A stretch of 64,000 nt of DNA from Escherichia phage IME267: sequence record NC_070983.1; one strand, 5' to 3'. Positions within the stretch are counted from its first letter, which is position 1. Every line of letters starts with the position of its first letter. Under the pieces are notes generated by a model that saw only the letters and a list, made by a program, of their open reading frames with translations, searched no databases and was not told the origin of the DNA. Both the position numbers and the translations under genes were made by a program. Positions 1-64,000 of this stretch are shown one piece after another.

Positions 1-1
1 T

Positions 2-271
2 TCAGGGTGTCTTGGTCTTAATTCTGATGCAGGATGGGGTGGTGTAGATGGAGGTTTTGAAATCCCAATAGACCGAAACAAACAACCTAGAGTTTGGCTT
101 GACTATGAGGTTAAAGAGGATGGTTCTCTTTTAATTAAAACTTATCATAGAACCCATTCAACATCCCCAGCTTTTGCTAGAAACGAGTTGGAAGGTTTTT
201 CTGACGGAGACCCTGTTGACATTCCTAAGGATGCTTTCATTTCGGTTCGTGTTGAAATGCCTTCTAAGTAA
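2..271 (+). CDS. 3' end of a structural (tail-associated?) protein whose start lies upstream of the window
   Basis: Open frame 2 from the window edge to TAA at 269-271 (…ISVRVEMPSK*); followed by hairpin and the tail fibre gene. Confidence 0.35.
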   Translation, partial: SGCLGLNSDAGWGGVDGGFEIPIDRNKQPRVWLDYEVKEDGSLLIKTYHRTHSTSPAFARNELEGFSDGDPVDIPKDAFISVRVEMPSK

Positions 272-280
272 ATTAACAAT

Positions 281-300
281 GCTCCCTTCGGGGAGCTTTA
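281..300 (+). terminator. GC hairpin with UUCG tetraloop (GCTCCC-TTCG-GGGAGC) plus short T tract; weak terminator or processing site
   Basis: Perfect 6-bp stem with TTCG loop read directly; only 3 Ts follow. Confidence 0.3.
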
Positions 301-311
301 AGGAGATTTAA

Positions 312-2507
312 ATGTCTAGAGAATTAATGCCCAAATCTGGTATAATGATGCCTCATGTGGTAGTTACTAGAGATGCCGCAGTAGTGGGTGTATCTACTGT
401 AGATGGGGCCGCTGGTGCTATCAACTTAACAGAAAAATACCTTCAGAAGTCTGACGCTGAAGCAACCTATCAAACGAAAGCAGAAGGGGCTACTAAGCAA
501 TATGTAACCGATGCTATTAACCCCATTATGACGAATGCTCTTTTTAAAGATGACCCCTTTGTCAATAATGACACACCTATCCGCTCCGGTGGTGGTAATG
601 GTGTTGAATCAGTAGACATGATTAAAGTCACTCCTGAGAATAATATCAAACTGGGGAGCTATGCTTCTTCTGTTCAGGGGGTTGAGATTCATTCTGCTGG
701 TCGTCTTCAGGTTGTTGATCAGAACGATTCTGGAGTCGAAACTAAATACCCGATATACTCCAAAAGGTATCGCCCGGAAGTTGAGGATTTACCTTTCGCT
801 TCAATCGGTTCCTACGTCAAAGATTCCAAAGGACGCACTATTGGTGTAACTCGTACTGGTATCAACTCTGATATCAAACAACTTACCCAGAAGGTAACTT
901 TCACTCAACCCGTTACTGTTCCTGATGCAGTTGGTGATTATGATGCGGTTACTTTGAGACAGCTTCGAAACAGCGGTGGTGGTTCTGGTGGTCCTACAAT
1001 GAGTGGAATTTCTAACTTTGGGATTGGGGATTTTCATTTACGTGATAGTCGTGCTTTTATTCCAGCTTTTGAAGTTGTGTCTGACGGGCAGCTTTTGAAT
1101 CGTGCTGACTATCCAGATCTGTGGGCTTATGCACAATTATTGTCACCTATAGAGGATTCAGAGTGGCTTTCTGACAAGTTTAAGCGTGGTCGGTACAGTA
1201 CGGGGGATGGTACTACAACCTTCCGTGTACCTGACAGAAACGGCATTCAGGCTGGTTCTGTACGCGCTCTATATGGTCGTGGTGATGGTGGGTCCAGTTC
1301 TGCTAACGGAGACATATTCGAATCCGCCGCACCAAACATCTGGGCGCGGACGGCAAGCTACTCCGGTTCCAGCTATGCACAGGTTTTTGGTGATATAGCG
1401 CAGGGTGCCTTCGTAGCGGATAACACGCTGTTCCCTGCTGCTGCTGGTGATGCTATCCCAGATACAGGCGCAATCGCTATCTCTGGGCGCTATAACACAC
1501 TGACCTTTGACGCATCTCGTTCAAGCCCTATTTATGGCGGGTCCGTTGATGAGATTATGGGTCGTAACTTTGTAGGTGTTTGGACTATTCGTGCTCATGG
1601 AGGTTTTACTGCTGCTAACACCTCTTGGTCTGTTATTAACAGTGACACAAACCGTCCTGCTGGTGGAACTCGGGTAACTAGCGGTTCAGTTGTTTCTGAA
1701 TATAAAATTGGTTCAGAAGTAGAAGCCTCTACTACGCTCCAAACTGATGCTTATATCGACGGAGCTTATTATGGGATTATCAATGTTTATAATAAAACCA
1801 AAGGAGTTACCAAGCAATTAGCTTTTGACGATTCTGGAACCCTGAACTCTGATAGATATGTTGCTCGGTCTAGAACATTGATGTCTTGGAGTGAAACAGG
1901 AAGTCGCAGAGGGACGTTTTCTATAGACAACCAAGGGGTTGGTGCTAACTACTCTTTTAACTCTATACTGAGTGCTTCCCAAGCATCCCAAGGTGGATAC
2001 AAAACTACTACCCATGTAGGGATGATTCACAATGATGCTGGATCTTTTGCTGATTCCTGTTGGCATGTTTCGGGAGATGAAGACAACAAATATGGTTGTC
2101 GTTTAACTCTCCGACCAAACAGGAACGAGATTTACTACTACACTTGGCAGCCAAGTTCAACCGGAACTTATACTCTTGCTATGAATCCTGTATCTGATGA
2201 AAAGTTGAAACATAACATCCAAGATATCTCTCCTGATGAAGCAATTCGTGCGATAAAAGGTTTGGATTTCAAATCGTTTGTGTACAACAATGATAATCAA
2301 GGAAGAACTCGTCGTGGTATCATTGCACAGCAGGCAGAGAAAGTTGAACCTCTTTATGTTAAAACTCGTAAATTCCATGACAACGATGGGGTAGAGCAGG
2401 AACAGAAAGAGTTGGATGCAACTCCAATGCTTTTAGATACCATGCAGGTTGTTCAAGATCTGCTGAAGCGTATTGAAGTTCTAGAAGCGAAGTTAGCAGA
2501 GAAGTGA
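312..2507 (+). CDS. Tail fibre protein with phage tail-collar region and C-terminal S74-type intramolecular chaperone (autoproteolytic) domain
   Basis: Collar-like segment (…DYPDLWAYAQLL…GDGTTTFRVPDRNG…); C-terminal …GLDFKSFVYNNDNQGRTRRGIIAQQAEKVEPLYV… typical of endosialidase-type chaperone domains. Confidence 0.75.
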   Translation: MSRELMPKSGIMMPHVVVTRDAAVVGVSTVDGAAGAINLTEKYLQKSDAEATYQTKAEGATKQYVTDAINPIMTNALFKDDPFVNNDTPIRSGGGNGVESVDMIKVTPENNIKLGSYASSVQGVEIHSAGRLQVVDQNDSGVETKYPIYSKRYRPEVEDLPFASIGSYVKDSKGRTIGVTRTGINSDIKQLTQKVTFTQPVTVPDAVGDYDAVTLRQLRNSGGGSGGPTMSGISNFGIGDFHLRDSRAFIPAFEVVSDGQLLNRADYPDLWAYAQLLSPIEDSEWLSDKFKRGRYSTGDGTTTFRVPDRNGIQAGSVRALYGRGDGGSSSANGDIFESAAPNIWARTASYSGSSYAQVFGDIAQGAFVADNTLFPAAAGDAIPDTGAIAISGRYNTLTFDASRSSPIYGGSVDEIMGRNFVGVWTIRAHGGFTAANTSWSVINSDTNRPAGGTRVTSGSVVSEYKIGSEVEASTTLQTDAYIDGAYYGIINVYNKTKGVTKQLAFDDSGTLNSDRYVARSRTLMSWSETGSRRGTFSIDNQGVGANYSFNSILSASQASQGGYKTTTHVGMIHNDAGSFADSCWHVSGDEDNKYGCRLTLRPNRNEIYYYTWQPSSTGTYTLAMNPVSDEKLKHNIQDISPDEAIRAIKGLDFKSFVYNNDNQGRTRRGIIAQQAEKVEPLYVKTRKFHDNDGVEQEQKELDATPMLLDTMQVVQDLLKRIEVLEAKLAEK

Positions 2508-2511
2508 GATA

Positions 2512-2532
2512 AGCCCCTTCGGGGGCTTTTAG
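2512..2532 (+). terminator. Intrinsic terminator-like hairpin (AGCCCC-TTCG-GGGGCT + TTTT) after tail fibre gene
   Basis: Perfect stem, UUCG tetraloop, T tract. Confidence 0.5.
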
Positions 2533-2596
2533 GAGTGAAACTGGTGAATAAGTAATGAAACTACTATATCCAAAAGGAAAATGAAAGGAGAAGAAA

Positions 2597-2815
2597 ATGA
2601 AAATGATGAAACAGGTAACTTATGGTCTAGCTTGCTTAGGGACAGGTTTTGTGATTTCCACAGCAGTACCTGTAAATGCAGTAGGCTCTCATTCTACTAT
2701 AGAAGCTCCTGTAGAGAAGCTTAGTTCTCAATGTAAACAAAGGACCATTCAAAATAATTTGGTTGTTATTTGCCCAGACGCTCAATCTTCAGCTCTGAGA
2801 AAAATTCTTCCTTAA
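2597..2815 (+). CDS. Small membrane/secreted protein, possible holin
   Basis: 72 aa, one N-terminal hydrophobic helix, immediately upstream of lysozyme gene; strong RBS. Confidence 0.3.
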   Translation: MKMMKQVTYGLACLGTGFVISTAVPVNAVGSHSTIEAPVEKLSSQCKQRTIQNNLVVICPDAQSSALRKILP

Positions 2816-2848
2816 TTGACCTAAAATAACAACAAAAGGAGGTCAAAG

Positions 2849-3340
2849 ATGGACGCTATCGCATTGCCGCCTGTACAGATGAGCCTAAGTCCGGCTGGTA
2901 TGGAGTTTATCATGAAGCATGAAGGCATGAGAACTAAAGCCTATAAAGACTCCGCTGGAATCTGGACTATATGTGTAGGGGCTACGCGCGATATGAATGG
3001 GTATCCAGTAAGACAAGGATTAACGTATTCTATAGAGGATTGTCTAGCTCTGCTAGATAGAGACACACAAGACTCTGTTCGTGCTACTCAGAAAAACATA
3101 AGAGTTCCTATGCTAGCTCATGAATTTGATGCTGTCACTTCTTTCAACTTTAATGTTGGTGGTGGTGCTTTGTCAGCTTCAAAACTTAGGAAAGTGATCA
3201 ACGGAGATGTGAAGGGTGATGTTTACTCAGAGTTCTTACGTTGGGATAAGATAACTGTTAAAGGTGTAAAGCAGCGGAGTCCGGGACTTCACAATCGCAG
3301 GGTTGCAGAAGCAAATCTATACACTACAGGAAAATATTAA
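2849..3340 (+). CDS. Lysozyme (GH24, T4/lambda-R-like muramidase); probable endolysin
   Basis: Motif …EFIMKHEGMRTKAYKDSAGIWTICVGAT… matches catalytic Glu and Gly-rich region of GH24 lysozymes; RBS AAAGGAGG. Confidence 0.8.
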   Translation: MDAIALPPVQMSLSPAGMEFIMKHEGMRTKAYKDSAGIWTICVGATRDMNGYPVRQGLTYSIEDCLALLDRDTQDSVRATQKNIRVPMLAHEFDAVTSFNFNVGGGALSASKLRKVINGDVKGDVYSEFLRWDKITVKGVKQRSPGLHNRRVAEANLYTTGKY

Positions 3341-3352
3341 TGGAGGTGCCTT

Positions 3353-4156
3353 TTGGCTATCGAAACAACTGCGGTAGTAACTACCGATTTAAACCCCCTA
3401 TACCCACGGGACAGGGATTATCTTTATGAAGGGGCTGCCCAGATACGACTGGTCAAACAAGTATTAATTAACACCTTTCCTAACATCACAGAGCCAGTTC
3501 AACTTGACTCAGATTCTTTCAACATCTTAGCAAACAAGGTTTCCTTTACTGGAGATTCTATGGATGTTGGAGGTTTGATGATCAAAAACTTAACTCCGGG
3601 AACTGGTGATAAAGATGCTGTAACCAAAGGTCAGATGGAAGCTTTCATGTTAAACTGGATGCAGAATAAACTCTATCGTATTGGGGCTTACTATATCACT
3701 GAAGAAGATATCAACCCCGGAGATTCTAGCTCTCTTGGTTTTGGTTCTTGGGCTAAAGTAACTGGTGTTGTTATGGGTACTGGTGTTGTTAACCCTGATG
3801 GCTCTGTTCCTAATGCTCAGCGTGTAGAGTTCCAAGCAGGTGGTACTGGTGGTCGTGTATTTAACACAATTCGTGCTGACAACATGCCTCTGACTACAAT
3901 CAATGGTTCTAGTTTTCAAGTTAGTTCTTATTCTCACTCACATAATATCACAATGGGTCGTGGAGATGCTAGTGGTCACAACAGCAGTCCTAATTGGTAT
4001 AGTCCGGGTGGTGGTTATACTCAGGTAACTGACACTAACACCCACTCTCACTCAATTACAGGTTCTGTTAGTTTTGGACGTGATGATGTATCAAGACAAC
4101 CTATTAACACTTTGCCGCCTTTCAGAGCAGCGCATATCTGGAGACGTATTAGCTAA
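3353..4156 (+). CDS. Tail fibre-like structural protein
   Basis: Gly/Ser/Thr-rich beta-type sequence, fibre-like N-terminus; tight operon coupling. Confidence 0.4.
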   Translation: MAIETTAVVTTDLNPLYPRDRDYLYEGAAQIRLVKQVLINTFPNITEPVQLDSDSFNILANKVSFTGDSMDVGGLMIKNLTPGTGDKDAVTKGQMEAFMLNWMQNKLYRIGAYYITEEDINPGDSSSLGFGSWAKVTGVVMGTGVVNPDGSVPNAQRVEFQAGGTGGRVFNTIRADNMPLTTINGSSFQVSSYSHSHNITMGRGDASGHNSSPNWYSPGGGYTQVTDTNTHSHSITGSVSFGRDDVSRQPINTLPPFRAAHIWRRIS

Positions 4157-4165
4157 GGAGGAATT

Positions 4166-7100
4166 ATGGCGCTTTATCCAATAAAATCTTTAGGGGCTGT
4201 AGGGGTTATTGCTGACCAAGCTCCGACTGATTTAGCACCTAATGCTTTCACTAATGCTATCAATGCCCGCTTTGTAGAGCAAAGAGTTTTTAAGACGGGG
4301 GGCAATGCCCCTCTTTCTTATGTAGAAGAAGATAAAGAGATTACACCACTTTCTTTTATATCAATGCCTTTTGACTACTACAGTGCAGGTAATAGCTTTC
4401 TGATTGTTGGTACAGACAAAAAGCTATACAAGCTAACAGATGAAAGTTTGACAGATATTAGCCGAAAGGTTGCTACTGTCACAAAAAGAGCTTCCGCTTC
4501 TATTAAGATATATCCAGTTGTTTCTCAGATTGTTCCTAAAGAAACTTCTATTTCAATGAATTTCAATCAAACTAAAACCTTGGAAGTTTCTATTCTTCCT
4601 GAAGATGCTAACAACACAGCTTTAGTTTGGGAGGTTAGTAATTCTTCTTATGGTAAAGTAGAAGCTGACACCGAGAACCCTAAAACTGCAACCTTGACGT
4701 CTTATGAAAAAGAAGGGAATTTAGTAGTTACTGTATCAACAGCTGATAAATCTATTAGTGCTCAGATTGCAGTAAACATCATAGACGGTGATTCTGGTAT
4801 CTTCTTAAGTCAGGATACAATAACTGTCCGCAAAGGTGGTAACACAACGCTAACTGCTGTTACTGGAAAAACTCCTGTAACTTGGGTCTCTAGTAATGCT
4901 TCTGTTGTGTCTGTAACACCTAATGCTAATACACTGACAGCTACTTTGTCTGCTAATGGTGAGGGTACTGTAACAATAACTGCTGATAACGGAACTAAGA
5001 GTGCTTCTTGTCAAATTACTGTTATATCTCAGATAGACAGTATCACTCTGAGTCAGACAAGCGTTCAAATGAGCAGAGGTACTCAGTATGTTTTAACTGC
5101 TACGGTTAATCCTTCAGATGCTCCCAATAAAAACATAACTTGGACTTCCTCTAATCCTGCCATTGCCACAGTTTCTGGAAATAGTACAGAAGCGGTAATA
5201 ACAGGGTTACTAGCTGGGTTTACTGAAATCACAGCTGTTACTCAAGAGGGTGATAGATCAGCAACCTGTACAGTGAGAGTTGATTTAGCTGGGAGAATGA
5301 TGCGAACTTCTGCAATGGCTTTATCAGAACCTGTTGTAGATTCTATACAAGAAGAAGAAACCAATAATACTCCTATCGAATCAGAAGAGGTTTTATATTT
5401 TGTTAATGAGCCATCTGGAGTTGATACCTCAGGGATGTATGAAGGTAACAACTTCTATGATTACTCAAACGTCAATGATATGGAAGGTTTTGCACGAGCT
5501 GCACTTATGTCCAGCGATACTCCGTTGCAATCTTTATCACTAGATATCATCGATGCCTCTCTTGATGTTGGGGAAGATATTGTAATTACAGCCAATGCTT
5601 TGCCTGAGGGAGAGTATTTCTATCAGTGGACAGTGGACAAAGCAGGATATGTTTCAACCACATCTACTACCGGGAAATCTCTAAAACTGACAGCTATTCG
5701 TAAAGGTGAGATCAAAGTTACTTGTACTGCTAGTCAAATGACTCAGAAAGATTATGATGCTTTTGACGACTATCCTTGGTATCACACCATAATCTCTAAC
5801 TGTGCAGTGGCTACCACTCACTATGAAACACCACAGGTCAAAGAATTTGAATCTGAGTATTTCGTAGATCTTCCGGGATGGGGTGAGCAAACAGTCGTTG
5901 ATAATGATGGCAACCCTTCTGTTAAGAAATTTAACTGGAAGTGTGAGCGTATTCGTGCATTCAACAACAGACTTTTTGCTCTGAATATGAGGGAATCTAA
6001 TGCATCTGGTGTAACTACTCACTACCCTCTAAGACTTCGGTGGTCGAATTTCGCTAACGAAAACAAAGCTCCATCTCTTTGGGATGATTATGCTTATGAT
6101 CGTTTAACAACTTCAGACCTATCAGCAAACATTGTTGGTCAAACTGAGGCTTTGGAAAATGGGTACGCTGGGTATATAGATTTAGCAGATTCTAACGGAA
6201 GCTTGATTGATGTACTTCCTCTGAAAGATTACCTTTTTGTTTACACGGAGTTCGAAACCTACATTGGTTCTCCAACCAATAACACATATCAGCCTCTTAT
6301 GTTTAAGAAGCTGTTTAATGACTCTGGCATACTTGCTCCTGAGTGTGCAGTTGAAGTCGAAGGTGGACACTTCGTAGTAACTCAAAATGATGTGATCTTA
6401 CACAATGGTGCATCTAAAAAATCTATAGCATCTAACCGAGTCAAGAATCTTCTCATTAATGAGATCTGTCTAGTAAACCCTCTAGCTACTAGAGTTCACC
6501 TACACCAAGACAAGAAAGAGGTTTGGGTTTTATATGTAGGTCCGGGAGAGCCTAAAGAGAGTTTTGCTTGTAATAAAGCCGCTGTTTGGAATTATGAGTT
6601 TGACACTTGGTCTTTCCGTACAATACCATATGCTCAGTGTATTGGGTTAGTCGATCCACCAGTTCTTGAGAGAGGTCCAATCTGGGCAGATTTTCAAGAG
6701 ATCACTTGGGATGATCCCTCTATTAACCAATTAGTCTGGAGAAAGGATGCTAATAACTTCCGTCAAAGGATTACAATAGTTGGCTCTTTCCTGAAGGGAT
6801 TCTATCAAGTGGATGTTGGTGCTCTGGACTACATCTATGACAGAACCAATGATAGGATTATAGAAAAACCTTTAGAAATGAGGCTAGAAAGAACTGGTAT
6901 TGATTTTGATAGTGTCACTAACGAGTGGAATCAAAAACATATTAATAGATTTAGACCTCAAGTCACTGGTACGGGTACTTATACTTTTGAAGTCGGTGGA
7001 AGTCAATTCTCAAACGAGTATGGACACAATCACTCAACTAAAGAGTTTAGGGTAGGCTCAGATCGTCATGTATCCGTGAGACTGAACCATCCATACCTAT

Positions 7101-7186
7101 TCTATAATGTTATAGATAATGATGTTAACAGTAATGCTTCTATGAATGGTTTAACCATAGAGTTTAGTGTTGGCGGTCGAAGATAA
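4166..7186 (+). CDS. Large tail protein with tandem bacterial Ig-like (Big_2) domains
   Basis: Repeated ~80-aa segments (…TLTAT…VSSNASVVSVTPNANTLTA…GEGTVTITA…) characteristic of Big_2. Confidence 0.55.
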   Translation: MALYPIKSLGAVGVIADQAPTDLAPNAFTNAINARFVEQRVFKTGGNAPLSYVEEDKEITPLSFISMPFDYYSAGNSFLIVGTDKKLYKLTDESLTDISRKVATVTKRASASIKIYPVVSQIVPKETSISMNFNQTKTLEVSILPEDANNTALVWEVSNSSYGKVEADTENPKTATLTSYEKEGNLVVTVSTADKSISAQIAVNIIDGDSGIFLSQDTITVRKGGNTTLTAVTGKTPVTWVSSNASVVSVTPNANTLTATLSANGEGTVTITADNGTKSASCQITVISQIDSITLSQTSVQMSRGTQYVLTATVNPSDAPNKNITWTSSNPAIATVSGNSTEAVITGLLAGFTEITAVTQEGDRSATCTVRVDLAGRMMRTSAMALSEPVVDSIQEEETNNTPIESEEVLYFVNEPSGVDTSGMYEGNNFYDYSNVNDMEGFARAALMSSDTPLQSLSLDIIDASLDVGEDIVITANALPEGEYFYQWTVDKAGYVSTTSTTGKSLKLTAIRKGEIKVTCTASQMTQKDYDAFDDYPWYHTIISNCAVATTHYETPQVKEFESEYFVDLPGWGEQTVVDNDGNPSVKKFNWKCERIRAFNNRLFALNMRESNASGVTTHYPLRLRWSNFANENKAPSLWDDYAYDRLTTSDLSANIVGQTEALENGYAGYIDLADSNGSLIDVLPLKDYLFVYTEFETYIGSPTNNTYQPLMFKKLFNDSGILAPECAVEVEGGHFVVTQNDVILHNGASKKSIASNRVKNLLINEICLVNPLATRVHLHQDKKEVWVLYVGPGEPKESFACNKAAVWNYEFDTWSFRTIPYAQCIGLVDPPVLERGPIWADFQEITWDDPSINQLVWRKDANNFRQRITIVGSFLKGFYQVDVGALDYIYDRTNDRIIEKPLEMRLERTGIDFDSVTNEWNQKHINRFRPQVTGTGTYTFEVGGSQFSNEYGHNHSTKEFRVGSDRHVSVRLNHPYLFYNVIDNDVNSNASMNGLTIEFSVGGRR

Positions 7187-7191
7187 CAAAT

Positions 7192-7212
7192 AGGGGCTTC
7201 GGCCCCTTTTAT
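7192..7212 (+). terminator. Intrinsic terminator hairpin (AGGGGC-TTCG-GCCCCT + TTTT)
   Basis: Perfect stem, UUCG loop, T tract, directly after stop of 4166..7186. Confidence 0.55.
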
Positions 7213-7221
7213 TGTTTTTAA

Positions 7222-8202
7222 TTGGAGGTACTTATGGGTGCTGGAGGTTTTCGAAAGAACACTGGTAGAAACAACACCACACTTCCGTACAATGTTGGTT
7301 TTCTAAACAATGTGCAGGATACAGAAACTTACAACGTTGCCGTCTATGATGAACTACAAAAAGTTAGTACAGCAACTAATCAGATGTTTCAAGCTATTGA
7401 TGAAATACATGAAGAAATTGATGTTAGGATTAAAGCTCTTAATGCAATGAATCTTCAATTTGATGAACTTGAAAACAGAATTACTACAGAGATCGAAACA
7501 GCTATTGCTGATATTCAAACACAGATGGGCAATCTGTCCACTGAAGATATTTGGGATAATTCAGTACAACCGCCAGTTAAGCTAGAAAGTTCTATGGCAG
7601 GGTTTAAAACTTCTATAGAAGGTAATGAGGTTAAGATACAATCTGTTGAGGGAATCGTAAACCAGCAGGGAGAGGAAATTGGCTTAGTTCAAACAGAGAT
7701 CTCCAACATTAACAGCAGCCTATCTTCTTATATGAAGCTATCTGACTACGAGGCTACGTGGGGGGTTAACTCAAATGTCAACGGTAGGTATGCTGGTGTC
7801 AAGTTAACTAACAACGGAACAAACAGTCAATTCCAAGTAACAGCTAACAAATTTATTGTTGGTGATGGCAGCTCTGGTAACACACCTTTTGTGTTTGAGG
7901 GTGGTAGGGCTAGAATGGAGTTCGCTGACATAAAGAACGTCAACATCACAACTGCTCAGATTGCCAACGCTAGGATCCAATGGGCACAGATTGATAACGT
8001 ATCTATCTCCAATGCTCAGATTCAGAATTTATCAGCGGATAAAATCACTGCTGGTTCTATGTGGGGTTCTAACTGGAGACTTACTGTTGGTGGTGATTTT
8101 GTTATGGGTGGTACAGGTGGTTCTCAGTTGTGGATGAATGGTAATAGAATAGATTTTTATGATGGGAGTGGAACTCTTCGCATAAGAATAGGGAGTTGGT
8201 AA
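7222..8202 (+). CDS. Tail fibre / host-specificity-like structural protein
   Basis: Coiled-coil N-terminal half, C-terminal repeats (…AQIANARIQWAQIDNVSISNAQIQNLSADKITAG…). Confidence 0.4.
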   Translation: MEVLMGAGGFRKNTGRNNTTLPYNVGFLNNVQDTETYNVAVYDELQKVSTATNQMFQAIDEIHEEIDVRIKALNAMNLQFDELENRITTEIETAIADIQTQMGNLSTEDIWDNSVQPPVKLESSMAGFKTSIEGNEVKIQSVEGIVNQQGEEIGLVQTEISNINSSLSSYMKLSDYEATWGVNSNVNGRYAGVKLTNNGTNSQFQVTANKFIVGDGSSGNTPFVFEGGRARMEFADIKNVNITTAQIANARIQWAQIDNVSISNAQIQNLSADKITAGSMWGSNWRLTVGGDFVMGGTGGSQLWMNGNRIDFYDGSGTLRIRIGSW

Positions 8203-8203
8203 C

Positions 8204-9238
8204 ATGGCATATGGAATATGGACACGCCCGGTTGGTCCGGGTCCAGCGGCCCCTGCTGATATTTATATTGATAGTGGTAGCACATTCCCTCAACTCAGAA
8301 ATAGGGTCAGTGGGAATTTCTCTTTTAGTGGAAATACCTGTGACTTGCCTATAAGTGGTTGGGATGGTAGTGGTCAGATAGTTATAGTTCCAACAGGGTC
8401 TGTTGTTTGGGAGAGATACATACCTCCCAATTTAACATCTGATGTATATTGGATAACTGACATATCTGTTATTAATAACTCAACCTTCAGAGTTACTATG
8501 GACTATAATGTAAACGGTTGGATATTTGATATGGCTTTTAATGTGTATCAAATATGGCCTAGAGCTAATAGGAACTATGGAATCACATTCTCCAACTCTG
8601 CTGACTATTTCTCAATCTCTGATTCTGGAGTTGTTGGTCAATGTATTTGGGCTTGGGAAGGTGACATAAATGGTTCTCTTCAAATACCAGATATTGGTGG
8701 TTTTGATATGAGCCGAGCAACTGTCTACGCAAATTGGAGTAACGGAGGAGCAGGGCTTCTATACAATCCATCCAATAGGGTTGTTTATGTGTACCAGAAC
8801 AGGTCTCATGATAATGGTAACACAAACCAAACAGGATCCATTGGCGGTGTTAGAATTGCCGTCTTCTGTGATGGTTCTGGAGTACCGACTCATAATGGAG
8901 GTTTAAATATCTTTTCTCCAAATGGGTCTCAGTGTGTATTTTCTACATATAGAACCCCTTTTAGTGTTGAGGGATTTATGCCTATGAGTGGTGGTAACAC
9001 ATCTCTGGCCTATCCAATGATACCACTATCTTACGGAGCCGGAGCAATAAGAGGCAGGACTAGTGGTTGGTATTTTCAACACACAAGATCTCACATGATG
9101 AATGGCTCTTCTTTCAGCACAGGTTTCGGTAGGATGATTTACTCTTGGAGTGACCAATACGATTTAGGAGGAGGTGGTGCTCTCGGATTAAGCATTCCGA
9201 TATTAGATGCTAGGAAAATATTCAGGAGTATACAATAA
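8204..9238 (+). CDS. Structural protein, unknown function
   Basis: ORF coupled to neighbours in structural operon. Confidence 0.35.
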   Translation: MAYGIWTRPVGPGPAAPADIYIDSGSTFPQLRNRVSGNFSFSGNTCDLPISGWDGSGQIVIVPTGSVVWERYIPPNLTSDVYWITDISVINNSTFRVTMDYNVNGWIFDMAFNVYQIWPRANRNYGITFSNSADYFSISDSGVVGQCIWAWEGDINGSLQIPDIGGFDMSRATVYANWSNGGAGLLYNPSNRVVYVYQNRSHDNGNTNQTGSIGGVRIAVFCDGSGVPTHNGGLNIFSPNGSQCVFSTYRTPFSVEGFMPMSGGNTSLAYPMIPLSYGAGAIRGRTSGWYFQHTRSHMMNGSSFSTGFGRMIYSWSDQYDLGGGGALGLSIPILDARKIFRSIQ

Positions 9239-9247
9239 GGAGTTATT

Positions 9248-10045
9248 ATGTCAATTAGAATGGGTATTGAAGAACTAGACCCAATGGTTCAACAGGCTTC
9301 AAAGAAGTATGGGATTCCTGCTGCTTTGATTCATGCTGTAATCCAAAGAGAGTCTAGTGGTCGTCCTACAGTGGCTTCTGGAACTGGTCCTGTAGGCTTA
9401 ATGCAGATTAGTAAAGGGTTGGCTAAAGATTATGGTTACAAACTTGAAGATAGGTTAGACCCTGCAAAGAATATTGACATGGGTGCTAGATATTTAAGAG
9501 ATAACCTGAAAGCTTTTGACGGTGATGTGAGGAAGGCTTTGGTGGGGTATTCAGAAGGGACTGGTGGTGCTAAGCAAATGTTTGCTGGTAAGAAAGGGTT
9601 TACACCTCAAGCTTTAGATTCAATGAATAATAAGCTGTTCCTACCATTCTTTGATAAGAACACAGCAGCGGCACAAGTGGCTAATCCTGTAGGTGCTTTG
9701 AAAGCAGTACAGCCTGTGGACCAGTTTGATTCTAATACGCTGACTAGAGAAGGTGCTGCAAACGCTCCTACTCAAGCAGAGATAGCTGCAAGCAAGGCTG
9801 GAGCTTTAGGTGGTCGTCCCGTAGAGTTTTACTCTGATGAACAATCTACTGGGGAAAATCAAAAACCTCAACAGAACTTTGGAAATGCTGTATTGGCAGC
9901 TGCTTCTATGCTTGCAGGAAAACAGCCTAACTCTCAAACCGTACAGAGAGCACATGCCCCTACTCAAGCAGGTTCTCGATATAGTCCACAAACACAAGCC
10001 GTGCTGAGACGTTTGTCTAGCATAGGTACTGATATTTACAGATAA
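9248..10045 (+). CDS. Virion-associated lytic transglycosylase (SLT domain)
   Basis: …AVIQRESSGRPTVASGTGPVGLMQI… matches SLT catalytic Glu-Ser and GLMQ motif. Confidence 0.65.
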   Translation: MSIRMGIEELDPMVQQASKKYGIPAALIHAVIQRESSGRPTVASGTGPVGLMQISKGLAKDYGYKLEDRLDPAKNIDMGARYLRDNLKAFDGDVRKALVGYSEGTGGAKQMFAGKKGFTPQALDSMNNKLFLPFFDKNTAAAQVANPVGALKAVQPVDQFDSNTLTREGAANAPTQAEIAASKAGALGGRPVEFYSDEQSTGENQKPQQNFGNAVLAAASMLAGKQPNSQTVQRAHAPTQAGSRYSPQTQAVLRRLSSIGTDIYR

Positions 10046-10054
10046 GGAGGACGT

Positions 10055-11107
10055 ATGTCTCTTTTCGGTTCTGCTCCTAAATCTAAGACTACGGTAGCTC
10101 CGTCTTCTCAGGTTGATGCTCTTCTGAAACAGATTGTAGCAAATGCTCAGGCTATGAATCAAAACGATCAAGGTTTTATTAATCGTAACATAGCAGGTTT
10201 TAATGAAAATCAAACAGCAGCTCTTTCTAATTTAGCAAATTCTAACACACTCAACCAACTCAGTCAGATGTACACCCCTAGAACTCAACAAGGGTTGGAC
10301 CAGATGAATGAGTTGGCTCAGAAATATCAAAACCTAGTTAATAAGGGTGGTATCTCCGCTCAAGATGTTAATAATTTTAGCTCTGGACTGAATAACTCTG
10401 CACTAGCTAAGTCTACAGGCAAAGCTGCTGCTAATGTATCTCTTGGCAATGGCTCTGACTCAGGCTCTCTGAGACGCGCTGCTGCTCAAGGTGCTGCTCT
10501 TTCTTCAGCGAATACTAACCTCTCTCGCTCTATTCAGGGTAAAAATATGGGTGTTAGTAATCTTCTGAATAACAACTCTTATCAGCAAGGTTTGCTCAAT
10601 GCTCAGTCTGGTTTAGCAAATCAGAATCTGAACCTAGGAGCTGCTGGGGTGCAAGCTGGTCAACAGGCAATACAGAATCAGCTCACTGCTGGAAACCTTC
10701 AACAGCAGCAAGATCAACTCCAAGCTAACAACAATTGGGAGAATGCTATTGGTAGTCAGCGGTATGGTTGGAATCAGCTTAACAATCAGCTTAATGTATT
10801 AAACTCAGTAAGTCCAATGGCTGGGTACACTATTACTAATAGAGGTGCTGCCCCTAATGCTTCACAACAAATCCTTGGTGCTGGGGTTACTGGTCTTGGT
10901 ATTGCTGGTCGTCTAGGTGCTTTTACCCCTAATCAGCAAACTACTAATGCTTGGAACTCATACAATGCTTCTGGAGGTCAAGCTGGGATGGCTGGTCCTA
11001 TGATTGGCGGCTCAAACCTGTCTCAACAGAATGGTCAGAGCAACTGGCTATCTACCGCAGGAAGTAATATCTTAGGTGGTGTTCTAGGAGCCTTTGGAGC
11101 AAATTAA
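10055..11107 (+). CDS. Gln/Asn-rich internal virion protein (paralog of 11117..12085)
   Basis: Low-complexity Q/N/G/A composition; N-terminal similarity to next ORF. Confidence 0.35.
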   Translation: MSLFGSAPKSKTTVAPSSQVDALLKQIVANAQAMNQNDQGFINRNIAGFNENQTAALSNLANSNTLNQLSQMYTPRTQQGLDQMNELAQKYQNLVNKGGISAQDVNNFSSGLNNSALAKSTGKAAANVSLGNGSDSGSLRRAAAQGAALSSANTNLSRSIQGKNMGVSNLLNNNSYQQGLLNAQSGLANQNLNLGAAGVQAGQQAIQNQLTAGNLQQQQDQLQANNNWENAIGSQRYGWNQLNNQLNVLNSVSPMAGYTITNRGAAPNASQQILGAGVTGLGIAGRLGAFTPNQQTTNAWNSYNASGGQAGMAGPMIGGSNLSQQNGQSNWLSTAGSNILGGVLGAFGAN

Positions 11108-11116
11108 GGAGGAGCT

Positions 11117-12085
11117 ATGGCTTTATTTAGTGGTGGGAGTAGCAAGACTACTTCTAAAATGACAAGACCTGACTACATTCAGTCCTATATTGATCAGTTG
11201 GTCAATCAGGTTAATAACACTAGTTCAGGCGATTATGTGTATCGAGAAATTGTTGGACTTAATCAAAACCAGCAAGAAGCTCTGAATAATCTATCACAAT
11301 CTGGTGCATTAGGTGCACTTTCTTCTCAGTATATGGATGCTGCTCAATCTGGCTTAGGTTATCTAGATAATGCATACTCTGGATATAACAACCTGTCTAA
11401 CTCTGGTCAAATCACTGGGGAACAGATTGGTGCTCTTGCAGGCCAGCTCTATGACGATGAGGCTGTGCAAGCAGCTATTGCAGCGAATAATGAACAAACC
11501 CAACAGAGTTTGGCTAGGAATGCACTTCCTCAAATCTCTCAGCAGTTTGCTGGTCAGCAAGGTTCTGGTGCACGTATGGCTAAATCTTTTGCTCAGGGTG
11601 ATGCTCTGAACCAGATGCAGAACACAGCAACTAATATTACTAACAGTGCCTACGACTCCGCTCTAACTCAAGCACAGAACATTCTTTCTGGTAATAGACA
11701 AACACAAGCATCTGCTTTAGGTGGTTTATCTAACATTGGCTCCAATCTTGCTAATCTAGGAAACCAAGCTGGTCAGTTATCACAACAGCAAATGATGAAT
11801 CAGTGGAATGCAGGACTGCAACAGCAGCAACAACAGCAATCTGATTTGAACAATGCTTATGAGAATGCTCAGAATGCTGCTAATTGGGGTTGGCAGGATA
11901 TTAACAATCAACTAGGTGCTGCCGGGGTTCTTAATGGAGCTTTAGGGACAACCACAACTACTAAAACATCTGGTGGTAGTGGAGGCTTCCTAGGTGGTGC
12001 TGCGAGTGGTGCTGCTGCTGGTTCAGCTTTTGGCCCTTGGGGCGCTTTAGCTGGCGGTGTTATCGGTGGATTAGCTAGCTCTTAA
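11117..12085 (+). CDS. Gln/Asn-rich internal virion protein (paralog of 10055..11107)
   Basis: Similar N-terminal pattern and composition. Confidence 0.35.
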   Translation: MALFSGGSSKTTSKMTRPDYIQSYIDQLVNQVNNTSSGDYVYREIVGLNQNQQEALNNLSQSGALGALSSQYMDAAQSGLGYLDNAYSGYNNLSNSGQITGEQIGALAGQLYDDEAVQAAIAANNEQTQQSLARNALPQISQQFAGQQGSGARMAKSFAQGDALNQMQNTATNITNSAYDSALTQAQNILSGNRQTQASALGGLSNIGSNLANLGNQAGQLSQQQMMNQWNAGLQQQQQQQSDLNNAYENAQNAANWGWQDINNQLGAAGVLNGALGTTTTTKTSGGSGGFLGGAASGAAAGSAFGPWGALAGGVIGGLASS

Positions 12086-12099
12086 TTAGGAGAATAATT

Positions 12100-13767
12100 A
12101 TGCAACAAACTTCTTATGCGTATCTTCGCAGTCAAGACCCAAGAAATCAGATTTATGGTGTTAAACAAGGGGCCGCTTCGGCCTCTCCATACATGGCAAG
12201 ACCTGCTTATCCAGCTGCTGATGTTTCTATGTATAACCGGAGACCTCCTGCTTCTCCTGTAGGTTTGTCTTCTCTTGTTGCCAATGCTCAAGAAGACCAA
12301 GAAGCTATGTTAAATCCGGGATTTAGACAGCGCCTTATGGAAGCAGAGAATCAAGGAACTCCTACAAGCCTTCAGGGTATTGATATTGGTGAACCAGCTC
12401 CTGCTATGAATAACCCAGATCTATCCTCTGATGAGGGTCTACAAGCTGCTGGGTTGATGCCTAGTGACCCACTTCCTGTTACTCCTCCTCGTAAACCTCT
12501 GGAAGAAACAGATAAAGAGTTCTCTCCAGTTCAAGTGGAACAGGCTCAGAATGTTATTAACACTTTAGCTAATAGTAATCCAGCTCCTGAAGGTATGGCT
12601 GGTGCAACTCGTGCTAAAGACCAAGAACGTATTAATAATGATATTATGGAAGTAGCTAAAGCTAAAGACCCAGCACAAGCTTGGAATGAGCTTCAGAAGC
12701 AACCGTTCTATCAGAAGTCTAGTTTCTATACAGGGTTGATGGGTGTTGGTCTTTCTATTATGTCTGGTAAGTCCCCTATTGAAGCTTTCCAGATTGGCTC
12801 TGGTTTGGCTGCTCAGGATGAAACTAAACAACAGTTAGAAGCTAATCGTGATGCTCTGTTAGAGCAAGGCTACTCTCAAGACTCGGTTGCTGCTGCAATT
12901 GCTTCAGGAGATCCTTCTCTTCTTAAAATGCGTCAAATTAGTCCTCAGGAGAAAATGGCTCTTGCTGCTCAAGATGAAGAACGTGCTAACCGTGAATGGG
13001 ATAGACGTCAGCAGATTCAAGAGAACTCTATGCGAGAGCGTGCTGCTGAGACTCGTCGTGCTGCTGAAGAACGTGCTGATGCACAATTTGCTAAACAGAA
13101 AGAGCTTATTGAATATCGTGATAAGGTTAAAGCAGACCGCGCTGAACAAGCTGCTCAGAGCTTCAACTTCAGTACGAAAGAGCTTCGTAACGTTCAGAAT
13201 ACTGCTGAAGGTTCTGTTGCTAAGCAGTGGGCAGAAAAAGCTGCTCTGTTTAAACAGTCTCATAAGGACTTGGATTTGGCAGATCAGGCTATTAAAGATA
13301 AAGACTACCAATCCGCTCGTACCGCTTACATGCAGGCTATTATGAACTCCGCAAGGGCAGAAATTGGTGCTAACCGCTCTCTCCAAGCTGATGACTTGGC
13401 TCACTTTGCAGAAGACCCATCAATCTTTGTTAAGGTTGGTAATACTTGGTCACTTAAAGCAGGCTATCGTCCTTCTGATGCTGCTCTGTCATACGCTCGT
13501 AAGCAGGCAACTGTTGGTGCTTCTTCGGCTGACAAAGGTGTTCTGGAGTCTAAGAAATCAACTATTGATGCTTATGTGGGTTCTGGCATGAATAAGAAAC
13601 GTGCAACAGCTTTGGTTAACCGTGGTATACCTTCTGGCGGTTTCTATGACCCATACAAGACTTTTGATGCAGAAGCTGAAGAATCTGTTGGTGGAGATGC
13701 AACCAATCCTCGCTTAACAGGTGCTCTTTCTTCTTCAGCGACAGATACGAGTTGGATGTTACAGTAA
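12100..13767 (+). CDS. Internal virion / ejection protein, unknown function
   Basis: 555 aa with charged coiled-coil central region. Confidence 0.35.
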   Translation: MQQTSYAYLRSQDPRNQIYGVKQGAASASPYMARPAYPAADVSMYNRRPPASPVGLSSLVANAQEDQEAMLNPGFRQRLMEAENQGTPTSLQGIDIGEPAPAMNNPDLSSDEGLQAAGLMPSDPLPVTPPRKPLEETDKEFSPVQVEQAQNVINTLANSNPAPEGMAGATRAKDQERINNDIMEVAKAKDPAQAWNELQKQPFYQKSSFYTGLMGVGLSIMSGKSPIEAFQIGSGLAAQDETKQQLEANRDALLEQGYSQDSVAAAIASGDPSLLKMRQISPQEKMALAAQDEERANREWDRRQQIQENSMRERAAETRRAAEERADAQFAKQKELIEYRDKVKADRAEQAAQSFNFSTKELRNVQNTAEGSVAKQWAEKAALFKQSHKDLDLADQAIKDKDYQSARTAYMQAIMNSARAEIGANRSLQADDLAHFAEDPSIFVKVGNTWSLKAGYRPSDAALSYARKQATVGASSADKGVLESKKSTIDAYVGSGMNKKRATALVNRGIPSGGFYDPYKTFDAEAEESVGGDATNPRLTGALSSSATDTSWMLQ

Positions 13768-13792
13768 TCTAAGACCTAAGTCCTATCTCTTA

Positions 13793-13801
13793 TAATGTAT
13801 A
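13793..13801 (+). promoter_or_regulatory. TAATGTATA element upstream of the 1481-aa gene; candidate phage-sigma-dependent late promoter
   Basis: Exact TAATGTATA about 37 nt before ATG at 13838; resembles late-promoter element recalled for phiEco32-type phages (recollection, unverified). Confidence 0.35.
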
Positions 13802-13837
13802 TAGGAGGTAGGACATTTTTATTTATAAGGAGACGTT

Positions 13838-16800
13838 ATGGCTAATTTAAAATCGTGGGAAGAAGCTTCCAAAGCTCCTGCGTATCTGAATGCCTCTCCA
13901 GAGCAACAGGCTCAAATGAGAGAACAATACAAGGCAGCAGGGGGCACTATTCCTGAGACTCAACCACAAGAGCAACCACAACAAGAAGAACGAGGTGCTA
14001 TTGGGGAGTTTGCTCAAGGTGTGTCTAACGCTCTTCAATCCGGTGGTGCTAACATTGCAGCTAGTGCTGCTAGAGGTATAGGTGGGCTGGTAGAGATTGG
14101 TGAAAACTTAACTGGTTCAGAAACAAGCTACGGTAAGCGTATTCAAGAGAACTCCAAGCAATTGCTGGAAGAGCGCTTATCTAAGATAGAAGATGGTTTT
14201 GGTAAAACAGCTGGTCAGTATGCTGGAGTTGCTGCTGATATTGGTTTGACAGTTGCAAACCCTGCTGTTGCTGCTGCTGTTATTGCGGCTCGTGAAACAG
14301 GTCGTGCATATGCTGACCAAACTCCAAAAGAAGACGAAGACAAGTCAGTTCTGGATGCTGCTCTTGTTGGTGGTGCTAACTACGCTGCTCAGAAAATCCT
14401 TCCGGGTATGACTGGTACAGCTTCTACTACTCTTGGTCGTGTAGGACAAAGCGTAGCCTCTAACGCAGTTGCTGGTGCTAAGGGTGGTGCTATTGTTGGT
14501 GCTGCTGAAGCTCAGAACAAATATGGGGATGACACTACTCTAGCTAACATATTAGAAGGGGCTATTGAAGAGGGTGCACTCGGTGCTGCTTATGGTGGGG
14601 CGATTGGTGGGGTTCATGGGTTAATAAGCCGTCCTAGCCCTCAAGTGTTTGATCGTACTCCTGAGCATGTTAAGACTGACATTGCTGCTGAAGATGAGGC
14701 TATTCGTAAAGCTGCTAACGCTGATGAACTCCGTGAAGCCTATGCTAAAGCTGAGAATGCTAATGCTGCCTCTGCTTTAAACCTTCTGGATGAAAATGGT
14801 TTCCGAATCACAGATGCAGTTGCTATGGACTCTCCTGCTGTTCAGCGTATCTTAAATACAGACCAAAGTCGTGCAGAGAAGGCTGCTACGGTTCAGAAAG
14901 ATAGCTCTAACGTTCCCGGTCTTAATCCTCTCGCTTCTCCTAAGAAGACTCAAGGTAAAGCTTTTGCTGACAATGAGTACAACCAGAAACAAGCTGTGGC
15001 AATGAAAGATGCAATGGCTGACTACACTAAAGATAACACCAAAGCCCTTACTGATGTTCTAGACAACCTAGACCGAGAGTTAGTAGCTCTGAGAGCAAGT
15101 GGTGATTTTACTGGTAGTGCTATTGACATTAAAAACCGTACTCAAGCTGATCGTGATTTTATTGATGCTTATAAAACTTTTTACAGTGAAGCTAATCGTT
15201 TCAAAGCTCGTGATGGTGAAGACCTAAACAACTTCATTGATAAAGCTACTCAGTTGCAGAAGCTCTCTGAAAATGTTTCTCCAGAAATGAAGAAGGCCAT
15301 TGGTGGATTAAAGAAACTAAAAGGTATGCCTGAAGGTTTTAACCCTATCCAAGATGCTTTCACTCTGAATAATACAGCTAAGTTCATGAGTAACCAAGAC
15401 CGTGGTTGGACCTCTCTGACTGATGACGGTTTTCGTGAAGCTCCGGCTCCTGTGTTAGTTAAGAATCCTCTCGGTGCAGCCAAGTATGTACTTAACCGCT
15501 TTACTTCCGATCGTGCTCGTGCTCAACGTGAGAAGCAACAGTCAGCTAATAGTGAAGCTATCCGCTCTTTGGCTAGGGCTGATTTAGAAGTACAACGAGC
15601 TAGGACTCAGGCTGAAGAAGCAAGAGCAAAAATGGAAGAAGAACCAACCACAGAAGACATCAAATTCCGTACTCAAAATGATGCACCTTCCGAACCGGTT
15701 CGTGAGGAGCCTTCTGCTACTACTGTGACGGAAGAAATTCCTTCCTCTCCAGCTCCAACTGAAACACCTCTTACTGCGAGGGATTTGGTTGCTCAAAGAC
15801 GTGCTCTCCAACAAGCAGAGCTTAGACGTCAAGAAGCTGAAGCTGCTCAGGCTCAAGAAAGTGCTACACCAGAACCTGAACCGCAGCAAGAAGCTCTTAC
15901 AGCTAGAGAATTAGTAGCTCAGCGTAGGGCTGTAGCAGAGGCTAAGAAGCGTCAAGAGGCAGAGGAAGCAGAACGTGCTAAAGAAGCTCCTGAGGAGGCC
16001 GTAGAAGAGCCTAAAGAGAAACCTGAGCCATTACCTGCTCGTGCTCCTAAAGCTCCTGAGAAGGCTCCTGAGCCTGTTAAACCGTCACTTGGTGTAGAGC
16101 GTCTAGCTTCTATGTCAACTGCTGCTCGTCAAGCAACGAAAGACCGTGCTGATCGATTTGCTCGTTCTTTATATTCGGCTGCTGCTAAAGCTAAAGCCAC
16201 TGCGGAAAACTTCCTTTCTTACAAAGGAGACCCTAAAGAGCTTATGCGTCGTATCCGTCAGGAAGACCAAGCAAACAACACACAGCGTCATGAAGAGATG
16301 GCTAGAAACCAACTAGCTTCACAGCAAGGCATTGCTTCTGCTAAATCTCAACATGTTCGTGCTTCTTTTGCTGGTTGGGTGAAAGAACGTGGGTTGCCTT
16401 CTGATATTGCTACTAAGGCTTTACGGGCTGAAGAGAAAGGTTTAGGTGGGAACGTCACAAGTCTAGATTCACTGAAGCGAAGAGCTGAGCGTTTATATCA
16501 GAAACAAAGAGATGATGAGTTTGACCGTCTCTATCGAGAGGCTCTGGAAGAGAATAAAGCTTTTGATAAGAGAGATGCTCCTAAACTGGTAGACCAGAAG
16601 AAAGAGCTTCAGGATGAAATTGGTGCGTTGCTTGATGCTGAACCGTTACGTCCTGCTCAGAAAGATGCTATGCGTAGGATTATGGAAGACTTCGTGGAGA
16701 GTAAGTTTAAATCTTCAGAGAGAGCTGGAAGGGTTGAGGCTTTGGAAGTTGGTCAGATGAAGGATGTGTGGGATGGGTTTATTAATACCTATAACCGAGA

Positions 16801-18283
16801 AGTTAACATGTTCAACAAGGCTAACAAGAATTCTCAATACGAAGCAGCAGCTAAACACTTGCAAGCACGTCAAGAACGTCTTGAGACGCTCCGTAACAGA
16901 GCTAAAGCTCGCAGTGATGCTAAGGCAGCCATGGAGGCTGAGAAGCAGTCCTTGGAGGCTATAGCGGCTCAGAAATCAGAGATAGAGAAGATGTTCAAAG
17001 AATTGCCTGAAAGTGTCAGAGAGGCTCAGGAAGGGCGTACTTTGAAACAGCTTGCTGCTCACCATGATAAGAACTCTCCAGTACCACCAGAGCGTTTCCG
17101 TAGTATCATTGAACGTATTCACAACGCTGAGAGTGATTACCTCGATCGCAAACGTCGTTTGACCGAAGCAGAGGAAGATGCTCGTGAAGCTAAGTGGAAT
17201 AGGATGTATGAACAGGCTGAGGAAATGAACCGTAAGTTTGATATCGATGCTAGAGTGAAGAGAGATAAGGCTCTGAAGGAAGCTCAAGAACGAGAAAATG
17301 ACTTAATGGCAGTTCAACGTCAGCGTGACGACATTCATAAGCGTTTGGTCAATACTCTGGAAGAGAAGGGAGTTTCTAGAGAAGATGCTGAAGCATATGC
17401 TGGGTCTTACATGGATAATCGGTATGCTTTGTTAGAGAAACCAATGACTCCAGTGGAACATCAGAATGCTCGTGCTCGTATCGAATCTGACGTAGAGAAG
17501 TTTGTTAAGAAATACGAAACAGCTACTCCAATCGAAAGAGAGATTGCTAAAGCAACTGGTGATGCAGATGGGAAACCTTCTGACTTAGATGCAGAAACAT
17601 TAAAAGCTATCGAAGATGCTCGTAAAGTTGATTCCGATTTTAAGAAACTCTTAGATGAAGAGAAGGAAATGGAGAAGATTCGTTCAGCTCTACCTGAAGA
17701 TGAAAGATCTCAGGCGAACTCTGATATTCTGGAAAGTATTAAGAAACAGGAAGATGATTTTGCTAGCAAAGCAGAGAAAGCTTTTATTGAAGGGAAGGAC
17801 TTGCAGGAGTTAGCGAGTGTTGCAGAAGTTCTAGATAGGGTTCATGGTGCAGACAAGGCTGGTAACAACCGTCGATTTGTACGTGCTCTACAGACTGCTG
17901 CCGAGAACAAGAAACGTTATGGGGATAATCCAGTGGCTTGGTTTAGTGCTGATGATTACTCTGCTATTGCGAAACTTGGTGCTGCTTCGGCAGGTGGTAA
18001 CAAATCTCGAGCACTTGAGAAAATCTTTGGTTCTACAGCAGAACAAGCTAAAGGGAAACTTTTAGGGCGGGATGATGTAGCTAAGATTAGACGTGTGATT
18101 GAAGCGAATCCCAATGTTAAGATTCCTTCTTACAAGACAACTACTCGACAAGAGTACATGCAGTTCTTGGAGAAGTATAATGACGAGGGAGAGTTGAAAG
18201 TCAAACGTGGTTCTCTGTCTGACAAGTTGGAGAGAGGTAAGCGTCAAGCTAAACTCCGTGTTAGAGTTCGAGCTAAGGAGTAA
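13838..18283 (+). CDS. Very large internal virion / ejection protein with Ala/Glu/Arg-rich coiled coils and internal repeat
   Basis: 1481 aa; duplicated segment TAR(D/E)LVAQRRA…; last gene of + block. Confidence 0.45.
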   Translation: MANLKSWEEASKAPAYLNASPEQQAQMREQYKAAGGTIPETQPQEQPQQEERGAIGEFAQGVSNALQSGGANIAASAARGIGGLVEIGENLTGSETSYGKRIQENSKQLLEERLSKIEDGFGKTAGQYAGVAADIGLTVANPAVAAAVIAARETGRAYADQTPKEDEDKSVLDAALVGGANYAAQKILPGMTGTASTTLGRVGQSVASNAVAGAKGGAIVGAAEAQNKYGDDTTLANILEGAIEEGALGAAYGGAIGGVHGLISRPSPQVFDRTPEHVKTDIAAEDEAIRKAANADELREAYAKAENANAASALNLLDENGFRITDAVAMDSPAVQRILNTDQSRAEKAATVQKDSSNVPGLNPLASPKKTQGKAFADNEYNQKQAVAMKDAMADYTKDNTKALTDVLDNLDRELVALRASGDFTGSAIDIKNRTQADRDFIDAYKTFYSEANRFKARDGEDLNNFIDKATQLQKLSENVSPEMKKAIGGLKKLKGMPEGFNPIQDAFTLNNTAKFMSNQDRGWTSLTDDGFREAPAPVLVKNPLGAAKYVLNRFTSDRARAQREKQQSANSEAIRSLARADLEVQRARTQAEEARAKMEEEPTTEDIKFRTQNDAPSEPVREEPSATTVTEEIPSSPAPTETPLTARDLVAQRRALQQAELRRQEAEAAQAQESATPEPEPQQEALTARELVAQRRAVAEAKKRQEAEEAERAKEAPEEAVEEPKEKPEPLPARAPKAPEKAPEPVKPSLGVERLASMSTAARQATKDRADRFARSLYSAAAKAKATAENFLSYKGDPKELMRRIRQEDQANNTQRHEEMARNQLASQQGIASAKSQHVRASFAGWVKERGLPSDIATKALRAEEKGLGGNVTSLDSLKRRAERLYQKQRDDEFDRLYREALEENKAFDKRDAPKLVDQKKELQDEIGALLDAEPLRPAQKDAMRRIMEDFVESKFKSSERAGRVEALEVGQMKDVWDGFINTYNREVNMFNKANKNSQYEAAAKHLQARQERLETLRNRAKARSDAKAAMEAEKQSLEAIAAQKSEIEKMFKELPESVREAQEGRTLKQLAAHHDKNSPVPPERFRSIIERIHNAESDYLDRKRRLTEAEEDAREAKWNRMYEQAEEMNRKFDIDARVKRDKALKEAQERENDLMAVQRQRDDIHKRLVNTLEEKGVSREDAEAYAGSYMDNRYALLEKPMTPVEHQNARARIESDVEKFVKKYETATPIEREIAKATGDADGKPSDLDAETLKAIEDARKVDSDFKKLLDEEKEMEKIRSALPEDERSQANSDILESIKKQEDDFASKAEKAFIEGKDLQELASVAEVLDRVHGADKAGNNRRFVRALQTAAENKKRYGDNPVAWFSADDYSAIAKLGAASAGGNKSRALEKIFGSTAEQAKGKLLGRDDVAKIRRVIEANPNVKIPSYKTTTRQEYMQFLEKYNDEGELKVKRGSLSDKLERGKRQAKLRVRVRAKE

Positions 18284-18289
18284 ACAAGA

Positions 18290-18332
18290 AAAGCCCCCAA
18301 CCTGTAAAAAGGAAGGGGGCTTCTTTATTTCT
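18290..18332. terminator. Bidirectional terminator at the convergence of + and - transcription blocks
   Basis: AGCCCCC…GGGGGCT 7-bp stem with T-rich tracts on both strands, between stop at 18283 (+) and stop at 18401 (-). Confidence 0.5.
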
Positions 18333-18400
18333 AGATGTTAGAATCCATCAAATTCATCATACATCCCAATTTTCTTCTTCAAAGTCAACCATAAAACCTC

Positions 18401-18700
18401 CTAGATTAAATCGTAATACTTAATAATATCAGAGAGCTTAAACTCTCTAATGTCATTCTTGTCATTATCCCAAGCAGTCATTATCCAACAAGGTTTGCCC
18501 CCATTATGATAAGGGGAAGAAGCAACTGAGGTTCGTATAGGAATAACGGAGCGGTCTGCAATCTCGCCTCTCCAATTACGATAGCTAAAGCGAAGAATTT
18601 GTTTCGTAGATACTTGATCATTTGTGCTTTCCTTGTTCATTGATTCAAAGACTTCTTTTTCTTCAGGAGTCTCTAGATTTTTTAAATTCACGTCTTGCAT
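18401..18700 (-). CDS. Hypothetical protein
   Basis: Start moved to internal Met (MQDVNLK…) with AGAGGA RBS; avoids overlap with HNH gene. Confidence 0.35.
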   Translation of the reverse strand: MQDVNLKNLETPEEKEVFESMNKESTNDQVSTKQILRFSYRNWRGEIADRSVIPIRTSVASSPYHNGGKPCWIMTAWDNDKNDIREFKLSDIIKYYDLI

Positions 18701-19067
18701 CGTTTTCCTCTTTAGTTTTAATCTTATGGCACGGTTCTTTACATAAGACCTGAAAGCCATCTTTCTCAACCAAAGCTCTCTCAATAATCTCATCCCAAGT
18801 AGCTTCATGGTCCACTGGAACAATAGGCTCGATGTGGTCGACAGCCACCTCTTTCAGAGGAGAGTCATTACCGCACATGGCACACTTGTAGTGCATTGCC
18901 AGCTTGCCAGTCTTAGGATTGATTTTACGTTCTGTCTGAGCTTCTTTGAGAGCATCAAACATAGGCTTCCACTTTCTAGTCAGAGAACGAATCCCTGACT
19001 TAATGAAGGAGTTGTAACGTGCTTCAGTCCACTGATTTGAACATCTTGTCTTCTCAGCCTTCGCCAT
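18663..19067 (-). CDS. HNH endonuclease
   Basis: …HYKCAMCGN…VAVDHIEPIVP…LCKEPCHKIK… Cys/His pattern of HNH nucleases. Confidence 0.5.
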   Translation of the reverse strand: MAKAEKTRCSNQWTEARYNSFIKSGIRSLTRKWKPMFDALKEAQTERKINPKTGKLAMHYKCAMCGNDSPLKEVAVDHIEPIVPVDHEATWDEIIERALVEKDGFQVLCKEPCHKIKTKEENDARREFKKSRDS

Positions 19068-19255
19068 AACCTACATCCATATCAGCGTCTTCCCAAATGC
19101 GTTTATTGACTCGGTGTGATTCTTTATCAGCACGAGGGATACGACCTGTGCGACGATCAAATGCTTGGTGCTTAATCTTTTGATCTTTACGAGATTCACG
19201 AGTAGAGAAGTTTTCATCATACGAACGATAGTCAAATTTACCCATTATAATATCC

Positions 19256-20077
19256 TTATTCCCAAGTTTTATCTAACCATGACCAATCAAAGAGGTCACC
19301 TTCAGCTTGTCCAACGAAGAGCAATCGAGCGTTTTCTAACATCTTATCTTCTGCTTCTTCCTCGAACCTCTTATAGTATTCCATTCGTATAATATGATAA
19401 AGAGTCCACTTATCGAATACCTTCTCAATAAGTTTGATTGCAGCCTTGCTACCAATGCCTTTACGGCGCATAACCAAGTTGCCACCCCACATCATTTCAA
19501 CCTTCTCACCACAACCGGGAATATTATCTGTATTATCCCCAATCAACATTTGGTAGAAGAAATTCTGCCATGCTACTTCTTCTGATACATAATGAGGAGG
19601 TACTTCTTTCTGTCTTTCTCCACAAGCCCAACGATAATGCCATCCGGGAGTGATTAACAAATCTTTATCACGAGTACAGATAATCGTATTCTTATCTCGT
19701 CTCTGTCTTTCAGCTAGGGCATCATCTGCCTCTCTCCCAAAGACTTCTATATACTCGTAATTTTCTTTAATATAATCACTAACGTTCTGCCAGTGGTGGG
19801 GTCTTTCTCCCGGTGGGCGATTAGCTTTGTAGCCTTGCTGTTTAGCAATGTTAAATCGAAAGTTACCACCTTCACTGAAGTAAAAGATTGTTTTCTCACA
19901 ACCTGACCTTGCAATGATTACATCAATTTTGTGTTGAAGTCGTTCAATCAAGAATCCATAATCAACTGGAACACGACCTGTGTCTAGAAAAGGATGCTCT
20001 TGTGTAAGAGCACCGACTTCATATCGCAGAACATCTGCATCCACAATTGCTACTTCAGGATAGATTACATCAGACAT
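19256..20077 (-). CDS. 5'-3' exonuclease / flap endonuclease (FEN, RNase H-like)
   Basis: …GYKANR…, …EADDALAE…, …TRDKDL… motifs; start set to Met after upstream stop. Confidence 0.75.
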   Translation of the reverse strand: MSDVIYPEVAIVDADVLRYEVGALTQEHPFLDTGRVPVDYGFLIERLQHKIDVIIARSGCEKTIFYFSEGGNFRFNIAKQQGYKANRPPGERPHHWQNVSDYIKENYEYIEVFGREADDALAERQRRDKNTIICTRDKDLLITPGWHYRWACGERQKEVPPHYVSEEVAWQNFFYQMLIGDNTDNIPGCGEKVEMMWGGNLVMRRKGIGSKAAIKLIEKVFDKWTLYHIIRMEYYKRFEEEAEDKMLENARLLFVGQAEGDLFDWSWLDKTWE

Positions 20078-20666
20078 AGAGTTCTCTCCGTGTCCGTACA
20101 ACAATCCAGTTTAAATAATCTACTGCATCTTCTACAGTAGAATTATTCGCTAGGTAGTATGTATTTCTCTGACTACCTTCAATGTAGGAACGAGAATCTC
20201 CTTTAAAATCACAACCTTCACGAATCACCTGAATTACCTGAACATGGAAATGTTTCTCTAGTTCTTCAACTTCGGCTTTGAACCCACCATCAGAGAAGAC
20301 GATAACATCATTCTGTGATGGGATACGTTGTTGAATACTGCTAACAGCAAGTTTACCCATGCAGGTCTCACCAAACATAGGCTTCAGGTAATTCTCGCTA
20401 GTTGCAATCATCAAGTCTCGAACTGACTTACCGTCCCATTCAGGACGGCTATGCTCTTTCCACTCACGATCGTTGTACAGCTCCATGAACTCATAAAGAG
20501 GTAGACCTAATGCAGCAGCAGCCACTCGATACATAGGCTCCTTAAAAGCCTTTACATGAGGCCTAAACTCGGTGTTACCAAGTGTTTTCTCTAACCAAGA
20601 ATTAGCGATTGTATCTTTACCACAACCCGGTGGTCCATTCAGAATTACTACTAATGGTTTACTCAT
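20070..20666 (-). CDS. P-loop kinase, probable (deoxy)nucleoside monophosphate kinase
   Basis: Walker A VVILNGPPGCGKDT at N-terminus; ~200 aa. Confidence 0.5.
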   Translation of the reverse strand: MSKPLVVILNGPPGCGKDTIANSWLEKTLGNTEFRPHVKAFKEPMYRVAAAALGLPLYEFMELYNDREWKEHSRPEWDGKSVRDLMIATSENYLKPMFGETCMGKLAVSSIQQRIPSQNDVIVFSDGGFKAEVEELEKHFHVQVIQVIREGCDFKGDSRSYIEGSQRNTYYLANNSTVEDAVDYLNWIVVRTRRELYV

Positions 20667-21316
20667 TATTGAATCATCCCTTGAAGATCTTCTTTATCAA
20701 AGTGCTTCTCTACTACCGCTTCATACAGATCACGATTCTCTGAATAACGACGATAGAAGGTTCCGTGTGAAATTCCCAACTCTTGCTGGATGTGATCATG
20801 TGGGATGCCGAGAAAGAGCATTGAGAACATGCTTGCCATCTTACGGTTTTCCATAATGTCACTCAGGTCTTGGAAGAAGAAAAAGATTCTAGATTCCAAG
20901 AACGGGTCTCCAGTAGAATCATGCTTATCCATCGCAATCTCTAAAGGACTTTCCCATGAATTCATCTCAGGAGGTCTAAACATATCAGCCTCTGGAATAG
21001 AGTAGATACGTCGGTCTCCAACTGTCTGGCGATTAGAACGAATCGACCAGATGATATTCTTGACACGATAAGTCATGTGCTCAATATCTTTTTCATCAGT
21101 GAGCAGAAGTTCTTCTTGCTTTGCAAACACAAAACGCCAAGCGTTCAGTAATACTTCCTGAGCAACATCCTCTGCCTCGTGATAGTCTTTAATGTCATAC
21201 ATAAAATACTTATGCACAACTTTCCAGTTCTCTCGATAAAATTCATCGAAGGTTGGATAATATTTAATAGGAATGCCATGAATACGATAGCGTGTGGGTG
21301 TTGTCTTCTTCTTCAT
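20666..21316 (-). CDS. Phage-encoded sigma factor (sigma70/ECF-like regions 2 and 4)
   Basis: Region-2-like [16 protein letters not shown] and region-4 HTH-like …[16 protein letters not shown]…. Confidence 0.65.
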
Positions 21317-21561
21317 AAGTCGTCCTTAACTTACTTTATGTTAGGCTACACAGAATAGATACATTGCTGTGTCAGGACAAGGAATGGCTGTCTGAATACC
21401 ACTTACCTTAATCCACATATCTTCTTCAGAGTCATAATAGGCCCAATAGGATTGGTCTCCATCTACAAAGAACTTAAAGGTTCGTCCCCAAACTTGATTG
21501 TTGTATTCCCATACTGCATGAAGTTGGGTAACGCCTTCTGGTATTGTAAGTTCTGCTCTTA

Positions 21562-21822
21562 TCATTGTATCCCTCTCTCTTTGAGAGCTTTAAGTAAACC
21601 ATTGTGATTAGCAGCACAGGTTGTATAATTATCCTGATACCACTCAAGTGTTGTTGCAAGTGCTACTCCCTGTCCACTCTGAAGTAAAGGGAGGTCTATA
21701 TCACACTCAGTTTTTAGGTTTGTTGGTAAGGGCACTAACTGCCTGCTGTTGTCTCTCGTTGAACAAGCTGACATACTCATCGCTAGCACACACATTGTAA
21801 AAAACTGGCTTAGTCTTTTCAT
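21562..21822 (-). CDS. o-spanin (Rz1-like lipoprotein), overlapping the i-spanin gene in another frame
   Basis: Signal peptide with Cys (…LAMSMSAC…), Pro-containing short mature region; overlapped architecture. Confidence 0.4.
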   Translation of the reverse strand: MKRLSQFFTMCVLAMSMSACSTRDNSRQLVPLPTNLKTECDIDLPLLQSGQGVALATTLEWYQDNYTTCAANHNGLLKALKERGIQ

Positions 21823-22054
21823 AATGCATCTCTTTGTAAATAGTTTCTGTGTTCTTCTTCCAGTTTGATAAACTAGTTAGAACTTTCTGAGCCACTTCAT
21901 CAGCAGCCTTAGCTCTCTCAATCTCGATCTCTTGTTGTTTCTTCTCTTGGTCAAGAGTGTTACTATCATTTCTATATTGCTCAAACTTCATGCCACCAAA
22001 GAAAATAATAGCTGTGAAAATAAGAAAGCCTATATTGTTTTGAAGCTTTTCCAT
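21707..22054 (-). CDS. i-spanin (Rz-like): N-terminal TM helix plus periplasmic coiled coil
   Basis: TM segment IGFLIFTAIIFFGG then charged helical region; start set at MEKLQ with GGAG RBS. Confidence 0.45.
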   Translation of the reverse strand: MEKLQNNIGFLIFTAIIFFGGMKFEQYRNDSNTLDQEKKQQEIEIERAKAADEVAQKVLTSLSNWKKNTETIYKEMHYEKTKPVFYNVCASDEYVSLFNERQQQAVSALTNKPKN

Positions 22055-22065
22055 TTTAACTCCAA

Positions 22066-22090
22066 CGAAAAAAGCCACCCGAAGGTGGCT
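22066..22090 (-). terminator. Intrinsic terminator on - strand (GCCACC-UUCG-GGUGGC + U6)
   Basis: Perfect stem, UUCG loop, 6 Ts on - strand, between SSB and spanin genes. Confidence 0.6.
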
Positions 22091-22113
22091 AAGCTATTAC
22101 AAGGAGAGATTCA

Positions 22114-22854
22114 TTAGAAAGGGCTGTCATCTTCTTCAAAGGTAGACTGCGGCTCTTCGTTAATAGTAGGGATACTTGGAGTAGCATCTTTCTGTTCCGT
22201 ATCAGAAGCTTTAGTAACTTCACGACCAGCCAGAGGGATATTCTTAGCATCGTTAGCTTGAGTCAAGAGGTTGCGTTGGAATGGAAAGATTGCTTGATAA
22301 GCAGCTAAGTTAGCGTCAGTCTCAGCATACGGTTCGAAGAAGATCAACTCACTACGAGGAGCACCTACCGCGTCACGATATTTAGTCGGGATTGGAGTGA
22401 TGCTTTTAATGGAGTTTTTCTTCTCACCAGCTTTATTGGTGTAAGAGTTAACCAGAATGTTAACAGGCTGACCTAACAGCATATCTTTAAACCAACCCAA
22501 ATCACCTTTCAGTGCTTGAACACTTGGGTCGATCATTTTAATCAGATTTAGAATACCAGAGTTCTTAGCTCGTGGGTTTACATCGAAAGATTTAAACTGG
22601 CAAGCAGGACGAGGGTCCAGAGGTTTGCCTTCATTATCAGTCCCTGTTGCATCTACGCCAATCAGCTCAAAAGCTAAGTCCATACGGAAAGCTGGGTTCT
22701 TAGGGGTAACTGCTTTGGTCTTAGGGTCAATCCAAGGGTCACGATTGTGAACACCCAAACCTACAACACGAACAATACGTGCTTCGTACTCACCATCAGG
22801 GATTACATCGTAGTTGGATTTACGGGATACAGACAGTTCAGGGATCATAGACAT
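22114..22854 (-). CDS. Putative single-stranded DNA-binding protein
   Basis: Acidic C-terminal tail ending …FEEDDSPF, as in SSB C-termini; position in replication block. Confidence 0.45.
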   Translation of the reverse strand: MSMIPELSVSRKSNYDVIPDGEYEARIVRVVGLGVHNRDPWIDPKTKAVTPKNPAFRMDLAFELIGVDATGTDNEGKPLDPRPACQFKSFDVNPRAKNSGILNLIKMIDPSVQALKGDLGWFKDMLLGQPVNILVNSYTNKAGEKKNSIKSITPIPTKYRDAVGAPRSELIFFEPYAETDANLAAYQAIFPFQRNLLTQANDAKNIPLAGREVTKASDTEQKDATPSIPTINEEPQSTFEEDDSPF

Positions 22855-22913
22855 ATTAATATTTCCTTATATAGATTTAAGATTGTTGCTCTCTTTGAGC
22901 GGTTTGTATACTA

Positions 22914-22922
22914 TATACATTA
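22914..22922 (-). promoter_or_regulatory. TAATGTATA element on - strand ~60 nt upstream of the putative SSB start
   Basis: Reverse complement of tatacatta read directly; lies in a 415-bp AT-rich intergenic region. Confidence 0.3.
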
Positions 22923-23399
22923 CACTTATACAGATAAGGTTCTATTATACTATAACCTTTTTGGTAGTAGATAATGACAAGTAGTAATGTATATATGGTA
23001 TAGCTAGTAAAGCTATTGCAGGCTTGTATATTGGGCAATCATTGTAACCCTTGCAAGTACCGAAGGGCAGGAGACACCTGCGAGATAAAAATAGAGAATT
23101 AAGGAAATCCTTGATTTAGGTTGTAGGGACTCCTAGGGACTTTGATTCTCTATTTAAAAGAATATTAATTACTTACTACCTAAATAATTAACTAACTTAC
23201 TTAAACCAAATTCAATAATAATAGATAAAAAGATTATTCCTAAGAAAGCTAAGAAGTAAAGAACATAAGTTACCACTCCATCATTCCTTTTAATCTAGAT
23301 TCTTCTACTATTCGCTGATAAAGTAAGTTAGATTCAGCTTGATCTTTTAACATCTTACTGTATTGATCTCTGAGACTATCTTTATAAACAACAGGTGGT

Positions 23400-23906
23400 T
23401 TAAATAGTGATGATACTTTGTTCTTTTCTTCTTTCATCAAAAATCTTCCTAATCTCTTGCAGAGATACAGCTTTAAAGTTGATTTGTTCCATCGAAGTAC
23501 AGAAGTATCTCCAATCACCAATCACATGATTATGAGTATGAGCATAGATGTTGAACTTCCCTCTCATTTCATCAGAGTGAATAGGAATATGAGTTACCCA
23601 AAACTCTTTGTACTTATAATCACCACTGATGTGTCTAAAGACTTTCATCATATCAGGGAGAAGTTCTAATCTATCATGGTTCCCTAAGACAAGATGTTTC
23701 TCTCCCTTTACTTCAGCGATAATATCAAGTGCATACTTCTCAAACACCCAGTCACCTGTAAAGAAAGTTTTATCACGTTTAGTAACATGGTCAAACGCTG
23801 CTAAGATAGCTTTGTCGTGTTCTTCAATACTACTAAACCTCTTCCTAAAGCTACAGATGTTACGATGGCCTAGGTGACCATCACCTGCAAAATAAACTTC
23901 AGCCAT
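23400..23906 (-). CDS. Calcineurin-like metallophosphoesterase
   Basis: …YFAGDGHLGH…, …LVLGNHD…, …HTHNH… metal-binding motifs; start set to MAEVYF. Confidence 0.6.
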   Translation of the reverse strand: MAEVYFAGDGHLGHRNICSFRKRFSSIEEHDKAILAAFDHVTKRDKTFFTGDWVFEKYALDIIAEVKGEKHLVLGNHDRLELLPDMMKVFRHISGDYKYKEFWVTHIPIHSDEMRGKFNIYAHTHNHVIGDWRYFCTSMEQINFKAVSLQEIRKIFDERRKEQSIITI

Positions 23907-24049
23907 TCTCGTATGTGTCCTCATAATATGAATAGTTGAAGGATTCAGCTTTCGTTTCAGCCTCCTCCATATCATCTGTTTCCAGAATAACTTTCCAGCC
24001 AAAACCTTCAGGATACTCAGCTCCTTCATCTAGCCAGACTTTATATCGT

Positions 24050-24535
24050 TTAGATTGAAGAGACATGCTCTTGCTCCTTCTCTTGTCTACACTTGGCAGC
24101 CTCTTCTAAAGTGTCAAAGGTTCCTAAGTATAAGGTCTTCCCTTGAATAAATATATTTGCAATGTATCGGCCTTTGCTTAAGTAGACACCCTTAACTCCA
24201 GACCTGTTATTTGAGTTGAGTCCTTTGTTCCAAGAGTTTACTTCATTGGTCACAAGACGAAGGTTAGAAAGTCTATCATCCAGTGGGTTTCGGTTGATGT
24301 GATCAATCTGAGTTTCCGGAAAAGTTCCGTGCTTTAAACACCAGATAACTTGATATCTTCTAAAAGTAAAACCTTGACAGCAGAGTTTCCATCTTCCGAG
24401 GGAGTCGATACACCCTGCTTCATCTCCTGCCCTGATTTTAGTCCCTCTTCGAACTTTCCAGTATACTTGACCTGTTTCAAAATTGGCTTCAAAGAAGTCA
24501 TGTATGATTTTAGATTTTACATCCTTCGCAATCAT
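24050..24535 (-). CDS. HNH homing endonuclease with AP2-type DNA-binding domain
   Basis: …IDHINRNPLDDRLSNLRLVT… (HNH) and …SGVKGVY…GRYIANIFIQGKTLYLGTFDTLEEAA… (AP2); GGAGG RBS. Confidence 0.65.
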   Translation of the reverse strand: MIAKDVKSKIIHDFFEANFETGQVYWKVRRGTKIRAGDEAGCIDSLGRWKLCCQGFTFRRYQVIWCLKHGTFPETQIDHINRNPLDDRLSNLRLVTNEVNSWNKGLNSNNRSGVKGVYLSKGRYIANIFIQGKTLYLGTFDTLEEAAKCRQEKEQEHVSSI

Positions 24536-25448
24536 CAAGACCTCCAAGTAAAGACAAGGACAGTAAGCGAGACTGTTCATCCGATACTAACGTATCAACC
24601 TCTTCTTTCAGAGCCATAAGCTCAACAAAAGTTAACAGTTCATGTCGGTCAGCAATCACTTGGTATTTGTAGTCATTGATATGTGGTGCGCTTTGTACAA
24701 TGTAAATATTAGACATTATAAAATCTCCCTTTGTTTAGCATTAATGACTGACATTGCTGTGATTGGGTTGTTTGTTCCGAGATACTCCAGAACAGGTGGA
24801 CTACTTGCTGGTTTACCAGCCTCTATATAATTCTTAACCTTACCACCAAGAACTGCCAGAGAAGCCTGAGCTTCTGCCTCATCAGTATGAACTCGGTCAA
24901 CTACTTTCTTTCCAATCTTATAAGTATGAACCCAAATCATTTAACTTCCTCAATATCAACTAATTCAAAACTTCCTATTTCTTCAAGCTTAATAATCTCT
25001 TTAACCTTCTCAACAGCTTTAATAGGGTTTTCTTCTTCTACAACTTTACACCCTGATACTTCAAGACTGCCTGTTCCACGAAGGTATAAATTCAACTTAT
25101 AAACTACTTTGTAGTATTTCATCGTGCTCCCAATTTCTTTCATAATATCCAGAGTTGTAGTTTAGGGCGCATTTCTCGGCCTCTTCTATGTCGTCTGTGT
25201 TTAGGATATTAACCCAACCACCAACTTCATCAAAACCCTCTTCTACCTCATTGAACCACACGCTGTATTTCTTCATCTTGATAAGACCCTTCCCCAATCC
25301 TTGATGTAACATCGACCATCAACCCACTTGGTCTCTGATTTAAACTCTTGAGAGATTCTTGTTTCACAGTCTTCTTTACTGTAATCACCAAGAGCATCCA
25401 TCACCCAAAGAAACAGAGCAATTACAATAGACCAGATTAGAAACTTCT

Positions 25449-25841
25449 TCATCGTATCACCAGAGGCTCTTCAGAGTACACAGGAGAGGTTATTTCTACC
25501 GGAGGTGCTGCTCTAAGGTCATTAAGCCTTACGCCCTTCAGCATACCATCTAGGTGGTCCATTTTAGGGATACCTACAGGGAAGTCATCAATCCAAACAT
25601 CCACAAAGAAACCCAAGCTCTGAGTGACGGAATCCTTCTGAACACCATTGCAAAAGATAACAGGAATATCTAGACTTGCTGCATCTGCTAGAAGCTCCTC
25701 ATTTGAATACCCATTAGGTTGAGCAAAACGATAGGTGACAATACGTACATCATGTCCACGAGATTTCATAAGACCTACAATGTGGGTCCACATCTCTTTG
25801 TCCACTGTAAAAGTATCATCATAATCTAAACCAATATTCAT
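25449..25841 (-). CDS. HAD-family phosphatase-like protein (possible nucleotidase)
   Basis: N-terminal …IGLDYDDTF… fits the DxDxT motif. Confidence 0.35.
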   Translation of the reverse strand: MNIGLDYDDTFTVDKEMWTHIVGLMKSRGHDVRIVTYRFAQPNGYSNEELLADAASLDIPVIFCNGVQKDSVTQSLGFFVDVWIDDFPVGIPKMDHLDGMLKGVRLNDLRAAPPVEITSPVYSEEPLVIR

Positions 25842-25855
25842 ATTAGCCTCTTAGA

Positions 25856-25882
25856 CAAGAAAAGCCACCCGAAGGTAGCTTA
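25856..25882 (-). terminator. Intrinsic terminator on - strand (AGCUACC-UUCG-GGUGGCU + U-rich)
   Basis: Stem with one GU pair, UUCG loop, TTTCTTG after. Confidence 0.5.
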
Positions 25883-26815
25883 TTTATTCTGTGTTTCCAG
25901 TTCGCTGATACGAACTTTCAAACCGTTAATCTCAGCCTGAGCAGCTTCTAGTTTAATTAGAGCTTCTTCAGCGTCAGCTTCTGTTTGAAGAACCGCAGTG
26001 GTTAGTTCGTATAAAGCTTGGCGGAGAGAATCTTTTCCCATAGCATGAATCTGTGCAACAAAGAATTGCTTACCTTCCGTGGTTTCCAAAGTCTCTTTTA
26101 ATTCTTTAGATGTTAAAATCATCATTACTCCCTTTCATAAATTTTAAGAACTGTACCGCCATCTGCTTCAATCTGAGCAACTACTTCATCGCGCTCTTCA
26201 TCAGAATAAACCAGTTGGTTGTGAAATTTGCCTGTACTATCTTGGAAATACACATTCCATTTTGGAGCAGGTTTACGAATCAAATCCATCATTGATCTTT
26301 CTCCTCTCGTTCAACCCATGTATGGAAAAGCTCCCCATACACTTTGGCATCATCAAAACGTCCTTCTTCCTGTGCGAGTTTTTGTTGCTTCAAGCACCAT
26401 TCAGAACTTTTTACTTCTTCCACTTCCTTGTCTCCTTAAAAAGAACTAATCAATAAGACTAGTTCATTTCGTAATACGATTCAGCTCTTCCACTGAACTA
26501 ATCACTACTTCTCCACCACAAAGAGGTTAACTTCAATGAAAGTTTCGTATTGTGTTGACTCCTGCTTACGGGTGTAGTAGAAATGACGACCTTCTAATGC
26601 ACCTCCGTACTGAGTGGCACATCTTTTAACCATCTCTTTTATCACATCTACAACTGATTCGCCTTTCCACGGACGTAACCCCTGAGTTGGGACTTTTGCT
26701 GTACAGGTTACTTGTGTGTAACCTACATCTTGTAGAGATATCTCAAGAATCAGCTTTGCCCAAGCATCAAAATTAAGCTTGGGGTTATATTTAACTTCAG
26801 TTTTGATATCAATCA

Positions 26816-28663
26816 TTAGTGAGTATGATTCCAGTTTAATCCAATCTTACAATCTGATGCAAGAGGACATTCCATCTTGAGGTATTCCCCTGCTTTACGA
26901 ACACATTCTTCAGTGAGGGTACGAAGTTTGTTAACATCATCACGATGTACAGTGAACTGTCCTTCATCATGCATGTCAATAACCTTCGCACAACGAACAC
27001 CATCCCGCTCAATCCATTTATTGAGGAATAGCATTGCATACTTCATAACAATCGCCCCAGCGCTCTGTAAGAGTGTATTTAAGGCTTTATGGACCATAAC
27101 CTTTCCAGTTGCATCTCTTCTCATTGTAATACGACGTCCATCCACACCGTAGATGTATCCACTTTGCGCTTTCTCTGTCATACGTTCAATAAGGATTGCA
27201 ATACAAGGGTTCTCTGCTAAGAATCTTGCTCTCATGATAGCCCCTTCGTCAGAGCCACCACCTACAATACTTCCTAACTTAGCGTCACCTGCCCCATAGT
27301 TAAAGGCATATATAAACGTCTTAGCGTTATCACGAGTAGGAAGACCAGCAAGTTTTTGGTTATGTGAGTGAATGTCTCCTTCTAAAAGAATATCTCTGTA
27401 CATAACAGCAGAAGCTAGACCACGTTCAGCTTCTCGTTTCTTAGCCGGGTTGTTTTCTCGCTCTGCTTCAGCGAGCATCTCACGACATTCTTTAATAAGG
27501 TAGTGAGCTAGCATCCTCAGCTCAAGACCAGAGCCATCGTAACCTAAGAAGATTTCACGACCAGCAGGAACATAGAACTTATAGGCACCTACAGGTTTGT
27601 CTTTCTTGCCCGGTTTTCCCACTTCGTAGATAATGTTAGTACCCTTTCGTACGTAACACCCATCAGGGATATGGTTGGTAATGATGAAAGGATGGTTATG
27701 ACTATCGTCTGAGGAATAGTCAGATTGAAAAAGACTGCGGCACTCGTGACCAAACAAACCGCGAGAAGGAATATTAACAACAATGCGATGTTTAAAACGA
27801 AATGTCGGAGTAGCGCAGCTATTAGCTTCGGCGGACAACTTACCATCTTTACGTTCCTTGTCGATAAGCCCGCTAATCAAACCTAGCCTGTGAGCCGCTA
27901 CAACGCGTCTCTTAAGCAAACTTCCTACACCCCCTAGCTCACCCCCAAGCCCCTCTTCAAGAGTCTCCTCAAGGTTTGTAGGGGCTGTGGGCCACTTGTT
28001 TGATGTAGCCAAAGCTTTTTTGATTTCATCAAAGGTTACAGGTTTCTTCCTATTCGGATTAAGACCTAAACCACTGACGTAGGCTTTCATGTAGTTGACA
28101 GTGTGATAACGGAAATGTTTATCCAAAAATCTTCGGATATCAGCATCTATCATCTCCGCTGTCTGTTTCTCTTTAGCATTACCTCGAATCCAAGCAGAAT
28201 ACCATGCAGAGTATGTACCATACTTCTTCATAGCTCTACGGATTTCAAATGTATTCCAAGGTTTCTTAGAATAATTCCACTCTGGAGGTATGAAGCCCTC
28301 ATCCATCAAGGCTTCTTTAATACGTGCATCTTTCGATGGGTCGAAGTCTACATACTCAACGCAAGTAAACGCCCCACCGATATCTTCTCTTTTAAGACCA
28401 ACCCTATCGCAATAGAGCTGAGGCCACTTCTGTAAAGCACCTGATTTCTTAAAAGGCTTAGCATAAGTTGAACCATCCACCCGCATTTTAGGGAGGAGAG
28501 GAATCAGTTCTTTATCAATATTGACAATAATCTCTTTGAGAAGGTGAACAAACCACCGAGCGTTTCTTCTGTTGAAGTTGACTCCATGCTTCGCTTGTTT
28601 TGAGATTATATCAGCGACTGTCATCTCCGTTATGAAAGGTAACTTATCAGGGTTATCCATCAC
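26816..28663 (-). CDS. DNA polymerase, family A polymerase domain (no exonuclease domain in this ORF)
   Basis: Motif A …DGSGLELRMLAHY…, motif B …NAKTFIYAFNYGAG…, motif C …MHDE…. Confidence 0.85.
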   Translation of the reverse strand: MMDNPDKLPFITEMTVADIISKQAKHGVNFNRRNARWFVHLLKEIIVNIDKELIPLLPKMRVDGSTYAKPFKKSGALQKWPQLYCDRVGLKREDIGGAFTCVEYVDFDPSKDARIKEALMDEGFIPPEWNYSKKPWNTFEIRRAMKKYGTYSAWYSAWIRGNAKEKQTAEMIDADIRRFLDKHFRYHTVNYMKAYVSGLGLNPNRKKPVTFDEIKKALATSNKWPTAPTNLEETLEEGLGGELGGVGSLLKRRVVAAHRLGLISGLIDKERKDGKLSAEANSCATPTFRFKHRIVVNIPSRGLFGHECRSLFQSDYSSDDSHNHPFIITNHIPDGCYVRKGTNIIYEVGKPGKKDKPVGAYKFYVPAGREIFLGYDGSGLELRMLAHYLIKECREMLAEAERENNPAKKREAERGLASAVMYRDILLEGDIHSHNQKLAGLPTRDNAKTFIYAFNYGAGDAKLGSIVGGGSDEGAIMRARFLAENPCIAILIERMTEKAQSGYIYGVDGRRITMRRDATGKVMVHKALNTLLQSAGAIVMKYAMLFLNKWIERDGVRCAKVIDMHDEGQFTVHRDDVNKLRTLTEECVRKAGEYLKMECPLASDCKIGLNWNHTH

Positions 28664-29033
28664 CCACTCCTTATAGTTATTGGTATATTAAGTCTGTGAA
28701 TGCTTGGTTGTCTTCAACAATATCTAAAGCTTCATATGAATCAGCCAATTCATCCACATAAAAGACTGCTGGAATATCTTCTGCTCGCTGTCTACGAGAT
28801 TCCCTTTGTTCATTGATATTTCTTTGAACCTGTGCAAGTTTCATACCCCACACCTGATCATACAACTCTGGATATTTGTCACTAACCACTACATAATTTC
28901 GAGCTGGTTGGTTTCTATTAATCTTCGCTGTCAACTCAATAAACTGGCGAAACTCTTGAATAGAGAGGTTGTCATGAATATTATCCCATTTGAGAACGCA
29001 GTGACGTTCTAGGCGTTGAGGTACTGGCATAAC

Positions 29034-29303
29034 TTACTCCACTGTCGGGAATGGTTTTAGGTTGTTCATGGCTGTACGAACATCAGCACAGATTTCAGGA
29101 TCACGATAAGAGAGGAATTTACCATCCTTACCACGAATCATTACATTAGTCCGTGCTGTTTTATTAGGCAATAAAGAAATCCCTCCAATAAGATGGTTGG
29201 TAGGGTGTTGTCCTTGATTAACCTTGTAGTCATGAGTCTGAGCGTCACCATTAAAGAGATGATCACGAATTTGGATTAAGCTAATCTTCATATTATGCAC
29301 CAA
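29034..29303 (-). CDS. Hypothetical protein, tandem paralog of 29293..29580
   Basis: Shared …TARTNV(M/A)(I/L)RG(K/P)DGKF(L/I)S(Y/F)RD…NLKPFP…. Confidence 0.4.
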   Translation of the reverse strand: MVHNMKISLIQIRDHLFNGDAQTHDYKVNQGQHPTNHLIGGISLLPNKTARTNVMIRGKDGKFLSYRDPEICADVRTAMNNLKPFPTVE

Positions 29304-29580
29304 AGTTAGGGAAAGGTTTCAGATTTTCAATAGACTTAGCAATACGCTTAGGAACAGCCTTATCACGGAAGGAGATGAACTTTCCATCAGGACCACGAAG
29401 GGCTACATTAGTACGAGCTGTTGTTTTGTTAAACTGAATCATCTCAACAGAGCTTGTAACATTTTCTACAGGAAAAGTATAGCTCTCAGTTGTGTTCAGA
29501 GAAGGGAGGAAATCAGTTACAGTGATGTAAGTTACTTTAGACATATTTATTACCTTAGGTTCTATAAAAGAAAAGGCCAC
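29293..29580 (-). CDS. Hypothetical protein, tandem paralog of 29034..29303
   Basis: Same conserved blocks as neighbour. Confidence 0.4.
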   Translation of the reverse strand: MAFSFIEPKVINMSKVTYITVTDFLPSLNTTESYTFPVENVTSSVEMIQFNKTTARTNVALRGPDGKFISFRDKAVPKRIAKSIENLKPFPNFGA

Positions 29581-29596
29581 CCGAAATGGGTAGCCT
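29564..29596 (-). terminator. Intrinsic terminator on - strand (GGCUACCC…GGGUGGCC + U-rich)
   Basis: 8-bp stem with one GU pair followed by TTTTCTTTT. Confidence 0.5.
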
Positions 29597-29600
29597 TATA

Positions 29601-29915
29601 TCAACTTGAGCTTAAAGCTCCTTTGCGACCGCCTGCTGATTTTCCAGCACGATCTCCACTTTTGCCGCCGTTCGAGCGATTTCGAGAGACTGATTCAACA
29701 CGTAAGTTACTTGACGCATTAGAACCTCCCGACTTGATTGATCGTTTGTGTCCAACATCTTTACCTCGGACAGCAGCTTTTCCATCGCGCTTTTCAACGA
29801 TGCGACGTGCACGGTGGCGCTGAGCATCTCCGCTCTTGCTACCAACGCCGGTCTCACCCCTTGCGATTGCAGTTCTTCGTTCTTGTGCATAATCACGTTT
29901 CGCCTTATCGGTCAT
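29601..29915 (-). CDS. Small basic Gly/Lys/Ser-rich protein resembling KGG-repeat stress proteins
   Basis: AAGGAG RBS before ATG; …RAGKSAGGRKG… repeats; an alternative 94-aa frame (29612..29896) overlaps. Confidence 0.3.
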   Translation of the reverse strand: MTDKAKRDYAQERRTAIARGETGVGSKSGDAQRHRARRIVEKRDGKAAVRGKDVGHKRSIKSGGSNASSNLRVESVSRNRSNGGKSGDRAGKSAGGRKGALSSS

Positions 29916-29962
29916 CATAACTCCTTAATATATCAGTGTACACTAAGGAGTATACATTATGT

Positions 29963-30700
29963 TTATGATTTTTCAGATTCCATTGCTTTAACAATAGCTT
30001 TACAGAAACCTGAACGAACAATATCATCTGATTCGCCATCTACTAGAGCGGCAAATTCAAATAACTGGTGACGGTAGATGAAATCAGTAGCCCAATCAAG
30101 ACCGCTCTCACCACGCATGTCGTGCTGGTTAGTGTCCCCCATGCAGAACATCTGAGAGGTTTCACCAAGACGTGTCATGATTGAATATGCTTCATCAGGA
30201 GTAGTGTTCTGGAACTCATCAACAATCACGATAGCATCATTGAACGAGCGACCACGTAGATATTCCAGAGGTACGAACTCAATATTACCATTACCTACTT
30301 GACATTCGTAGAAACCTTTACCGTAGCGCTGAGTAATAACATCAACGATTGGCATTAGGTATGGTTCAAACTTCTCACGAAGCCCACCGGGAAGTAATCC
30401 AAGACTATTACCCATACCAACAGCAGGTCGGCTTAGGATAATCTTCTCAATCTTCCCACTCTTCAGAGCATCAATCACTGTAGAAGTGATTACGAAGGTC
30501 TTACCACAACCAGCAGGAGCATCTGTGAATACAACCTGTTTGGTTTTAATTGCATCAAGCAGCTCACTCTGGAATTGGTTCTGAGGTACTACCGGCTTAG
30601 CAAGAACTACTTCTTCAAATTCCCGCTTTCCTTTCTTGGTGACGAGAGCTTCACGACGTAATTCTCTCCGTGATGCTTTCCGAGATTCTCTACGACTCAT
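29963..30700 (-). CDS. phoH: PhoH-like ATPase
   Basis: Walker A …DAPAGCGKTFV… and conserved …ILSRPAVGMGNSLGLLPGGL…. Confidence 0.8.
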   Translation of the reverse strand: MSRRESRKASRRELRREALVTKKGKREFEEVVLAKPVVPQNQFQSELLDAIKTKQVVFTDAPAGCGKTFVITSTVIDALKSGKIEKIILSRPAVGMGNSLGLLPGGLREKFEPYLMPIVDVITQRYGKGFYECQVGNGNIEFVPLEYLRGRSFNDAIVIVDEFQNTTPDEAYSIMTRLGETSQMFCMGDTNQHDMRGESGLDWATDFIYRHQLFEFAALVDGESDDIVRSGFCKAIVKAMESEKS

Positions 30701-30878
30701 TTCCTACCTCCGTGTTCTTCATATAAGAAGCTACAGGATTTACACTCTGAGCAATGGATACCTATAACCTTAATTTCGACAAACTTCTTATTCTTCCCTT
30801 TAGTCGGGGAGCCTTTGGCAAGCTCCCGTATTACTTTCGAGTCCAAATGGAGAAGAGTTGATTCACATTTAAAACATT

Positions 30879-31199
30879 TCAGATTGATTTGTCCTTATGT
30901 AAACGGTATACTTCAGTAGCCATACAAGCTATACGCTCGTCATGTGGGAGATGCATACCAGTAGAGCCGTTCCATCCTTCGAACTCTGAATCAAAGAATC
31001 CAATAGGCTCGGGATACATCTCTTGCAAGGTGGTTAAGTCATCAGCCACTTGTTGCCACTTATCGTCAGACCAGATTGGGTCATCCAACCAATAATACAA
31101 ATAGGAGTGGATAAGCATCTGTGTTCTATGTCGTTTAATCACTTCAGCAGGACTGATTTCATTTCCGTTACCAGTCCTAAATGTATTATTGTTGATCAT
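30879..31199 (-). CDS. Hypothetical protein, weak resemblance to NAD-dependent ligase domain Ia
   Basis: …LIHSYLYYWLDDPIWSDDKWQQVADDL…MYPEP… pattern; tentative. Confidence 0.2.
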   Translation of the reverse strand: MINNNTFRTGNGNEISPAEVIKRHRTQMLIHSYLYYWLDDPIWSDDKWQQVADDLTTLQEMYPEPIGFFDSEFEGWNGSTGMHLPHDERIACMATEVYRLHKDKSI

Positions 31200-31675
31200 T
31201 CCAAAACCCTTTCTTCTAAATCATAAAAGATTTGATTTGTCCCATTATTCTCAACAAGCGCTGTTCCATTATCTAGCAGGGTAGCAACTTGGGAATAAGG
31301 AATGTTCTTTAACATCAGAGCATTAATGGTCGGCTTGTTTTTGAAGTAAGCGACAGGCTCAACATAGAAGGAAATCCCACGACTTCCTTTAATTGGGGTG
31401 CTTGAAGATAGAACCCAAATTGTTTCTGGCTTGTCTATTTCCTTTTCAACACCAACCTCAACAAGAGAGTCAGCAGCGAAACCTACAGGACGCCTAGAAG
31501 AACCAAGCAACCGAACATATCCCGGTAATTTTGACATATTAGACCAACTACCAGTGTTTTCATTAAACACAGGTCTTACATCACCATATGCCCAAACCAG
31601 ATTATCATAGTCACGGGCTATGTATTTAACCCAATCAGGAACATCATACTCCCTTCCTTCAAAAATAGCTTTCAT
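31196..31675 (-). CDS. Hypothetical protein
   Basis: 159-aa ORF coupled to neighbours. Confidence 0.35.
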   Translation of the reverse strand: MKAIFEGREYDVPDWVKYIARDYDNLVWAYGDVRPVFNENTGSWSNMSKLPGYVRLLGSSRRPVGFAADSLVEVGVEKEIDKPETIWVLSSSTPIKGSRGISFYVEPVAYFKNKPTINALMLKNIPYSQVATLLDNGTALVENNGTNQIFYDLEERVLE

Positions 31676-31847
31676 TTAGATAACCTTGTGCTTATAGATG
31701 TTAGGGTTGTAGTAATGCAACCAGTTTATGTATTGCTTCTGTTCGAGGTAGTGCCTGCAATCATGACAAAAAGCATGACCCAAACCTGTTTCCTCGTTCA
31801 GCTTGAAATTGATAAGAAGCTTCTGCTTTCGACAGAAGCTACATGCT

Positions 31848-32498
31848 TTAGTGGGCTTCACGTAATGCATCCCAAGAGATTGGATATATTTTACGAAGCT
31901 CTTCATCAATGGTTGATGCGAACACTCGTACTTCGTACTGAGCATGGTCTGACAGTCGCTGACGACACAACTCTGACCAACCATATAGAGAACCGGTCCA
32001 TACCCACTCAGTGATCATACCCTGAGGTAATACGAATCGAGCTTGTTCTGGAGCAATAAACTTAATCAACTCATCATATGACTCAAGAGCTGTTTCATAT
32101 GCCCGATTAATCAGAACTAGTGCAGAGTTTTGCGCTCCTGTGGTGAGGAGATTCCCTGCACCTGCATGGAGGTCCGAAGGTCTTTCAAAAACCTCTTTAG
32201 GGATGAAGAGTTCAACTGCTCCATCTTTATACCTCCGGGACATTTCGTTCCACGAGAATCCAACTTGATGCTTGCCCAGCTGTCTCGCAATTGCGATTGG
32301 CGCTTTGCATCGGAAGCTAATTGTCGGATGGCGGAATGGTGTGACATGCTTTTCTCTGGCAAGGAACTTGATAAGGCGTTCATCTCGTTCATTTAACTCT
32401 CCTTCACGAGTAACCCCAAAGGAAACTCGAGCTGCATTAACAACAGATTTATCAGAACCCATTGCTTCAATTAGTGTTGCTTGTAATTGTTCGTTCAT
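31848..32498 (-). CDS. thyX: Flavin-dependent thymidylate synthase (ThyX family)
   Basis: …VVNAARVSFG…HVTPFRHP…KHQVGFSWNEMSRRY… matches ThyX conserved blocks. Confidence 0.75.
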   Translation of the reverse strand: MNEQLQATLIEAMGSDKSVVNAARVSFGVTREGELNERDERLIKFLAREKHVTPFRHPTISFRCKAPIAIARQLGKHQVGFSWNEMSRRYKDGAVELFIPKEVFERPSDLHAGAGNLLTTGAQNSALVLINRAYETALESYDELIKFIAPEQARFVLPQGMITEWVWTGSLYGWSELCRQRLSDHAQYEVRVFASTIDEELRKIYPISWDALREAH

Positions 32499-32512
32499 CC
32501 TTGAATTCTTCC

Positions 32513-32728
32513 TTAGTAATGAATCTTTTTATAAATCAGGTTGCTTCCACTTTCTGTTTCAATCCCTTTCTGGATTGTAATCTTAGAAGCACCGGTATTA
32601 GCAATTTTTAAAGCTCGTTTAAAGCGGCGAGCCTCTCTCCGTGTTGTGTATGAGGAGAAGCTAGGGATTGTACTATCAAAATTAAACCACTTAACTACCC
32701 AAAAAGTAATCCAAGGTTTCTTTTCCAT
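32513..32728 (-). CDS. Small protein, member of TRQEAR…GKVHY paralog family
   Basis: Shares W…TRREARRFK…I…Y-ending pattern with 34593..34808 and 34808..35020. Confidence 0.4.
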   Translation of the reverse strand: MEKKPWITFWVVKWFNFDSTIPSFSSYTTRREARRFKRALKIANTGASKITIQKGIETESGSNLIYKKIHY

Positions 32729-32729
32729 A

Positions 32730-33005
32730 TTAAATACCTTTCAGAGCTGTATCTAAAAACGCACGGAGGTTTGATTCAGTTTGCATACCGGACAAGCTGT
32801 AGTGAGCACCACTGTTCATGTTAGGAACCACAAAGGATGGGATACTGCGAACACCATATTCAATGGCTCGCTCTCGACCATCACCTTCAGAGATATTTAC
32901 TTCTTCAACTTCTACGTTGTAATCAGCTACAACTTTCTTAAACACAGGAGCCATAGCTGCACATGGAGCACATGAATTACTATAAAACTTAATTACTTTA
33001 CTCAT
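32730..33005 (-). CDS. Thioredoxin/glutaredoxin-like protein
   Basis: CAPC active-site motif and cis-Pro region …SIPSF…; start set to MSKVIKF with AAGGA RBS. Confidence 0.6.
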   Translation of the reverse strand: MSKVIKFYSNSCAPCAAMAPVFKKVVADYNVEVEEVNISEGDGRERAIEYGVRSIPSFVVPNMNSGAHYSLSGMQTESNLRAFLDTALKGI

Positions 33006-33195
33006 TCTATTCCTTGTTAATAAACAGGTTGATATGACGCTGGGTAGCAGGAACAACAATAAAAGATTTATACTGACCTTTTGCTAAGTCATGAGCAATC
33101 TTCTTTGTCTGACCAAGACCCATCACACAGCCACTAACGATAATGGCATGTGCTTGTAATTCTTCAGGTAGGTTTAGTTTCACTCTTTGGGTTCC

Positions 33196-33381
33196 TTATA
33201 GCATGCAAAGAATAATAACAAGAGGTAGTGTTATAGCAAAATGTACCAGAACAACACTACCTAGCTTGATAGCTTTAACATCCTCTTCTGCTGGGTTTTC
33301 TTTAATTGCTAAATTTCGAGCTTTATATATAACAGTACCAACTATTAACGACCACACGGCCCACACAATCAGTGAAATCAT
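33196..33381 (-). CDS. Small two-helix membrane protein (tandem paralog)
   Basis: Two hydrophobic segments; paralog of 33391..33612. Confidence 0.4.
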   Translation of the reverse strand: MISLIVWAVWSLIVGTVIYKARNLAIKENPAEEDVKAIKLGSVVLVHFAITLPLVIILCML

Positions 33382-33390
33382 ATCAAACCC

Positions 33391-33612
33391 TTATGCAGTC
33401 AACAGGTGGAGAAGGAAAGGAATAACAACAGAGAAAATTACCAGAGCAATGCTGCCATGTTTAATGGGTTTAGCGTCATTCGGGTTCTCTTTAAGCATCT
33501 GTTTCTGAGCTACATAAACGATACCGCCAACAAAAATTGCCCATACAGACCATACGATTGCTGAAAACATACTCATATCCTTATAAAGAAGTTCGCCCCA
33601 CCTCTTAAACAA
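33391..33612 (-). CDS. Small two-helix membrane protein (tandem paralog)
   Basis: Shared …IVWSVW…KENP…IK(L/H)GS…. Confidence 0.4.
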   Translation of the reverse strand: MFKRWGELLYKDMSMFSAIVWSVWAIFVGGIVYVAQKQMLKENPNDAKPIKHGSIALVIFSVVIPFLLHLLTA

Positions 33613-33633
33613 AGAGACAGGGCGGAGGTTTGA

Positions 33634-34209
33634 TTAGTAAGACACATCACCACTGGAGTGGGACATGTTGCTCTTGACGAAGTAACAGAACTTGCCAAGA
33701 CCTTCATTAATTTCTTGAAGCATACTCTGGTCCACTGGATAGGTGCACAAGTCTGAATCAAACTCATCCATCTTCTCAATGATACACATAAGAGTCATGC
33801 ACACGTCGGAAAGCATACCATCCATGTCGAGATCAGCGTTACCTTCTCGGAACCAAGCACGACCTAAATAATTACTAGCAGTAGCATCCACTTTAACACA
33901 ATGAAAGCGCATACGCTCTGCTATTCGGTCGCCTGCCTCACGAGCATAATCTTCTAGTTCATCGAACATACCATGAACACCTTGGAAACCGGCTCCAGAG
34001 ACGTTCCAGTGGTAGTTCTTTGCTTTGATGTGTAGAAGTTCAAGGTTAGCCTGCACACCGCAAAGAATGTGCTCTAGGCTGTTACTGCTAATCAGTTTAT
34101 TCATTCCCTCAAGACGAGAGATAGAAGAGTCAGCAGTAGAGAATGGGTTGCTAGAACCCACTCGTGTTAGTTCTGGTAAGTCGAAGACATTATTATGCAT
34201 TAGGTGCAT
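33634..34209 (-). CDS. Dps-like ferritin-superfamily protein
   Basis: …NYHWNVSGAGFQGVHGMFDELEDYAREAGDRIAERM… resembles the Dps ferroxidase-site region. Confidence 0.5.
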   Translation of the reverse strand: MHLMHNNVFDLPELTRVGSSNPFSTADSSISRLEGMNKLISSNSLEHILCGVQANLELLHIKAKNYHWNVSGAGFQGVHGMFDELEDYAREAGDRIAERMRFHCVKVDATASNYLGRAWFREGNADLDMDGMLSDVCMTLMCIIEKMDEFDSDLCTYPVDQSMLQEINEGLGKFCYFVKSNMSHSSGDVSY

Positions 34210-34592
34210 CCCCTTCTAAGTTAGTTGAATTAGCTACGTTACGAGCAATGTTGTCCATGACCTGCTGGGTAATAACAATGCAATTCTGTGGGTCTACAGA
34301 CTTAGAACGCCCCATTTCAGGGTCATAGACTTTGACTCGCTTGGCTGTTGAGCCAGTAACTTGCAACACTTTGAGAAGATAACCTTGGTTTCCAATAGAC
34401 CATGCAACAACATCACGATTCTTGATATAACGACCAAGCATATCACGATGATAGAACTGCTGCATAACTTTAGCTTTGCTAATCTCTTCAGATGGCGGGG
34501 CCACTTTACTCAAATCTAACATAACTCTCTCCTGTTTCATACAATATTCTTATACTGTATATACATTTGAGAGTTATCATATCTACTACCAA

Positions 34593-34808
34593 CTAGTAAT
34601 AAACTTTGCTGGATATGAATCCAGCACTGTTATGGATATTTTCAATCCAACGATGAATCTCCACCTTTTCAGCGATTCCTAAAGCTTTTGTAGCTTTTAT
34701 AGTTTTCTTAGCAAGACGAGCCTCTTGTCTTGTGTTGAATAATTGAATACAATCACCACCAAGAGCTTTGTTAGCCCATTTAGTACGAACTGCCCACAAT
34801 TTATCCAT
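34593..34808 (-). CDS. Small protein, TRQEAR…GKVYY paralog family
   Basis: …NTRQEARLAKK…SSKVYY. Confidence 0.4.
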   Translation of the reverse strand: MDKLWAVRTKWANKALGGDCIQLFNTRQEARLAKKTIKATKALGIAEKVEIHRWIENIHNSAGFISSKVYY

Positions 34809-35020
34809 TAGTAATGTACCTTTCCACTGATATAGAAACGACCTGATTTAAAGTCCTGAGCTTTATGAATAGTGATCTTGTCGATGGTGCTTTCACAGCT
34901 TAATAGGAACTTCTTATGAGCGCGAGCTTCTTGACGGGTGTTTCTAATACCCATTGACTCTGTACCACTGCTCCAGTGAATACGAACTACCCAACGTCTT
35001 TTCATTGTTCCAAACTCCAT
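34808..35020 (-). CDS. Small protein, TRQEAR…GKVHY paralog family
   Basis: …NTRQEARAHKK…SGKVHY. Confidence 0.4.
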   Translation of the reverse strand: MEFGTMKRRWVVRIHWSSGTESMGIRNTRQEARAHKKFLLSCESTIDKITIHKAQDFKSGRFYISGKVHY

Positions 35021-35216
35021 TATCTGTCAACCGATTTAGGGACAAACTGCATTACACAGACCTGACTACGAGGGAGATTTATTTCACAAGCGGCTCTTCT
35101 CGTCTCAATCTTAACGCTAGAATCTGGACCAACGTTAGATATAAATACTCCCATAGCAAATGCCCCAACTACAAAACCAATAGCTAAGTAAGTAGCTTTT
35201 TCCTCTTTCATCTTGG

Positions 35217-35750
35217 TTATACACCCTTAGATGCAACTACACCATTACTGCCGTTGTATCGACCCTTCACTGCATAAGAGTCATCACCAGCGTGAGAGTG
35301 TTCGAACATAACCATTTGACCAACACGCATCCCAGCACGAACTCGTAAGCTATGATTATGGGTAACGTTATGAAATTCAAAGGTTAGTTTACTGCTGTTA
35401 AACCCTGCATCAGCCCAACCAGCATGGAGGTGGTTTAAACCACAACGAGCCATTGAGGAGCGAAGTACAAACAGGCTTGAGATGTTATCTGGAAGGTTAA
35501 ACTCTTCCATTGAGTGCGCTAAGAAGAATTGCCCCGGAGTGATAACAATACCATCTTCAGGGATTTTTACTTCTTTCCACTTGAGGTTTTCTTTAGCATC
35601 AATGTCAACAATTCCGTCAGCCTGTTCTTCAACAAGGATAGTATCACCAATACGGATATCCACGCTAGCAGCGTTAACATATTTATGCTCCGCATCTAAA
35701 AAGCCATTATCAATAACGCTGTGTAATTCTTGAGAACCTAAAAGACTCAT
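35217..35750 (-). CDS. dcd: dCTP deaminase (dUTPase superfamily)
   Basis: …GLNHLHAGWADAGFNSSKLTFEFHN…GMRVGQMVMFEH… conserved core. Confidence 0.75.
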   Translation of the reverse strand: MSLLGSQELHSVIDNGFLDAEHKYVNAASVDIRIGDTILVEEQADGIVDIDAKENLKWKEVKIPEDGIVITPGQFFLAHSMEEFNLPDNISSLFVLRSSMARCGLNHLHAGWADAGFNSSKLTFEFHNVTHNHSLRVRAGMRVGQMVMFEHSHAGDDSYAVKGRYNGSNGVVASKGV

Positions 35751-37198
35751 GAGTTTCTGTCTCCTTGTACAGATGATGCCAAATTATTAATCATGTTACG
35801 AGCTGTTTCACGAGATAATGTAACACCTGCTAAGTTGTTATGAAGCTCACCAGATAGCTCACGAGCAGCAGCTCGAAGTTCTGTACCAAGTGTAGTATCG
35901 GAGTGAGCCAAACCATTACGACGACTATAAGGTCGAGGAGCTTCGTTAGCGTCATTAGCCAATGATGCAAAACCAATATGAGCAGCTTCACGAGCCGCTA
36001 TAGTTGACACTCGATCTTCCGTAGGGGTTGGCAAATCACCAACTTCTACACGTTCTATATCACCAGCACGTAGACCCTGAACGACTGAGCTTACTGTTTC
36101 CCATGAACGACGAGAACGCTGTAAATCACCCATTGACGGAGAAGGAATAGGACGAGCAGTTCCTCCTTGGACATGCCATGTACGAGTATCCATTCCAGAA
36201 GAGCGTGCACTACCAAAACTGCCAGTGAAAGTGTCACGAGGTGCCATTGTAGGAGGAACTGCGAATCTTTCCTGTTGCCAAGAATCGCGTCTGTTAGTTC
36301 CCGGAGTCCAAGGCTGCGTGATTGCTTCAGCACCTATAGTGGTTAATCCGCTAGACCATTCTGTCTGTAGGTTAACTTCCTCGTCCAGATAACTACGACC
36401 CCTTTCCTGAGGAATGTTTAATATAGTTTCCATCATCTTCAGGGTATAATGACGACGCTGATTCTGATATAAATTTACACCAGCCATAGGTCCAACTAAA
36501 TCACTAATCAGGTGAACTTCTGGCTCACCGAAAGCTCCCATTGCAAGGTGCATATATTCGATAGAACTGCTATAAACTGCAACAGTTGCTTCAGGCCACT
36601 TTTTGTGAACATACTTCATTTCACGACTAGATACCACAGGAATGTCACGAGTGTATGACATTGCAAACAAACCTTCGTTTGACACATACATGTCATCAAG
36701 AGACATGAACCCCTGACAGATCATAGGAAAGCGACGGCTTAAAGTATCCATATCCAAAGGTAGATTAATCATCATCTGGATTTTAACTTGATCAATCTCA
36801 ATTTCCAGAATCTCTTGGAAAGTGAAAAGTGATTCAGTATAGGTTGTTCCACTGATAGGCTGAACTAGTCGAGATGTGACTTGAAGTCCTTTACTCTCTG
36901 TCCAAGACAAGAAGTTGTCAAGGAACAGTGCAGCATTACTTACGTTAGCAGGGCTGTTTTCCTGACGAGTGTTCCAACGAAACCCTCCTTGAACTAGGAA
37001 GATATCAACATCATTCGGAGTTCTATTTTGAAAGAACGTATCACGGATAGCACCACCTGCAATAACAGGGTAGATACCATCAGGAACTACGTTATCTCTG
37101 ATCAGGTTACGAATCAGGTCAAGCCCTACACTGAGGGCTTCTCCTTCTTGAAGGTTTAATTCAGACAATGGAATCTTAATCATTTCTACATTTTCCAA
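35747..37198 (-). CDS. Pol-beta-superfamily nucleotidyltransferase (CCA-adding/poly(A)-polymerase-like head) with low-complexity C-terminal half
   Basis: …[24 protein letters not shown]… fits the GGxVRD…DxD head-domain signature. Confidence 0.45.
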
Positions 37199-37734
37199 TT
37201 TAGAGATGGGGGATTCTTATAATCAAATCCAGCCATTTGACAAAGACACATGTAAACTTTAACTGTCAAGTTAACGTCTTGCTCACAATAGGTGAACATG
37301 TCTTCAGTGAATGCGTCCCATGCCTCCTCCTGTTCTCCATAATCTCCTTTCAGCTCCCCAAGAAACTCGCCCCATTGTTTGAGGCCGTGACCACGAGGGC
37401 CATGTCTAGGGTCGCCTTTGGGGTATTCTGGACTATCACCAATACGGTCAGGCTTGAGATATCTACTCAGGCACAAAGTATCGAAGACGTTAAAGCGAAA
37501 AGGTATCACATGAGAATAAAACTTAAACAAAGCAGGAAGGTCAAAATCAATAATATTGTGACCTATTACTACATCAGCTTCTTTCAGTTTGTGTAGTGCT
37601 TCTTCAATTTGGTGAGGGCGATACCCCCACCGCTCTCCAGATAATACATCAAATATCCAGATACACCAGACATTCTGAATACCATCATAGAGATTATCCC
37701 CCTCGATATCAAACGCATACAGTTTCTTTACCAC
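37186..37734 (-). CDS. Stand-alone 3'-5' exonuclease (DEDDy/DnaQ-like)
   Basis: Exo I …FDIEGD…, Exo II …[12 protein letters not shown]…, Exo III …YCEQDV…. Confidence 0.65.
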
Positions 37735-39518
37735 GGACGTGCCTCCCCTTCTTGTGCAAGTAAGGAAGCTGCATCCTCTCCATTGGTAACGGTAAAAGGA
37801 TGCTCTTCATCAACTTCATGATCTTCTCGTTCTACAAGACGACCTGTTTCATTGATGTATTTGGTATAGCAAACCCCTGTCTGTCCATAGTTACGCTCTT
37901 TGAGCAGTCGTATGATTGACAAGTTTTTACCTAACCCATCCGCTTGTTTGTTACGTTCAAAACCAATAATACACTGACACCAGCGCATCAATGAACGTGA
38001 ACCAGTAAACTGTACTTCTTTAACCTGACCACCTTCTTCGTGGGGTGCACCACCTGCCGGAGCGTTCAAGTGAGATAATACAAAAGCAGTGAAGTCTAAT
38101 TCCTTACACATACCAGCAAGCTCTGAAGCAATCTTGCTGATTTCTGTGTTTACCTCAGATGGGGTTAAGTGAGATACCAATGCAGTGATGTTATCAAGAA
38201 TGATAAATTTACACTGATTCTCAACTACCCAAAAGCGAATACACTGCTTAATGTCTTCCCACTCGTTCTGCCCAAAGTTGTCATACAAGAAAAACTTATC
38301 AGCGTATCGAAGTGCTTCATCTCGTAGCTGGCTTTCTTCGTACTCAACATCCGGTCGGTGGAATGGAATAGATGCAGATTTACCTGCAATGTTCTTAACA
38401 GACATGCCTACCTTCTCTTCCAAGAAGAAGCCACCACCATTAAAACCATGCTCAAGGCAAAGCCATGCTACTAGTTCGTGTGCGATTAAGGTTTTACCTG
38501 AACCAACACCACCGCCGATTGCAACCATCTCTCCCCAACGAATACCAAAGGTCATGTCGTTAAGAGTTTTCCACGGATAAGGAATACCCCATTCCGCTTT
38601 CTTCAGAGCATCTTCGAGGCAATCAAAAACTGTAACAGCTCCAGCAGGAGATTCCCGCTTAGCTGAATATTTCAGATTGTTGAAAAGCTCTTGACCTCTC
38701 CCTGCAAGTAACATGTCGTTTGCATCTTTGATTTCCTTTTCTTGTCCGTTATAAGTGAACGTACCTTTTGGAATCCTTGCAAACTTAACATGCGGGTACA
38801 GAGAACGACCCTTAGTTAAAGCAATCTCACCTGCATCATCATTGTCCATGCAGAGTACAATCTCCTCGAAACCATTAATAAAATCACGGTTTCTTGATAA
38901 TACAGAAGAGATTGAACCTGCACCGAACGGAAGAGAGACGCAAGCAGGTTTGATGTTAGTTGCGTTTGTAAACGCGGTAAGTACGTGGAACCCAGACATA
39001 CAAGAGAGAGGATCTTCAAAGATGAAGAGTTTCTTGTTGTATACGTCACCACGTTGTGCTTGAGCCATACCAAACAAGTCGGCTTCTTTCACATTACCTA
39101 CATAATAGAACTTCTTGCTGTCTAGAAGTTTTACTTCATATCCAACAATGTTCCCATCACGTTCACGAGGGAAGAAGTAGCTGTCAGGAGTTTGACCATC
39201 TGTTTGGCTTAAACCGATACGGCATCCATAACGTTCAGATACAGCTTTAGGAATTAAGCGACGAGTCAACTCTCCCTGAGGAAGCTCTAAGCAATCGTCT
39301 AGGACTTCTCGGAGTTCTTCAGGGGACAGCTCTTTCTTTTCATTAGGAGTGGGCGTCGTTCCTTTCTCGAAGATTTCATACGCACCACATCTGTTACATG
39401 AACCCCACTCCTCACCGGACTCTTCATTTCGGAAGAGAATCATGTGATTGCGGGTCTTATCACGACCATGAGAGATACACTCTTTACAGCCAGTGTCTCC
39501 CAAAATGATCTTTGACAT
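37728..39518 (-). CDS. Primase-helicase (Zn-ribbon + TOPRIM + DnaB-like helicase)
   Basis: N-terminal CxxC…CxxC, TOPRIM …CMDNDDAGE…, Walker A …GGGVGSGKT…. Confidence 0.85.
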
Positions 39519-39746
39519 GCTCTATCCTCCTTGGAATTCCTTGAGCAATCTTCTTAGTAAAACGATCGTATTTCTTCCCACACATCATCTTGCAAGTTTC
39601 TAAAACCCTGCAAGGTTTGCTTTGTTCTGTGAATAAATTCTTCAGAGTGCTTATCAGGTGTGAGCATACTGACAAACTTTTCATAGCGATTAATCTTCCA
39701 CCGCATCTTCAAGTAGTCAGATTCCAGCTTTCTTAACTTCTGCCTG

Positions 39747-40178
39747 TCAGTTACTGTCATCCTTCTCACCTGCCAGATATGCTGTCCAGTCACCAGATTC
39801 AACCAGAACATCTTGTTCTTCGTCGATGTGATAAATCCACGCTTCCACAGTTTCACCGCTGTCTAATAATACTGGAATCAGTGTACGCTTGTAAAAGGTG
39901 TATGGGTTATCATTACCACGATGACCTTCCAGACCGTCATATGGACCTTCCAGACCAGCTTGGGTTGTTTCAAAGACTTCTACACGAACAGGCTTACCAT
40001 TGCTGTCATGCTCCAAAGATACACTTGGGAAGTATGCTGTGCAATACTGATACAGGTTACAGTTGTTTACTGTCCACCCTTCACCAATAGACACACCACC
40101 TGCACGAGCATTGATAGCGTGGTTGTGTTGACCTTTACGAAGAGAACCATACGTTGCAACTAATACTTTATCAGACAT
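39747..40178 (-). CDS. Gamma-glutamyl cyclotransferase-like protein (AIG2/GGCT fold)
   Basis: N-terminal …VLVATYGSLRKGQHNH… is the canonical YGSL motif region. Confidence 0.6.
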   Translation of the reverse strand: MSDKVLVATYGSLRKGQHNHAINARAGGVSIGEGWTVNNCNLYQYCTAYFPSVSLEHDSNGKPVRVEVFETTQAGLEGPYDGLEGHRGNDNPYTFYKRTLIPVLLDSGETVEAWIYHIDEEQDVLVESGDWTAYLAGEKDDSN

Positions 40179-40182
40179 TACA

Positions 40183-40380
40183 TTACCTTTTGTTTAAAAT
40201 TTCTTTTGTACAAGAAGTCCCGTTACACACGAGAACTGTTTGAGTTATAGAATCGACAACTGTTACATGGCTGCCGCATTGAGTTATGATTTGACCTCTC
40301 CCTGAATCTTTAGAGATGCATTCATCAGCGGCGATCGCTGACACACTGAATAAGGAGAGTAAAAATAGAATCTTTTTCAT
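40183..40380 (-). CDS. Small secreted Cys-rich protein
   Basis: Signal peptide MKKILFLLSLFSVSAIA, then 5 Cys in 48 residues. Confidence 0.4.
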   Translation of the reverse strand: MKKILFLLSLFSVSAIAADECISKDSGRGQIITQCGSHVTVVDSITQTVLVCNGTSCTKEILNKR

Positions 40381-41311
40381 GGCTGCTTACCAATCATGTT
40401 GGAAACCAGAATATCCAGAGAAGATGATTGATCGGATTGGCTTTTCAGGGAATTCTTCAAAACATCCCTTAATGGCTTTCTTGGTTTCATCAGAAATTGA
40501 CTCTTTTTCACCAAACCAATATTCTTCAAAAATATCAGAGAAGATATAAGTTCGGTATCTTTCCAAGTCATAAAAACCTTCCACTGCACTTGTAACAGCT
40601 CTACTAATTACACTTGAAGCTACAGGAAATAAGTCACCGTGTTCCAGAAACAAGCACCAACGATCAAAGAGAGGAATCTCTTCATCTTTCAGAAGACTTT
40701 CTAACTCTTCCTTTGCCTCTTTCTTGTGCTTCTCAAAGAGGTTTTTGGAATACTCTACATCTAAGATACGACTTTTAAACATATCCAGTTTATTATTAAC
40801 CATTTTACAACCTCTAGTTAAATTCGAACTAGCCTCCTCTTTCGAAGAGGCTAAAGCAAATTATTCTACTTCGAAGTGTTTGATCACACCAGTCAGTACA
40901 TCAGATTGGAATGTACCAACTAGCTCTGTACCTCGGAAGAAGTTAACACTTGTTCCAAGTGATTCAAAGCGATCTGCTTGAATGTCCAGAGATTGAATAT
41001 TTCCTTCTGCTGACATTGTACGAAACATGATTGTGTATTTATTCACAGACTTGTTACTCCCTTATCTGCTTGTGCAATTGCGATGATACGCTCAGCACAT
41101 TCCATTGAATATTTATCACCTCGTTTGAGGAAGGTGATGATTGCAGAGAACTGATTACCAATCACTCTCTTATTTGTGATACCAAACTCTTCACAGAGTT
41201 GGTTGATAGCTTTACGAGAGCCTACAATCAGAGGCTCTTTTTCTTCGGTCATTCCACGGCTGATCAAATCTTCGATAGACAACATTACAAATTCCTTTTT
41301 GTTTAATTTAA

Positions 41312-42547
41312 TTACAGAGTTACTGCTACTTCGCTACCTTCAACATTGACAGACTCTAACTTGCGAGGGTTATGAATCTGGACTGGATTGACCGGAACGT
41401 TCCAACCACTGCGGTAGAAGTTACGACCATCACAGAACAGGATGACATTGGCAGACATTGCATTCGGTTGCAGGTTGTTGTGGACATGACGGATATTTGC
41501 AATCCAGTAGCCACGAGACAAAGTGTAGCCAGTAGGTGCATTACGAATAGTTTGAGTATTCATCTGACCTTCCAGTTGCATTTCTTCAGGAACCACATCA
41601 ACTGAATCAATCGGCTGTGCTACTTGTCCTTCCAGTGCAAAGTTTTCATCATCAGCACTTTCAATATCATCCACCAACTCACCGTCTCCATCTTCAATCG
41701 GAGTCTGGTAAACCACTTTATACTGAGGAGTATAGAGAGGGTTCTGAGCTTTAACAAACTCAAGAATGTTATGACGGTAGGTATCCAGAGTTGTACCAGT
41801 CAGGCCCGGTGCTGTATTAACTTCCAGTACCCACGCTTCTTGACCTTTGGTGATAATATCAACTGCACCGAAATCCAGACCTATTGATTCAACAGCTTTC
41901 ACTGCATTGATCAGAGAGGCGTCATTCGGAGCATCTGTGAAGGAGCTTGAGTAAACCCAGCCAGTGTGGTGATTACGAATATCTTCACGATAGTTAGGGT
42001 CTTCGCGATAACCATTGCGACGAATCTTCTTCTGAACATAGGTGATTACACCTTTGAACACATGGACACGCCACTCACGACGTGGGCCTTGAATGCCTTT
42101 AGTGTACAGTTCAGCTCGACCAAGACCATCACCCGGTTCTACAACAACAATGCCCGAACCAGAGTGACCAGTCAGCTCATGGCGCTCATACACAATATTA
42201 CCAGTGTTTGACCACTCTTGAGCAGTCTCTTGAACATCTGTGTATTCCACAGTTTTAACACCTGCTTGGTCCATCACGCTGAAAGCACGACGTTTGTTCG
42301 CTGCCATATGTAAGGCTGCGGTACGGTTAAGGACGGTTGCAGAACCAAAGAATGATTCAGGATAGCGACGGTTCCCGTAGTTAACAACCACATCACCTTC
42401 ACGAGAACGCCAGCGGCTATTCTCTGAAAGAAGACCCATCACGTTAGCATTGATTCGTTCATCACGGATAGTATCACTGATAGCAGATACTAGAGCGTTA
42501 ACAGAATCAGACGGGCCATACGGAAGAACACGGATACGAGTAGTCAT
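41312..42547 (-). CDS. ATP-grasp ligase, RimK-like
   Basis: …GHSGSGIVVV…, …EWRVHVFKG…, …FGAVDII…VLEVNTAPGL… ATP-grasp blocks. Confidence 0.6.
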   Translation of the reverse strand: MTTRIRVLPYGPSDSVNALVSAISDTIRDERINANVMGLLSENSRWRSREGDVVVNYGNRRYPESFFGSATVLNRTAALHMAANKRRAFSVMDQAGVKTVEYTDVQETAQEWSNTGNIVYERHELTGHSGSGIVVVEPGDGLGRAELYTKGIQGPRREWRVHVFKGVITYVQKKIRRNGYREDPNYREDIRNHHTGWVYSSSFTDAPNDASLINAVKAVESIGLDFGAVDIITKGQEAWVLEVNTAPGLTGTTLDTYRHNILEFVKAQNPLYTPQYKVVYQTPIEDGDGELVDDIESADDENFALEGQVAQPIDSVDVVPEEMQLEGQMNTQTIRNAPTGYTLSRGYWIANIRHVHNNLQPNAMSANVILFCDGRNFYRSGWNVPVNPVQIHNPRKLESVNVEGSEVAVTL

Positions 42548-42996
42548 TTTTAGATACCTTTTAGTTTAAGAATTTCGTTACGACAGGATTGAATTTTAGC
42601 TTCGATTGCCCAATACTCAGCGAACATTTCGTCTTCTTGGGCATCGCTTGGAGAGTCGATTAAGTTAAAAGCAAACGGATACAGCTTTCGCTGCTCCGTT
42701 ACCAGTTGTTGAAGTCGGAGTTGTTGATACTCCAGCATTGTCAGGTGAGGCTTAGCTCCCTTGCTTGACATGAGGCTCAACTTTAATCCCCTTCATTTTA
42801 ACATAGTCAGCCAACACGTTATTGATAACGGTTGGAAAAGGGATTTCTACTGGAGAGTCAACCAGCTTCCCAATACCTTCTTGCATCCACTTCTGGATTG
42901 CTCGGAGGTTATCACATCCTGTGCTTGTCATCGGAATACGGCGGGTAGTTACCACGTTATCCAACATCAGTTTACGAACTTCCATAACTATACCTC

Positions 42997-45030
42997 TTAG
43001 TGTTTACCTTTACAGTAATCTGAATTACAGATCACCCTGTTTTCTTTGTTCAGTGAGCAAGTTTCTGCATCACGCCACGGAATTTGTTTATAACAGACTG
43101 CACAAAACCCAATTGAAGTCCAGAGGGCTTTTGTAAACTCAGCTGTTCGTTGTCCATCGTAACTGACAACTGTTTTTCGGAGAGAGGTTGACTTTTCTGG
43201 AAATGTCTCCGCTTTCTCAGCGGGTACCTCCTTTGGGGCATTCTTTGGACCATAAACAGAGATGGCATAAGTATCACCACCACGTTTTTCCAAATACGAA
43301 TTAGGAACATCTGCAAGTGTGATGTCCCCTGAACGTTTTGCTGAGCTGACCATTACAATCATACGGCTAAGCATACGTTCATCAACACGAACAGCTACTT
43401 CAGGACGACGTGGGTTGGTTGTGTCTACTGCTTTAGTCCAAATATAACCTTCAGATAGAGTAACATTCTTTACTTTATCTTTGATTTCTTTGGAGCAGAT
43501 ATAACAAACGTCTTCACCACGAAGTTTACTCATTTCGTTGTCAAACTCGAAATCAGTCTTGACTTCACCACAGATAGCACATACACCCAAAGGCACATCT
43601 TCTTCCTCTTCAGAGGTTTTAGATAACGCTTCGAAGCATTCTGGATGCCAGTATGCCTGATAAGCAAACACAGCCTTACGAGCATCTTTCCAGTCAATGT
43701 GCTTATCACAACCACCACAGTCACCATGAGAGTGAGATTCCCAGAACTTACGAGTGACTTCTACACCATTCTTAGTGATGAAGGAGTCCTCTGCATCAAA
43801 AGGGATATCATCATCAAAATCAGCAGTAGTGCTTTGAGGCTCCTTATCTGTAGCATCAACAAACAGCCCTGAAGTTAGTACGAGGCGAATCATACTGTCC
43901 ACTTCGGAGATACAAGCAATCGTCCCGCGATATACTACCTTTGGGTTTTCAAGAGCCTTAAGATATTCATCTTTGGCTACGTTGTGAACATCCCCTTCGA
44001 CATACTCTTGAGCTTTATCATCGTAGATGTAACCAACCATCTTACCACGATCTGTGTTGTTATAAGCATGGAACTCGTGAGGAATAATATCCACACGACC
44101 ATCACGACGATAAGGAAGACCACGATCGGCAGCCAGTTTGTTCTGGTCTTCAATCGCTTTACGACGACGAATGTCTCCGCTTGTCACGCCGGGCTTGTCG
44201 TCTTTGTTTCCGTAAATGTCGCTTGTGCTGCTGCTTGATTTGTTTGTCTGTTGGTTCTGATAAAGAGAGGAGTTCGAGTAATAGCCGCCCCAGCGACTCG
44301 TTACCGTAAAAACCGGAAGCGTGTGCTCCACCTCTTGAACCAGAGTCATACGACTGTTAGACACATCAAAGATATACTCAGTTCCCACTTTACATTCGAA
44401 GTGGTCATTGATACGGTTCTTATGGGACTTAGAACGCTCTAAAATCCACATAAGCATAGCTTCTTCAGAAGCTCCAAACCAATCCAAACCACAGCGGGCT
44501 AGGTGGAAAGGACGCTCATCATTACGGATAATGTGAAGCGTGTTGTCTTTAGCATCATGCCAAATCAAAGTGAATGCACCATCCAGTTTTTGGATAGTCT
44601 CTGCTGCTCCAATGGTGTTAATTGAGTGGCAGATGTTTTCACTATCAACTTCGAAACGCTTACTGTCAGGAAGGAGATCTTGATCTAACAGGGTTCCATT
44701 ATGAACCAGAGTAATATCCCCGTGAGTAAATGGGTGAGCATTTCGAGCATTGACAGCCCCACGAGTGGCATGTCGGCTGTGACCAACAATCCACGAAGGA
44801 GGAACTACGTAGTTCGTAAGCCCTTTGGTAATATTTGTATATTCTGTCTGGAGCATAAAAGCATAAGAAGGAAGAGCTTCTTTATAAGAGAAGACTTGCT
44901 TTTCACCTTTACGCTGACCAAACACACCAGTTGAGTGCTGTCCACGGAAAACACCAGCATACAGAAGTTGGTTGAAAATGTCCAAATCTGCTGAGGTCAT
45001 GTTGCCGCCAGCTAATACGATACCACAAAT
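42997..45030 (-). CDS. Class-II glutamine amidotransferase-like (Ntn) domain fused to Cys-rich C-terminal region; probable ATT start
   Basis: CGIVLAGG…, …GHSRHATRG…, …NAHPF…, …VHNGTLLD…; C-terminus with several CxxC pairs. Confidence 0.6.
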   Translation of the reverse strand: MCGIVLAGGNMTSADLDIFNQLLYAGVFRGQHSTGVFGQRKGEKQVFSYKEALPSYAFMLQTEYTNITKGLTNYVVPPSWIVGHSRHATRGAVNARNAHPFTHGDITLVHNGTLLDQDLLPDSKRFEVDSENICHSINTIGAAETIQKLDGAFTLIWHDAKDNTLHIIRNDERPFHLARCGLDWFGASEEAMLMWILERSKSHKNRINDHFECKVGTEYIFDVSNSRMTLVQEVEHTLPVFTVTSRWGGYYSNSSLYQNQQTNKSSSSTSDIYGNKDDKPGVTSGDIRRRKAIEDQNKLAADRGLPYRRDGRVDIIPHEFHAYNNTDRGKMVGYIYDDKAQEYVEGDVHNVAKDEYLKALENPKVVYRGTIACISEVDSMIRLVLTSGLFVDATDKEPQSTTADFDDDIPFDAEDSFITKNGVEVTRKFWESHSHGDCGGCDKHIDWKDARKAVFAYQAYWHPECFEALSKTSEEEEDVPLGVCAICGEVKTDFEFDNEMSKLRGEDVCYICSKEIKDKVKNVTLSEGYIWTKAVDTTNPRRPEVAVRVDERMLSRMIVMVSSAKRSGDITLADVPNSYLEKRGGDTYAISVYGPKNAPKEVPAEKAETFPEKSTSLRKTVVSYDGQRTAEFTKALWTSIGFCAVCYKQIPWRDAETCSLNKENRVICNSDYCKGKH

Positions 45031-45107
45031 TTTCTAATCCACCTGAAGGGTAAACCCTTTCATCTAATTAACCTTTAAATGCGCCCTGTATAAGAGCGCC
45101 CGTTGTG

Positions 45108-46208
45108 TTACAGCAGTCGTTCTAATTGCATTTCCAGATGGTCTGGAATATAACCAGTGACGTTATCATCACTGCTACCTGATTCACGCATCAATGCAAA
45201 CATGTGACGAATTTCACGAACCGTTGCGATTCGAGTGCTTTCAATCTGAGGGGTGTAGTAGGTCATGATCTCTTCGTAGACACTGTTGGCATTACCGCGC
45301 ACATATCCCAAGAAACCATAGAAGTCATTCATATCACGTAAGTTGATAAGGACTTCACCATCAGGGCCAGTCTGTTGCACACGAACACGACCAACCAAAG
45401 TCACAGATTGCTCACGACAGAAGAGAATATCACGAGCAAGACGATACCCTTCAGTGAGATCACTGTCTCTTGGAGTATAGTCTAGGGGTAGATGTTGAAT
45501 CATAGGAGCGAAGCGCAGCTCATTCAACTTCTCAACATAAGCTTCATTGTCTAAATCTGCATATTCAACAGCCAGTTTCTTGAGAACCAAGAAGCGGTTG
45601 ACCAGATTCAGAAGTTGGCTCTTTTTCCACTTCGGCTCTGAGATACGGAACTCAACAGAACCAAATTGAGATAGAGGCAAAAGATTAAGGGAGGTATATT
45701 TATCCCAGCTATTAACAAGAGAGTGGAAGAAAGCTTCCCCGTCTCGGTTGAACGCTGACGAAGCATTCATAACTTGTGCTTGAACGACAGCAAAAGCTGG
45801 ACAGAAGTTGCTACGATAGCGATGGTATCCAGAACATTTGAACATCATCTTTTCATAGAACGTCCATCCAAGAATAACTTTCTTAAGGATATTACTATCA
45901 GCGTCACGCATATCCATATGAACGTGAGTGGAGCAGCGCCAAGTTCCCTCGGCTCCAGAATCCTGTACTGCTTCACTCAGATTGTTAATAGCACGAAGTA
46001 ATTCTTCACCGTTGTAAGGTCGTGCACACACTAATTCACAACCATCACGAAGAGAGCCATCTTCAGTACAAACCCACATATCAGCGTCAATATCAGTTGT
46101 ACCTTCGACTTCTAACTCAATACCAACACCACACTGAAAAGCAATACTTGGATGCGGTTCAGATAAGCGAGGGTTACGGTATCCAAAAACTTGTGCTACG
46201 GTTGTCAT
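45108..46208 (-). CDS. GS/GCS2-like carboxylate-amine ligase (amidoligase)
   Basis: …GVGIELEVEG… and …CSTHVHMD… resemble GCS2/YbdK-type metal-binding motifs. Confidence 0.5.
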   Translation of the reverse strand: MTTVAQVFGYRNPRLSEPHPSIAFQCGVGIELEVEGTTDIDADMWVCTEDGSLRDGCELVCARPYNGEELLRAINNLSEAVQDSGAEGTWRCSTHVHMDMRDADSNILKKVILGWTFYEKMMFKCSGYHRYRSNFCPAFAVVQAQVMNASSAFNRDGEAFFHSLVNSWDKYTSLNLLPLSQFGSVEFRISEPKWKKSQLLNLVNRFLVLKKLAVEYADLDNEAYVEKLNELRFAPMIQHLPLDYTPRDSDLTEGYRLARDILFCREQSVTLVGRVRVQQTGPDGEVLINLRDMNDFYGFLGYVRGNANSVYEEIMTYYTPQIESTRIATVREIRHMFALMRESGSSDDNVTGYIPDHLEMQLERLL

Positions 46209-46831
46209 AATGATTCCACCAACTCTACATTATATGATGACAGGTCTGAAGAAATATGCTTGAACTTCTCCAGAAGGTTTAAAGATTGACGACCATTGTC
46301 GCCATAACCAGCTTCAAGAAGCACGTTTCCAACGTAAGCTCCTTTGTAATAAACTTTTCCATCGACAGGGTTGATATAGATGAAACGAGTAACCAACCCT
46401 TCAAACTCTGGATTAAACAGGTTGTACACCAAATCACCCGGAATCGAACGTCCGAGAGAAGGTGGAGTACCACGAAGTTTATTCCCCATCAATCCTTTAG
46501 CTCGCTGACGAACAGGGTTGATATGGGTCCAGCTCACCATGTTATTACCATGCTGAAGGTATCCTACATCTGGAGACTCCAGAATGAGGCTGTGATCAAA
46601 CACTGGGATATTACTAACAATCTGACGTTCAAACTGACCTTCGGAGTTTTTAGTCCAGCGTTCCGCCTCAAACACTAAAGACATTTCAGCGTCGTGTGAG
46701 TAGTCGTCAATATCAAAGTTACCTTGCTGACGAACATCAAGCACATATAGAGGGAGGTTTTTACCATCAGGTGATCGCTGAGCAATCCATGTTCCACAAT
46801 AATAGTGTTGAAAATCTCTTAACAAGCTCAC
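46205..46831 (-). CDS. Hypothetical protein within the amidoligase cluster
   Basis: 208-aa ORF coupled to neighbours. Confidence 0.35.
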   Translation of the reverse strand: MSLLRDFQHYYCGTWIAQRSPDGKNLPLYVLDVRQQGNFDIDDYSHDAEMSLVFEAERWTKNSEGQFERQIVSNIPVFDHSLILESPDVGYLQHGNNMVSWTHINPVRQRAKGLMGNKLRGTPPSLGRSIPGDLVYNLFNPEFEGLVTRFIYINPVDGKVYYKGAYVGNVLLEAGYGDNGRQSLNLLEKFKHISSDLSSYNVELVESL

Positions 46832-46840
46832 AATATCACC

Positions 46841-47647
46841 TTATACAATCTGGAGTTTAGAGGAGAATTTATCCGCTTCTTTAACATCGTTACTGTTGAT
46901 GATGTTGTGAAGCTTTTCAATTGGAAGGCGAGAGTGAAGTGACATCAATACTTCCATATCACAGCCTTGAACAACCTTATCAACTTGCTCATAAACAAAC
47001 TTGCGGGTTGACTTCTCGCCAATCCAGAAGTTAGAAAGAGAACGATATTCAATGCCGTAATCCTTGTAACGAATAGCAGAAGCCTTTCCGTATAACTCTT
47101 TACGACGAGTGTCTTTATCCATGATCACAGCTGGCAAGGACAGGAAGTAATCACACAACACACCCAACATCATTTGAGTCTGACGACTAATTTCCAGCGT
47201 ACCAGCGACGCCAAGGTGAACGTGACCGCCAGCAGTACGCAGACCTTTGTCTGTCGCTACTGGTGAAGGGTTCTTTTGTCCAGTGAAGGCATTGAAATCA
47301 GGAGTACAACCAAATACAAAGGCTGACGGATGGAAAGATTCCAGCTCTTCTGAAGTGAACACATGAGAGCTAATCCCAAGTGCTGCCTCCATGCCACGTT
47401 CATTGAGAACTTTGTTAGTCAGATCAATACCACGCTGAATGTTATCATTAAACGCTTCAAACCCTTTCTGTGGGTTAATATCAAACTCGGCCAGAACGTT
47501 GTCTTCTTGAAGACGAACATCAGGAGCCAGATCAATTTTATTATCTTTAGAACAGCCCAGCTTACCAGCCACAGAGGTGATAATACCGGAAGCAGTACGA
47601 ACAAACATTTCAGGGTCAGAGCCAATAAGGAAAGCGCGCTTAGTCAT
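46841..47647 (-). CDS. Second GS/GCS2-like amidoligase-type protein (tentative)
   Basis: …IGSDPEMFV… and …GGHVHLG…; start set to MTKRAFL with GGAG RBS. Confidence 0.4.
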   Translation of the reverse strand: MTKRAFLIGSDPEMFVRTASGIITSVAGKLGCSKDNKIDLAPDVRLQEDNVLAEFDINPQKGFEAFNDNIQRGIDLTNKVLNERGMEAALGISSHVFTSEELESFHPSAFVFGCTPDFNAFTGQKNPSPVATDKGLRTAGGHVHLGVAGTLEISRQTQMMLGVLCDYFLSLPAVIMDKDTRRKELYGKASAIRYKDYGIEYRSLSNFWIGEKSTRKFVYEQVDKVVQGCDMEVLMSLHSRLPIEKLHNIINSNDVKEADKFSSKLQIV

Positions 47648-48590
47648 TGTAATACTCCACGAGTTCATCAAAAAGGGAAACAACACGAGCACCAGCTTCT
47701 TCTGGTGTCATTGAGGAAGGTACTGCTTGCATCAGACGTTCGATAAAACTTTGAACAGTAATTCTGTCCATACGCTGATCTAATACTTCTCGCTTGTGGC
47801 CTGCACAAGTTGACCAGAGACGTAACCACTCACTCATACTCTCATAATGGTCAGGGTCTTGGTCACGACGACGTGCCATACGACGGAGAACTCCATCATT
47901 ATGGTTTCGTACATAACCATCTCGGTTGTCATCAACACCGAATACATTCTGAACCCATACGTTTTCAGAAAATTCATCAGTGGTGCAAATTAATGGCAGA
48001 AATGCAATTGCACTCATGTCGCCATCAAAATAAGTCGCTGCTGACTCATCGGTTGAGTCTACGTCATTACTATAACACCAGCGACCAAAGAAGTTACGAC
48101 TTAAACCAGCTAAGCGTAGAGCTAAACCGATTCGTTGTCGCTTAAGCAACTCTTCCTTGTCTTGTACGCCTTCCTGAAGGAACTCCATTCCATTAAAATC
48201 ACCATCCAAATAGCTACGGATGGTCATTAGTCCAGTAAACACCTTATCTGCTGGATGGTTTCGAAGGTTCACGGCAATAGAGTTCACCGAAGTGACAGAG
48301 AACATATCTTTATAGCAAGACATTGAGTTAAAAATGTCTGTTGCTTCAACTAAAGCTCTTTCGATATCTTTAGCTGGTACGCCATAAAAATTGTGAGGCC
48401 AGAAGTTAATAACTTCAATTTCTGAAGTTCTGTCACGAAGGCTTGTTCGGTTACGACTTTCACCGTTAATGTCTGTAACAGAATACATGTGCATACAGTT
48501 AAAAGTACCAAAGCAAGCTCTTCCTTTGAACACTGACTCACCGAAATCCTCTGCCGGTGTTACCGGAGCAATCGATGCGGAGATTGACAT
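47640..48590 (-). CDS. Hypothetical protein within the amidoligase cluster
   Basis: 316-aa ORF, no recognisable motif. Confidence 0.35.
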   Translation of the reverse strand: MSISASIAPVTPAEDFGESVFKGRACFGTFNCMHMYSVTDINGESRNRTSLRDRTSEIEVINFWPHNFYGVPAKDIERALVEATDIFNSMSCYKDMFSVTSVNSIAVNLRNHPADKVFTGLMTIRSYLDGDFNGMEFLQEGVQDKEELLKRQRIGLALRLAGLSRNFFGRWCYSNDVDSTDESAATYFDGDMSAIAFLPLICTTDEFSENVWVQNVFGVDDNRDGYVRNHNDGVLRRMARRRDQDPDHYESMSEWLRLWSTCAGHKREVLDQRMDRITVQSFIERLMQAVPSSMTPEEAGARVVSLFDELVEYYND

Positions 48591-48598
48591 ATTCGCCT

Positions 48599-49816
48599 CT
48601 ATTTATTAAAGAATAATTTTTCCATAATGGTTTCCCACTCTTCTGAGGGGAGGGTTGAGAACCCGTTTCCGTGAAGCCTGTTTGTCATGCAACTAATAAT
48701 ATTGTACATGTTGTAGCTTCGGGTGGATTCTGTTCCATTGTTCCAGTTATAACCGAAAACAATTTTATCGAAGGAGGTTTTATCCGTAGTTACTTCTCGG
48801 ATAAACTCAACCAAGAGCGATTTCTCTGTGATGACCGCACGTTCACCATCTGGCAGATTGCAATACTGAGGAAGAAGGATTGGTAAGAACATCGAATTGT
48901 TCACTCGACAATCACGAACACCTTCACTGCGATAGATTAGGCTTGAGAAGTCTTCATCACGCAGGTGTCCTTCACCTTCAGTGTATTCACACTGTCGCCA
49001 CTTGGTCTGGCGAGGCTCAATCATTGTACTACCAACGCCTACTGTATACAGAGACGCTTGGAAAATACATGAATCGTAATCATTCCCTGTTAAAGCAACT
49101 TGCTCGTTGCCGAACACATCCACTGAAGAGTTAATCAGTCGGCTGAATGCAAGAGAGGCTAGTGGAGACCAACCTTTCTTATACATCTTGTTCAGCATTT
49201 CATACACAGCAGATTTTTCATCATCTGTATAGAATGTACGATTCAGCATCAGATAGAACAGAGCGCGATCAGCAGGACAACCATCAGTACAAACACCCAT
49301 GAATCCTACTTCATGCCATACCAGACATGAGTCAGAATCTTTATCCATGAATGCTTCAAAGGCTTCCATTACAGCCCTGTCAGTAACATCAGGACGGTTG
49401 TTTTCTTCTGCCCATGTTTCTACATGAGAAGGAGGACGAGGGTCTCCATTCTCCACCCCTTCGCGGAAATATTGAGTGGTAATAGGCTTTTTATCACCAT
49501 AACGTTTTACACCATAAGCGGGAAGGTGTGTACCAGAGTTCCAGATGTACTTAATTTCGGACATAGGCATCATGTTTTCGAGAACGTTCTCTTCAGCAGT
49601 GCCTTGACGAACCATCATATTTTCACTCCACACCTTAATGCGGATATTCCAGCCGTAGTTGCTGTCATACGTGTTATAATAATCAGGATCACCATCTTCA
49701 TCTTCATCATAATCACCACCCTGATAGTAACCTGCTTTCAGGAAACCATAACAAGGAGGCCAGACGGTTACAACATCATCTGATTCTTTCCAGCTTTGAA
49801 GTGTTACAGGGAACAT
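48599..49816 (-). CDS. Hypothetical protein within the amidoligase cluster
   Basis: 405-aa ORF with acidic Tyr-rich N-terminus. Confidence 0.35.
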   Translation of the reverse strand: MFPVTLQSWKESDDVVTVWPPCYGFLKAGYYQGGDYDEDEDGDPDYYNTYDSNYGWNIRIKVWSENMMVRQGTAEENVLENMMPMSEIKYIWNSGTHLPAYGVKRYGDKKPITTQYFREGVENGDPRPPSHVETWAEENNRPDVTDRAVMEAFEAFMDKDSDSCLVWHEVGFMGVCTDGCPADRALFYLMLNRTFYTDDEKSAVYEMLNKMYKKGWSPLASLAFSRLINSSVDVFGNEQVALTGNDYDSCIFQASLYTVGVGSTMIEPRQTKWRQCEYTEGEGHLRDEDFSSLIYRSEGVRDCRVNNSMFLPILLPQYCNLPDGERAVITEKSLLVEFIREVTTDKTSFDKIVFGYNWNNGTESTRSYNMYNIISCMTNRLHGNGFSTLPSEEWETIMEKLFFNK

Positions 49817-49827
49817 CTTTTACCTCT

Positions 49828-50190
49828 TTACTCTGCTACCAAAAGGCTCAGAGATTTGCGAATGTAGTCAATACTACGGAAGTTTCGATAACTCTCTTGG
49901 AAGCGCATCTTTTCAAACTCTGCTTCCTGAAGCTCTACCTCTGCTGCTTTATATCCTGATAAAGCTAAACTTACCACATCCTGAGGTAAGGTATTACGAC
50001 GGCGAATAAGATATTTATTCGCTTTTAGTTTACCTTGTGCACGAGCCATTTTGGCCTTTGCCGCCTTGATACCATGAGAAATCCAAAGCAGTTGCTGTTT
50101 CAGATCTTCCTCATCCATACCACCTAAATCATTTGCTACTTTATGCAGCGTAGACAGGTTCACATGGCCTTTAATGGGGCGTAGGTTCAT
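49828..50190 (-). CDS. Hypothetical protein
   Basis: 120-aa helical ORF; start overlaps stop of upstream small ORF (ATGA). Confidence 0.35.
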   Translation of the reverse strand: MNLRPIKGHVNLSTLHKVANDLGGMDEEDLKQQLLWISHGIKAAKAKMARAQGKLKANKYLIRRRNTLPQDVVSLALSGYKAAEVELQEAEFEKMRFQESYRNFRSIDYIRKSLSLLVAE

Positions 50191-50354
50191 AACTTCTCCT
50201 GTTTGTCACATTGATTGGTTAGCCAGTTGTAAGACCCACTGTTGTTCTTGCTTAACTCGCAAGATGCAAAAGAGTACATCCTGACAAACCCCACAGTGGC
50301 TAAGCAAATAAAGATTGCTGCCAATAAGAATTTAGCTTTCAACTTATTATCCAT
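50187..50354 (-). CDS. Small signal-peptide protein (55 aa), not in the ORF track
   Basis: Translated by hand: MDNKLKAKFLLAAIFICLATVGFV…; AAGAAGAGG RBS; ATGA coupling to next gene. Confidence 0.35.
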   Translation of the reverse strand: MDNKLKAKFLLAAIFICLATVGFVRMYSFASCELSKNNSGSYNWLTNQCDKQEKL

Positions 50355-50372
50355 ACAACCTCTTCTTTGAGC

Positions 50373-50400
50373 TTAAAAAAGGACTCTCCTAAGAGAGCCA
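50373..50400 (-). terminator. Terminator-like hairpin on - strand followed by U6
   Basis: GGCTCTC-TTAG-GAGAGTCC then TTTTTT on - strand. Confidence 0.4.
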
Positions 50401-50489
50401 AGCTTTAAGGCCAATTAAATAGATATCACCCAATATCTGTGGATAACCTGCTCTTAAAATATTCTATCCGACGGATGTTCGAGGATTAT

Positions 50490-50600
50490 TCCTCTCCCTA
50501 GCATCGGCCCCATACGGGAAAGATTAAATTAAGTTTAGGTTAGTTGAGCCAGAATAGCTCACATAGCCCTCTGATACTCACAAGGGCTATAGATGTTACT
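50490..50600. repeat. Copy 1 of ~110-nt repeated element with conserved hairpin, immediately 3' of paralog gene 50596..50844
   Basis: Blocks tctccctagc…tagttgagtgag…ctcacATAGCCCTctgatactcacaAGGGCTATa…gatgttact shared with 56030..56150. Confidence 0.6.
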
Positions 50601-50844
50601 CTGTGGCTCCGTCGAATCGGAGGATTGCTGCTGGAACAGGGTATACTTCCAGATCTTCATCCAGTCGGTATAGATGCCCTGTACTTAAATTTACAGCTGT
50701 TACTGGCTTAGAGTGGCCTCCAGCCTGTATGGAAGGAACTCTGATAAAGAACTCTTCTGGATATTCAACAGAGTGGAACACACTTCCTGAATAAAGATCT
50801 TTTATTTTAGAAGTTTGTTTAGGAGTTTTATCAGCAATTTTCAT
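50596..50844 (-). CDS. Small protein, L-x-x-G-(D/E/S)-x-F paralog family
   Basis: …IKDLYSGSVFH…YPVPAAI…. Confidence 0.45.
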   Translation of the reverse strand: MKIADKTPKQTSKIKDLYSGSVFHSVEYPEEFFIRVPSIQAGGHSKPVTAVNLSTGHLYRLDEDLEVYPVPAAILRFDGATE

Positions 50845-51105
50845 TACAGACCTTTCTTAGCACGATCTTTGGCAGTTTTGCCAGTGCGGATACGATGGGA
50901 AACATTAACCAGCTCGCCACCTTCGACGATGGTTACGCTTTTGTTTTTCGCAATATCAAACACAGTTTTCTCTGTGCCGCCCAGACGAATCTGTTTAGGC
51001 TCACTGTGGGTCTGAGTTGATTTAGACTGGAACTGGAACGGCTGACGGATGGCATCAATTGCGCTAACTTTAGACATGTTTTTATTACCTTACATTAAAG
51101 AGAGA

Positions 51106-51534
51106 TTAAACAACGAATTGGAACGCTTCGTATCCAAACTTGTATAAGAAATCGTGTTTGAACTTTACTACACGACCACGATCGCGGAAAGCTTTCAGGC
51201 GACTGCTGAACCCAACCATTGGCTCAGGGTCAATAGGGCTACGAATCTTCATAGCTACAGAGTGCAGCTTGAAGCGTTTACCAGTGCTACAGGCCATCAT
51301 CACATACTCCATACGAGTAGTCCAGATGTTGAGCACCATGCTTGTTTTCTCCGCTGACCAACCAGTCTTGCGGGCGATTTCTTTATGGACATTAAGCTCC
51401 AAAGGAAGAGGGAATTGCTTGTTGAATGAAGCCGGATATAGCTTGACCAGAAGGTCAATGTTTTCTTTATACGTTAAGTAAGCCAATTTCTTGCTTACGT
51501 TAGGGAATTTCCCAGACATTTTTTGAAGCTCCAA
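51106..51534 (-). CDS. ProQ/FinO-domain-like RNA-binding protein
   Basis: …KKLAYLTYKENIDLLVKLYPASFNKQFPLPLELNVHKEI…LNIWTT… resembles the ProQ N-terminal FinO-like domain. Confidence 0.45.
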   Translation of the reverse strand: MELQKMSGKFPNVSKKLAYLTYKENIDLLVKLYPASFNKQFPLPLELNVHKEIARKTGWSAEKTSMVLNIWTTRMEYVMMACSTGKRFKLHSVAMKIRSPIDPEPMVGFSSRLKAFRDRGRVVKFKHDFLYKFGYEAFQFVV

Positions 51535-51965
51535 AACAGCGCCGAAAAGAGAGGCGTCATAGTAGCTAAAAGGAGGAGAGAAGAGGGCTTATTTACTTGC
51601 CTTTTTCTGTCCGTTAATGTACCAGATAACTGAACCGTCAGGCTGTCGTTGACCGAAGCCTTTCAAGTTAACCATTTCTTCTTCAGAGTAGGCACGTTTT
51701 CTCACTGATTTTCTCCTGTCAGTAGAAGGTGTGTGTAGAGTCGTCGTTCATAGATAACCAAACGAAGAAGACAATCACACAGAAAGCAATAATACCGAGA
51801 GTTGCAAGGATTATAGTGTTAGCTAATGTGATATCTAACACGCTTTGCAGATATATAAAGAACTGTACGACACCACATACCATCAGCACAACCCCAACGA
51901 CAATGAGGAGCCAATATGTGCAGAGAAGGACTGCATCTAATAGTGATACATACTTTGGATGATCT

Positions 51966-52232
51966 TTATGTCTCACTGATCTTTTCCACTAAATCCAGAG
52001 TTGCTGATTCAAATACAACACCAACTACCATATTAGGTGCCATATTACGAACGTATCCGCTCTGCATAGACACGGCCCGAGAGTATTCAGAACCGTTAGA
52101 ACTTTTGTTTACCTTCATGTAAAGGGTTTGCTCTTTATCTTCTTTCAGAGTAAAGAAAGAGCCGGGAAGAAGCCTCTGAACAGTCAGAGGGATATCTGCA
52201 ACATGAGTCTTATTGATAGTAAGAACTGTCAT
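51966..52232 (-). CDS. Small protein, L-x-x-G-(D/E/S)-x-F paralog family
   Basis: …VQRLLPGSFFTL…. Confidence 0.4.
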   Translation of the reverse strand: MTVLTINKTHVADIPLTVQRLLPGSFFTLKEDKEQTLYMKVNKSSNGSEYSRAVSMQSGYVRNMAPNMVVGVVFESATLDLVEKISET

Positions 52233-52235
52233 TGC

Positions 52236-52490
52236 TTATTCCTTAATAGTTGCTTCAGCTTTAACAGGAATAACAGCAACATCTTTACGAGGTGCTGTCG
52301 CTCGGCCCGTATTAAGACAGGCTACAAGTCTGTGCTCATCTGCACCCTTAATACAAAGTCGAGTAGAGAACTCAGTAGACAGTAAGATGTACAAATCATC
52401 ATCTTCACTGTTAGGGTACATGAAGCAATCCCCAAGTCGCAAAGCACTGAGAGGTATTGAGTTTTTACCTGCTGGTTTATTAACTTTCAT
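52236..52490 (-). CDS. Small protein, L-x-x-G-(D/E/S)-x-F paralog family
   Basis: …SALRLGDCFMY…VIPV…; start set to internal Met. Confidence 0.4.
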   Translation of the reverse strand: MKVNKPAGKNSIPLSALRLGDCFMYPNSEDDDLYILLSTEFSTRLCIKGADEHRLVACLNTGRATAPRKDVAVIPVKAEATIKE

Positions 52491-53323
52491 TTTACCACCT
52501 TTAGTTATGGACCAAATAGAATTATTAAAGAGTGCACTAGCTCTGGGCCACGTTGTGAACATCGGCCTACCTTTCACAACTAATCAACTAATGCACTCAT
52601 TAATAGCTTATCTACTCCAATAAAATAGGGGGAGGGGACGAATCCTCCCATATCCTATTAATTAATATTGCATGTAAGACCTAACAATCCGATGCTGTAG
52701 TGGATAGCGTAAAACGCTTACCGGCATTAAACCCAGCCCATGAGGGGCTTATGTGAATAAAATGCTCAACATTGAGCGGTTAGTTGATAGGAGACCTGAA
52801 GTCCTATCTCAAAGGACTCTCGTAAGAATCCTTCACGATATTACTTAGTAATAAAGACTGTCATCTTGTCCAACACCCACTCTAACAGGAGCATGAAAGG
52901 GATGAGTAAGAGGAATAATAACAAAATAGGCCAGAAGAATATTGCTATCCAGATAGAACATTCATCAGGCTTACCACTCCACGGGTTGTGGAAGAAGTTA
53001 TAGAACGTATTGGTTTTGAAGCACCACTTAACTACGATGGCTGCTAACCACCAACCAATAACATAAATCAGGAAGACATACGATGCTGTAACCATTGACC
53101 ATTCCATTGATAGTTGCGAGTGACCACGTTTCCGTGGATAAGAAAGTGCTGGCGGCGAAGGATATCTTTAACGTTGTAATAGGCAGCGTTTCCGATATGA
53201 CCTTCTTTGATAAGCCAGCGCAGGTTACGAATATCAACCAACAACATCTTTACTTGCTGTTGGCATGAAGTTTGAGCTGCTGTTTCAAGCAGAGATTTCG
53301 TATCAGAATAATGACCAGACATA

Positions 53324-53629
53324 TCACCACTCCTTACCTGTTGTTGTCACAGAGCCACCACACCATAATGCGGTGTCAACCACAACCTTATCCGGTGTAG
53401 ACTTCTCTTCGTTGATAGACGGATTCGCATTAGAACAAGTTGCCCCGTTATATCGCATATCAACCTCACCACTAGGAATCTTCTCCCCGCTATGCCAACG
53501 GGAAACACAGACACCTTCTACAGATAATGCACACCATCCATCAGGACGATGCTGTACACAGCCTGTAAGAGCTACACAGGCGATAAAGATACAGGTTAAG
53601 GTAATTACACCACCCCAACTCATAAGCAC
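53324..53629 (-). CDS. Putative lipoprotein
   Basis: Signal peptide with lipobox-like LTGC; Cys-rich mature part. Confidence 0.4.
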
Positions 53630-53763
53630 CTCCTATTTGATTTGGTGGACTATCTGGAATCGAACCAGAAGCTCACTAAGAAAGCAATTCCCACTGTTAT
53701 AAAAGCACTTGCCTCAACAGGGATACACTAACTCTGGTGCCGTACCCATACTAGCCCTAAATG

Positions 53764-53839
53764 TGGTGCACCCTACAGGACTCGAACCTGTAACCAACGA
53801 CTTAGAAGGTCGCTGCTCTGTCCGTTGAGCTAAGGGTGC
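53764..53839 (-). tRNA. tRNA-Arg(UCU): tRNA-Arg (anticodon UCU), 76 nt with encoded CCA
   Basis: Hand-folded cloverleaf: 7-bp acceptor stem, D arm, anticodon loop CTTCTAA, T arm ACAGG-TTCGAGT-CCTGT, 3' ACCA. Confidence 0.8.
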
Positions 53840-53848
53840 TGAATTTGT

Positions 53849-54058
53849 TTAACTGAAGATACGCAAGGCCACATCGTGACCGATATGACCGGGAACTTTA
53901 TGCTGTTCTATTTTCAAACAGTGTTTACAGATACGAGATACACGAGATTCTTTTCTCTCTACTGGAGTGTCTTTAGCGTGAGTGATATGTAAGTTTTCAG
54001 TGACCACCCATTCATGTTTACATCCAGAATCTTCGGGCTTTTTCTTACGAAAGAACAT
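53849..54058 (-). CDS. Small Cys/His-rich protein, tandem paralog family
   Basis: …GCKHEW…CKHC…; start set to internal Met. Confidence 0.35.
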   Translation of the reverse strand: MFFRKKKPEDSGCKHEWVVTENLHITHAKDTPVERKESRVSRICKHCLKIEQHKVPGHIGHDVALRIFS

Positions 54059-54066
54059 AACACCTC

Positions 54067-54231
54067 TTAGATCAGATCTGTTTTCTTGTGCAGACCACAC
54101 ACTTTACAGCGAGAGTAGATACGCAACCCTTGTCGCTCTCTGTCAGTAAGTTTATTTGTGATCGTCAGTTCATAAGTATGAAGATCTTCCCACTCATGGA
54201 AATGAAAGAAACGTTTGAACCATTTAATCAT
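54067..54231 (-). CDS. Small Cys/His-rich protein (54 aa), not in the ORF track; tandem paralog
   Basis: Hand translation MIKWFKRFFHFHEWEDLHTYELTITNKLTDRERQGLRIYSRCKVCGLHKKTDLI*. Confidence 0.45.
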   Translation of the reverse strand: MIKWFKRFFHFHEWEDLHTYELTITNKLTDRERQGLRIYSRCKVCGLHKKTDLI

Positions 54232-54240
54232 AATGATTCC

Positions 54241-54402
54241 TTAGATTACATCACGATGACTAACATCACCACACACCTTACACTGAATAACGTAACGTGT
54301 GCCCTTGTCATTGTTCCCATCTGAATCTGTATAGACCAGAGGACGGGTGTTAATAATCTTCCAATCATGACAATGGAAGACACGCTTTAGCCATTTAATC
54401 AT
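54241..54402 (-). CDS. Small Cys/His-rich protein, tandem paralog
   Basis: MIKWLKRVFHCHDWK…CKVCGDVSH…. Confidence 0.45.
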   Translation of the reverse strand: MIKWLKRVFHCHDWKIINTRPLVYTDSDGNNDKGTRYVIQCKVCGDVSHRDVI

Positions 54403-55469
54403 ACTAAGCACACGCCGGTAATTCAATTAACTGAGGAGTACGACAAGGGCCATCCTCATACACACCTACTAGTGTTGGCATGTAAGGCCCAGCGCACTGG
54501 TATTCATCGAACAGTTCATTGTAAGTAGGCTTCCACTTCCAAGCCCACACATAACCCATTCGATCAATGGCAATGTAACGAGTGTTCAGAGGAACCTGCA
54601 TCATCACATCACCAACTGCTATTACTTTCGTAATAACTACTGCTCGGAAGTTTGTCTTCATGACTTTGCAGCCTCCATCATTTTATTCATTTTAGCCACA
54701 CCTTTACGGATAAGAGGCATAAATTCATCAGCCAGTTCAGTGGATAAAAGTTTAAGCCCGCCTGATTTAATACCGTTCACCGCCTTCTCAACTTCATCCG
54801 ACAGCAATGTCATTGTTAACCACGGGGATTTTATTACCACAGTAAAGCCCGGTTCATACCGCGAGTGACTGTAGGTGAACTCTAAATGAGTAACACCGGG
54901 CATCTTAGACATTTGAGCACGGATATCTACATTAGGGTTGCAGCGAGTTGAAGATGAAATTGTCATGGCGCTTTAATCTCAATCTGAACGTTGACGACGA
55001 ATACAGTATGGTTTGCACTGTACACTGAAGTGCCTATGATTGGCTTATCATCACTGAGGATTTCAACAGCGTGCTCAAGGTTAATCTTCAGATGAAGACG
55101 CCCTGATTCCATGAAGAAATCACCAGCACGTATCTCACCGAACTTAGCTGGCACACCGATAGAGGGTATCAGTATGTCAGTGCGACCTTTACGGTCAAAT
55201 AAACGATTGAACATATCAACCCCTTATGTAATATCAACCTCAAACCAACAGGTAAGAGCTTTTTCATTGTTGCGTTTTGGCTCAAAGGATTTAACAACCG
55301 ATAATACTCGGCGCTGTTCTCCATCAAACCAGATAGTTTCATCTTTTTCAGGGAGTAGGTTGTGTGCAGCACAAACGATTTCACCTAGCACAACCTGTCT
55401 GCCATCTTGCTTACGAACTAAACGAATGTTCATAACAACCTCTCTTGTTAGTTTAAGTAAGAGTTGTCC

Positions 55470-55510
55470 CTTAATTAAAACAACAAAGGCCACCCCTAAG
55501 GGCAGCCTCT
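55470..55510 (-). terminator. Terminator-like hairpin on - strand with U-rich tail
   Basis: GGCTGCCC-TTAG-GGGTGGCC (two GU pairs) then TTTGTTGTTTT. Confidence 0.4.
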
Positions 55511-56029
55511 TATTTAAGCGCAAGCACTACGCAGTTTGTTATTCAAGAAGCGATCTTCTGCATTATACAGGAATGCATAGAACAACTCTTTTGCTACATC
55601 CCGATCGCAATTGAGACATTTAGAGATCTGTAACAACAAACCATCACGACTATTAGGATGGTCAATTATCGCAAGACGAATAATCTCACGAATACCAATG
55701 TCATGCTCAGCCGCCATAGAACCAATCACCCTGACGTTTACGAATGTTAGTTGTCAGACGAAGCATGGCAGACTCAATCTTCAGAGCACCATTTGCTACT
55801 GCATCCATACGTTCAGGACGGTTCATACGTTTGGTTGTCTTTTTCATAATGTTCTCTCTTTATTGATGGAGGCAGGATTGCCAGTTGATATAAAGGGAAG
55901 CCCTACACGTTAAGGCTTCCGCTTGTACAAACTGTCGAGAACTCTCTACCCCTAGATTGTTCTCTATCCCAAACCGATACATACCCCTACATATCGGAAT
56001 GCCATTCGAAAATTAACAGGTTTTAGTCT

Positions 56030-56150
56030 ATCACCGGATGTTTGAGACAAGTCTCTCCCTAGCGGTGAGCCATATGGCGTTGAGATTATAGTTAATTGAG
56101 GAACATCCTCACATAGCCCTCTGATAAACACAAGGGCTATAAGTCGATGT
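56030..56150. repeat. Copy 2 of ~110-nt repeated element with conserved hairpin, immediately 3' of paralog gene 56150..56374
   Basis: ctcacATAGCCCTctgataaacacaAGGGCTATa differs from copy 1 at only 2 loop positions. Confidence 0.6.
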
Positions 56151-56374
56151 TACTTGTTGGTTAGTCGTGCGTTAGGTACAGGTCTGACTACAGTCGATTT
56201 ACACTCAGAATCACGCTTACCTGTATAAAGGTTAACAAAATAACTTTTGTTTTCACCATAACACGCAGTACGCATGTAATATTGAGTTTCGTTATAGTTA
56301 AACTGGAAGACTTCACCCGGATTTAGATCACCGAGAGTTACAATCTCTGGTGTATTATCGATATCAATTTTCAT
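56150..56374 (-). CDS. Small protein, L-x-x-G-(D/E/S)-x-F paralog family
   Basis: …TLGDLNPGEVFQF…VRPVPNA…. Confidence 0.45.
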   Translation of the reverse strand: MKIDIDNTPEIVTLGDLNPGEVFQFNYNETQYYMRTACYGENKSYFVNLYTGKRDSECKSTVVRPVPNARLTNK

Positions 56375-56605
56375 TTAACCACCAATATTAGTCACTTGAA
56401 CATCAAATACAGGGATAACTTCATGATGTTCCTGTAACTGGAATAGTGTTCCCTGACGAAGACCAACCACACGATGCATATCATTCAGGCAGGTGTCTGT
56501 CTTTAGATAGAGGTGTTCAGAGTTAGTTGGTAGACGGAATACATCACCCGGACGTAGATCGCTGAGTTTTTTAGTAACAACTAAAGATGGGAGATTAATT
56601 TTCAT
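56375..56605 (-). CDS. Small protein, L-x-x-G-(D/E/S)-x-F paralog family
   Basis: …LSDLRPGDVFRL…VIPVFDV…. Confidence 0.45.
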   Translation of the reverse strand: MKINLPSLVVTKKLSDLRPGDVFRLPTNSEHLYLKTDTCLNDMHRVVGLRQGTLFQLQEHHEVIPVFDVQVTNIGG

Positions 56606-56761
56606 TTGATTAACACCAAATCAGTACGACGTTCGAAGGAAGGGGAGGATTCACCATTCCACTGAACAAGATAACAGAGAACACCATCAATCGTTGTTCT
56701 CCGACGAATAACACCTGTAACAGTTCCACCAACAAGGCGAACGGTGTCGCCAACGGTAAAT

Positions 56762-57067
56762 TTAACCTTTGATCGCATCTCCTGTTTCCTCATTCTGGCG
56801 TTTAATTTCTTCAGTGAGTTGTTTGTTTAGATCTTGAATACGCTTAATCTCCCAACCCAAAGAAGCCAAACGATCGTTACGTGCTTCGATTTGTTCCTGC
56901 ATTTTGAGTAATTTGGAACGAACATCAGCATTAAAAACTTCTTCTTGCTTAAGAAGGAACTCGTAACGACGCTTCCAGCTTGCTGATTTATTTCTTAAAA
57001 TAATAAACCCTAGAGTAGAAACCGTTACAGTGAGTACGAAAAGGAACTTATAAACCTCTAAAGACAT
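56762..57067 (-). CDS. Small membrane-anchored coiled-coil protein
   Basis: N-terminal TM helix then charged helical region. Confidence 0.35.
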   Translation of the reverse strand: MSLEVYKFLFVLTVTVSTLGFIILRNKSASWKRRYEFLLKQEEVFNADVRSKLLKMQEQIEARNDRLASLGWEIKRIQDLNKQLTEEIKRQNEETGDAIKG

Positions 57068-57268
57068 ATCTTTATCCTCTTAAAGTAAGATATTATAAGA
57101 AATATTATTTAGAATTTATTATTTCTAAACTTAATTTCTATCAATAATTTTCAGAGGTCTATATACAGTCATTACCTCTGGTCCCAAATCACTTCCACTT
57201 TTTACAGAGAAAATCATAAGTGTGTGATTTATAAGGAAATTTAGTTTGTCAATATTGGCACCTACGAA

Positions 57269-57655
57269 TCAGTCACGGGAGCTATTATTGAACACTAAAT
57301 CACCACAATACATCGGATTGGTATACCACTTTGGCACCCCTTCGCTCTTACTCTGAAAGTATGTACCGCTGTACAAAGGCACATAACCTTTCTTCAGTGC
57401 ACGCCTTGCAAGCCGCTCGCTCTCTCTGATTGATTTCTTTATCAGAGGGTTATCATCACGAATTAGCTTTACATAACGCTTAAAAGGTTTCTCCTTCTTT
57501 AATAGGACGGGTATCCACTCGAACTGGTTTCGTTGATTTATAACCTGCTCGGCAGTCAGTTTTCGTTGTGACATTCTGTTTATTACGGTATCCGCTACTA
57601 ATGCTTTGCAAGCGGTTGGCTGATTCCCTGCCTCATAATAAATAGTCAATGTCAA
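57269..57655 (-). CDS. SleB/CwlJ-like cell-wall hydrolase domain protein
   Basis: …YYEAGNQPTACKALVADTVINRM…NQFEW…GYVPLYSGTYFQ… resembles the Hydrolase_2 family. Confidence 0.45.
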   Translation of the reverse strand: MTLTIYYEAGNQPTACKALVADTVINRMSQRKLTAEQVINQRNQFEWIPVLLKKEKPFKRYVKLIRDDNPLIKKSIRESERLARRALKKGYVPLYSGTYFQSKSEGVPKWYTNPMYCGDLVFNNSSRD

Positions 57656-57707
57656 AAGTAGCTGGGCTGTCGTTATCAGAACTTACTACCCCCTTGTTTT
57701 ACGGGCA

Positions 57708-57734
57708 TAAAAAAGCCCCATCCGAAGACGGGGC
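57708..57734 (-). terminator. Strong intrinsic terminator on - strand (8-bp stem, UUCG loop, U6)
   Basis: GCCCCGTC-TTCG-GATGGGGC followed by TTTTTT on - strand. Confidence 0.65.
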
Positions 57735-57892
57735 GACCTGAAAAGTGAACATGACTTCACTCATTTAAGAACCCTCTCAAAGACTCTTAAAAAAGAGGCC
57801 TCGTTAAAGGCCCGGTCAAATGACCATCCAATAGGGATTGAACCATGCCAATGATTCACAAAGGGAGTTCCCTTTAGGCATCACTAGCTACG

Positions 57893-57914
57893 AAAAAAGC
57901 CGCACAAAGGCGGC
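57893..57914 (-). terminator. Intrinsic terminator on - strand (GCCGC-CTTTGT-GCGGC + U6)
   Basis: Read directly; second terminator in the same 290-nt intergenic region. Confidence 0.5.
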
Positions 57915-57971
57915 AGACAAAGACGCTCAAGAAGAGCGTCATAGTAGTTGACCACTGGTACAGAAGAGGGC

Positions 57972-58415
57972 TTACTTAACTCTTGCTGTTTTGAGTGGGT
58001 CAATATATTTTTCAACTCCCCACTTATGTTTACTATCAGCGTAGAAAACATCAGGTGCACATTGGCTAGTAGTAGGGAATGCTTTCGGCGGCTTAGTGCT
58101 ACCTTTATTCTTCTGCTTACCTTTAGTGCGACCGTTGCAGAAGATTTCTAAACGCTTTTCTTGTTCCGTTTTCGCCGCCCCGTTGATTAACAAGGAACGC
58201 TTGTGATCAGCAAGAAGAAGCGCATCAGCACGATGAACACGACGACCTAGTACCTTTGGTACAGGAGATTCTTTATGTTCTTGAGCGGCCTGTTTCATAG
58301 CCCTGCGTTTAAGGCTACGTTTGCTAATATGGTTAACAGCGGCTGGCTTTTCTTTTTCCAGCTCATTCATAGAGAACACTCGTCCGCCTTTCATGCTGAT
58401 TTTAGATTTAGCCAT
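57972..58415 (-). CDS. Basic hypothetical protein
   Basis: 147-aa Lys/Arg-rich ORF. Confidence 0.35.
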   Translation of the reverse strand: MAKSKISMKGGRVFSMNELEKEKPAAVNHISKRSLKRRAMKQAAQEHKESPVPKVLGRRVHRADALLLADHKRSLLINGAAKTEQEKRLEIFCNGRTKGKQKNKGSTKPPKAFPTTSQCAPDVFYADSKHKWGVEKYIDPLKTARVK

Positions 58416-58694
58416 TGTTTTATTCCTTTCGCTGATAAATTATATCGTGCAAGCCTTACCACATAGCAAGGCTTAACCAAATAACTTAATCAATTAAACT
58501 AAACGATTTCCAACTACGTGTAATTGCTACCTTTTCGCCATCAAAGAGAACACTTACAGAGATCAGTTTACCGCGACAACTGGATACCGTGGTAATACGT
58601 CCGGTTAATGCCTTACCTTTATTCAGGTAGTGATAGCGGACACGACGTCCTAACAAACGAGTAGCTTTCTTCTCTAACGTGCTTAAGCTGGTCA

Positions 58695-58916
58695 TTAAAT
58701 AGCCCCTTTATATTGGAGTGATCTTACACGACGATACATAACAGTTGATGCACTAATCGCCGCTTGTTTTCTTTCGTGCTCATGCTGATTCTTTCGAATC
58801 TTATCCATCTCGGCATCATTACGACGACGTTGTAAGATTCTGCTACATTTGCGATGGTTATTATTAGCACGTGCTTTCTTACAGATAGGGCAAAGGTGGG
58901 ATTGAGTTAAAATCAT
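58695..58916 (-). CDS. Small basic protein with CxxC motif
   Basis: …HLCPICKK…. Confidence 0.3.
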   Translation of the reverse strand: MILTQSHLCPICKKARANNNHRKCSRILQRRRNDAEMDKIRKNQHEHERKQAAISASTVMYRRVRSLQYKGAI

Positions 58917-59245
58917 TTGCGAAGCCCTAACTTACGAAGTAGACGACCTAACTTAGTTTCCTGCGTAATGGTGTAGGTAACAGAGTTTTCGATTAACGCT
59001 TGTTCTTGAATCGGCGACGGATACCATTCACCGGTAAGGATGCATTTGCATTCGATTCCATATCTATCGGTTTTACGATAGGTCATATTGTTTAAGATAT
59101 TACGATACATCTTAACTTCTGTTTTCAATTTTGGCATGGTGATCATCTCTTTTTAGTTTCTTTGATTAGCACACTGAATCAATGCACTAGTAAAAGAAAA
59201 GGCGCTACCCTTTCGAATAGCGCCTTACTTGTTCTTTATTGTGGG

Positions 59246-60157
59246 TTATGCAGCTTGTTGGCGTGCCGCCATAATCTCGGCAGCTTTGCGTAACACTTCC
59301 TCTTCTTCCTGCGCAGCTTTCTCATTAGCTTTGACAGTTGAAGCGTTTGAGATACGACCGCGAAGGTTAGACAATTTTTCAGTCATTTCATTGATCACCT
59401 TTTCCATTTCATCGGCGTACGAGTCCAGAGATTCAAGCTCTTTAGTTGAGGCATTAATCAGGTAGTCATCGCTGATAGAAACAGTTGAAGCGGTTACTTT
59501 CTTAAGGAGTGAATCGAAAGTTTTCTTAACTTTGCCTACTTCTTCACTCAATGCGATAGTATTGTCAGAAGATGCGCCGTTGCGTTCATCTGCCAGTAGT
59601 GCCGCTTCAATACGGATTGCAGCCAGACGGTCAACCAGTGCATAAATATCCTGATTAAAGTTTTCGTTAACCTTCTGGTTGATCTGGTTTGCTACCGGAA
59701 CATTGTCGTTGCAACCTTTGTAGAATGCTGGGTTATCAACCTGCACGTCTTCACCTTTAGCAAAGCGTTCAAAGGAATTAGACCAGCGGGCGCGGTTTTG
59801 TTCCATTTTGGCCTTAACTTGTTCCGGTTTAGCATCCTCTTTCGCTTTCGCTTCACCTTCCAGATTAATCCATTTCTTTTTACCGTTCGCCCCGTCGCTG
59901 TTGTACTTGATAGGGGTTAAGAAAGAGATGGCAACCGCAATCACGTCTAAGTCACGATAACGCTCAGTTAACAAGAAATCAACCGCCGCCTGCAATACAT
60001 CCAGTTTCTTACCGTTGGTGCGGAAGTGTTGCAAATGGCCTAACAGGAAGTTAGAAACATCTTGTTTGATTGCCGCGTTGTTGCTACGAATGTTGTTAGC
60101 CAGTGCATTAAAGCCGGATTCGTTAACCAGATTAAAAACTTTAGCCATGATATTCAC
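59246..60157 (-). CDS. Hypothetical early protein (helical, 303 aa); first sizeable ORF downstream of the early promoter region
   Basis: Long ORF in the - frame. Confidence 0.4.
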   Translation of the reverse strand: MNIMAKVFNLVNESGFNALANNIRSNNAAIKQDVSNFLLGHLQHFRTNGKKLDVLQAAVDFLLTERYRDLDVIAVAISFLTPIKYNSDGANGKKKWINLEGEAKAKEDAKPEQVKAKMEQNRARWSNSFERFAKGEDVQVDNPAFYKGCNDNVPVANQINQKVNENFNQDIYALVDRLAAIRIEAALLADERNGASSDNTIALSEEVGKVKKTFDSLLKKVTASTVSISDDYLINASTKELESLDSYADEMEKVINEMTEKLSNLRGRISNASTVKANEKAAQEEEEVLRKAAEIMAARQQAA

Positions 60158-61066
60158 CTTTCAACTGTAAGGGCACTATGCCCCGCTCTCTATGAGCTTT
60201 TTAAGTCACTATTGACTTATCAATAATCACTCAATATCAAGTAATTATTGATAAGCGAGGCGGTCTTATCAGGAGTTAACCTTGCCGCCTCCTTATCCGT
60301 GATGTTTCATCTGGTATCTTTAATTAGTCGCTATAAATAAAGCCGACCTGATAGCGATGATCAATCATCACAATAAGGCAGTGCGTCCGACTCTATTTAA
60401 TTACTTTATCGTAACCGTCGGCAATATCGTCTACTTTGCTTTCGCTCCCGCCTATCCTTTTGTACTAACTCTCAATCGCTAACCATCGCCCACTACGGGA
60501 GGTTATTGCGAAAGAGTCATTAGCCGTCTAATACATTGACGTTTTATATCTTTCAGCAGGTTTACTACATAAACTGATTATGTACGCCATCAATAGTGGC
60601 CTCAAATCATTCACATCGTAAACGTTCACACTAAACCTTATTGTTAAATAGCAATTTGCCACTTTTTAACCATTCACCGCCGCCCCCAATTGAGCGTTAA
60701 TTCTTCGGGCTTGCCTACCCTGATTAACTTCTTTCACTGTAGCGCCTTGTTAGCGATGACCGCCGCTACCCTTAACCGTGGGCGATTAGCTTAAGTCTTT
60801 GCGTACACTCAATGAATCCGTTTATCAGTGGTGACGTTTCCAGCAAGGGATTATAAGATTGTTTTCTCTGATAGTTTAGAGAATCTTACACCGTTTTATC
60901 TGGTATGTTATCCGATGGTTATTATCATCTAACATATTCAACCGATATAGGAGAATGTTTAAATTATTAAAGAGCGGTAAATCTATCAGTGTACTTTCTC
61001 ACACTATGCAACTGTTAGCCGTTGTTACGCTTTTCACTGAAGCGGTGATTTGCTTAGTGAGTGCTC

Positions 61067-61095
61067 ATTATGAATCATGTTGTTTTCGCTGTCAA
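61067..61095 (-). promoter_or_regulatory. Near-consensus sigma70-type promoter on - strand (TTGACA-17-CATAAT)
   Basis: -35 TTGACA (rc of 61090-61095), 17-nt spacer, -10 CATAAT (rc of 61067-61072). Confidence 0.5.
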
Positions 61096-61379
61096 CCACT
61101 TTTTAATCTTTTTTCGTCGTTCCCGCTATTGGGAGGATATATCAATCAGCTTTATTTGATTGAAGACTAAGCGGTGATGCTTATCTTATGATTCATATTG
61201 TTAAAGAGCGGTTACTACATTTACAGCTTAACACATCGTGTTAGCTTGTCAAACTCTTTTTATCATCTTCTTTTAATTCCTTTCCCTTATCTCGCGTGAA
61301 TCTATGCGAAAGGGCAAGATGATAAGTTTTTAAAGAGCGGGATATTTCACGTCATCGCTGACTATGCTCACTATATATC

Positions 61380-61408
61380 AGGCTGTTTTCGGTGTCAATA
61401 CTCTTTTT
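61380..61408 (-). promoter_or_regulatory. Near-consensus sigma70-type promoter on - strand (TTGACA-17-TATAGT)
   Basis: -35 TTGACA (rc of 61403-61408), 17-nt spacer, -10 TATAGT (rc of 61380-61385); homologous to the 61067-61095 promoter. Confidence 0.5.
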
Positions 61409-61509
61409 AAGAATATTTTCACTTTCTAGCCTGATTTTTAAAGAGCGGGGCAAGTGGTAAACCTGCCTTGTATGTTTTACATCGTACCCGATGAATTGAA
61501 GTATACATT

Positions 61510-61537
61510 AACCAATGACGGTTGCAATAGGGTAAAG
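61510..61537 (-). promoter_or_regulatory. Promoter-like element on - strand (TTGCAA-16-TATACT) overlapping a TAATGTATA motif
   Basis: Read directly; could be sigma70-type or phage-sigma-type. Confidence 0.35.
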
Positions 61538-61689
61538 CAAAATATTTTAAACTTTTTCACTATAGGAAGGTAAAAGAGCGGGAGCGCGTGATACATCATA
61601 GGAAACGGCATGTAAAGTGATATTTAGCGGCCTAAAACGCACTATAGCGAGCTAAAAGGGAGTAAGGCATACAATCACCTCATAAAAGA

Positions 61690-61722
61690 GAAAAGCCTCA
61701 CTAGGAGGCTTACAGGAAGGAT
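61690..61722 (-). terminator. Terminator-like hairpin on - strand after 61788..62153
   Basis: AAGCCTC-CTAGT-GAGGCTT followed by TTCTCTTTTAT. Confidence 0.45.
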
Positions 61723-61787
61723 TTAAAGCATCAGATAGATTATGACCATAGGCATGACCACGGCACAATACAGGAGAAAGATTAGTC

Positions 61788-62153
61788 CTATGGATTTACA
61801 CATTGACCGTTACCGGATGCCATTTCATTCATGGACTCATCAAAGAGCGTTAACGATGAGCGCATCAAGTGATCGACCGTGATTTGTTTACCAGTGGATT
61901 CATTTACCAGTTGAATAGTTTTATCATATGATTGCACATGATCGAAATCATTTACATGCAAAATAATAACTTTAGGTGACTTTTTACCGGTATCATAATT
62001 TTCTATCAAATAGGTGCACTGTAAACCTTCCACCGTAGCAGGGGAAAATGTTGCAGCCTTAACGCTACCCATAGCCGATAACAGGACACCTAACAGAAGA
62101 ACAACCAGAAAGAAGCCTACAACCGTTTTAACGATGAATTTAATAAACCACAT
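61788..62153 (-). CDS. Membrane-anchored / secreted hypothetical protein
   Basis: N-terminal hydrophobic helix (…VVGFFLVVLLLGVLLSAMG…). Confidence 0.4.
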   Translation of the reverse strand: MWFIKFIVKTVVGFFLVVLLLGVLLSAMGSVKAATFSPATVEGLQCTYLIENYDTGKKSPKVIILHVNDFDHVQSYDKTIQLVNESTGKQITVDHLMRSSLTLFDESMNEMASGNGQCVNP

Positions 62154-62256
62154 AGCAATAAACCTCTTAATTAAAGAACGTAAGAATAAAGCATATCAGC
62201 GACGAATAACGCCACTGTAACAACGAACAAGCAACGCCAAAAATAATCATGAATCA

Positions 62257-62529
62257 CTAGTTGCTATCCTCGCCAAAAAATGCTACGCTAACCTGTTCCA
62301 CTTCTTCCAGCGACAGAAGAATCCCACGTTGGGCTAAATACTTCCCAATAGTTAGATAATCTTGCACTAAGCAGACAATAGGAAAGCGTATATTTTGTAT
62401 CTCACCTTTGGAAAGAAAAGACAAATAACCAACGTCGGTTGATTCATCAAAGGATAGTGTAACGCCACCGTAATTATGCGTATCAATTAACGCGATAGTT
62501 TCATTTCCCATAACGTTTCCAATCCTCAT
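62257..62529 (-). CDS. Small hypothetical protein
   Basis: Overlapping-stop operon with neighbours. Confidence 0.35.
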   Translation of the reverse strand: MRIGNVMGNETIALIDTHNYGGVTLSFDESTDVGYLSFLSKGEIQNIRFPIVCLVQDYLTIGKYLAQRGILLSLEEVEQVSVAFFGEDSN

Positions 62530-62731
62530 AATGATTAACTAGTGCCTGATAATCATCAGATGATAACTCACCGCCTAAATAGGCAACGGTTATGCGTGCT
62601 TTGTATTCTGACAAGCTGCATAGCGCGGGAGCGGATAACCTGCTTTCGCCATAACATCCTAGCACTTCAACGATACAACCGTTTAAAGATACTGATTTAT
62701 TAATCACAATACGGTTAGCCATTAATATCAC
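62501..62731 (-). CDS. Small hypothetical protein
   Basis: Coupled ORF. Confidence 0.35.
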   Translation of the reverse strand: MILMANRIVINKSVSLNGCIVEVLGCYGESRLSAPALCSLSEYKARITVAYLGGELSSDDYQALVNHYEDWKRYGK

Positions 62732-62978
62732 CCTTAATTAGTCCATGATTGAGCAGGTTAACCAGTGACAAGTCACCGTCAATGTAGATTGATTTGAAAT
62801 CTTCACGGGTAATTTCGAAATCAGCAAAGGCTAGCCAGTCTTTAAGAGGCTGATATTCCATCCTGCAAAAAGTGATAACAGGCAAGATTATCTGACCATC
62901 AAGTGTATTAAACATGATAGAGCTTCCACCAACAAAACAAGAAAAACCGTTAGATAATTTAACTTCTTTAATAGCCAT
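62715..62978 (-). CDS. Small hypothetical protein
   Basis: Coupled ORF. Confidence 0.35.
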   Translation of the reverse strand: MAIKEVKLSNGFSCFVGGSSIMFNTLDGQIILPVITFCRMEYQPLKDWLAFADFEITREDFKSIYIDGDLSLVNLLNHGLIKGDING

Positions 62979-63004
62979 TTTTTACACTCCCAAAAATAGA
63001 TTAT

Positions 63005-63496
63005 TTACTTACTAGCCTTAATACAGTTGGCTAAATTAACGTGAACAGTATAAACAGCATTATCAGCATTATTGTAAACAGTGGTGGCAAGTATTGATTC
63101 ATTCATCTGACCATAACTCACCAGATTCGTGACAGCTTTCGCATGGCTGTAACGTTGTACAGTACCAAAAGTAACTAGTTCGGGATCGTTATCACTACGC
63201 TTTAAGACTAAATCTTCGTTGCCCTGATTATCCAGTGTTTTAGTACTAACAACCAGACCACTGCGGGAAACGTTACTAAATTTAACCTTTAAAACTACTT
63301 GATTAGTATCACTATCCGCACCGTTGCAAATCATCCAACCTTTATTGATGGAACTAACAAAGACGTCAGCGGCATTAGTTGCAGGAGCAGGACTAGCGAT
63401 AGCCTTATCAGAAAGAGATGTGACCAGTGCACTAACACCGATCGCTGCAACCAGTGCATAACTTGCCAGATTAACTACCTGCATTGCTTTAGCCAT
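63005..63496 (-). CDS. Secreted hypothetical protein; first gene of the - strand early block in this window
   Basis: Signal peptide with AXA-like site (…SDKAIA|SP…); preceded by a sigma70-like promoter and AAGGAA RBS. Confidence 0.45.
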   Translation of the reverse strand: MAKAMQVVNLASYALVAAIGVSALVTSLSDKAIASPAPATNAADVFVSSINKGWMICNGADSDTNQVVLKVKFSNVSRSGLVVSTKTLDNQGNEDLVLKRSDNDPELVTFGTVQRYSHAKAVTNLVSYGQMNESILATTVYNNADNAVYTVHVNLANCIKASK

Positions 63497-63534
63497 TTCG
63501 TTATTCCTTAGATAGATTCAATCAACTGTCATCA

Positions 63535-63562
63535 ACTATATATTAAAGGAAAAACCTGTCAA
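63535..63562 (-). promoter_or_regulatory. Near-consensus sigma70-type promoter on - strand (TTGACA-16-TATAGT) upstream of 63005..63496
   Basis: -35 rc of 63557-63562, -10 rc of 63535-63540; about 35 nt upstream of the start codon. Confidence 0.5.
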
Positions 63563-64000
63563 CCATTTATTTTCTAACTTTTTCATAACTCACTGAATAC
63601 TAAAGGAATTTAATTTACTAAATTTTCTATACTCAGGGTATCAGCTTACTAGCTATTGTTACTTTATAACACCAATTCTACGGGCAGCAGACCAACAGAC
63701 CAGGACACGGGGAGCATACAACCGCAGGGTAGACCACGGGGAAACATAGCAAGATAGTGCGGTAATAATATACCACTTAAATAATCATCAACTCATAAAA
63801 GAAAAAGACCAACAGAACGCTGAAAAAAGAAAAGAATAAAAGAAATACAATCATCCACTTAATTAATACATACATCATTATTGCACTCATAACAATCACT
63901 ATTGAAACTATTTACATTCAAACTATGGGGGAAGAGGGTAGTAACTAGGGGGTATTATTAGCACTTCTATTGTCACTATGACTACGCCTTATACAGTGCT

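Follow-up and report, generated by a model that had tools for sequence, protein, structure and literature searches.

Translation of the glutamine amidotransferase gene of Escherichia phage IME267 raises the question of where it begins. The window analysed here, a stretch of 64,000 nt (NC_070983.1), belongs to a phiEco32-like podophage, and mechanical ORF calling places the start of this minus-strand gene at ATG 45000 (42997..45000), as the earlier note had recorded. In class-II (Ntn) glutamine amidotransferases, however, the catalytic cysteine comes first once an initiator or propeptide has been removed, and a candidate cysteine lies just upstream of the called ATG, behind an ATT codon. The gene almost certainly starts at this ATT, judging from the comparative data set out below, so that the catalytic Cys becomes residue 1. 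The broader reading, that it encodes a functional class-II glutamine amidotransferase translated from AUU 45030-45028, is held at a probability of about 0.8.

Position and reading frame of the gene

The minus strand runs TAG (45036-34) AAA ATT (45030-28) TGT GGT ATC GTA TTA GCT GGC GGC AAC ATG (45000), and the in-frame codons 5' of the ATG encode K-I-C-G-I-V-L-A-G-G-N. The run I-C-G-I-V-L-A-G-G-N, behind a stop codon, had been singled out in the earlier note; both the peptide and the amber codon are where it placed them. It had likewise proposed ATT as the sole initiator abutting the Cys codon, with AGGTGG 8 nt upstream as its Shine-Dalgarno (SD) sequence, and the letters bear this out: the near-cognate codon has an SD at a functional distance upstream (ATTAGAAA, from AGGTGG through the 8-nt spacer to ATT). 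Between the TAG and ATG 45000, that is before residue 10, there is no in-frame ATG, GTG or TTG; with the TAG two codons 5' of the Cys, no canonical start could yield the conserved N-terminus. As read from the sequence, a protein bearing Cys1 can arise only from the ATT. The corrected coding sequence has 677 codons from ATT to stop, giving a predicted mature protein of 676 aa with Cys first, whose N-terminal tryptic peptide (alkylated Cys, without Met) would be CGIVLAGGNMTSADLDIFNQLLYAGVFR.

The coordinates of the gene and its surroundings are collected in Table 1. The amidotransferase gene adjoins genes matching Amidoligase_2, COOH-NH2_lig and, weakly, RimK ATP-grasp. This is the arrangement of the phiEco32-type amidoligase / ATP-grasp / GATase gene cluster of Iyer et al. 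2009, to the extent that it is conveyed by the citation in PMC10580990.

Table 1. Features at and around the amidotransferase start in the window
Feature	Coordinates	Strand	Basis
Class-II (Ntn) glutamine amidotransferase, corrected CDS	42997..45030	-	ORF list, Pfam, PHROG, ortholog CDSs
ATT (AUU), inferred initiation codon	45028..45030	-	Sole candidate codon abutting Cys1; TAG two codons upstream; conservation
TGT, catalytic Cys1 (putative Ntn nucleophile)	45025..45027	-	Invariant in alignment, GlmS/PurF register
AGGTGG Shine-Dalgarno	45039..45044	-	8-nt spacer to ATT; sequence, duplex energy
In-frame TAG	45034..45036	-	3 nt before ATT; ends upstream reading frame and mini-ORF
Mini-ORF, ATG AAA GGG TTT ACC CTT CAG GTG GAT TAG (MKGFTLQVD, stop)	45034..45063	-	Sequence
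Hairpin UGAA(A)GGG-UUUA-CCCUUCA	45044..45062	-	Directly 5' of SD; conserved; RNAfold
55-nt invariant leader module, TAAAGGTTAATTAGATGAAAGGGTTTACCCTTCAGGTGGATTAGAAA ATT TGTGG	45023..45077	-	Alignment of relatives
Stem-loop GCGCUCU-uauac-AGGGCGC	45081..45099	-	After amidoligase stop codon; RNAfold
Amidoligase, upstream partner gene (Pfam Amidoligase_2)	45108..46208	-	Pfam; annotated amidoligase enzyme in relatives
COOH-NH2_lig gene	46841-47692		Pfam match
RimK ATP-grasp gene, weak match	41312-42547		Pfam

Identity of the enzyme and of its nucleophile

Two Pfam models score above their curated thresholds, GATase_6 with 53.7 bits (cut-off 27) and GATase_7 with 25.1 (cut-off 25), and the match to PHROG 4736 (E=8e-184) puts the Cys of the window on position 2 of the profile. 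When the family profile is compared with E. coli GlmS (1xff), Cys1 falls on Cys1 (E=1.3e-16); the same profile aligns the Cys to Cys1 of PurF (1ecb) and of mature B. subtilis PurF (1ao0), and hhalign gives 98.5% probability with the Cys1 register unchanged. The N-terminal C-G is invariant in 23 diverse homologues and, together with these alignments to GlmS and PurF Cys1, indicates that the canonical Ntn N-terminus seen by the earlier note is not a product of chance. Also invariant in the 23 are R28-G29, R85/T88, H109-N110-G111 and D128-S129. These residues align with the glutamine-binding and oxyanion residues of GlmS, whose signature in GlmS numbering consists of Arg-Gly at ~26, Arg/Thr at ~73-76, Asn-Gly at ~98-99 and Asp at ~123. 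The whole class-II glutaminase catalytic set is thus invariant, a result which supports a real glutaminase with the Cys as its nucleophile.

The phage protein shares with the class-II domains of GlmS and PurF the Cys1 nucleophile, the Arg-Gly, His-Asn-Gly and Asp residues and a domain of ~190 residues in register. Unlike them, it belongs to a phage-specific family (PHROG 4736) which pairs with amidoligase and ATP-grasp genes, and its C-terminal ~430 residues, with CxxC-rich motifs, are not related to SIS or PRTase domains.

Comparative evidence for the ATT start

In the alignment with orthologs that the earlier note had suggested, ATT precedes the Cys codon in all relatives sampled. It is present in 95/95 related phage records and in five IMG/VR contigs, in 6/6 metagenome contigs recovered with a search pattern that left the start codon free, and at the same position in Aeromonas phage BUCT695; the near-cognate codon is therefore conserved among orthologs. 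In outgroup Grimontviridae phages, ATG-TGT occupies exactly the position of the window's ATT-TGT. Orthologs without the CGIV segment were looked for among the relatives and none was found. Members of the subfamily differ from one another in codons 2-9 (CGIVLAGG) by synonymous third-position changes only; BUCT695 has more synonymous changes and one Gly-to-Ser substitution. At the position of ATG 45000, phiEco32, EP335 and KBNP1711 have a leucine codon, CTG or CTC, and most of the subfamily likewise has Leu there.

The predicted duplex with the anti-SD sequence has an energy of -5.9 kcal/mol at the ATT site, which is the median of the window phage's long ORFs and so of average strength, and of -4.8 kcal/mol at the ATG-45000 site. 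It had been claimed that the latter has no comparable ribosome binding site; the ATT site is indeed the stronger, but the claim is only weakly true. As the two energies are close, the SD alone would not decide the start, whereas the comparative data do. The AGGTGG is predicted to be mostly unpaired and accessible, and is replaced by AGGCGG in BUCT695.

These comparisons bear directly on the second option of the earlier note, a pseudo-amidotransferase that begins at ATG 45000 or later and has neither Cys1 nor glutaminase activity. Gene callers and the SU7 and HC-25922 records pick ATG 45000, the EP335 RefSeq entry begins 58 codons later, and a marginal SD-like GGCGG gives the ATG-45000 site its duplex energy. 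That ATG is not conserved, however, the nine codons 5' of it are under coding constraint, and all catalytic residues, the ATT and its leader are invariant. Contradicted by the comparative data, a pseudo-enzyme has close to no probability. The rare ATT start, the first option, is supported by the same non-conserved ATG and constrained codons 2-9, together with the invariant ATT and the outgroup ATG-TGT.

The ATT start is not new at this locus, since it has been annotated before in GenBank. The coding sequences of phiEco32 gp83 (2008), SU10 gp85 (2014) and Bas87_0079 (Bas87, BASEL), which are orthologs with the same leader, already begin at this ATT, and many related records have no coding sequence over the amidotransferase start at all. 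In the literature searched, neither a discussion nor a test of the annotated ATT start in phiEco32, SU10 or Bas87 was found, nor was any N-terminal sequencing, toeprinting or initiation-site profiling for these phages. Proteomics of SU10 by bulk MS detected the ortholog with nine peptides, the most among early gene products (PMC4281155). This top peptide count sits uneasily with very low expression, though the protein is large.

Near-cognate starts across the phage family

The wider family was sampled from IMG/VR without regard to start codons, by scanning DNA with a degenerate pattern for the internal motif NAHPF-x8-HNG. ATT or ATC stands before Cys1 in 11/101 phage family members of this sample, compared with 0/78 cellular GlmS-type control genes, all 78 of which have ATG (Fisher p=0.0027); the share of ATT/ATC in the phage amidotransferase family is about 11-15%. 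ATT and ATC together are commoner before Cys1 than GTG and TTG combined, and ATA, CTG and ACG were never seen there in the phage family. Fitch parsimony on an NJ tree gives about 13 start-codon switches; on this reconstruction, the weak-start trick is one that recurs independently across the family.

Several features of the near-cognate sites were compared with those of other members. Their SDs are stronger, with a median of -8.7 kcal/mol vs -5.9 in ATG members (p=1.2e-4). Near-cognate members are not enriched for a long ORF tightly coupled upstream (3/11 vs 48/80), and such coupling was rejected as an enabler of near-cognate starts. A hairpin directly 5' of the SD is not significant as a general near-cognate feature (p=0.19). 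The window's own SD, by contrast with those of the other near-cognate lineages, is of no more than average strength, and BUCT695 has AGGCGG; both count against the ATT start.

Another known way of exposing Cys1 is the processing of a propeptide, as in B. subtilis PurF, where it is 11 residues long. There seem to be propeptide-bearing members in the phage family as well: L085 and L135 have an in-frame presequence of ~30 aa ending in LY immediately before CG and appear to use it, and in L149 an ATG stands 11 codons upstream. In the window, an uninterrupted presequence with a canonical start is absent. The in-frame TAG breaks the frame between the Cys and any start 5' of it, and a PurF-type route would therefore need amber read-through: translation would start at ATG 45063 and pass the UAG at 45036-34, and a 12-residue propeptide, MKGFTLQVD-X-K-I, would be autocleaved. 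In both the window lineage and BUCT695 the mini-ORF shares the reading frame of the main ORF, and mature B. subtilis PurF starts at Cys1 in PDB 1ao0, both of which would fit such a route. Efficient suppression of UAG would be required, however, and the only tRNA that the phage encodes is tRNA-Arg(TCT), so that a phage-encoded amber suppressor is absent; natural E. coli hosts, moreover, are not suppressor strains. Read-through would leave the conserved SD, 8 nt from the ATT, without a purpose, and in 16/17 near-cognate lineages no canonical start lies upstream in frame. Read-through is thus very improbable.

A conserved leader around the start

The leader, which comprises hairpin, SD and TAG-AAA-ATT, is 100% identical in nine Gordonclarkvirinae, in whose flanking sequences 30-70% of columns are invariant, and among the 95 records only two variants of the 65-nt leader region occur. 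Between BUCT695 and the window, 44/46 leader positions (-38..+8) are identical, compared with 67% in the coding sequence and 51% upstream. The hairpin has an energy of -6.1 kcal/mol (RNAfold) in both, the BUCT695 change lying in the loop only. The corresponding DNA is palindromic, AAGGGT-NN-ACCCTT, and in BUCT695 the arms form a perfect palindrome of 14 bp. This extreme purifying selection on 55 nt suggests a dedicated translational control module, as far as can be judged from alignments.

The RNA fold of the whole leader is not unusually stable (z=-1.1), and the leader contains no sigma-70 match. It was rejected as a known RNA family, since Rfam gave no match (best E=0.18, wrong strand), and as a phage promoter, since the sigma-gp36 motif tAATGTATAtA is absent and the 64-kb window holds no second copy of the leader motif. 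Further upstream, the stem-loop that follows the amidoligase stop codon is terminator-like but has a weak U tract, and was not called by a strict terminator scan. Its stem carries compensatory changes in phiEco32, EP335 and KBNP1711 (GUGCCUC...GGGGCAC).

A further function, compatible with the ATT start as one element, may drive the conservation of the leader; the leader RNA might be bound by a translational repressor of phage or host origin, or the palindrome might serve as an operator in the DNA. Fifty-five nucleotides without substitution across genera go far beyond the needs of an SD and a start codon, and the contrast with the less conserved flanks, in both the subfamily and BUCT695, points the same way, as does the perfect palindrome. 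The single copy of the motif, the missing Rfam match and the absence of the sigma-gp36 motif speak against it. Such a function is a tentative proposal, with the odds somewhat against it.

The leader also holds the mini-ORF, nine codons long and in frame with the amidotransferase. It has to be considered whether this is translated, with ribosomes stopping at UAG and restarting 3 nt on at AUU, whose use would then depend on, or be boosted by, mini-ORF translation, as at thrS-infC. The geometry of a stop codon 3 nt before an AUU initiator is shared with E. coli infC, which encodes IF3 (UAA GGU AUU there, UAG AAA AUU here), and the natural infC junction gives ~2x the output of a stand-alone AUU (PMC3592434). 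The mini-ORF is intact in the window lineage and in BUCT695, and in the window its ATG has an AAAGG 8 nt upstream. Its AUG, however, is buried in the stem of the conserved hairpin (P(unpaired) 0.03-0.07 for U and G), its SD is weak (-3.4 kcal/mol) and lost in BUCT695 (AAATG), and both differences between the two peptides are nonsynonymous. The lack of enrichment for upstream coupling across the family also tells against reinitiation. Translation of the mini-ORF is doubtful, and termination-reinitiation is an unlikely explanation, though a less remote one than read-through.

Translation from AUU and its possible consequences

If, as preferred here, initiation occurs at AUU itself, ribosomes would be placed at 45030-45028 by the AGGUGG 8 nt upstream, and initiator tRNA would still put in fMet. 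Deformylase and methionine aminopeptidase would then take off the fMet, leaving Cys1 exposed as the nucleophile. Cysteine at position 2 is a permitted substrate for methionine aminopeptidase. In E. coli reporters, expression from AUU has ranged from ~1-2% of AUG output to 6-8-fold lower than AUG (10.1101/063800, PMC3592434), and IF3 discriminates against non-canonical start codons (PMC9723500). Since AUU is near-cognate and disfavoured by IF3, synthesis of the enzyme is probably held below the level that an AUG would give. The general role of IF3 suggests that the AUU start could possibly also tie synthesis to initiation-factor status, and the leader is read here as regulatory.

Like that of infC, the phage AUU would be an inefficient start discriminated against by IF3. 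The AUU of infC, however, forms a feedback loop on IF3 itself, whereas the phage product is a metabolic enzyme with no feedback known; the upstream frame, too, is a mini-ORF with a buried AUG and not a real gene as at infC. The closest functional analogy for an AUU acting as a throttle may be E. coli pcnB, encoding poly(A) polymerase I, which is likewise an AUU-started enzyme, although its protein is not related to the phage amidotransferase. A 2002 report by Binns and Masters, cited in PMC3592434, is said, going by its title, to describe a weak AUU start that limits pcnB translation. To our knowledge, chromosomal AUU starts are famous as almost unique, with infC and pcnB as the examples.

The corrected start restores the catalytic Cys to a protein of which many deposited orthologs (SU7, HC-25922 and EP335 among them) are truncated, and the truncated annotations would mislead toward an inactive enzyme. 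With its invariant N-terminal Cys, the family naturally reveals non-canonical starts that escape gene callers. The recurrence of these starts suggests either that they are under-counted in phages or that the enzyme needs throttled or conditional synthesis. The leader, common to E. coli and Aeromonas phages, offers a compact regulatory candidate that is directly testable. It is conceivable, if on balance doubtful, that selection has repeatedly favoured AUU or AUC starts with a strong SD as a regulatory trait of the family, and that the 46-55-nt leader of phiEco32 and BUCT695 is a dedicated translational operator, possibly sensitive to IF3, a phage factor or a metabolite, for example. If true, this would be a natural phage system in which the identity of the start codon is itself the control point.

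Initiation codon of the amidotransferase gene

On the minus strand of the window the start region reads CCCTTC AGGTGG ATTAGAAA ATT TGT GGT ATC GTA TTA GCT GGC GGC AAC ATG ACC. An earlier note had proposed that translation begins at this ATT rather than at the downstream ATG chosen by the ORF track; its coordinates for the ATG, the stop, the ATT and the Shine–Dalgarno (SD) sequence are all correct, as is its reading of the codons before the ATG as C-G-I-V-L-A-G-G-N following a stop. No ATG, GTG or TTG lies in frame between the TAG and ATG 45000. Its argument from ribosome binding holds in part: an SD does precede the ATT, but the statement that the ATG has no comparable site is soft, and since the anti-SD duplex energies are −5.9 kcal/mol (ATT) and −4.8 kcal/mol (ATG), the SD by itself is not decisive.

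Features of the amidotransferase region
Feature	Coordinates	Strand	Remark
ATP-grasp gene	41312-42547		neighbour of the amidotransferase gene
C-terminal ~430 aa	42997-44280	-	part of the amidotransferase
Mechanical ORF	42997-45000	-	ATG 45000 as start
Leader	45023-45077	-	TAAAGG to ATT TGTGG, 55 nt
ATT, inferred start codon	45028-45030	-	directly before Cys codon TGT
In-frame TAG	45034-45036	-	followed by AAA, ATT, TGT (Cys), GIVLAGGN
AGGTGG SD	45039-45044	-	8 nt upstream of ATT
Stem-loop	45081-45099	-	directly after amidoligase stop codon
Amidoligase_2 gene	45108-46208		neighbour of the amidotransferase gene
phiEco32-type COOH-NH2 ligase gene	46841-47692		neighbour of the amidotransferase gene
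tRNA-Arg(TCT)	53764-53839	-	sole tRNA gene of the window

The ATT reading is supported by comparison with relatives. Alignment of orthologues, proposed as a check on whether an ATG precedes the Cys, finds ATT-TGT in all of phiEco32, EP335, KBNP1711, ECBP2, TH34, SU7, Bas87, HC-25922 and their IMG/VR relatives, and ATG-TGT at the same position in the outgroup Grimontviridae phages Privateer, A24 and SE131, in Lahexavirus LAh_6 and in Bruynoghevirus, Krylovvirus and Bjornvirus phages. The 65-nt stretch around the start occurs in just two variants among 95 Escherichia and Shigella phage records (window type, 26; phiEco32 type, 69), both with ATT and separated by the synonymous GGT/GGC difference. 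In a metagenome scan that fixed neither the start codon nor one base of the SD, ATT was found in 6/6. In phiEco32, EP335 and KBNP1711 a Leu codon (CTG or CTC) stands at position 45000, and the track's ATG is therefore a Met codon particular to its lineage rather than a conserved start. Within the subfamily all differences in codons 2–9 are synonymous (GGT/GGC, GCT/GCA, GGC/GGG/GGT, GGC/GGT/GGA); Aeromonas phage BUCT695, of the family Grimontviridae, adds synonymous GTA/GTC and TTA/TTG and one Gly-to-Ser change. This pattern is the signature of translation in this frame. The sequence observation at 45028-45030 is confirmed.

A start at Met10, giving the pseudo-amidotransferase that the earlier note had offered as its alternative, is disfavoured by the Leu codons at 45000 and by the synonymous-only changes upstream, and is hardly credible. 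Read-through of the amber codon, with autoprocessing to expose Cys1, is highly improbable: the phage encodes no amber suppressor, its only tRNA being tRNA-Arg(TCT). Proteomics of SU10 detected the orthologue through 9 peptides that cover 23.7% of it (PMC4281155), so the protein is made, as judged from bulk peptides.

Gene identity and the catalytic cysteine

The window shares ~99.9% identity with MLP3 and HC-25922, two Escherichia phages that belong to the phiEco32-like podophages (Gordonclarkvirinae). Its protein matches Pfam GATase_6 (53.7 bits; cut-off 27) and PHROG 4736 (E=8e-184), where the Cys falls at profile position 2, and the family consensus is therefore M-C. Across 23 homologues (34–58% identity) C1, G2, R28, G29, H109, N110, G111, D128 and S129 are invariant. 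The family profile matches the E. coli GlmS glutaminase domain 1xff (E=1.3e-16, residues 1–188) with Cys1 on Cys1, and also E. coli PurF and mature B. subtilis PurF in the same Cys1 register; hhalign against the Salmonella GlmS N-domain gives 98.5% probability with the register unchanged. By these several lines the Cys is the predicted Ntn nucleophile.

The gene neighbourhood is the phage amidoligase/GATase cluster, credited to Iyer et al. 2009 by PMC10580990. The orthologous region of SU10 belongs to the early-gene class, driven by sigma-70 promoters (PMC4281155). An AIG2-like/YtfP gamma-glutamyl cyclotransferase gene adjoins or lies near the amidotransferase in Vibrio phage 1.208.B (L047) and SU10 (gp78), and this proximity in distant phages hints at a pathway handling gamma-glutamyl compounds. 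The C-terminal ~430 aa match no Pfam domain, giving a sub-threshold LIM match only, and carry CxxC pairs (CGGCDKH, CAICGE..CYICSKE, CAVCYKQ..CNSDYC); the last ~160 residues are lineage-specific, as PHROG 4736 coverage stops at about residue 513.

Near-cognate starts across the phage family

A scan of IMG/VR with an internal motif independent of the start region, N-A-H-P-F-x8-H-N-G, yielded at least 120 loci. Among the matches listed, Cys1 was anchored by HMM in 101, and the codon before it is ATG in 80, ATT in 7, ATC in 4, TTG in 4, GTG in 3 and another in 3 (one mis-anchored and truly ATG, two with presequences). ATT or ATC stands directly before the Cys, each time with a strong SD, in many lineages of the family that are unrelated to one another, namely in loci L071, L075, L084, L100, L102, L105, L117, L118, L130, L149, L151, L035, L036 and L040; a cultured example is the PA11-like Pseudomonas phage IME180 (L045), with GGAGG-N9-ATC-TGT. 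In 16/17 near-cognate lineages no canonical start lies in frame between the upstream stop and the ATT/ATC. Median SD strength is −8.7 kcal/mol at near-cognate and −5.9 kcal/mol at ATG sites (Mann–Whitney p=1.2e-4), as expected if the former are genuine, compensated start sites.

When 135 N-domains are placed on an NJ tree, Fitch parsimony requires 13 switches from a canonical root, and the closest relative of most near-cognate sequences is an ATG sequence. When this set, which includes targeted additions, is dereplicated at 70% identity (n=101 clusters), ATG accounts for 77 clusters, ATT or ATC for 15, GTG or TTG for 7 and other codons for 2. Near-cognate starts outnumber GTG and TTG together, an inversion of the usual start usage of ATG 81.8%, GTG 13.8% and TTG 4.35% (10.1101/063800). 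Cys-anchored cellular GlmS-type genes (C-G-I-V-G-A-I) have ATG in 78/78 matches listed; the difference from the phage family (11/101 against 0/78, among matches listed on both sides) gives Fisher p=0.0027, with the caveat that GlmS has a housekeeping role and high expression. Neither ATA, CTG nor ACG was seen before Cys1 among the family members listed, though ATG-to-ATA is a transition. The TGC:TGT ratio is 7:4 after near-cognate starts and 19:61 after ATG, among the matches listed.

Two AT-rich IMG/VR loci, L085 and L135, have no start adjoining the Cys and instead carry an in-frame hydrophobic presequence of ~30 aa ending LY|CG (M..IINILLLIAIWN.. and M..VVVNIFLGIILWN.., respectively), which suggests propeptide or membrane-anchored precursors that would need autoprocessing. 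Another, L023 (3300025276_000050), begins ATG TGC TGT (M-C-C-G-I-V) and, once Met is removed, would carry two cysteines in a row at its N-terminus.

A conserved leader

The leader is 100% invariant in nine Gordonclarkvirinae, in which 30-column windows of neighbouring coding sequence have 30–77% invariant columns. BUCT695 (L288) belongs to a family other than the window's, and its protein is 66% identical to that of ATG-bearing A24 and 60% to that of the window; nevertheless its leader from −38 to +8 (about 1213-1258) is 44/46 identical to the window, against a nucleotide identity of 67% for the adjoining CDS and 51% upstream. Of the two differences, one turns the loop of the hairpin from TTTA into TTAA and the other the SD from AGGTGG into AGGCGG at its central base. 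Such constraint is far above the needs of an SD and a start codon. An additional operator function, compatible with the ATT start, is possible but doubtful; no known RNA family, gp36 promoter motif or sigma-70 promoter was matched in the leader, and no second copy occurs in the 64-kb window.

A hairpin, UGAA(A)GGG-UUUA-CCCUUCA (−6.1 kcal/mol), is predicted to end at the SD, leaving SD and AUU mostly unpaired. The A24 leader appears to derive from a deletion and would use AAAGG as direct SD for an ATG; in the window that AAGGG makes up the hairpin's 5′ arm. The leaders of A24 (Cronobacter, L008), Privateer (L007), SE131 (L009) and BUCT695 share with the window a TTAAATGTAA-like motif and TAGATGAAAGG; the AATGTA core is similar to tAATGTATAtA, the promoter motif of phiEco32 sigma-gp36. 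The upstream stem-loop, which separates two genes of the same pathway, has a stem that varies in a compensatory way from one phage genus to another (GCGCUCU/AGGGCGC vs GUGCCUC/GGGGCAC); with AUUUAAA alone after it, it would be a weak or non-canonical terminator.

The leader also holds an in-frame 9-codon mini-ORF, MKGFTLQVD*, which closes with a UAG 3 nt upstream of the AUU, the geometry of the thrS-infC junction (PMC3592434). Despite this likeness, translation of the mini-ORF with reinitiation at the AUU is unlikely: its AUG is buried in the predicted hairpin stem, its weak SD is lost in BUCT695, and both substitutions in the peptide there are nonsynonymous.

Mechanism and efficiency of initiation

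Most likely (probability about 0.8, from sequence comparison), SD-directed initiation at AUU with fMet-tRNA would be followed by removal of Met by deformylase and MetAP, exposing Cys1 as the nucleophile. Cys at P1′ is permissive for MetAP. The mechanism is of a known kind, the AUU initiation of infC and pcnB.

Non-canonical start codons are discriminated against by IF3 (PMC9723500). AUU reporters give 1–2% of AUG output (range 0.02–3%; 10.1101/063800), or output 6–8-fold below AUG, and 4-fold below in the infC context (PMC3592434). We infer that the purpose may be to keep synthesis of the glutaminase throttled or conditional in relation to the ligase partners co-transcribed with it, a reading that needs caution because no other early gene product of SU10 gave as many peptides as the orthologue (PMC4281155).

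Annotation and significance

The start of the gene is annotated inconsistently across GenBank and RefSeq records. CDSs begin exactly at this ATT in phiEco32 (phi32_83, EU330206), SU10 (SU10_085, KM044272) and Bas87 (BASEL), and amidotransferase features over the leader in the phiEco32 and SU10 RefSeq and other BASEL records are consistent with it. Annotation from the downstream ATG in SU7 (MZ342906) and HC-25922 (OQ555404) loses 10 codons including the catalytic Cys, which is also lost in EP335 RefSeq (NC_070979; 58 codons late) and Pseudomonas phage IME180 (MF788075; 14 codons late); in many records no feature covers the start. In Bjorn (MG775259) the annotation skips a perfectly good ATG-TGC and starts 12 codons further downstream.

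The ATT start at this locus is to all appearances real and already in curated annotation. In the literature searched, no paper discussing this ATT was found, nor any report of family-wide AUU/AUC recurrence or of the shared leader. What is added here is the recurrence of AUU/AUC starts in a phage family, together with an ultra-conserved leader common to two phage families.

Follow-up and report, generated by a model that had tools for sequence, protein, structure and literature searches.

A conserved multi-helix RNA in two intergenic copies within the early region of Escherichia phage IME267

Two intergenic spacers in the early region of the phiEco32-like Escherichia phage IME267 (NC_070983.1; the window analysed is a stretch of 64,000 nucleotides) each contain one copy of a structured RNA domain, within an early operon transcribed by the host RNA polymerase; the copies (A and B) are paralogues of ancient origin. 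A hairpin that recurs at the ends of two small genes is helix P1 of this multi-helix RNA, which is read on the sense (minus) strand. The domain constitutes a covariation-supported RNA family outside Rfam that is conserved far better than the surrounding proteins. As to its role, the tentative reading is that of a cis-acting leader RNA which would be bound by a factor acting in trans, with a probability of about 0.35. The phiEco32-like phages (Kuravirus, Suseptimavirus) are therapeutic coliphages and a model for how a phage sigma factor takes over the host RNA polymerase.

Two ancient copies of one folded RNA

The 64 kb contain the inverted repeat ATAGCCCT-N12-AGGGCTAT at exactly two sites, 50563-50590 and 56113-56140, as had been claimed in the original prediction, and when up to three mismatches are allowed, two or more matches are obtained in just 2 of 100 shuffled sequences. 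The minus strand carries every gene in the region. The hairpins start 5 nt (A) and 9 nt (B) past the TAA stop codons at 50596-50598 and 56150-56152, which agrees with the predicted distance of 5-10 nt from the end of a small paralogous gene. The upstream proteins of 82 and 74 aa are indeed diverged paralogues, weakly related (33% amino-acid identity, E 1e-4) with PHROGs 6570, 7431 and 7832 in common, and their family has at least six members within the early region. A second box, GCTAGGGAGAG-N-CTC-N-AACATCCG, is likewise common to both copies: on the minus strand it has precisely two occurrences (50472-50502 and 56035-56063), and none of 100 shuffled sequences contains a match. The proposed identity of about 95% over about 110 nt has to be revised: 94% identity is found across a 34-nt block (50558-50591 versus 56108-56141), while the two copies are 69% identical over the span first delimited, 69% over a core of 152/143 nt and 56% over the whole spacers. 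As the upstream genes of A and B share 55.6% nucleotide identity, the same figure as the whole spacers, the near-identical islands lie within a background as diverged as the genes themselves. The interval originally marked out does contain the hairpin but is too narrow, the conserved unit being the whole intergenic spacer. The first reading of this DNA had missed that the hairpin is one helix of a structure of 150-300 nt, that conservation peaks about 60 nt further downstream, in an internal loop, and that A has a terminator of its own.

Along the RNA, the helices P1a and P1 are followed by an A/U/C-rich linker, helix P2, an arm in which P3 and P4 enclose a 7x7 internal loop, and 3' hairpins specific to each copy. 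The core common to A and B consists of P1a/P1, P2, and P3 and P4 around the loop CUAGGG(A/C) / (G/A)AACAUC. Base pairing is possible in 99.2% of 900 alignment cells, with double changes in 9 of 24 pairs, and the covariation score of 0.336 compares with 0.132 in shuffled alignments (0 of 500 reach it) and with at most 0.07 when the pairing partners are slid. With diverged members included, double changes are seen in 15 of 24 pairs (0 of 500 shuffles) and 98-99% of cells are paired overall, so that the folding and covariation check suggested at the outset gives a positive answer. On the sense strand 893 of the 900 cells are paired, 96 of them as G.U, as against 799 of 900 on the antisense strand. 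These strand-specific compensatory and wobble substitutions imply selection on a folded single strand and not on a duplex sequence; among the candidate functions put forward for the hairpin, they support one at the level of RNA.

P3 is represented by at least six different complementary sequences across families, whereas 12 of the 14 bases of the 7x7 loop are invariant in 39 distinct sequences. The two loop positions flanking P4 co-vary (A:G 24, C:A 12, A:A 3, never C:G), which by published isostericity rules fits a non-Watson-Crick pair of the sheared type. Protein binding at the invariant internal loop is plausible, and the P1 hairpin may plausibly have a processing or stability role. A coding function was rejected: open reading frames over the elements, such as 55964-56131 on the minus strand, are not conserved, and the alignments carry indels of 1, 2, 4, 7 and 58 nt. 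The elements are not tRNA or tmRNA genes either, ARAGORN finding only the tRNA-Arg at 53764-53839, which is part of the same operon. None of the 4227 families of Rfam 15 matches the elements at gathering thresholds or at E = 10. At gathering thresholds, only a tRNA (53767-53839) passes in the whole window, and at E <= 10 both spacers return the chance-level hits TarB (21 bits, threshold 80) and STnc100 (21 bits, threshold 47). The element thus matches no family, and it resembles the orphan phage RNA motifs in Rfam in being conserved, covarying, multi-helical and restricted to a lineage.

Anatomy of the two elements

All parts described here lie on the minus strand. Element A extends from the 5' strand of P1a to the base preceding the ATG at 50354 (50355-50603); its covariance-model match covers 50458-50609 with 138 bits and its fold has a z-score of -3.1. 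It begins with the extended hairpin P1a + P1 (50550-50603), defined by folding and covariation, in which P1a pairs CAGAGUA (50603-50597) with UAUUCUG (50556-50550) and P1, the hairpin of the original prediction, pairs AUAGCCCU with AGGGCUAU (50563-50590). The internal loop between the two helices has GUGAG (50562-50558) on its 3' side. The 5' strand of P1a overlaps the stop codon of the 82-aa gene, and the TAA at 50598-50596 lies mostly within this helix; P1a and P1 sequester the stop codon of the upstream cistron. Both helices vary in a compensatory manner, P1 with changes from U-A to A-U and from C-G to U.G, and P1a with a change from UAAC/GUUA to UGAC/GUCA in EP335 for which KBNP1711 has the G.U intermediate. 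The loop of P1 is variable between phages and consists of 12 nt, 6 nt or a UUCG tetraloop. It had been noted that this hairpin is no classical terminator, and this is borne out in both copies: P1 runs into GUGAGC.. (A) or GUGAGG.. (B) instead of a U tract, and it is not on the list of the terminator scan.

The G-poor, A/U/C-rich linker of A (50519-50549, ..CUCAACUAACCUAAACUUAAUUUAAUCUUU) also takes part in two long-range helices, P5 and P5b, as their 5' strands (UAACCU and CUUAA.., respectively). Covariation of P5b can be read from the alignment, where Kuravirus has UCUUAAUAUAU/AUAUUUUAAGA and phage 7-11 has UCUUUUUA/UAAAGAGA. P2 (50509-50518) is a 3-bp hairpin, CCC-GUAU-GGG, placed one unpaired base ahead of P3, and its stem covaries (CCC/GGG, GCC/GGC, GGC/GCC) with 100% of cells paired. 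The core arm of P3, loop and P4 (50468-50507) contains the exact box common to A and B: P3 joins CCGAUG (50507-50502) to CGUCGG (50473-50468), the 7x7 loop is formed by CUAGGGA (50501-50495) and GAACAUC (50480-50474), and P4 is GAGG-AAUAAU-CCUC (50494-50481). Farther downstream, the P5 3' strand AGGUUA is followed by single-stranded UCCACA (50438-50449). All A copies, those of the Salmonella 7-11 group among them, keep these 12 nt, whose DNA contains a perfect DnaA box, TTATCCACA, at 50438-50446. The P6 hairpin GAUAUU-GGGU-GAUAUC (50422-50437), with its G-rich loop, is missing from phage 7-11. The element ends in an intrinsic terminator found by the terminator scan, GGCUCUC-UUAG-GAGAGUC followed by C and U6 (50375-50399), the DNA of which has the stem GGCTCTCTTAGGAGAGTC at 50382-50399 and then CTTTTTT. 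It is annotated as a terminator in SU7, 4E8 and 7-11 and is kept in every aligned A copy, the 7-11 group included, with a stem change from G.U to A-U. The ribosome binding site AAAGAAGAGG lies directly 3' of it, ahead of the ATG at 50354. Hfq-type small RNAs derived from 3' ends would have a terminator hairpin with a U tail of at least 5-6, an A/U-rich stretch before it and a conserved single-stranded seed; the order UAUCCACAG, P6, A/U-rich stretch and terminator with U6 in A corresponds to this layout, which does not exist in B.

Element B (55848-56152) starts at the stop codon that closes the 74-aa gene and runs to the base preceding the ATG at 55847, with a covariance-model match of 116 bits at 56021-56163 and a fold z-score of -3.3. 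Its P1a + P1 hairpin spans 56102-56151, with P1 at 56113-56140. P1a pairs AACAUC (56151-56146), which overlaps the stop codon, with GAUGUU (56107-56102), and the internal loop towards P1 is GACU / GUGAG. One pyrimidine-purine pair of this P1a was tallied by eye in 17 distinct sequences as U-A 4, U.G 3 and C-G 10, never C with A. The region of P2, P3 and P4 (56031-56078) comprises P2 as GCC-AUAU-GGC (56078-56069), P3 as UCACCG (56068-56063) with CGGUGA (56036-56031), and, within the same interval, the internal loop CUAGGGA / AAACAUC and P4 as GAGAC-UU-GUCUC. A pair of hairpins specific to B follows (55937-55997), both with UAGGGG(U)A in their loops: CCGAUAUG-UAGGGG-UAUGUAUCGG at 55974-55997 and AGAGAAC..CUAGGGGUAG..GUUCUC at 55937-55965, with compensatory stem changes across B orthologues according to alifold. 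The 3' end (55871-55920) consists of a long terminal hairpin (55896-55920) with the weak U-rich tail CUUUAUAU and a small hairpin GGCAAUCCUGCC (55871-55882), after which the ribosome binding site and the ATG of a conserved 46-aa basic protein are found. As the terminal hairpin has a 58-nt insertion or no U tract in other phages, termination is not conserved there.

The next long spacer (52726-52854) may hold a degenerate third copy, C, an uncertain assignment that depends on a match of 15.7 bits (E 0.0085 in 16 kb). It has a gene-end hairpin, UCAACUAACC and UAUCCAC and is without the CUAGGG/AACAUC loop. Weak matches between A and B in other genomes apparently fall at the same position, which would make them putatively syntenic.

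Promoter scans found no sigma-70 promoter inside A or B, and the phage-sigma motif TAATGTATA is not present in or near the elements. The -10-like hexamers that follow P3, TAGAAT in A and TGnTAGACT in B, were dismissed as promoters, as they have no -35 element and the hexamer of A is the covarying 3' strand of P5b. Between the A terminator and the conserved genes downstream there is neither a sigma-70-like promoter nor TAATGTATA; these genes must therefore be read through the terminator. Consensus early promoters are located at 61095, 61398 and 63562. Strong terminator-like hairpins at 59226 and 57734-57940 stand between these promoters and B, which implies read-through without an upstream A or B element. 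No conserved terminator follows B or the copies in Citrovirus.

Distribution and gene neighbourhood

The search for further copies that the original prediction had called for shows that A and B each recur in about 100 phiEco32-like genomes, the exact hairpin being limited to its two sites within the window. A is kept as one block in 97 of 103 phage records, and at least 80% of B is covered in 96 of 97. A is also found in Salmonella 7-11-like phages, and diverged cores exist in Citrovirus, so the family ranges over Gordonclarkvirinae, Moazamivirus-type Grimontviridae and Citrovirus (Zobellviridae). In cores of the Citrovirus type P3 is wholly resubstituted while the loop is kept, and in the Citrovirus-like contig L058 the sequence of P1 is entirely different with the core loop again retained. 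The element is missing from Privateervirus phages of Proteus and Cronobacter. No homologue was found in 5426 E. coli genomes, a scan of GTDB genomes gave phage contigs or chance matches only, and pattern scans of metagenomes and IMG/VR added no groups beyond the same phage groups. The literature searched makes no mention of elements A or B.

Between the IME267 lineage and Kuravirus, A has 84-87% nucleotide identity where the flanking genes fail to align by blastn, which supports the suggestion that selection acts on the element itself; the next large protein (405 aa) has about 41% amino-acid identity. In distant phages the blastn matches are confined to query positions 173-416, equivalent to 50359-50602, and the homology breakpoints coincide with the edges of the element. 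The downstream neighbour is constant, with the 46-aa gene after B and the terminator and a small membrane-protein gene after A, whereas the upstream neighbour is variable, other genes adjoining the same element in other phages. In the 7-11 group the gene after A encodes the endolysin. The 46-aa protein has a net charge of about +7 and the N-terminus KRMNRPERMD, and it is conserved in Gordonclarkvirinae and in pSal-SNUABM-01. As a universal partner of the RNA it had to be discarded, since pSal-SNUABM-01 has a homologue with no B element upstream and Citrovirus has the RNA with no detectable homologue of the protein.

A recent segmental duplication, which would have explained the similarity of the two spacers, is ruled out because A and B are conserved separately in about 100 genomes. 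The idea of a mobility element is likewise not supported: the copies occupy fixed, syntenic positions, each genome has only two of them, and neither a transposase nor an endonuclease is associated. The A hairpin of the IME267 lineage is of the B type, which makes recombination between A and B probable, and the near-identity of the two hairpins in IME267 is most likely due to such recombination and not to extra constraint. This exchange looks like a consequence of conservation and not like the function of the elements.

Possible roles and related systems

As a leader or intercistronic control element, the domain would act in cis on the genes downstream of it, and the constancy of the downstream neighbour next to a variable upstream one was counted in favour of this role. 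A conserved trans factor would dock on the invariant internal loop, to which P2 would give structural support; candidates for this factor are proteins of the host, among them its RNA polymerase, and of the phage, for example the 46-aa basic protein. Binding of the factor would set the amount of RNA that passes through or survives. At A this may mean control of read-through at the abutting terminator, comparable to the order cro - nutR - tR1 - cII in lambda, and at B control of the translation or stability of the basic-protein message, comparable to nutL - N, while the P1a/P1 hairpin might serve as a 3' cap or processing point of the upstream cistron. Several observations speak against a cis-acting leader. 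A conserved terminator is missing downstream of B and of the copies in Citrovirus, and the read-through upstream of B takes place without an A or B element; the sequences have no similarity to put and no visible boxA or conserved boxB-type loop; there is no conserved antiterminator pairing, and the 46-aa gene and the RNA are not always found together.

The closest parallels to such a leader come from lambdoid phages. The putL and putR sites of HK022 are elements of folded nascent RNA with conserved stems, internal loops and bulges (PMC9378689). A and B resemble put in being two paralogous copies per genome in early operons read by unmodified host RNA polymerase, in the adjacent stem-loops (P2 and P3 are one base apart), and in the position of A just upstream of an intrinsic terminator that needs read-through. 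They differ from put in sequence and structure, are 2-4 times longer, lie kilobases from the early promoters with terminators also upstream, and belong to a virulent phage that encodes its own sigma factor. Model R1, run with filters off on positions 24000-32000 of HK022, gave a best match of 9 bits (E 0.24) to a partial hairpin. An RNA of the put type would be expected between the early promoter and the first terminators of its operon, and it would bind the zinc-binding domain of RNA polymerase beta' and suppress termination with no need of protein factors. In lambda, nutL is located in the leader of N and nutR between cro and tR1, and the boxB stem is GCCCU/AGGGC, which is also the stem found in P1. 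The layout agrees in that B lies in the leader of a gene for a small, very basic protein and A between a stop codon and a terminator. The alignments, by contrast, reveal no boxA (CGCUCUUA-like) next to P1, the P1 loop of 4-12 nt is variable with no conserved GNRA-like pentaloop, it is an internal loop outside P1 that is invariant, and the 46-aa protein has no detectable similarity to N and no Pfam match. A bolder and unlikely version of the leader would make the core (P2 and P3-loop-P4) a new class of nascent RNA that reprograms the host elongation complex in virulent phages encoding a sigma factor, either by itself in the manner of put or as a small-scale N/nut system with the arginine/lysine-rich 46-aa protein as its partner, with B autoregulating that protein and A licensing read-through of the terminator. 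The A terminator would then gate the downstream gene block, which includes the endolysin in 7-11-like phages.

Instead of acting in cis, A and B might be stable non-coding RNAs of 200-350 nt that are cut from the early polycistronic transcript and act in trans, the core and the loops rich in G (GGGU in A and two copies of UAGGGGUA in B) titrating a host protein as CsrB/CsrC and 6S RNA do, or pairing with host RNAs. This is rather doubtful. It would suit the presence in each genome of two paralogues that have the invariant core in common, the compact and highly structured fold with stable hairpins at both ends, and the A terminator with U6 after an A/U-rich stretch, which is a typical 3' module of small RNAs. 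The only near-misses in Rfam, TarB and STnc100, are small RNAs of the terminator type, the tRNA gene in the same operon must itself be cut out, and the UAGGGG loops of B are repeated on covarying stems. On the other hand, the scans found no promoter within the elements, the fixed linkage with the gene that follows speaks for action in cis, A and B have unlike G-rich loops, which phage 7-11 lacks, and no host sequence resembles the element. A function as mere punctuation between cistrons, without a specific ligand and in the manner of the RNase III sites of T7, is doubtful as well. Cleavage would occur in the P1a/P1 hairpin of about 20 bp or, by RNase E, in the A/U-rich linker, so that P1 would shield the upstream message and the core the 5' end of the downstream one. 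The elements lie exactly at cistron ends of a long early polycistronic unit, the G-poor linker separates two stable structures, and the P1 loop is free to vary as in a structural cap. The two covarying helices P1a (6-8 bp) and P1 (9-10 bp), separated by a 4x5 internal loop, resemble RNase III substrates, and as in the T7 signals the hairpin is irregular, interrupted by an internal loop, about 20 bp or two helical turns long, placed at early cistron boundaries, repeated within the genome with a common sequence and distinct from terminators. The T7 signals, in contrast, are single hairpins of about 60 nt, while here the hairpin is the first helix of a domain of 150-300 nt that is best conserved elsewhere. 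Punctuation also leaves the 12 invariant loop nucleotides, the non-Watson-Crick covariation and the presence of P2 across three phage families unexplained, as well as the restriction to just 2-3 of about 45 early gene junctions, and contig L058 keeps the core loop where P1 has changed.

Conservation at the level of DNA is quite unlikely. The elements would in that case be either recombination linkers that shuffle early cassettes in the way of PeSL cassettes in T4-type phages, or else a site connected with an origin or a DnaA box. The PeSL cassettes are similar in combining conserved intergenic stem-loop blocks with variable small early genes and mosaic junctions, and the flanking genes here do vary between phages with junctions at the element edges; the hairpin of the B type in A indicates exchange between the copies. 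The A/B block differs from them in containing no sigma-70-like promoter, in having only two copies at fixed loci and in covarying well beyond one stem-loop. Recombination at conserved blocks is moreover an expected by-product, and compensatory and wobble substitutions specific to one strand do not fit a DNA site. The DnaA box of A is perfect and universally conserved, but one perfect box in 64 kb is about what chance provides, near-matches are not enriched (21 versus 18.9 expected) and the GC skew has no inflection at the elements; an origin was rejected on these grounds. Very unlikely, finally, is a riboswitch-like attenuator in which the core would sense a small molecule or ion and act on the A terminator or on translation after B. 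It would account for the multi-helix junction with strictly conserved unpaired bases and for a terminator just ahead of a coding sequence. The terminator's 5' strand contains GCUCUU, which could pair with AAGAGC of the P5b 3' strand, but the complementarity extends over only 5-6 nt, AAGAGC is about 45 nt away from the terminator, and neither 7-11 nor pSal retains the match. No alternative terminator/antiterminator pairing is conserved, and there are no mutually exclusive ones overlapping an aptamer, as an attenuating riboswitch would have. B and the Citrovirus copies have no terminator to act on, and no riboswitch in Rfam matches even at E = 10.

If the invariant loop binds RNA polymerase or a global RNA-binding protein, the family would offer a new handle on early-gene timing or host takeover, and even if the elements are no more than messenger RNA punctuation, they provide a useful annotation and a ready-made covariance model. 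The early region of about 17 kb is almost entirely unannotated in these phages; some genomes wrongly show the elements themselves as a CDS, labelled 'hypothetical' or 'membrane protein', the latter in SU10 and 172-1.

Two structured spacers behind paralogous genes

The inverted repeat of the original prediction, ATAGCCCT-N12-AGGGCTAT, is real and is found at 50563-50590 and 56113-56140 and at no other site in the window. On the minus strand, it starts 5 nt and 9 nt past the TAA codons that end two small genes coding for 82 aa (50596-50844) and 74 aa (56150-56374), respectively, whose products are paralogous but only weakly so (33% identity, E 1e-4, PHROGs in common). The claim of about 95% identity over some 110 nt is wrong in its extent: the 34-nt hairpin block reaches 94%, while the 111-nt span is 69% identical and the whole spacers, here called A and B, 56%, a value that the two upstream genes also show at the nucleotide level. 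A further shared box, GCUAGGGAGAG..CUC.AACAUCCG, is identical in A and B, with 0 matches in 100 shuffles. The two spacers contain conserved islands within a diverged background, and the repeated hairpin is just the first helix of an RNA family, its identity having been overstated.

The conserved unit is the entire spacer, at about 50355-50603 for A and about 55848-56152 for B, read on the minus strand. In both copies the first 5' helix, P1a, pairs the stop-codon region with bases past a conserved GUGAG, and P1 is the hairpin described above. A linker poor in G and rich in A, U and C leads to P2, a hairpin of 3 bp with a RUAU loop, and one unpaired base further to the core arm, made up of P3, a symmetric 7x7 internal loop, CUAGGG(A/C) / (G/A)AACAUC, and P4. 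Beyond the core arm, A has the long-range helices P5 and P5b, which close the core. A single-stranded UCCACAG, the P6 hairpin and a bona fide intrinsic terminator (50399-50375, U6) come next, the terminator lying right against the ribosome-binding site of the following gene. In B, the core arm is followed by two hairpins whose loops each read UAGGGG(U)A, a long terminal hairpin with a merely weak U-rich tail, and a small hairpin ahead of the ribosome-binding site of a gene for a basic 46-aa protein (55707-55847, minus strand, MKKTTKRMNRPERMDAVANGALK...), which lies immediately 3' of B.

Within A, at 50438-50446 (minus strand), is a perfect DnaA box, TTATCCACA; it is the sole perfect one in the 64 kb and is kept in every A copy, including those of Salmonella 7-11-like phages. 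As it overlaps the 3' strand of P5, RNA constraint may account for its conservation.

Covariation and the invariant loop

Among 39 distinct sequences, standard pairs fill 99.2% of 900 pair cells (96 of them G.U) and double-sided changes occur at 9 of 24 pairs. The covariation score is 0.336 versus 0.132 in shuffles, with none of 500 shuffles reaching the observed value and slid partners giving at most 0.07; when diverged members are added, double-sided changes rise to 15 of 24 pairs (0/500 shuffles). Six versions of P3 occur: CCGAUG/CGUCGG, UCACCG/CGGUGA, UCGGUG/CGCCGA, AAUAGCG/CGCUAUU, CAGCG/CGCUG and CAACG/CGUUG. P1a of A passes from UAAC/GUUA through UGAC/GUUA, with a G.U pair, to UGAC/GUCA, and in P1a of B, AACAYC/GRUGUU, the variable pair is U-A four times, U.G three times and C-G ten times, C never being found with A. 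The sense strand pairs 893 of the 900 cells, where the opposite strand would pair 799. The element is under selection as an RNA folded from the sense strand.

Of the 14 internal-loop bases, 12 never change. The other two, which flank P4, vary together (A:G 24, C:A 12, A:A 3) and are never Watson-Crick C:G. By published isostericity rules, such substitutions are what a non-canonical (sheared-type) pair would show, as we infer here. Together with the tiny P2, this loop pair points to a compact tertiary fold or a platform for binding a macromolecule. The loop of P1 varies (12 nt, 6 nt or UUCG) and P1 of the diverged contig L058 is wholly different in sequence, which argues that the P2/P3-loop-P4 core, rather than P1, is the functional heart of the element.

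Distribution and exchange between copies

Escherichia phage MLP3 matches the region with 100% identity, and vB_EcoP-101114UKE3, SU7, ECBP2 and NC-B are close relatives, all phiEco32-like podophages of the Gordonclarkvirinae (Suseptimavirus/Kuravirus). Further copies in related phages lie at the same two syntenic sites, A in 103 records and B in 97, corresponding in phiEco32 to positions between genes 91/90 and 113/112. In phages 7-11 and pSal-SNUABM-01 of Salmonella (Grimontviridae), A occurs without B and lies shortly before the endolysin gene. R1, a covariance model made from 16 copies, gives exactly two strong matches per Gordonclarkvirinae genome and finds diverged cores in Citrovirus-type phages (Zobellviridae), with 34 bits in Klebsiella phage Klyazma, 26 bits in Citrobacter phage CVT22 and 63.6 bits in L058 (JBOFGJ010000684.1, labelled 'Flavobacterium sp. 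MAG'), a 446-aa protein of which is 41% identical to one of CVT22. A second contig, L061, labelled 'Peptococcaceae MAG', scores 152 bits, like a Kuravirus copy; both are probably phage contigs mis-binned into bacterial MAGs. The element was not found in Privateervirus phages or E. coli genomes, in GTDB genomes it occurs in phage contigs only, and Rfam holds no matching family. A and B belong to a real family of structured RNAs that neither Rfam nor the literature searched describes; conserved structured RNAs of cis or non-coding type are known from phage operons, and this family is new. In several records, among them KM044272/NC_027395 (SU10) and NC_028903 (172-1), A has been given a 'hypothetical protein' or 'membrane protein' CDS; frame-breaking indels among orthologues argue that these calls are false.

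R1 also gives a weak match (15.7 bits) at 52726-52854 (minus strand), and weak matches also appear in other genomes between A and B, in apparent synteny. This next long spacer has a gene-end hairpin, UCAACUAACC and UAUCCAC in common with A, lacks the invariant loop, and may be a degenerate third copy, C. It holds a one-mismatch DnaA box, TTATTCACA, at 52752-52760, and a terminator-like hairpin follows at 52649-52630.

Between the window's lineage and Kuravirus, A is 84-87% and B 80-85% identical in nucleotides where the flanking genes give no blastn alignment, and the 405-aa protein downstream of A retains about 41% amino acid identity, which bears out the earlier argument for selection on the element itself. 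P1 of B, loop included, is almost invariant everywhere. P1 of A reads AUAGCCUUC-(UUCG/CCUCCG)-GAGGGCUAU in most Kuravirus genomes and is of B type only in the window's lineage (SU7, ECBP2, MLP3), so that exchange between A and B is the simplest explanation for the near-identity of the two hairpins. Differing upstream genes join the element exactly at its 5' edge, which indicates that the conserved blocks double as recombination joints; we regard recombination here as a by-product of conservation.

A possible control RNA in the early region

Three observations favour a role in cis on the downstream genes: the downstream neighbour is constant while the upstream one varies, A's terminator is kept together with the element in every lineage having A, and B is the leader of the conserved, very basic 46-aa protein gene. 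There is no room for a promoter between A's terminator and the ribosome-binding site it abuts, and no sigma-70-like or phage-sigma promoter motif was found downstream of the terminator, so the conserved genes past A must be expressed by read-through. Because the layout of B and A parallels that of lambda nutL-N and cro-nutR-tR1, and that of the two put sites of HK022 (PMC9378689), we tentatively read A and B as a leader or intercistronic control RNA, at a probability of roughly 0.35. The invariant loop would dock a trans factor, and P1a/P1 could also cap the 3' end of the upstream cistron or mark where it is processed. The strongly basic 46-aa protein, conserved across the Gordonclarkvirinae, with a homologue in pSal-SNUABM-01 (E 6e-8) and no match in Pfam, is a candidate for an RNA-binding partner and may contain an arginine-rich motif. 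An RNA-polymerase or N-like role, if true, would be of high interest.

Substantial evidence counts against a control RNA: B and the Citrovirus copies are without a conserved terminator, strong terminator-like hairpins lie upstream of B, the protein and the RNA do not always occur together, the element shows no conserved antiterminator pairing and no homology to put, and neither a boxA nor a conserved boxB loop was seen. A stable trans-acting or protein-sponge RNA cut from the operon is an unlikely alternative, to be set beside the arrangement that favours a cis role, and pure RNase III/E punctuation, to be set beside the conserved core beyond P1, is slightly more doubtful still. Conservation for a DNA-level role is improbable, the covarying pairs being those of the sense strand, and a riboswitch is the least probable of these readings.

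The minus strand carries every gene from about 18 kb to 64 kb, and consensus sigma-70 promoter motifs are found on it at 63562-63535, 61398-61370 and 61095-61067. The 42-64 kb part is the counterpart of the 'early' region of phiEco32, which the host sigma-70 RNA polymerase transcribes (PMC4281155, PMC12276001). Terminator-like hairpins on the coding strand of 44-64 kb number 28 versus 13.4 expected, for instance at 57715-57940, 59199-59226 and 55485-55510 (all minus strand). Four are clustered at 57.7-57.9 kb and the stem at 59226 has 12 bp; no obvious promoter follows either, and early transcription seems to need widespread read-through. A 128-aa protein encoded directly after the cluster and upstream of B (57269-57655, minus strand) appears to resemble the SleB/Hydrolase_2-type endolysin of phage 7-11, the gene of which lies directly downstream of A in 7-11-like phages. 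Three copies of a 23-nt direct repeat, TAAATTATTAAAGAGCGGTAAAT-like, lie on the plus strand (60960-60982, 61194-61216 and 61323-61345), adjoining the consensus early promoters at 61.1-61.4 kb; the repeat may be a UP element or operator.

Follow-up and report, generated by a model that had tools for sequence, protein, structure and literature searches.

We found that the early-gene region of Escherichia phage IME267 (NC_070983.1) encodes five, and probably six, diverged copies of one small beta-barrel protein. The DNA analyzed, referred to as the window, is a stretch of 64,000 nucleotides of this phage, a phiEco32-like E. coli podophage (Gordonclarkvirinae, Suseptimavirus-like). An original prediction from the sequence had proposed five ORFs with a shared motif pattern as an expanded family of small early proteins, and two further ORFs as possibly related. 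All seven are present on the minus strand, and five of these genes, probably with a sixth, are diverged copies of one single-domain protein of about 75–88 aa. These genes, named members A to F, and the two copies of a hairpin are located as follows.

50558..50590, (-) strand: hairpin copy 1, 33 nt (ATAGCCCTTGTGAGTATCAGAGGGCTATGTGAG), a few nt after the stop codon of A
50596..50844, (-) strand: member A, 82 aa, last gene of its transcription unit; leave-one-out HMM E 4.3e-7
51966..52232, (-) strand: member B, 88 aa, second gene of the C-B tandem pair; leave-one-out HMM E 1.8e-4
52236..52490, (-) strand: member C, 84 aa, first gene of the C-B tandem pair; leave-one-out HMM E 1.3e-4
54963..55214, (-) strand: member F, 83 aa, probable sixth, divergent member, from sequence profiles
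56108..56140, (-) strand: hairpin copy 2, a few nt past the D stop codon, where the E-D array ends
56150..56374, (-) strand: member D, 74 aa, second gene of the E-D tandem pair; leave-one-out HMM E 1.2e-7
56375..56605, (-) strand: member E, 76 aa, first gene of the E-D tandem pair; leave-one-out HMM E 4.6e-12

The five core ORFs (A to E) are true homologues, with a similarity far above chance. When each was omitted from the HMM in turn, it ranked first among the non-training six-frame ORFs (773 ORFs in the window) with the E-values listed above, while the ORFs that followed had E-values of at least 0.09. Against a profile drawn largely from distant metagenomic relatives, the five score 4e-22 to 5e-15, and hhalign assigns them a probability of 98.6–99.5%, against 8.7% for the top ORF outside the six candidates (488 ORFs compared). 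Pairwise BLAST and phmmer matches between the paralogues are weak (E from 1e-4 to above 1), so that profiles are needed to show their kinship. The motifs of the original prediction (L-x-x-G-[D/E/S]-x-F, a central L-x-[T/S]-G and a C-terminal V-x-P-V) hold in an alignment of the five, in which L17, G20, F23, G52, V63 and V66 are identical throughout. The proteins carry the signature of a stand-alone protein of 70–90 aa, M-K-[IV] ... L-x-x-G-[DES]-x-F ... [YF]-[MIL]-[KR] ... V-x-L-x-[TS]-G ... V-x-[P]-V, with two exceptions: V-G-V-V replaces V-x-P-V in member B, and member F lacks both the central turn glycine and the MKI start.

The individual members differ in their conservation and spread. 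Member A, whose start has a 1-nt overlap with the stop of the upstream gene, matches phrog_6570 (1.6e-15) and six other family PHROGs (hhalign 99.3%; pN/pS 0.10 versus SU7); its orthologues occur in 21 phage records, 11 of which show only 60–80% amino acid identity. Member B, separated from C by a spacer of 3 nt, is the most divergent core member, with 30–32% identity to phiEco32 gp95 and the SU10 and NJ01 orthologues; it matches phrog_12612 at 2.9e-29 and cross-matches 6570 and 7431 (hhalign 98.6%; pN/pS 0.16). The mechanical ORF of member C extends to a GTG at 52577, but the start at ATG 52490 is backed by an upstream ribosome-binding site (AAAGGTGG) and by orthologues of 84 aa. This protein has a 9-residue insertion in the beta2-beta3 loop and matches phrog_7832 at 7.6e-22 (hhalign 98.9%; pN/pS 0.06). 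Member D follows E with a spacer of 0 nt and matches phrog_9955 at 1.8e-19 (hhalign 99.5%). It is strain-variable, being absent from UKE3 and SU7, the closest relatives compared, where its sole match is the paralogue E (27%); orthologues of at least 90% identity occur in only five phage records, and those in Kuravirus phages share 39–49%. Member E, the most central sequence of the family, starts within the stop of its upstream gene (ATGA) and is 85% identical to its UKE3 and SU7 counterparts, whose flanking genes are about 99% identical.

The two ORFs proposed as possibly related fared differently. The first, 54963..55214 (member F), is a probable sixth, divergent member: a four-sequence profile of it aligns to the family profile in hhalign with 95.7% probability (E 1e-8, 55 columns), and as a single sequence it still reaches 68.8%, compared to 8.7% for the next ORF. 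It is always the top non-member match of the leave-one-out HMMs and of the external profile, and F and E are reciprocal best non-self matches in phmmer. It has a 13-residue N-terminal extension, a PHROG of its own (22099) that no core member matches, and a pN/pS of 0.09. An AF2 model built for F from its four orthologues reached a pLDDT of only 41 and was not informative, so its membership rests on sequence profiles only. The second, 56602..56793, was rejected: it gave no signal in the PHROG, leave-one-out HMM or hhalign tests and encodes a basic protein (pI 10.5), nor is it related to the other small ORF that looks like a barrel, at 58486–58695.

Judged by their profile matches, the window proteins are members of catalogued PHROG clusters of 'unknown function'. 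The five core ORFs cross-match one common set of these clusters, and the best match of each lies among PHROGs 6570, 7431, 7832, 8365, 9955, 12612 and 16423 (E 1.6e-15 to 2.9e-29), which are kept there as separate, unannotated families with no record of their interlinks, fold or multi-copy arrangement. No informative match to the family was found in Pfam, NCBIfam or PDB sequences, none in PADLOC among defence-system proteins, and word-indexed homologue searches returned only close, nameless relatives. The family showed homology to no named protein in these searches. Public data contain 431 family clusters at 50% identity, almost all of 70–90 aa. Close counterparts are uncharacterised small proteins of N4-like, Serratia, Proteus, Vibrio and Erwinia phages, such as N4 gp21 (74 aa), which is of similar size, matches the family HMM at E 1.1e-18 and shows the same pattern (MK[IV]...G-x-x-F...Y-M-K...L-x-T-G...V-x-P-V). 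Its BFVD model superimposes on that of member E with a TM of 0.75; unlike the genes in the window, gp21 is single-copy, flanked by genes for a lipoprotein and an endonuclease. The giant repetitive proteins P0039, P0042, P0043 and P0153, which scored highly in exhaustive searches, were rejected as repeat artefacts because only profile positions ~3–41 matched, many times over. In the literature on phiEco32, Kuravirus, Gordonclarkvirinae and N4 gp21 we found no experimental characterisation of any member and no earlier description of the paralogy, which the original phiEco32 genome paper may nevertheless mention.

The label 'early' in the original prediction stands by way of the relatives: the block syntenic to the window is an early, sigma70-transcribed, leftward cluster in phiEco32, SU10 and YF01 (PMC8948821, PMC9965538, PMC4281155). 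We infer that the family genes are made early, from operons transcribed by the host RNA polymerase. Shuffled controls gave more sites than the window did in a sigma70 promoter scan, which was set aside. The 20 neighbouring ORFs checked include genes for a lipoprotein, DUF7247, a ProQ-like protein and a cell-wall hydrolase besides phage early ORFs. The family genes lie among early accessory ORFs and outside the replication and morphogenesis modules.

The window contains exactly two copies of the 33-nt hairpin, where chance would give 0. The predicted RNA folds have energies of -21.5 kcal/mol (z -3.25) for 50558..50590 and -22.5 kcal/mol (z -4.72) for 56108..56140. The element after the A orthologue is also present in SU7 and UKE3, and the array-end hairpin with its flanks is nearly invariant in phiEco32 (gp113), SU10 (gp111), NJ01 (131), and SU7 and UKE3 (after E), being kept although the upstream genes differ between phages. 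It has no U-tract and no informative match in Rfam. Placed where an array ends, the hairpin probably marks the 3' end of an RNA, a site of processing or a stability element of early transcripts, although its role is a guess.

The AlphaFold model (pLDDT 84) is a partly open barrel of five strands with SH3-like topology, and column statistics identify M1, I3, L17, G20, F23, Y33, V47, L49, G52 and V63 as near-invariant. The hydrophobic core is conserved, as are the turn glycines, while the loops between beta1 and beta2 and between beta2 and beta3 differ in length and sequence, with inserted residues concentrating after position 40 (307) and position 27 (57). Only D/E21 and K/R35 are well-conserved charged positions, and neither the fold nor the conserved columns show signs of a catalytic site. 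From the model we infer a binder-like, non-enzymatic fold. Our best explanation, held tentatively and with slightly less than even confidence, is a repertoire built on an SH3-like scaffold, in which each paralogue binds a different host macromolecule. The common barrel would serve as the scaffold and the variable loops and N-terminal arm would contact the partner, most likely a protein of host defence or host physiology. The paralogues, presumably without enzymatic activity, would act as small stoichiometric inhibitors or adaptors, and the array would be a repertoire that widens the exploitable host range.

The fold itself is generic and occurs also in domains that bind RNA, DNA and RNA polymerase. 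The top structural matches are the uL2 SH3-like domain, the N-terminal domain of EF-P/eIF5A, Spt5 KOW domains and an ssDNA-bound PWWP domain, and sequence identity to such SH3-like translation and transcription barrels is 2–16%. The family could thus consist of KOW-, Tudor- or uL2-type modules that bind phage or host RNA or DNA and tune translation, RNA stability or replication, a reading also favored by the ProQ/FinO-like product of one neighbouring gene and by the conserved RNA hairpins flanking the arrays. We consider this unlikely, since the proteins are neutral to acidic (pI 5.9–7.7 for the six members; median 5.7 over 131 relatives, of which only 15% exceed pI 8), K/R35 is the only conserved basic position, and Pfam models of KOW, Tudor, S1 and Sm domains gave no match even at E <= 10. 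By its pI, the family would not be a typical nucleic-acid binder. More generally, the phage proteins differ from the known SH3-like barrels (uL2 C-terminal domain, EF-P/eIF5A domain I, Spt5/NusG KOW, CarD/UvrD) in lacking a family match and in being acidic to neutral. The likeness to FeoA and to the DtxR C-terminal SH3-like domain (PF04023) lies in the fold only: PF04023 matched none of the seven ORFs at E <= 10 and none of 117 family members at E <= 0.01, and no FeoB or iron-transport genes occur among the neighbours.

The expansion goes beyond the count of the original prediction, with nine copies each in phiEco32 and SU10 and nine to ten in NJ01. SU7 and UKE3 have four copies each plus a weak F-type match, 7-11 has four, Vibrio phage 1.101.O and MyoSmar two each, and N4 one. 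Copies are often in tandem, adjacent pairs also occur in metagenomic phages, and the relatives include two-domain fusions of 131–167 aa. The orthologue groups differ almost wholly between Suseptimavirus and Kuravirus. Tandem duplication and cassette exchange in the phiEco32-like leftward gene cluster largely account for the origin and the turnover of these copies. The family genes are real, functional and kept by purifying selection, with ribosome-binding sites, translational coupling and a pooled dN/dS of orthologues of 0.11 that equals that of neighbouring early genes; recent orthologues show plain purifying rather than positive selection and no sign of an ongoing arms race. The stability of several orthologue groups within a genus, under selection like that of their neighbours, and the retention of one to four copies in N4, 7-11, Vibrio and Serratia phages would also suit proteins that act on processes of the phage itself or on rival phages, as adaptors or chaperones for replication or assembly or in superinfection exclusion. 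We give this reading little credence: presence varies between phages, and orthologue sets are almost fully replaced between sister genera that share replication and structural modules, a turnover unusual for a core phage function, and the genes lie among early accessory ORFs instead of in the replication or morphogenesis modules.

Small size, tandem paralogues, presence/absence variation and early location are likewise typical of the multi-copy accessory families of phage early regions, regarded as host-takeover or counter-defence repertoires, which are a general class and not a defined family. The case for host takeover or anti-defence is circumstantial, and non-enzymatic binders of host or defence proteins are our best guess. 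The points counted for an anti-defence role are the early location, the variation in presence and alleles among close relatives, the binder-like fold, one distant member that adjoins a Gad2-domain gene (a single case; the contexts retrieved for distant members were mostly short contigs) and the broad, high resistance to tested defence systems that is reported for Gordonclarkvirinae (PMC11990801). This resistance may instead stem from DNA modification or other genes. As a sub-case of the scaffold repertoire, the proteins might neutralise host toxin-antitoxin or abortive-infection effectors in the manner of the SH3-like antitoxin VapX. This is very unlikely, as Pfam and PDB sequence searches show no kinship to VapX, the 20 neighbouring ORFs include no toxin-like (VapD/Cas2-like) gene, and ribosomal or Tudor domains match the fold at least as well. 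That the proteins bind the host RNA polymerase like the Tudor-like domains of CarD, Mfd and UvrD, for transcription shut-off or the early-to-middle switch, is scarcely credible. KOW/Tudor-like models of RNAP-interacting proteins (NusG/Spt5, CarD/TRCF, UvrD C-terminus) in Pfam and NCBIfam gave no match. The only phage proteins on RNA polymerase purified from cells infected with phiEco32 were gp36 and gp79 (PMC12276001).

In its fullest form, the scaffold repertoire would be a scaffold-and-loop binder system, duplicated to as many as ~10 copies per genome and exchanged as cassettes, in which each copy neutralises a different host immune or physiological protein; it would underlie the unusually broad resistance and host range reported for Gordonclarkvirinae, with the array-end hairpin as an RNA-level control or a recombination boundary. 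We regard this extended version as doubtful, though conceivable.

Phages of the phiEco32 type are common, infect a broad range of hosts and feature in therapy studies; hardly any of their early region is annotated. Between 5 and 10 of their early ORFs, roughly 5–8% of all genes, belong to one family, which has a confident fold prediction and extends to N4-like, Vibrio and Serratia phages as well as many uncultured ones, so that unrelated-looking hypothetical proteins become one defined experimental target. If the copies inhibit distinct host factors, they would be a source of many small natural binders and could be read as a marker of conflict between phage and host; otherwise, the family is still an entry that curated domain databases lack.

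All seven ORFs that the original prediction had named as members or possible members of an expanded family of paralogous small early proteins (50596-56605) were found in the window of Escherichia phage IME267 (NC_070983.1), and they are referred to here as A to G:

50596-50844, minus strand, ORF A, 82 aa
51966-52232, minus strand, ORF B, 88 aa
52236-52490, minus strand, ORF C, 84 aa
54963-55214, minus strand, ORF F, 83 aa
56150-56374, minus strand, ORF D, 74 aa
56375-56605, minus strand, ORF E, 76 aa
56602-56793, minus strand, ORF G, 63 aa

The L-x-x-G-(D/E/S)-x-F motif is shared by A to E as predicted, with L17, G20, F23, G52, V63 and V66 invariant in all five. Their pairwise identity is 18-30%, and single-sequence searches among them gave marginal scores while profiles were decisive. 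A leave-one-out HMM built from four of the five always ranked the omitted member first of the non-training ORFs (773 six-frame ORFs in the window), with E-values of 4.6e-12 to 1.8e-4 against at least 0.09 for the next ORFs. The best PHROG differs for each protein (6570, 12612, 7832, 9955, 16423), and each also cross-matches several PHROGs of the other members; judged by these profile matches, A to E are members of clusters that are already catalogued, yet unannotated. A profile made almost wholly from distant metagenomic relatives recovered A to E at 4e-22 to 5e-15, and hhalign gave probabilities of 98.6-99.5%.

The two ORFs that had been considered possibly related fared differently. F was the top non-member match every time, both with the leave-one-out HMMs and with the profile of metagenomic relatives. 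hhalign scored it at 68.8% as a single sequence, where the next-best among 488 ORFs reached 8.7%, and at 95.7% (E 1e-8) as a profile with its four orthologues. F is thus a probable sixth, divergent member. G is ruled out, as it is strongly basic and gave no signal in the PHROG, HMM or hhalign tests. This protein (pI 10.5) carries a V-G-D-T-V-x-L-x-G-G...G-x-I pattern, a hint at another kind of small barrel, KOW- or Tudor-like; its Pfam matches are all weak and sub-threshold, and no relationship was found to the other small ORF at 58486-58695. As a whole, the original observation is borne out, and widened by the results below.

An AlphaFold2 model of E (29-sequence alignment; mean pLDDT 83.9, pTM 0.70) contains five beta strands, and the predicted family fold is an SH3-like barrel. 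Structure prediction did not give unrelated folds: independently predicted BFVD models of other members, including those of ECBP2 (D-type), SU7 (B-type), Paul, NJ01, 172-1, N4 gp21, EP335, Myduc and Hera, superpose at TM 0.67-0.81. For F, a model built on just its four orthologues was of unusable quality (pLDDT 41). FeoA, KOW, Tudor and VapX domains resemble the family in fold only, and sequence-based membership tests failed. Among 117 diverse members the near-invariant positions (M1, I3, L17, G20, F23, Y33, V47, L49, G52, V63) represent turn glycines and the hydrophobic core, and D/E21 and K/R35 are the only well-conserved charged positions. Insertions pile up after position 40 in the beta2-beta3 loop (307 inserted residues), with a second site after position 27 in the beta1-beta2 loop (57 residues). 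No catalytic constellation was seen in the conservation pattern of these 117 members, and we infer that the family is without enzymatic activity and acts by binding.

When 1.84 billion representative proteins were searched exhaustively with HMMER, 431 clusters (50% identity) matched at E <= 0.001. Stand-alone proteins of 69-97 aa make up almost all of them, with M-K-I as the most frequent N-terminus, and about 12 consist of two domains fused in tandem (131-167 aa). Four large repetitive proteins (P0039, P0042, P0043 and P0153; 768-3353 aa) had high scores with the family profile but were rejected as relatives, their 7-20 repeats covering just profile positions ~3-41; such matches to the G-D-x-F hairpin region are probably repeat artefacts and not homology. 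Family members have no match in Pfam, NCBIfam, PADLOC or PDB sequences and are named 'hypothetical' or 'uncharacterized' without exception. Since no description of the paralogy or of any member's function was found in the literature searched, to which the original phiEco32 genome paper did not belong, we class the family as uncharacterized and widespread, but of a familiar type (multi-copy small accessory proteins of the phage early region), not as a new kind of system.

Over 50000-57500 the window shares 94-98% identity with Escherichia phages vB_EcoP_HC-25922, MLP3, NC-B and vB_EcoP-101114UKE3 (UKE3), and about 93% with SU7. Both UKE3 and SU7 are podoviruses, placed in the genus Suseptimavirus (Gordonclarkvirinae), and are kin of phiEco32. 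All window genes from ~18 kb to the window end lie on the minus strand, and the counterparts of A to G are annotated as 'hypothetical protein' in every annotated relative compared. The syntenic block in phiEco32, SU10 and YF01 is the early cluster, which is transcribed leftward by the host sigma70 RNA polymerase and encodes hypothetical proteins nearly throughout (PMC8948821; PMC9965538; PMC4281155). By analogy, the family would be expressed early.

The same cluster holds several further features:

51106-51534, minus strand, 142-aa early protein with a near-threshold ProQ/FinO RNA-chaperone match (PF04352, E 1.1e-5, 25.8 bits vs cut-off 27), without counterpart in phiEco32
53767-53839, minus strand, tRNA gene mid-cluster (Rfam tRNA, 70 bits), with tRNA-Arg annotated at the syntenic position in relatives
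53849-54100, minus strand, CKHEW...CKHC pattern, a possible further relative of the following pair
54067-54231 and 54241-54426, minus strand, second tandem pair of small paralogues (41% identity, E 2e-13; repeat also detectable in DNA) with the pattern MIKW[FL]KR.FH.H[ED]W ... C-K-V-C-G and a small zinc-ribbon look
57269-57655, minus strand, cell-wall hydrolase domain (PF07486, SleB-like, E 3e-7), distant from the lysis module and 87% identical to its phiEco32 counterpart

The family genes form two tandem pairs, E-D (0-nt spacer) and C-B (3-nt spacer), with F and A as singletons, and the gene starts are overlapping or tightly packed, as in translationally coupled operons. Applied to the early regions of related phages, the family HMM detected nine copies in phiEco32 (gp95-98 in tandem, gp104, gp109 and gp113-115 in tandem), nine in SU10, nine to ten in NJ01, four plus a weak F-type match in both SU7 and UKE3, four in Salmonella phage 7-11, two in Vibrio phage 1.101.O, two adjacent ones in Serratia phage MyoSmar and one in N4 (gp21). 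Adjacent pairs are also present in two metagenomic phage contigs.

Clustering showed that orthologue groups are stable inside a genus, while the sets of Suseptimavirus and Kuravirus are almost entirely different, with Kuravirus counterparts (43-48% identity) for D only. Many other early proteins of the window share 40-95% identity with those of phiEco32, whereas family members reach ~32% or are undetectable. Of the records in the phage collection, just five contain an orthologue of D at >=90% identity; E is found in 20 records, mainly at 80-90% identity, and A in 21, half of them at 60-80%. With copies and alleles varying across relatives, the family therefore behaves as an accessory set that duplicates and exchanges. 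The E-D locus (56150-56605) is a local divergence hotspot relative to the very close relative UKE3, in which D is missing and E is 85.5% identical amid flanking proteins at about 99% (94-100%), suggesting replacement by recombination. Against SU7, pN/pS per family gene is 0.06-0.24 and the pooled dN/dS is 0.11, identical to that of other early genes; by these ratios, every copy is a working gene under purifying selection.

The window contains exactly two copies of a 33-nt element, ATAGCCCTTGTGnnTATCAGAGGGCTATGTGAG (minus strand; 0 copies expected by chance), each a few nucleotides past a stop codon:

50558-50590, minus strand, hairpin past the stop codon of A (-21.5 kcal/mol, z -3.3)
56108-56140, minus strand, hairpin past the stop codon of D (-22.5 kcal/mol, z -4.7)

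The predicted RNA fold has a 10-bp stem, with neither a U-tract nor an Rfam match. In SU7 and UKE3 the hairpin lies directly downstream of A and of E; relative to these phages, D sits between E and the hairpin in the window. Arrays in phiEco32 (after gp113), SU10 (after gp111) and NJ01 also end with it; in all Gordonclarkvirinae phages examined it stands just past the final array gene. Its positions in the comparison loci are 3566-3589 and 8378-8401 (L001), 11996-12019 (L007), 16299-16322 (L008), 12202-12225 and 17839-17862 (L012), and 23489-23512 (L013). The hairpin and ~15 nt on each side are nearly invariant across genera while the upstream genes differ, its conservation far exceeding theirs. 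We suspect an RNA-level signal for the 3' end, for processing or for stability, or alternatively a recombination boundary.

The data thus describe a homologous family whose core is conserved and whose loops vary, and which duplicates in tandem and turns over in cassette-like fashion. The host-takeover or anti-defence interpretation of the original prediction is plausible. Our preferred reading, held tentatively and at somewhat less than even confidence, is that the paralogues form a set of small binders acting stoichiometrically on host proteins involved in defence or physiology. Their variable loops and N-terminal arm would then contact different host proteins. The evidence is circumstantial: the early-region location, the strain-variable copies and alleles, one distant member adjoining a Gad2-domain gene, and the reported resistance of the little-studied Gordonclarkvirinae, which were highly resistant to the defence systems tested in the BASEL study (PMC11990801). 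In that single case, on a 122-kb metagenomic phage contig (sample JGI 3300059473; L002 158-1017), the distant member P0044 is followed immediately by a gene whose 203-aa product carries a Gad2 (anti-Gabija)/nucleotidyltransferase domain, and is itself preceded by another family gene of 79 aa (family HMM, L003).

Nucleic-acid binding, to which the structural neighbours of the fold point, is unlikely given the neutral-to-acidic charge (pI 5.9-7.7 for A to F, median 5.7 across 131 relatives) and the want of conserved basic residues. A phage-internal or anti-phage role is rated just as improbable. An antitoxin-like role, a sub-case of binding to host proteins, is decidedly doubtful. Binding to RNA polymerase is very improbable, because the enzyme purified from phiEco32-infected cells carried gp36 and gp79 as sole phage proteins (PMC12276001) despite the nine family copies of this phage.

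The family has shown nothing mechanistically surprising so far, and it offers a well-defined target, accessible to experiment, in a therapeutically interesting phage group that has been little studied.

Follow-up and report, generated by a model that had tools for sequence, protein, structure and literature searches.

A minimal FinO/ProQ-domain protein with a conserved predicted RNA 3'-end pocket in the early gene cluster of a phiEco32-like phage

The window analyzed here, i.e. the whole 64,000-nt stretch of Escherichia phage IME267 (NC_070983.1), carries at 51106-51534 a minus-strand open reading frame, present in the ORF list, in which a first-pass annotation that gave no strand had recognized a FinO-like RNA chaperone. 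The ORF exists as proposed and its translated stretch, KKLAYLTYKENIDLLVKLYPASFNKQFPLPLELN, holds the strings quoted at that time (LAYL, LVKLYPASF and PLPL, all found in the 137-aa translation), but its start had to be moved. In fact, the TTG at 51534 chosen by the ORF finder overlaps the Shine-Dalgarno GGAG of the gene, and the true start is almost certainly the ATG at 51519-51517, the same with which SU7_91 is annotated in the SU7 record (Table 1). Judging from its sequence, the ORF 51106..51519 is a functional protein-coding gene and not a chance ORF, since comparison with the SU7 and ECBP2 orthologues gives a pN/pS of 0.08-0.09 (17-18.5 synonymous and 5-6.5 non-synonymous differences). The protein matches PHROG 18901 at 1e-61, shares 94-100% identity with its orthologues in about 20 SU7-like phages, and has a pI of 10.0 and a net charge of +13 (24 Lys/Arg versus 11 Asp/Glu).

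Table 1. Window coordinates of the FinO-domain gene, its predicted parts and the surrounding features
Feature	Position	Strand	Remarks
88-aa gene	52232-51966	-	First of the local unit
85-aa membrane protein gene	51976-51719	-	Local unit
38-aa ORF, phi32_94 homologue	51705-51589	-	GTG start, GGAG upstream; PHROG 14557 at 1e-27
Indel versus phiEco32	51078..51539		463 nt here versus 60 nt between phi32_93 and phi32_94
Shine-Dalgarno GGAG	51529..51532	-	9-nt spacer to ATG 51519-51517; sequence reading; RBS annotated at the equivalent place in SU7
CDS of the 137-aa FinO-domain protein	51106..51519	-	ATG 51519-51517, TAA 51108-51106; codons verified
FinO/ProQ domain core, residues ~10-110	51190..51492	-	Helices 10-27, 44-52, 56-66, 70-79; beta-hairpin 81-83/93-95; helix 98-110
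N-cap region of helix 56-66	51340..51357	-	Ser55 cap kept; Ala56 and Ser60 replace RocC Lys71/Arg75 (ProQ Lys54/Arg58)
Predicted 3'-terminal-nucleotide pocket	51274..51306	-	Codons Tyr72 (51304-51306) to Arg82 (51274-51276); equivalent to RocC Tyr87/Arg97, ProQ Tyr70/Arg80
C-terminal amphipathic/aromatic helix, residues 114-133	51121..51180	-	Motif F120-x3-F124-x3-F128-G129-x3-F133
77-aa gene, phi32_93 homologue	51077-50844	-	Directly downstream of the FinO-domain gene
82-aa gene	50844-50596	-	Local unit, followed by 229 nt of non-coding RNA
Intrinsic terminator closing the unit of the FinO-domain gene	50375..50399	-	GGCUCUC-UUAG-GAGAGUC + C + U6, A-rich 5' flank; terminator scan

All genes around the FinO-domain gene lie on the minus strand, and its neighbors have no known function. 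In the SU7 record a promoter is predicted at the place equivalent to window ~52486-52513 and a terminator at ~50370-50411; the terminator at 50375-50399 is thus annotated in SU7, and it shows a compensatory change in SE131. The 38-aa ORF at 51589-51705, directly upstream of the FinO-domain gene, is conserved and is unannotated in the SU7 record, and the 70-nt spacer that separates the two contains a weak hairpin with a U-run (CGCC-9nt-GGCG-CUGUUUU). In phiEco32 and SU10 the early, sigma70-dependent class comprises CDS 69-125/128, whose promoters lie close to the right end and drive leftward transcription (PMC4281155, PMC8948821, PMC12276001). Here, the strand that encodes the gene has near-consensus sigma70 promoters upstream of it, at 63562, 61398 and 61095. 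Based on synteny with this block and on secondary descriptions of the phiEco32 classes, we infer that the FinO-domain gene belongs to the early, sigma70-driven leftward block, in agreement with its earlier placement among early genes. The minus-strand region 60158-61787, about 1.6 kb with no ORFs of at least 70 aa and with the promoters 61398 and 61095 (TTGACA-17-TATAGT/CATAAT type), presumably corresponds to what has been described in phiEco32 and SU10 as the early promoter region. At 61502-61510 an exact phage-sigma motif, TAATGTATA, overlaps a sigma70-like -10 element (TATACT), and phiEco32 has no such motif at that place. The early cluster also contains a tRNA-Arg (anticodon TCT) at 53764-53839 (minus strand), as in SU7 and phiEco32.

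The source phage is a phiEco32-like podovirus of the subfamily Gordonclarkvirinae, and its closest relatives are SU7-like (genus Suseptimavirus: vB_EcoP-101114UKE3, HC-25922, MLP3, SU7, Bas87/Bas88, EK010 and ECBP2), with 90-98% nucleotide identity over 50000-53000. When the window was compared by blastn with the phiEco32 locus, the flanks 50841-51077 and 51540-51693 aligned at 84-87% and nothing matched between them; what was gained or lost at this place is in essence just the FinO-domain gene, with no extra non-coding DNA. A close orthologue is found in ~20 of ~100 related phage records, in the SU7-like group only, and the ~80 further Gordonclarkvirinae records have only flanking pieces of the region in common. 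The gene is accessory: SU7-like phages have it and phiEco32 does not. Distant homologues, with 28-41% identity, are found in virulent phages of the Salmonella 7-11/SE131-like and Erwinia Ea21-4-like types, in Hafnia, Enterobacter and Cronobacter phages, in Aeromonas LAh-like phages and in one Shewanella phage, and identity within the clade is only ~30%. In metagenomic clusters of the family the longest contigs measure 76-100 kb, the size of phage genomes. No homologue was found on plasmids by tblastn at E<=0.01.

A review of the FinO/ProQ family names phage-encoded members only in passing (PMC9977716). Several homologues already carry a fitting label: in UniProt, SU7 gp91 (A0A8F3C9D8) and G0X555 of Salmonella phage 7-11 are named 'ProQ/FinO domain-containing protein', and distant homologues were labeled by their depositors 'ProQ/FINO family protein', 'sRNA-binding protein' or 'RNA chaperone', gp115 of Ea21-4-like Erwinia phages reading 'sRNA-binding protein' and 'proQ: RNA chaperone'. 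These labeled proteins, together with Aeromonas LAh_9 gp024 and Shewanella KASIA p031, span 28-96% identity, belong to the same clade and lie among small early or accessory genes, the 7-11-like homologues differing from the protein described here by an additional C-terminal region of ~100 aa. The GenBank records of the close orthologues read 'hypothetical protein' or have no annotation. The FinO-domain call itself is therefore one that automatic annotation had made, in UniProt for orthologues and in GenBank for distant homologues, and is unsurprising to a specialist. The literature searched contained no paper on this gene and none characterizing, or giving RNA-binding data for, any lytic-phage FinO-domain protein.

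FinO/ProQ proteins are a major class of bacterial RNA chaperones, alongside Hfq and CsrA, and to our knowledge the characterized members are all chromosomal or plasmid-borne. The resemblance to the FinO-like domain of ProQ put forward in the first-pass annotation is borne out by Pfam, by the family profile and by hhalign. Taken alone, the 137-aa protein matches PF04352 (ProQ/FinO) over residues 18-87 with 25.8 bits (E 1.1e-5), which falls just below the curated gathering cutoff of 27 bits. Other searches with the single protein returned no significant match in the PDB (phmmer), only a noise-level L31 match in NCBIfam, and no similarity to the N-terminal domain of E. coli ProQ (BLASTP, E 1.9), and a word-indexed homologue search recovered only a 98%-identical cluster, the representative of which, P0001, has a precomputed PF04352 match. 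The distant relatives came from an exhaustive HMMER search over 1.84 billion representatives, which yielded 42 relatives at E<=1e-3 and the 43-member family alignment A1, all members but one matching PF04352 individually at E<=0.01 (best 1e-26). Against the PDB the A1 profile matched solved FinO-domain proteins and nothing else, the best being the ProQ N-terminal domain (5nb9, 4.9e-17), followed by RocC (7rgu/7rgt/7rgs, ~3e-13, best 2.5e-13), FinO (1dvo, 3.9e-11), Lpp1663 (6s10, 1.5e-10) and NMB1681 (3mw6, 2.1e-7). Alignment of the family with the E. coli ProQ N-terminal domain by hhalign gave 98.8% probability and an E-value of 9.7e-17 at 18% identity; this low identity and the BLASTP result rule out a recent capture of the host proQ. 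Pfam matches to DUF7343 and Ribosomal_L31 were regarded as noise, being short, below threshold and not common to the family.

An AlphaFold2 model of the 137-aa protein, built on A1, has a mean pLDDT of 90.6 and a pTM of 0.85, with pLDDT >=90 in 113 of the 137 residues, and displays the helical bundle with a beta-hairpin before the last domain helix by which the FinO fold is recognized. When the model was compared with the PDB by Foldseek, the top 26 places were all taken by FinO-domain chains (RocC, Lpp1663, FinO and NMB1681; probability 0.99-1.00), after which the E-value drops to ~1, and among predicted viral structures the best matches were the SU7 orthologue and G0X555 of Salmonella phage 7-11, other phage proteins coming next. 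The assignment of the FinO fold is secure, because it is given by both the AlphaFold2 model and the Foldseek matches; a prediction without this fold had been named beforehand as the outcome that would speak against the proposal, and the fold is predicted, with Foldseek and hhalign in agreement. Beyond the domain the model shows a further helix, spanning residues 114-128, which lies outside the 94-99 residues that align with solved FinO domains; this extra aromatic helix is conserved in 26 of 43 clade members.

Neither a linker nor a Tudor-like or otherwise beta-rich domain follows the FinO domain in the 137-aa model, and no second Pfam domain was found; the architecture is that of a single-domain 'minimal ProQ', as in NMB1681 or Lpp1663. 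These two proteins, from Neisseria meningitidis (PDB 3mw6) and Legionella (PDB 6s10), are chromosomal, whereas the present one is encoded by a virulent phage, shares ~16-18% identity with them, lacks the conserved N-cap Arg/Lys and has the extra aromatic C-terminal helix. E. coli ProQ, in contrast, possesses a linker and a Tudor-like C-terminal domain, and RocC of Legionella pneumophila (PDB 7rgt/7rgu, with the RocR terminator) carries a long extension at its C terminus and works with a single dedicated sRNA. Unlike FinO of F-like plasmids (PDB 1dvo) and FopA of pCol1B9, the phage protein lacks a long N-terminal helix and a disordered arm, and neither a homologue on plasmids (tblastn) nor a cis-antisense RNA partner was found for it.

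The structure of RocC with the RocR terminator reveals two recognition devices, a 3'-nucleotide pocket and a helix N-terminus (PMC9674577). In the pocket, the 3'-terminal nucleotide is buried by Tyr87, Arg97, the beta-turn Gly52, Thr82, Asn115 and Lys119, Tyr87 and Arg97 being among the most conserved residues of the family and Gly52 'nearly completely conserved' (PMC9674577). At the helix N-terminus, Ser70 acts as the cap and Lys71, Lys73 and Arg75 clamp consecutive hairpin phosphates, so that an R75D substitution lowers the affinity >100-fold and K71D ~12-fold (PMC9674577). Based on residue correspondences taken from the HMM and hhalign registers, Tyr72 and Arg82 of the phage protein, the equivalents of Tyr70 and Arg80 in E. 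coli ProQ (N-terminal domain, PDB 5nb9), keep the 10-residue spacing of RocC and ProQ and are both found in 42/42 aligned clade members, and Arg69 is likewise invariant (42/42). Further pocket positions are retained, Thr67 corresponding to RocC Thr82 and Arg107 lying at the position of Lys119. The beta-turn glycine before helix 2, RocC Gly52, is Asn43 here (LELNV versus L-x-IGI); 37 of 43 clade members have the glycine, and asparagine occurs only in the SU7-like group. In the second device, the Ser55 cap matches Ser53 of ProQ, but RocC Lys71 and Arg75 correspond to Ala56 and Ser60, and ProQ Arg32, Lys35, Lys54 and Arg58 to Leu38, Glu41, Ala56 and Ser60, respectively, with Lys58 at the RocC Lys73 position and Glu57 in place of RocC Ser72. 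Across the clade, the N-cap Ser/Thr is present in 31/43 members and an arginine at the R75 position in 6/43 only, and the conserved basic positions are the clade's own, namely Lys18, Lys34, Arg69 and Arg82. With a domain charge of +9, the present protein is the most basic member of the clade (median +3). These residue comparisons suggest that 3'-end recognition is preserved and that the hairpin grip, and hence the specificity, has probably diverged.

The loss of the canonical N-cap Lys/Arg, the replacement of the beta-turn Gly by Asn and the extra conserved aromatic C-terminal helix may also be read as signs of a fold re-purposed for protein-protein or DNA contacts, e.g. with RNA polymerase, the degradosome or ribosomes, and devoid of canonical RNA binding. 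We regard this as very improbable: the residues for the 3'-terminal phosphate, Tyr72 and Arg82, and also Arg69 are invariant in a clade of ~30% identity, which is hard to account for unless RNA 3' ends are bound, the protein is strongly basic, and its structural matches are to FinO domains only. With little confidence, we may instead hypothesize that the clade is a minimal FinO lineage of virulent phages which kept the pocket and replaced the duplex clamp (by Lys18, Lys34, Arg69 and the aromatic C-terminal helix), thereby acquiring a distinct RNA specificity and a specific client. If this were true, the client could be a structured RNA that is present twice in the genome, described below, or labile host antitoxin or defense RNAs, and the protein could determine how far early transcripts are read through or how stable they are, or could dampen abortive infection once host transcription has been shut off. 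The interest of the clade rests mainly on this divergent RNA-contact surface and on lytic-phage FinO proteins being unstudied by experiment; the literature found holds no study of what a strictly lytic phage gains from its own FinO/ProQ protein. The clade is compact (~100-150 aa), occurs in several unrelated virulent phages and shows natural variation at the positions known from RocC and ProQ to contact RNA, and because of this variation it offers a convenient system for studying how FinO domains select RNAs and whether phages interfere with the metabolism of RNA 3' ends in the course of takeover. Phages Bas87 and Bas88 of the BASEL collection, whose orthologues are 97% identical, make genetics feasible.

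The ligands recognized by FinO domains consist of a terminator hairpin and, after it, a 3' tail with four U or more and a free 3'-OH (PMC7367173; PMC9674577). ProQ, when bound, shields 3' ends, and poly(A) polymerase I is among the enzymes kept away (PMC12086684). The early cluster (44001-64000) contains 28 terminator-like hairpins, about twice the 13.4 +/- 4.0 found in shuffles, and 24 of them are on the transcribed strand; the terminator at 50375-50399 is, from this analysis, a candidate ligand of the FinO domain. Strong terminators of the cluster also lie at 57734, 57813 and 59226, and those at 57813 and 50399 carry an identical tail, CTTTTTTAAG. The terminator at 50399-50375 lies in mid-cluster, ~20 nt from the next start codon (ATG 50354), which leaves no room for a promoter, and therefore the early genes downstream must depend on read-through.

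We consider it probable, if far from certain, that the protein is an early-made 3'-end binder which shields or tunes terminator-ended phage transcripts. As a minimal FinO protein of the virulent-phage clade, it would be made from sigma70-driven leftward early transcripts, and the 3'-terminal nucleotide of an RNA would dock in the Tyr72/Arg82 pocket with the adjacent hairpin as support, so that 3' ends of the intrinsic-terminator type would most likely be the ones recognized. Because the early cluster is dense in ends with a hairpin and U-tail, the phage itself would most likely supply the clients, namely its early transcripts and 3'UTR-derived RNAs. By binding, the protein would block their decay by 3'-exonucleases and by poly(A)-dependent routes. 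The gp79 protein of phiEco32-type phages shuts off sigma70 transcription, own early promoters included (PMC12276001), and once this has happened early gene expression would be prolonged or tuned. Against this model stand the loss of the N-cap basic residues, replaced by Ala56 and Ser60 in this protein and missing from most clade members, the exchange of the near-universal beta-turn Gly for Asn43, and the fact that phiEco32 and ~80 relatives share these terminators and RNA elements but not the gene, which is therefore dispensable for the basic program. Moreover, no computed feature distinguishes phage from host RNA clients.

The protein may be directed at the host instead, binding the 3' ends of host sRNAs, of type I antitoxin RNAs and of mRNA 3'UTRs, the class bound by E. 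coli ProQ, and would then either displace ProQ and rewire host post-transcriptional regulation or stabilize labile antitoxin RNAs, averting toxin activation and abortive infection after shut-off. The fold and the 3'-end pocket are those of ProQ, the gene is placed for early expression, and it has been gained or lost alone, with no co-transferred RNA. Homologues occur here and there in virulent phages that are unrelated to each other and infect several hosts, a distribution to be expected of an accessory gene of takeover or counter-defense, and ProQ ligands include toxin-antitoxin, prophage and island RNAs (PMC9977716). Nevertheless, with 18% identity to ProQ and neither equivalents of Lys54, Arg58, Arg32 and Lys35 nor the linker and Tudor domain, the protein is not expected to have an identical client range, and we hold a host-directed role to be rather unlikely.

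The FinO-FinP and FopA-Inc systems of mobile elements and RocC-RocR are specialists (PMC9977716, PMC7491321, PMC9674577), in which FinO, FopA and RocC stabilize specific sRNAs and match them to their targets (PMC9977716). A protein of this type would stabilize one cognate phage antisense or trans RNA and pair it with a target mRNA, timing a step of the infection. No convincing plus-strand promoter/terminator pair is found around the gene; the sole terminator-like site on the plus strand, 51443-51458, is weak and has no promoter ahead of it on that strand, and a scan of the local 5 kb gave 6 such sites versus 3.6 +/- 1.9 by chance (~1.3 sd). An antisense partner encoded beside the gene is not supported, given the weakness of this site and its lack of a promoter, and the indel, likewise, brings no extra non-coding DNA. 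A trans-acting candidate is nonetheless present, in the form of a conserved, terminator-ended structured RNA at the end of the transcription unit of the FinO-domain gene, and both SU7-like and 7-11-like phages have this RNA as well as the gene. However, phiEco32-like phages without the gene conserve this RNA just as well, and it is absent from a 44.6-kb stretch of Erwinia phage phiEa21-4 that has a homologue. We thus see only a slim chance that the protein is a dedicated matchmaker, and continue to favor the protection of early transcripts in general.

The structured RNA itself is found in two diverged copies per genome, at 50375-50599 and 56020-56149 of the window (both minus strand), and elsewhere in phiEco32 (L003, 1936-2070 and 7905-8030), SE131 (L004, 20366-20509) and 7-11 (L015, 6257-6400). 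In folding, the 229 nt that separate the 82-aa gene from the terminator surpass 199 of 200 shuffles (z -2.7), and they are conserved at 85-87% in phiEco32-like phages and at ~71-76% in Salmonella SE131/7-11. In alignment A3, which holds 16 distinct instances of the element, four helices with 23 pairs are seen, 7 of the pairs having compensatory double changes; 99.4% of the cells are paired, versus 33-48% with the partners slid, and the covariation score is 0.317 versus 0.02-0.06. The internal loops CUAGGG(A/C) and (G/A)AACAUC are invariant, and copy 1 runs into the canonical terminator at 50399-50375. Rfam 15 contains no family for the element at either gathering or permissive thresholds, E. 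coli genomes have no counterpart, and among IMG/VR contigs the exact core is confined to those of the phiEco32-like and 7-11-like types. A role as a put-like cis-antiterminator or as a stable 3'UTR-derived RNA is plausible. The element cannot be an obligate, family-wide partner of the FinO-domain protein, because phiEco32 has both copies without the gene and a covariance model finds none in the phiEa21-4 stretch with the homologue.

In three lineages the FinO-domain gene lies beside NAD+ salvage genes (PRPP synthetase, or prs with nadV/NAMPT), namely in Erwinia phiEa21-4 (L016, 40738-43999), Salmonella SE131 (L004, 14352-18601) and L005 (205-1518), i.e. in Ea21-4-like phages, 7-11-like phages and one metagenomic contig. 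The source phage, in contrast, has no prs-nadV; the linkage is absent from this window, Aeromonas LAh_9 and Shewanella KASIA, and is thus limited to certain lineages. Downstream of the block of small genes, 39747-47692 (minus strand) corresponds to the known phiEco32-type enzyme cluster, with a GGACT/AIG2-like cyclotransferase, DUF7020, a class-II glutamine amidotransferase, Amidoligase_2 and a phiEco32-like COOH-NH2 ligase. Finally, five small early proteins of 74-88 aa, two of which match PHROG 7832, are paralogues with 19-30% identity and the motif L..L.pG..F...e.lY...L.tG...V.PV, encoded on the minus strand at 50596-50844, 51966-52232, 52236-52490, 56150-56374 and 56375-56605. Each copy of the structured RNA directly follows one of these genes, the stop codon lying within a conserved AGTAAC, which suggests the duplication of a gene-plus-RNA module.
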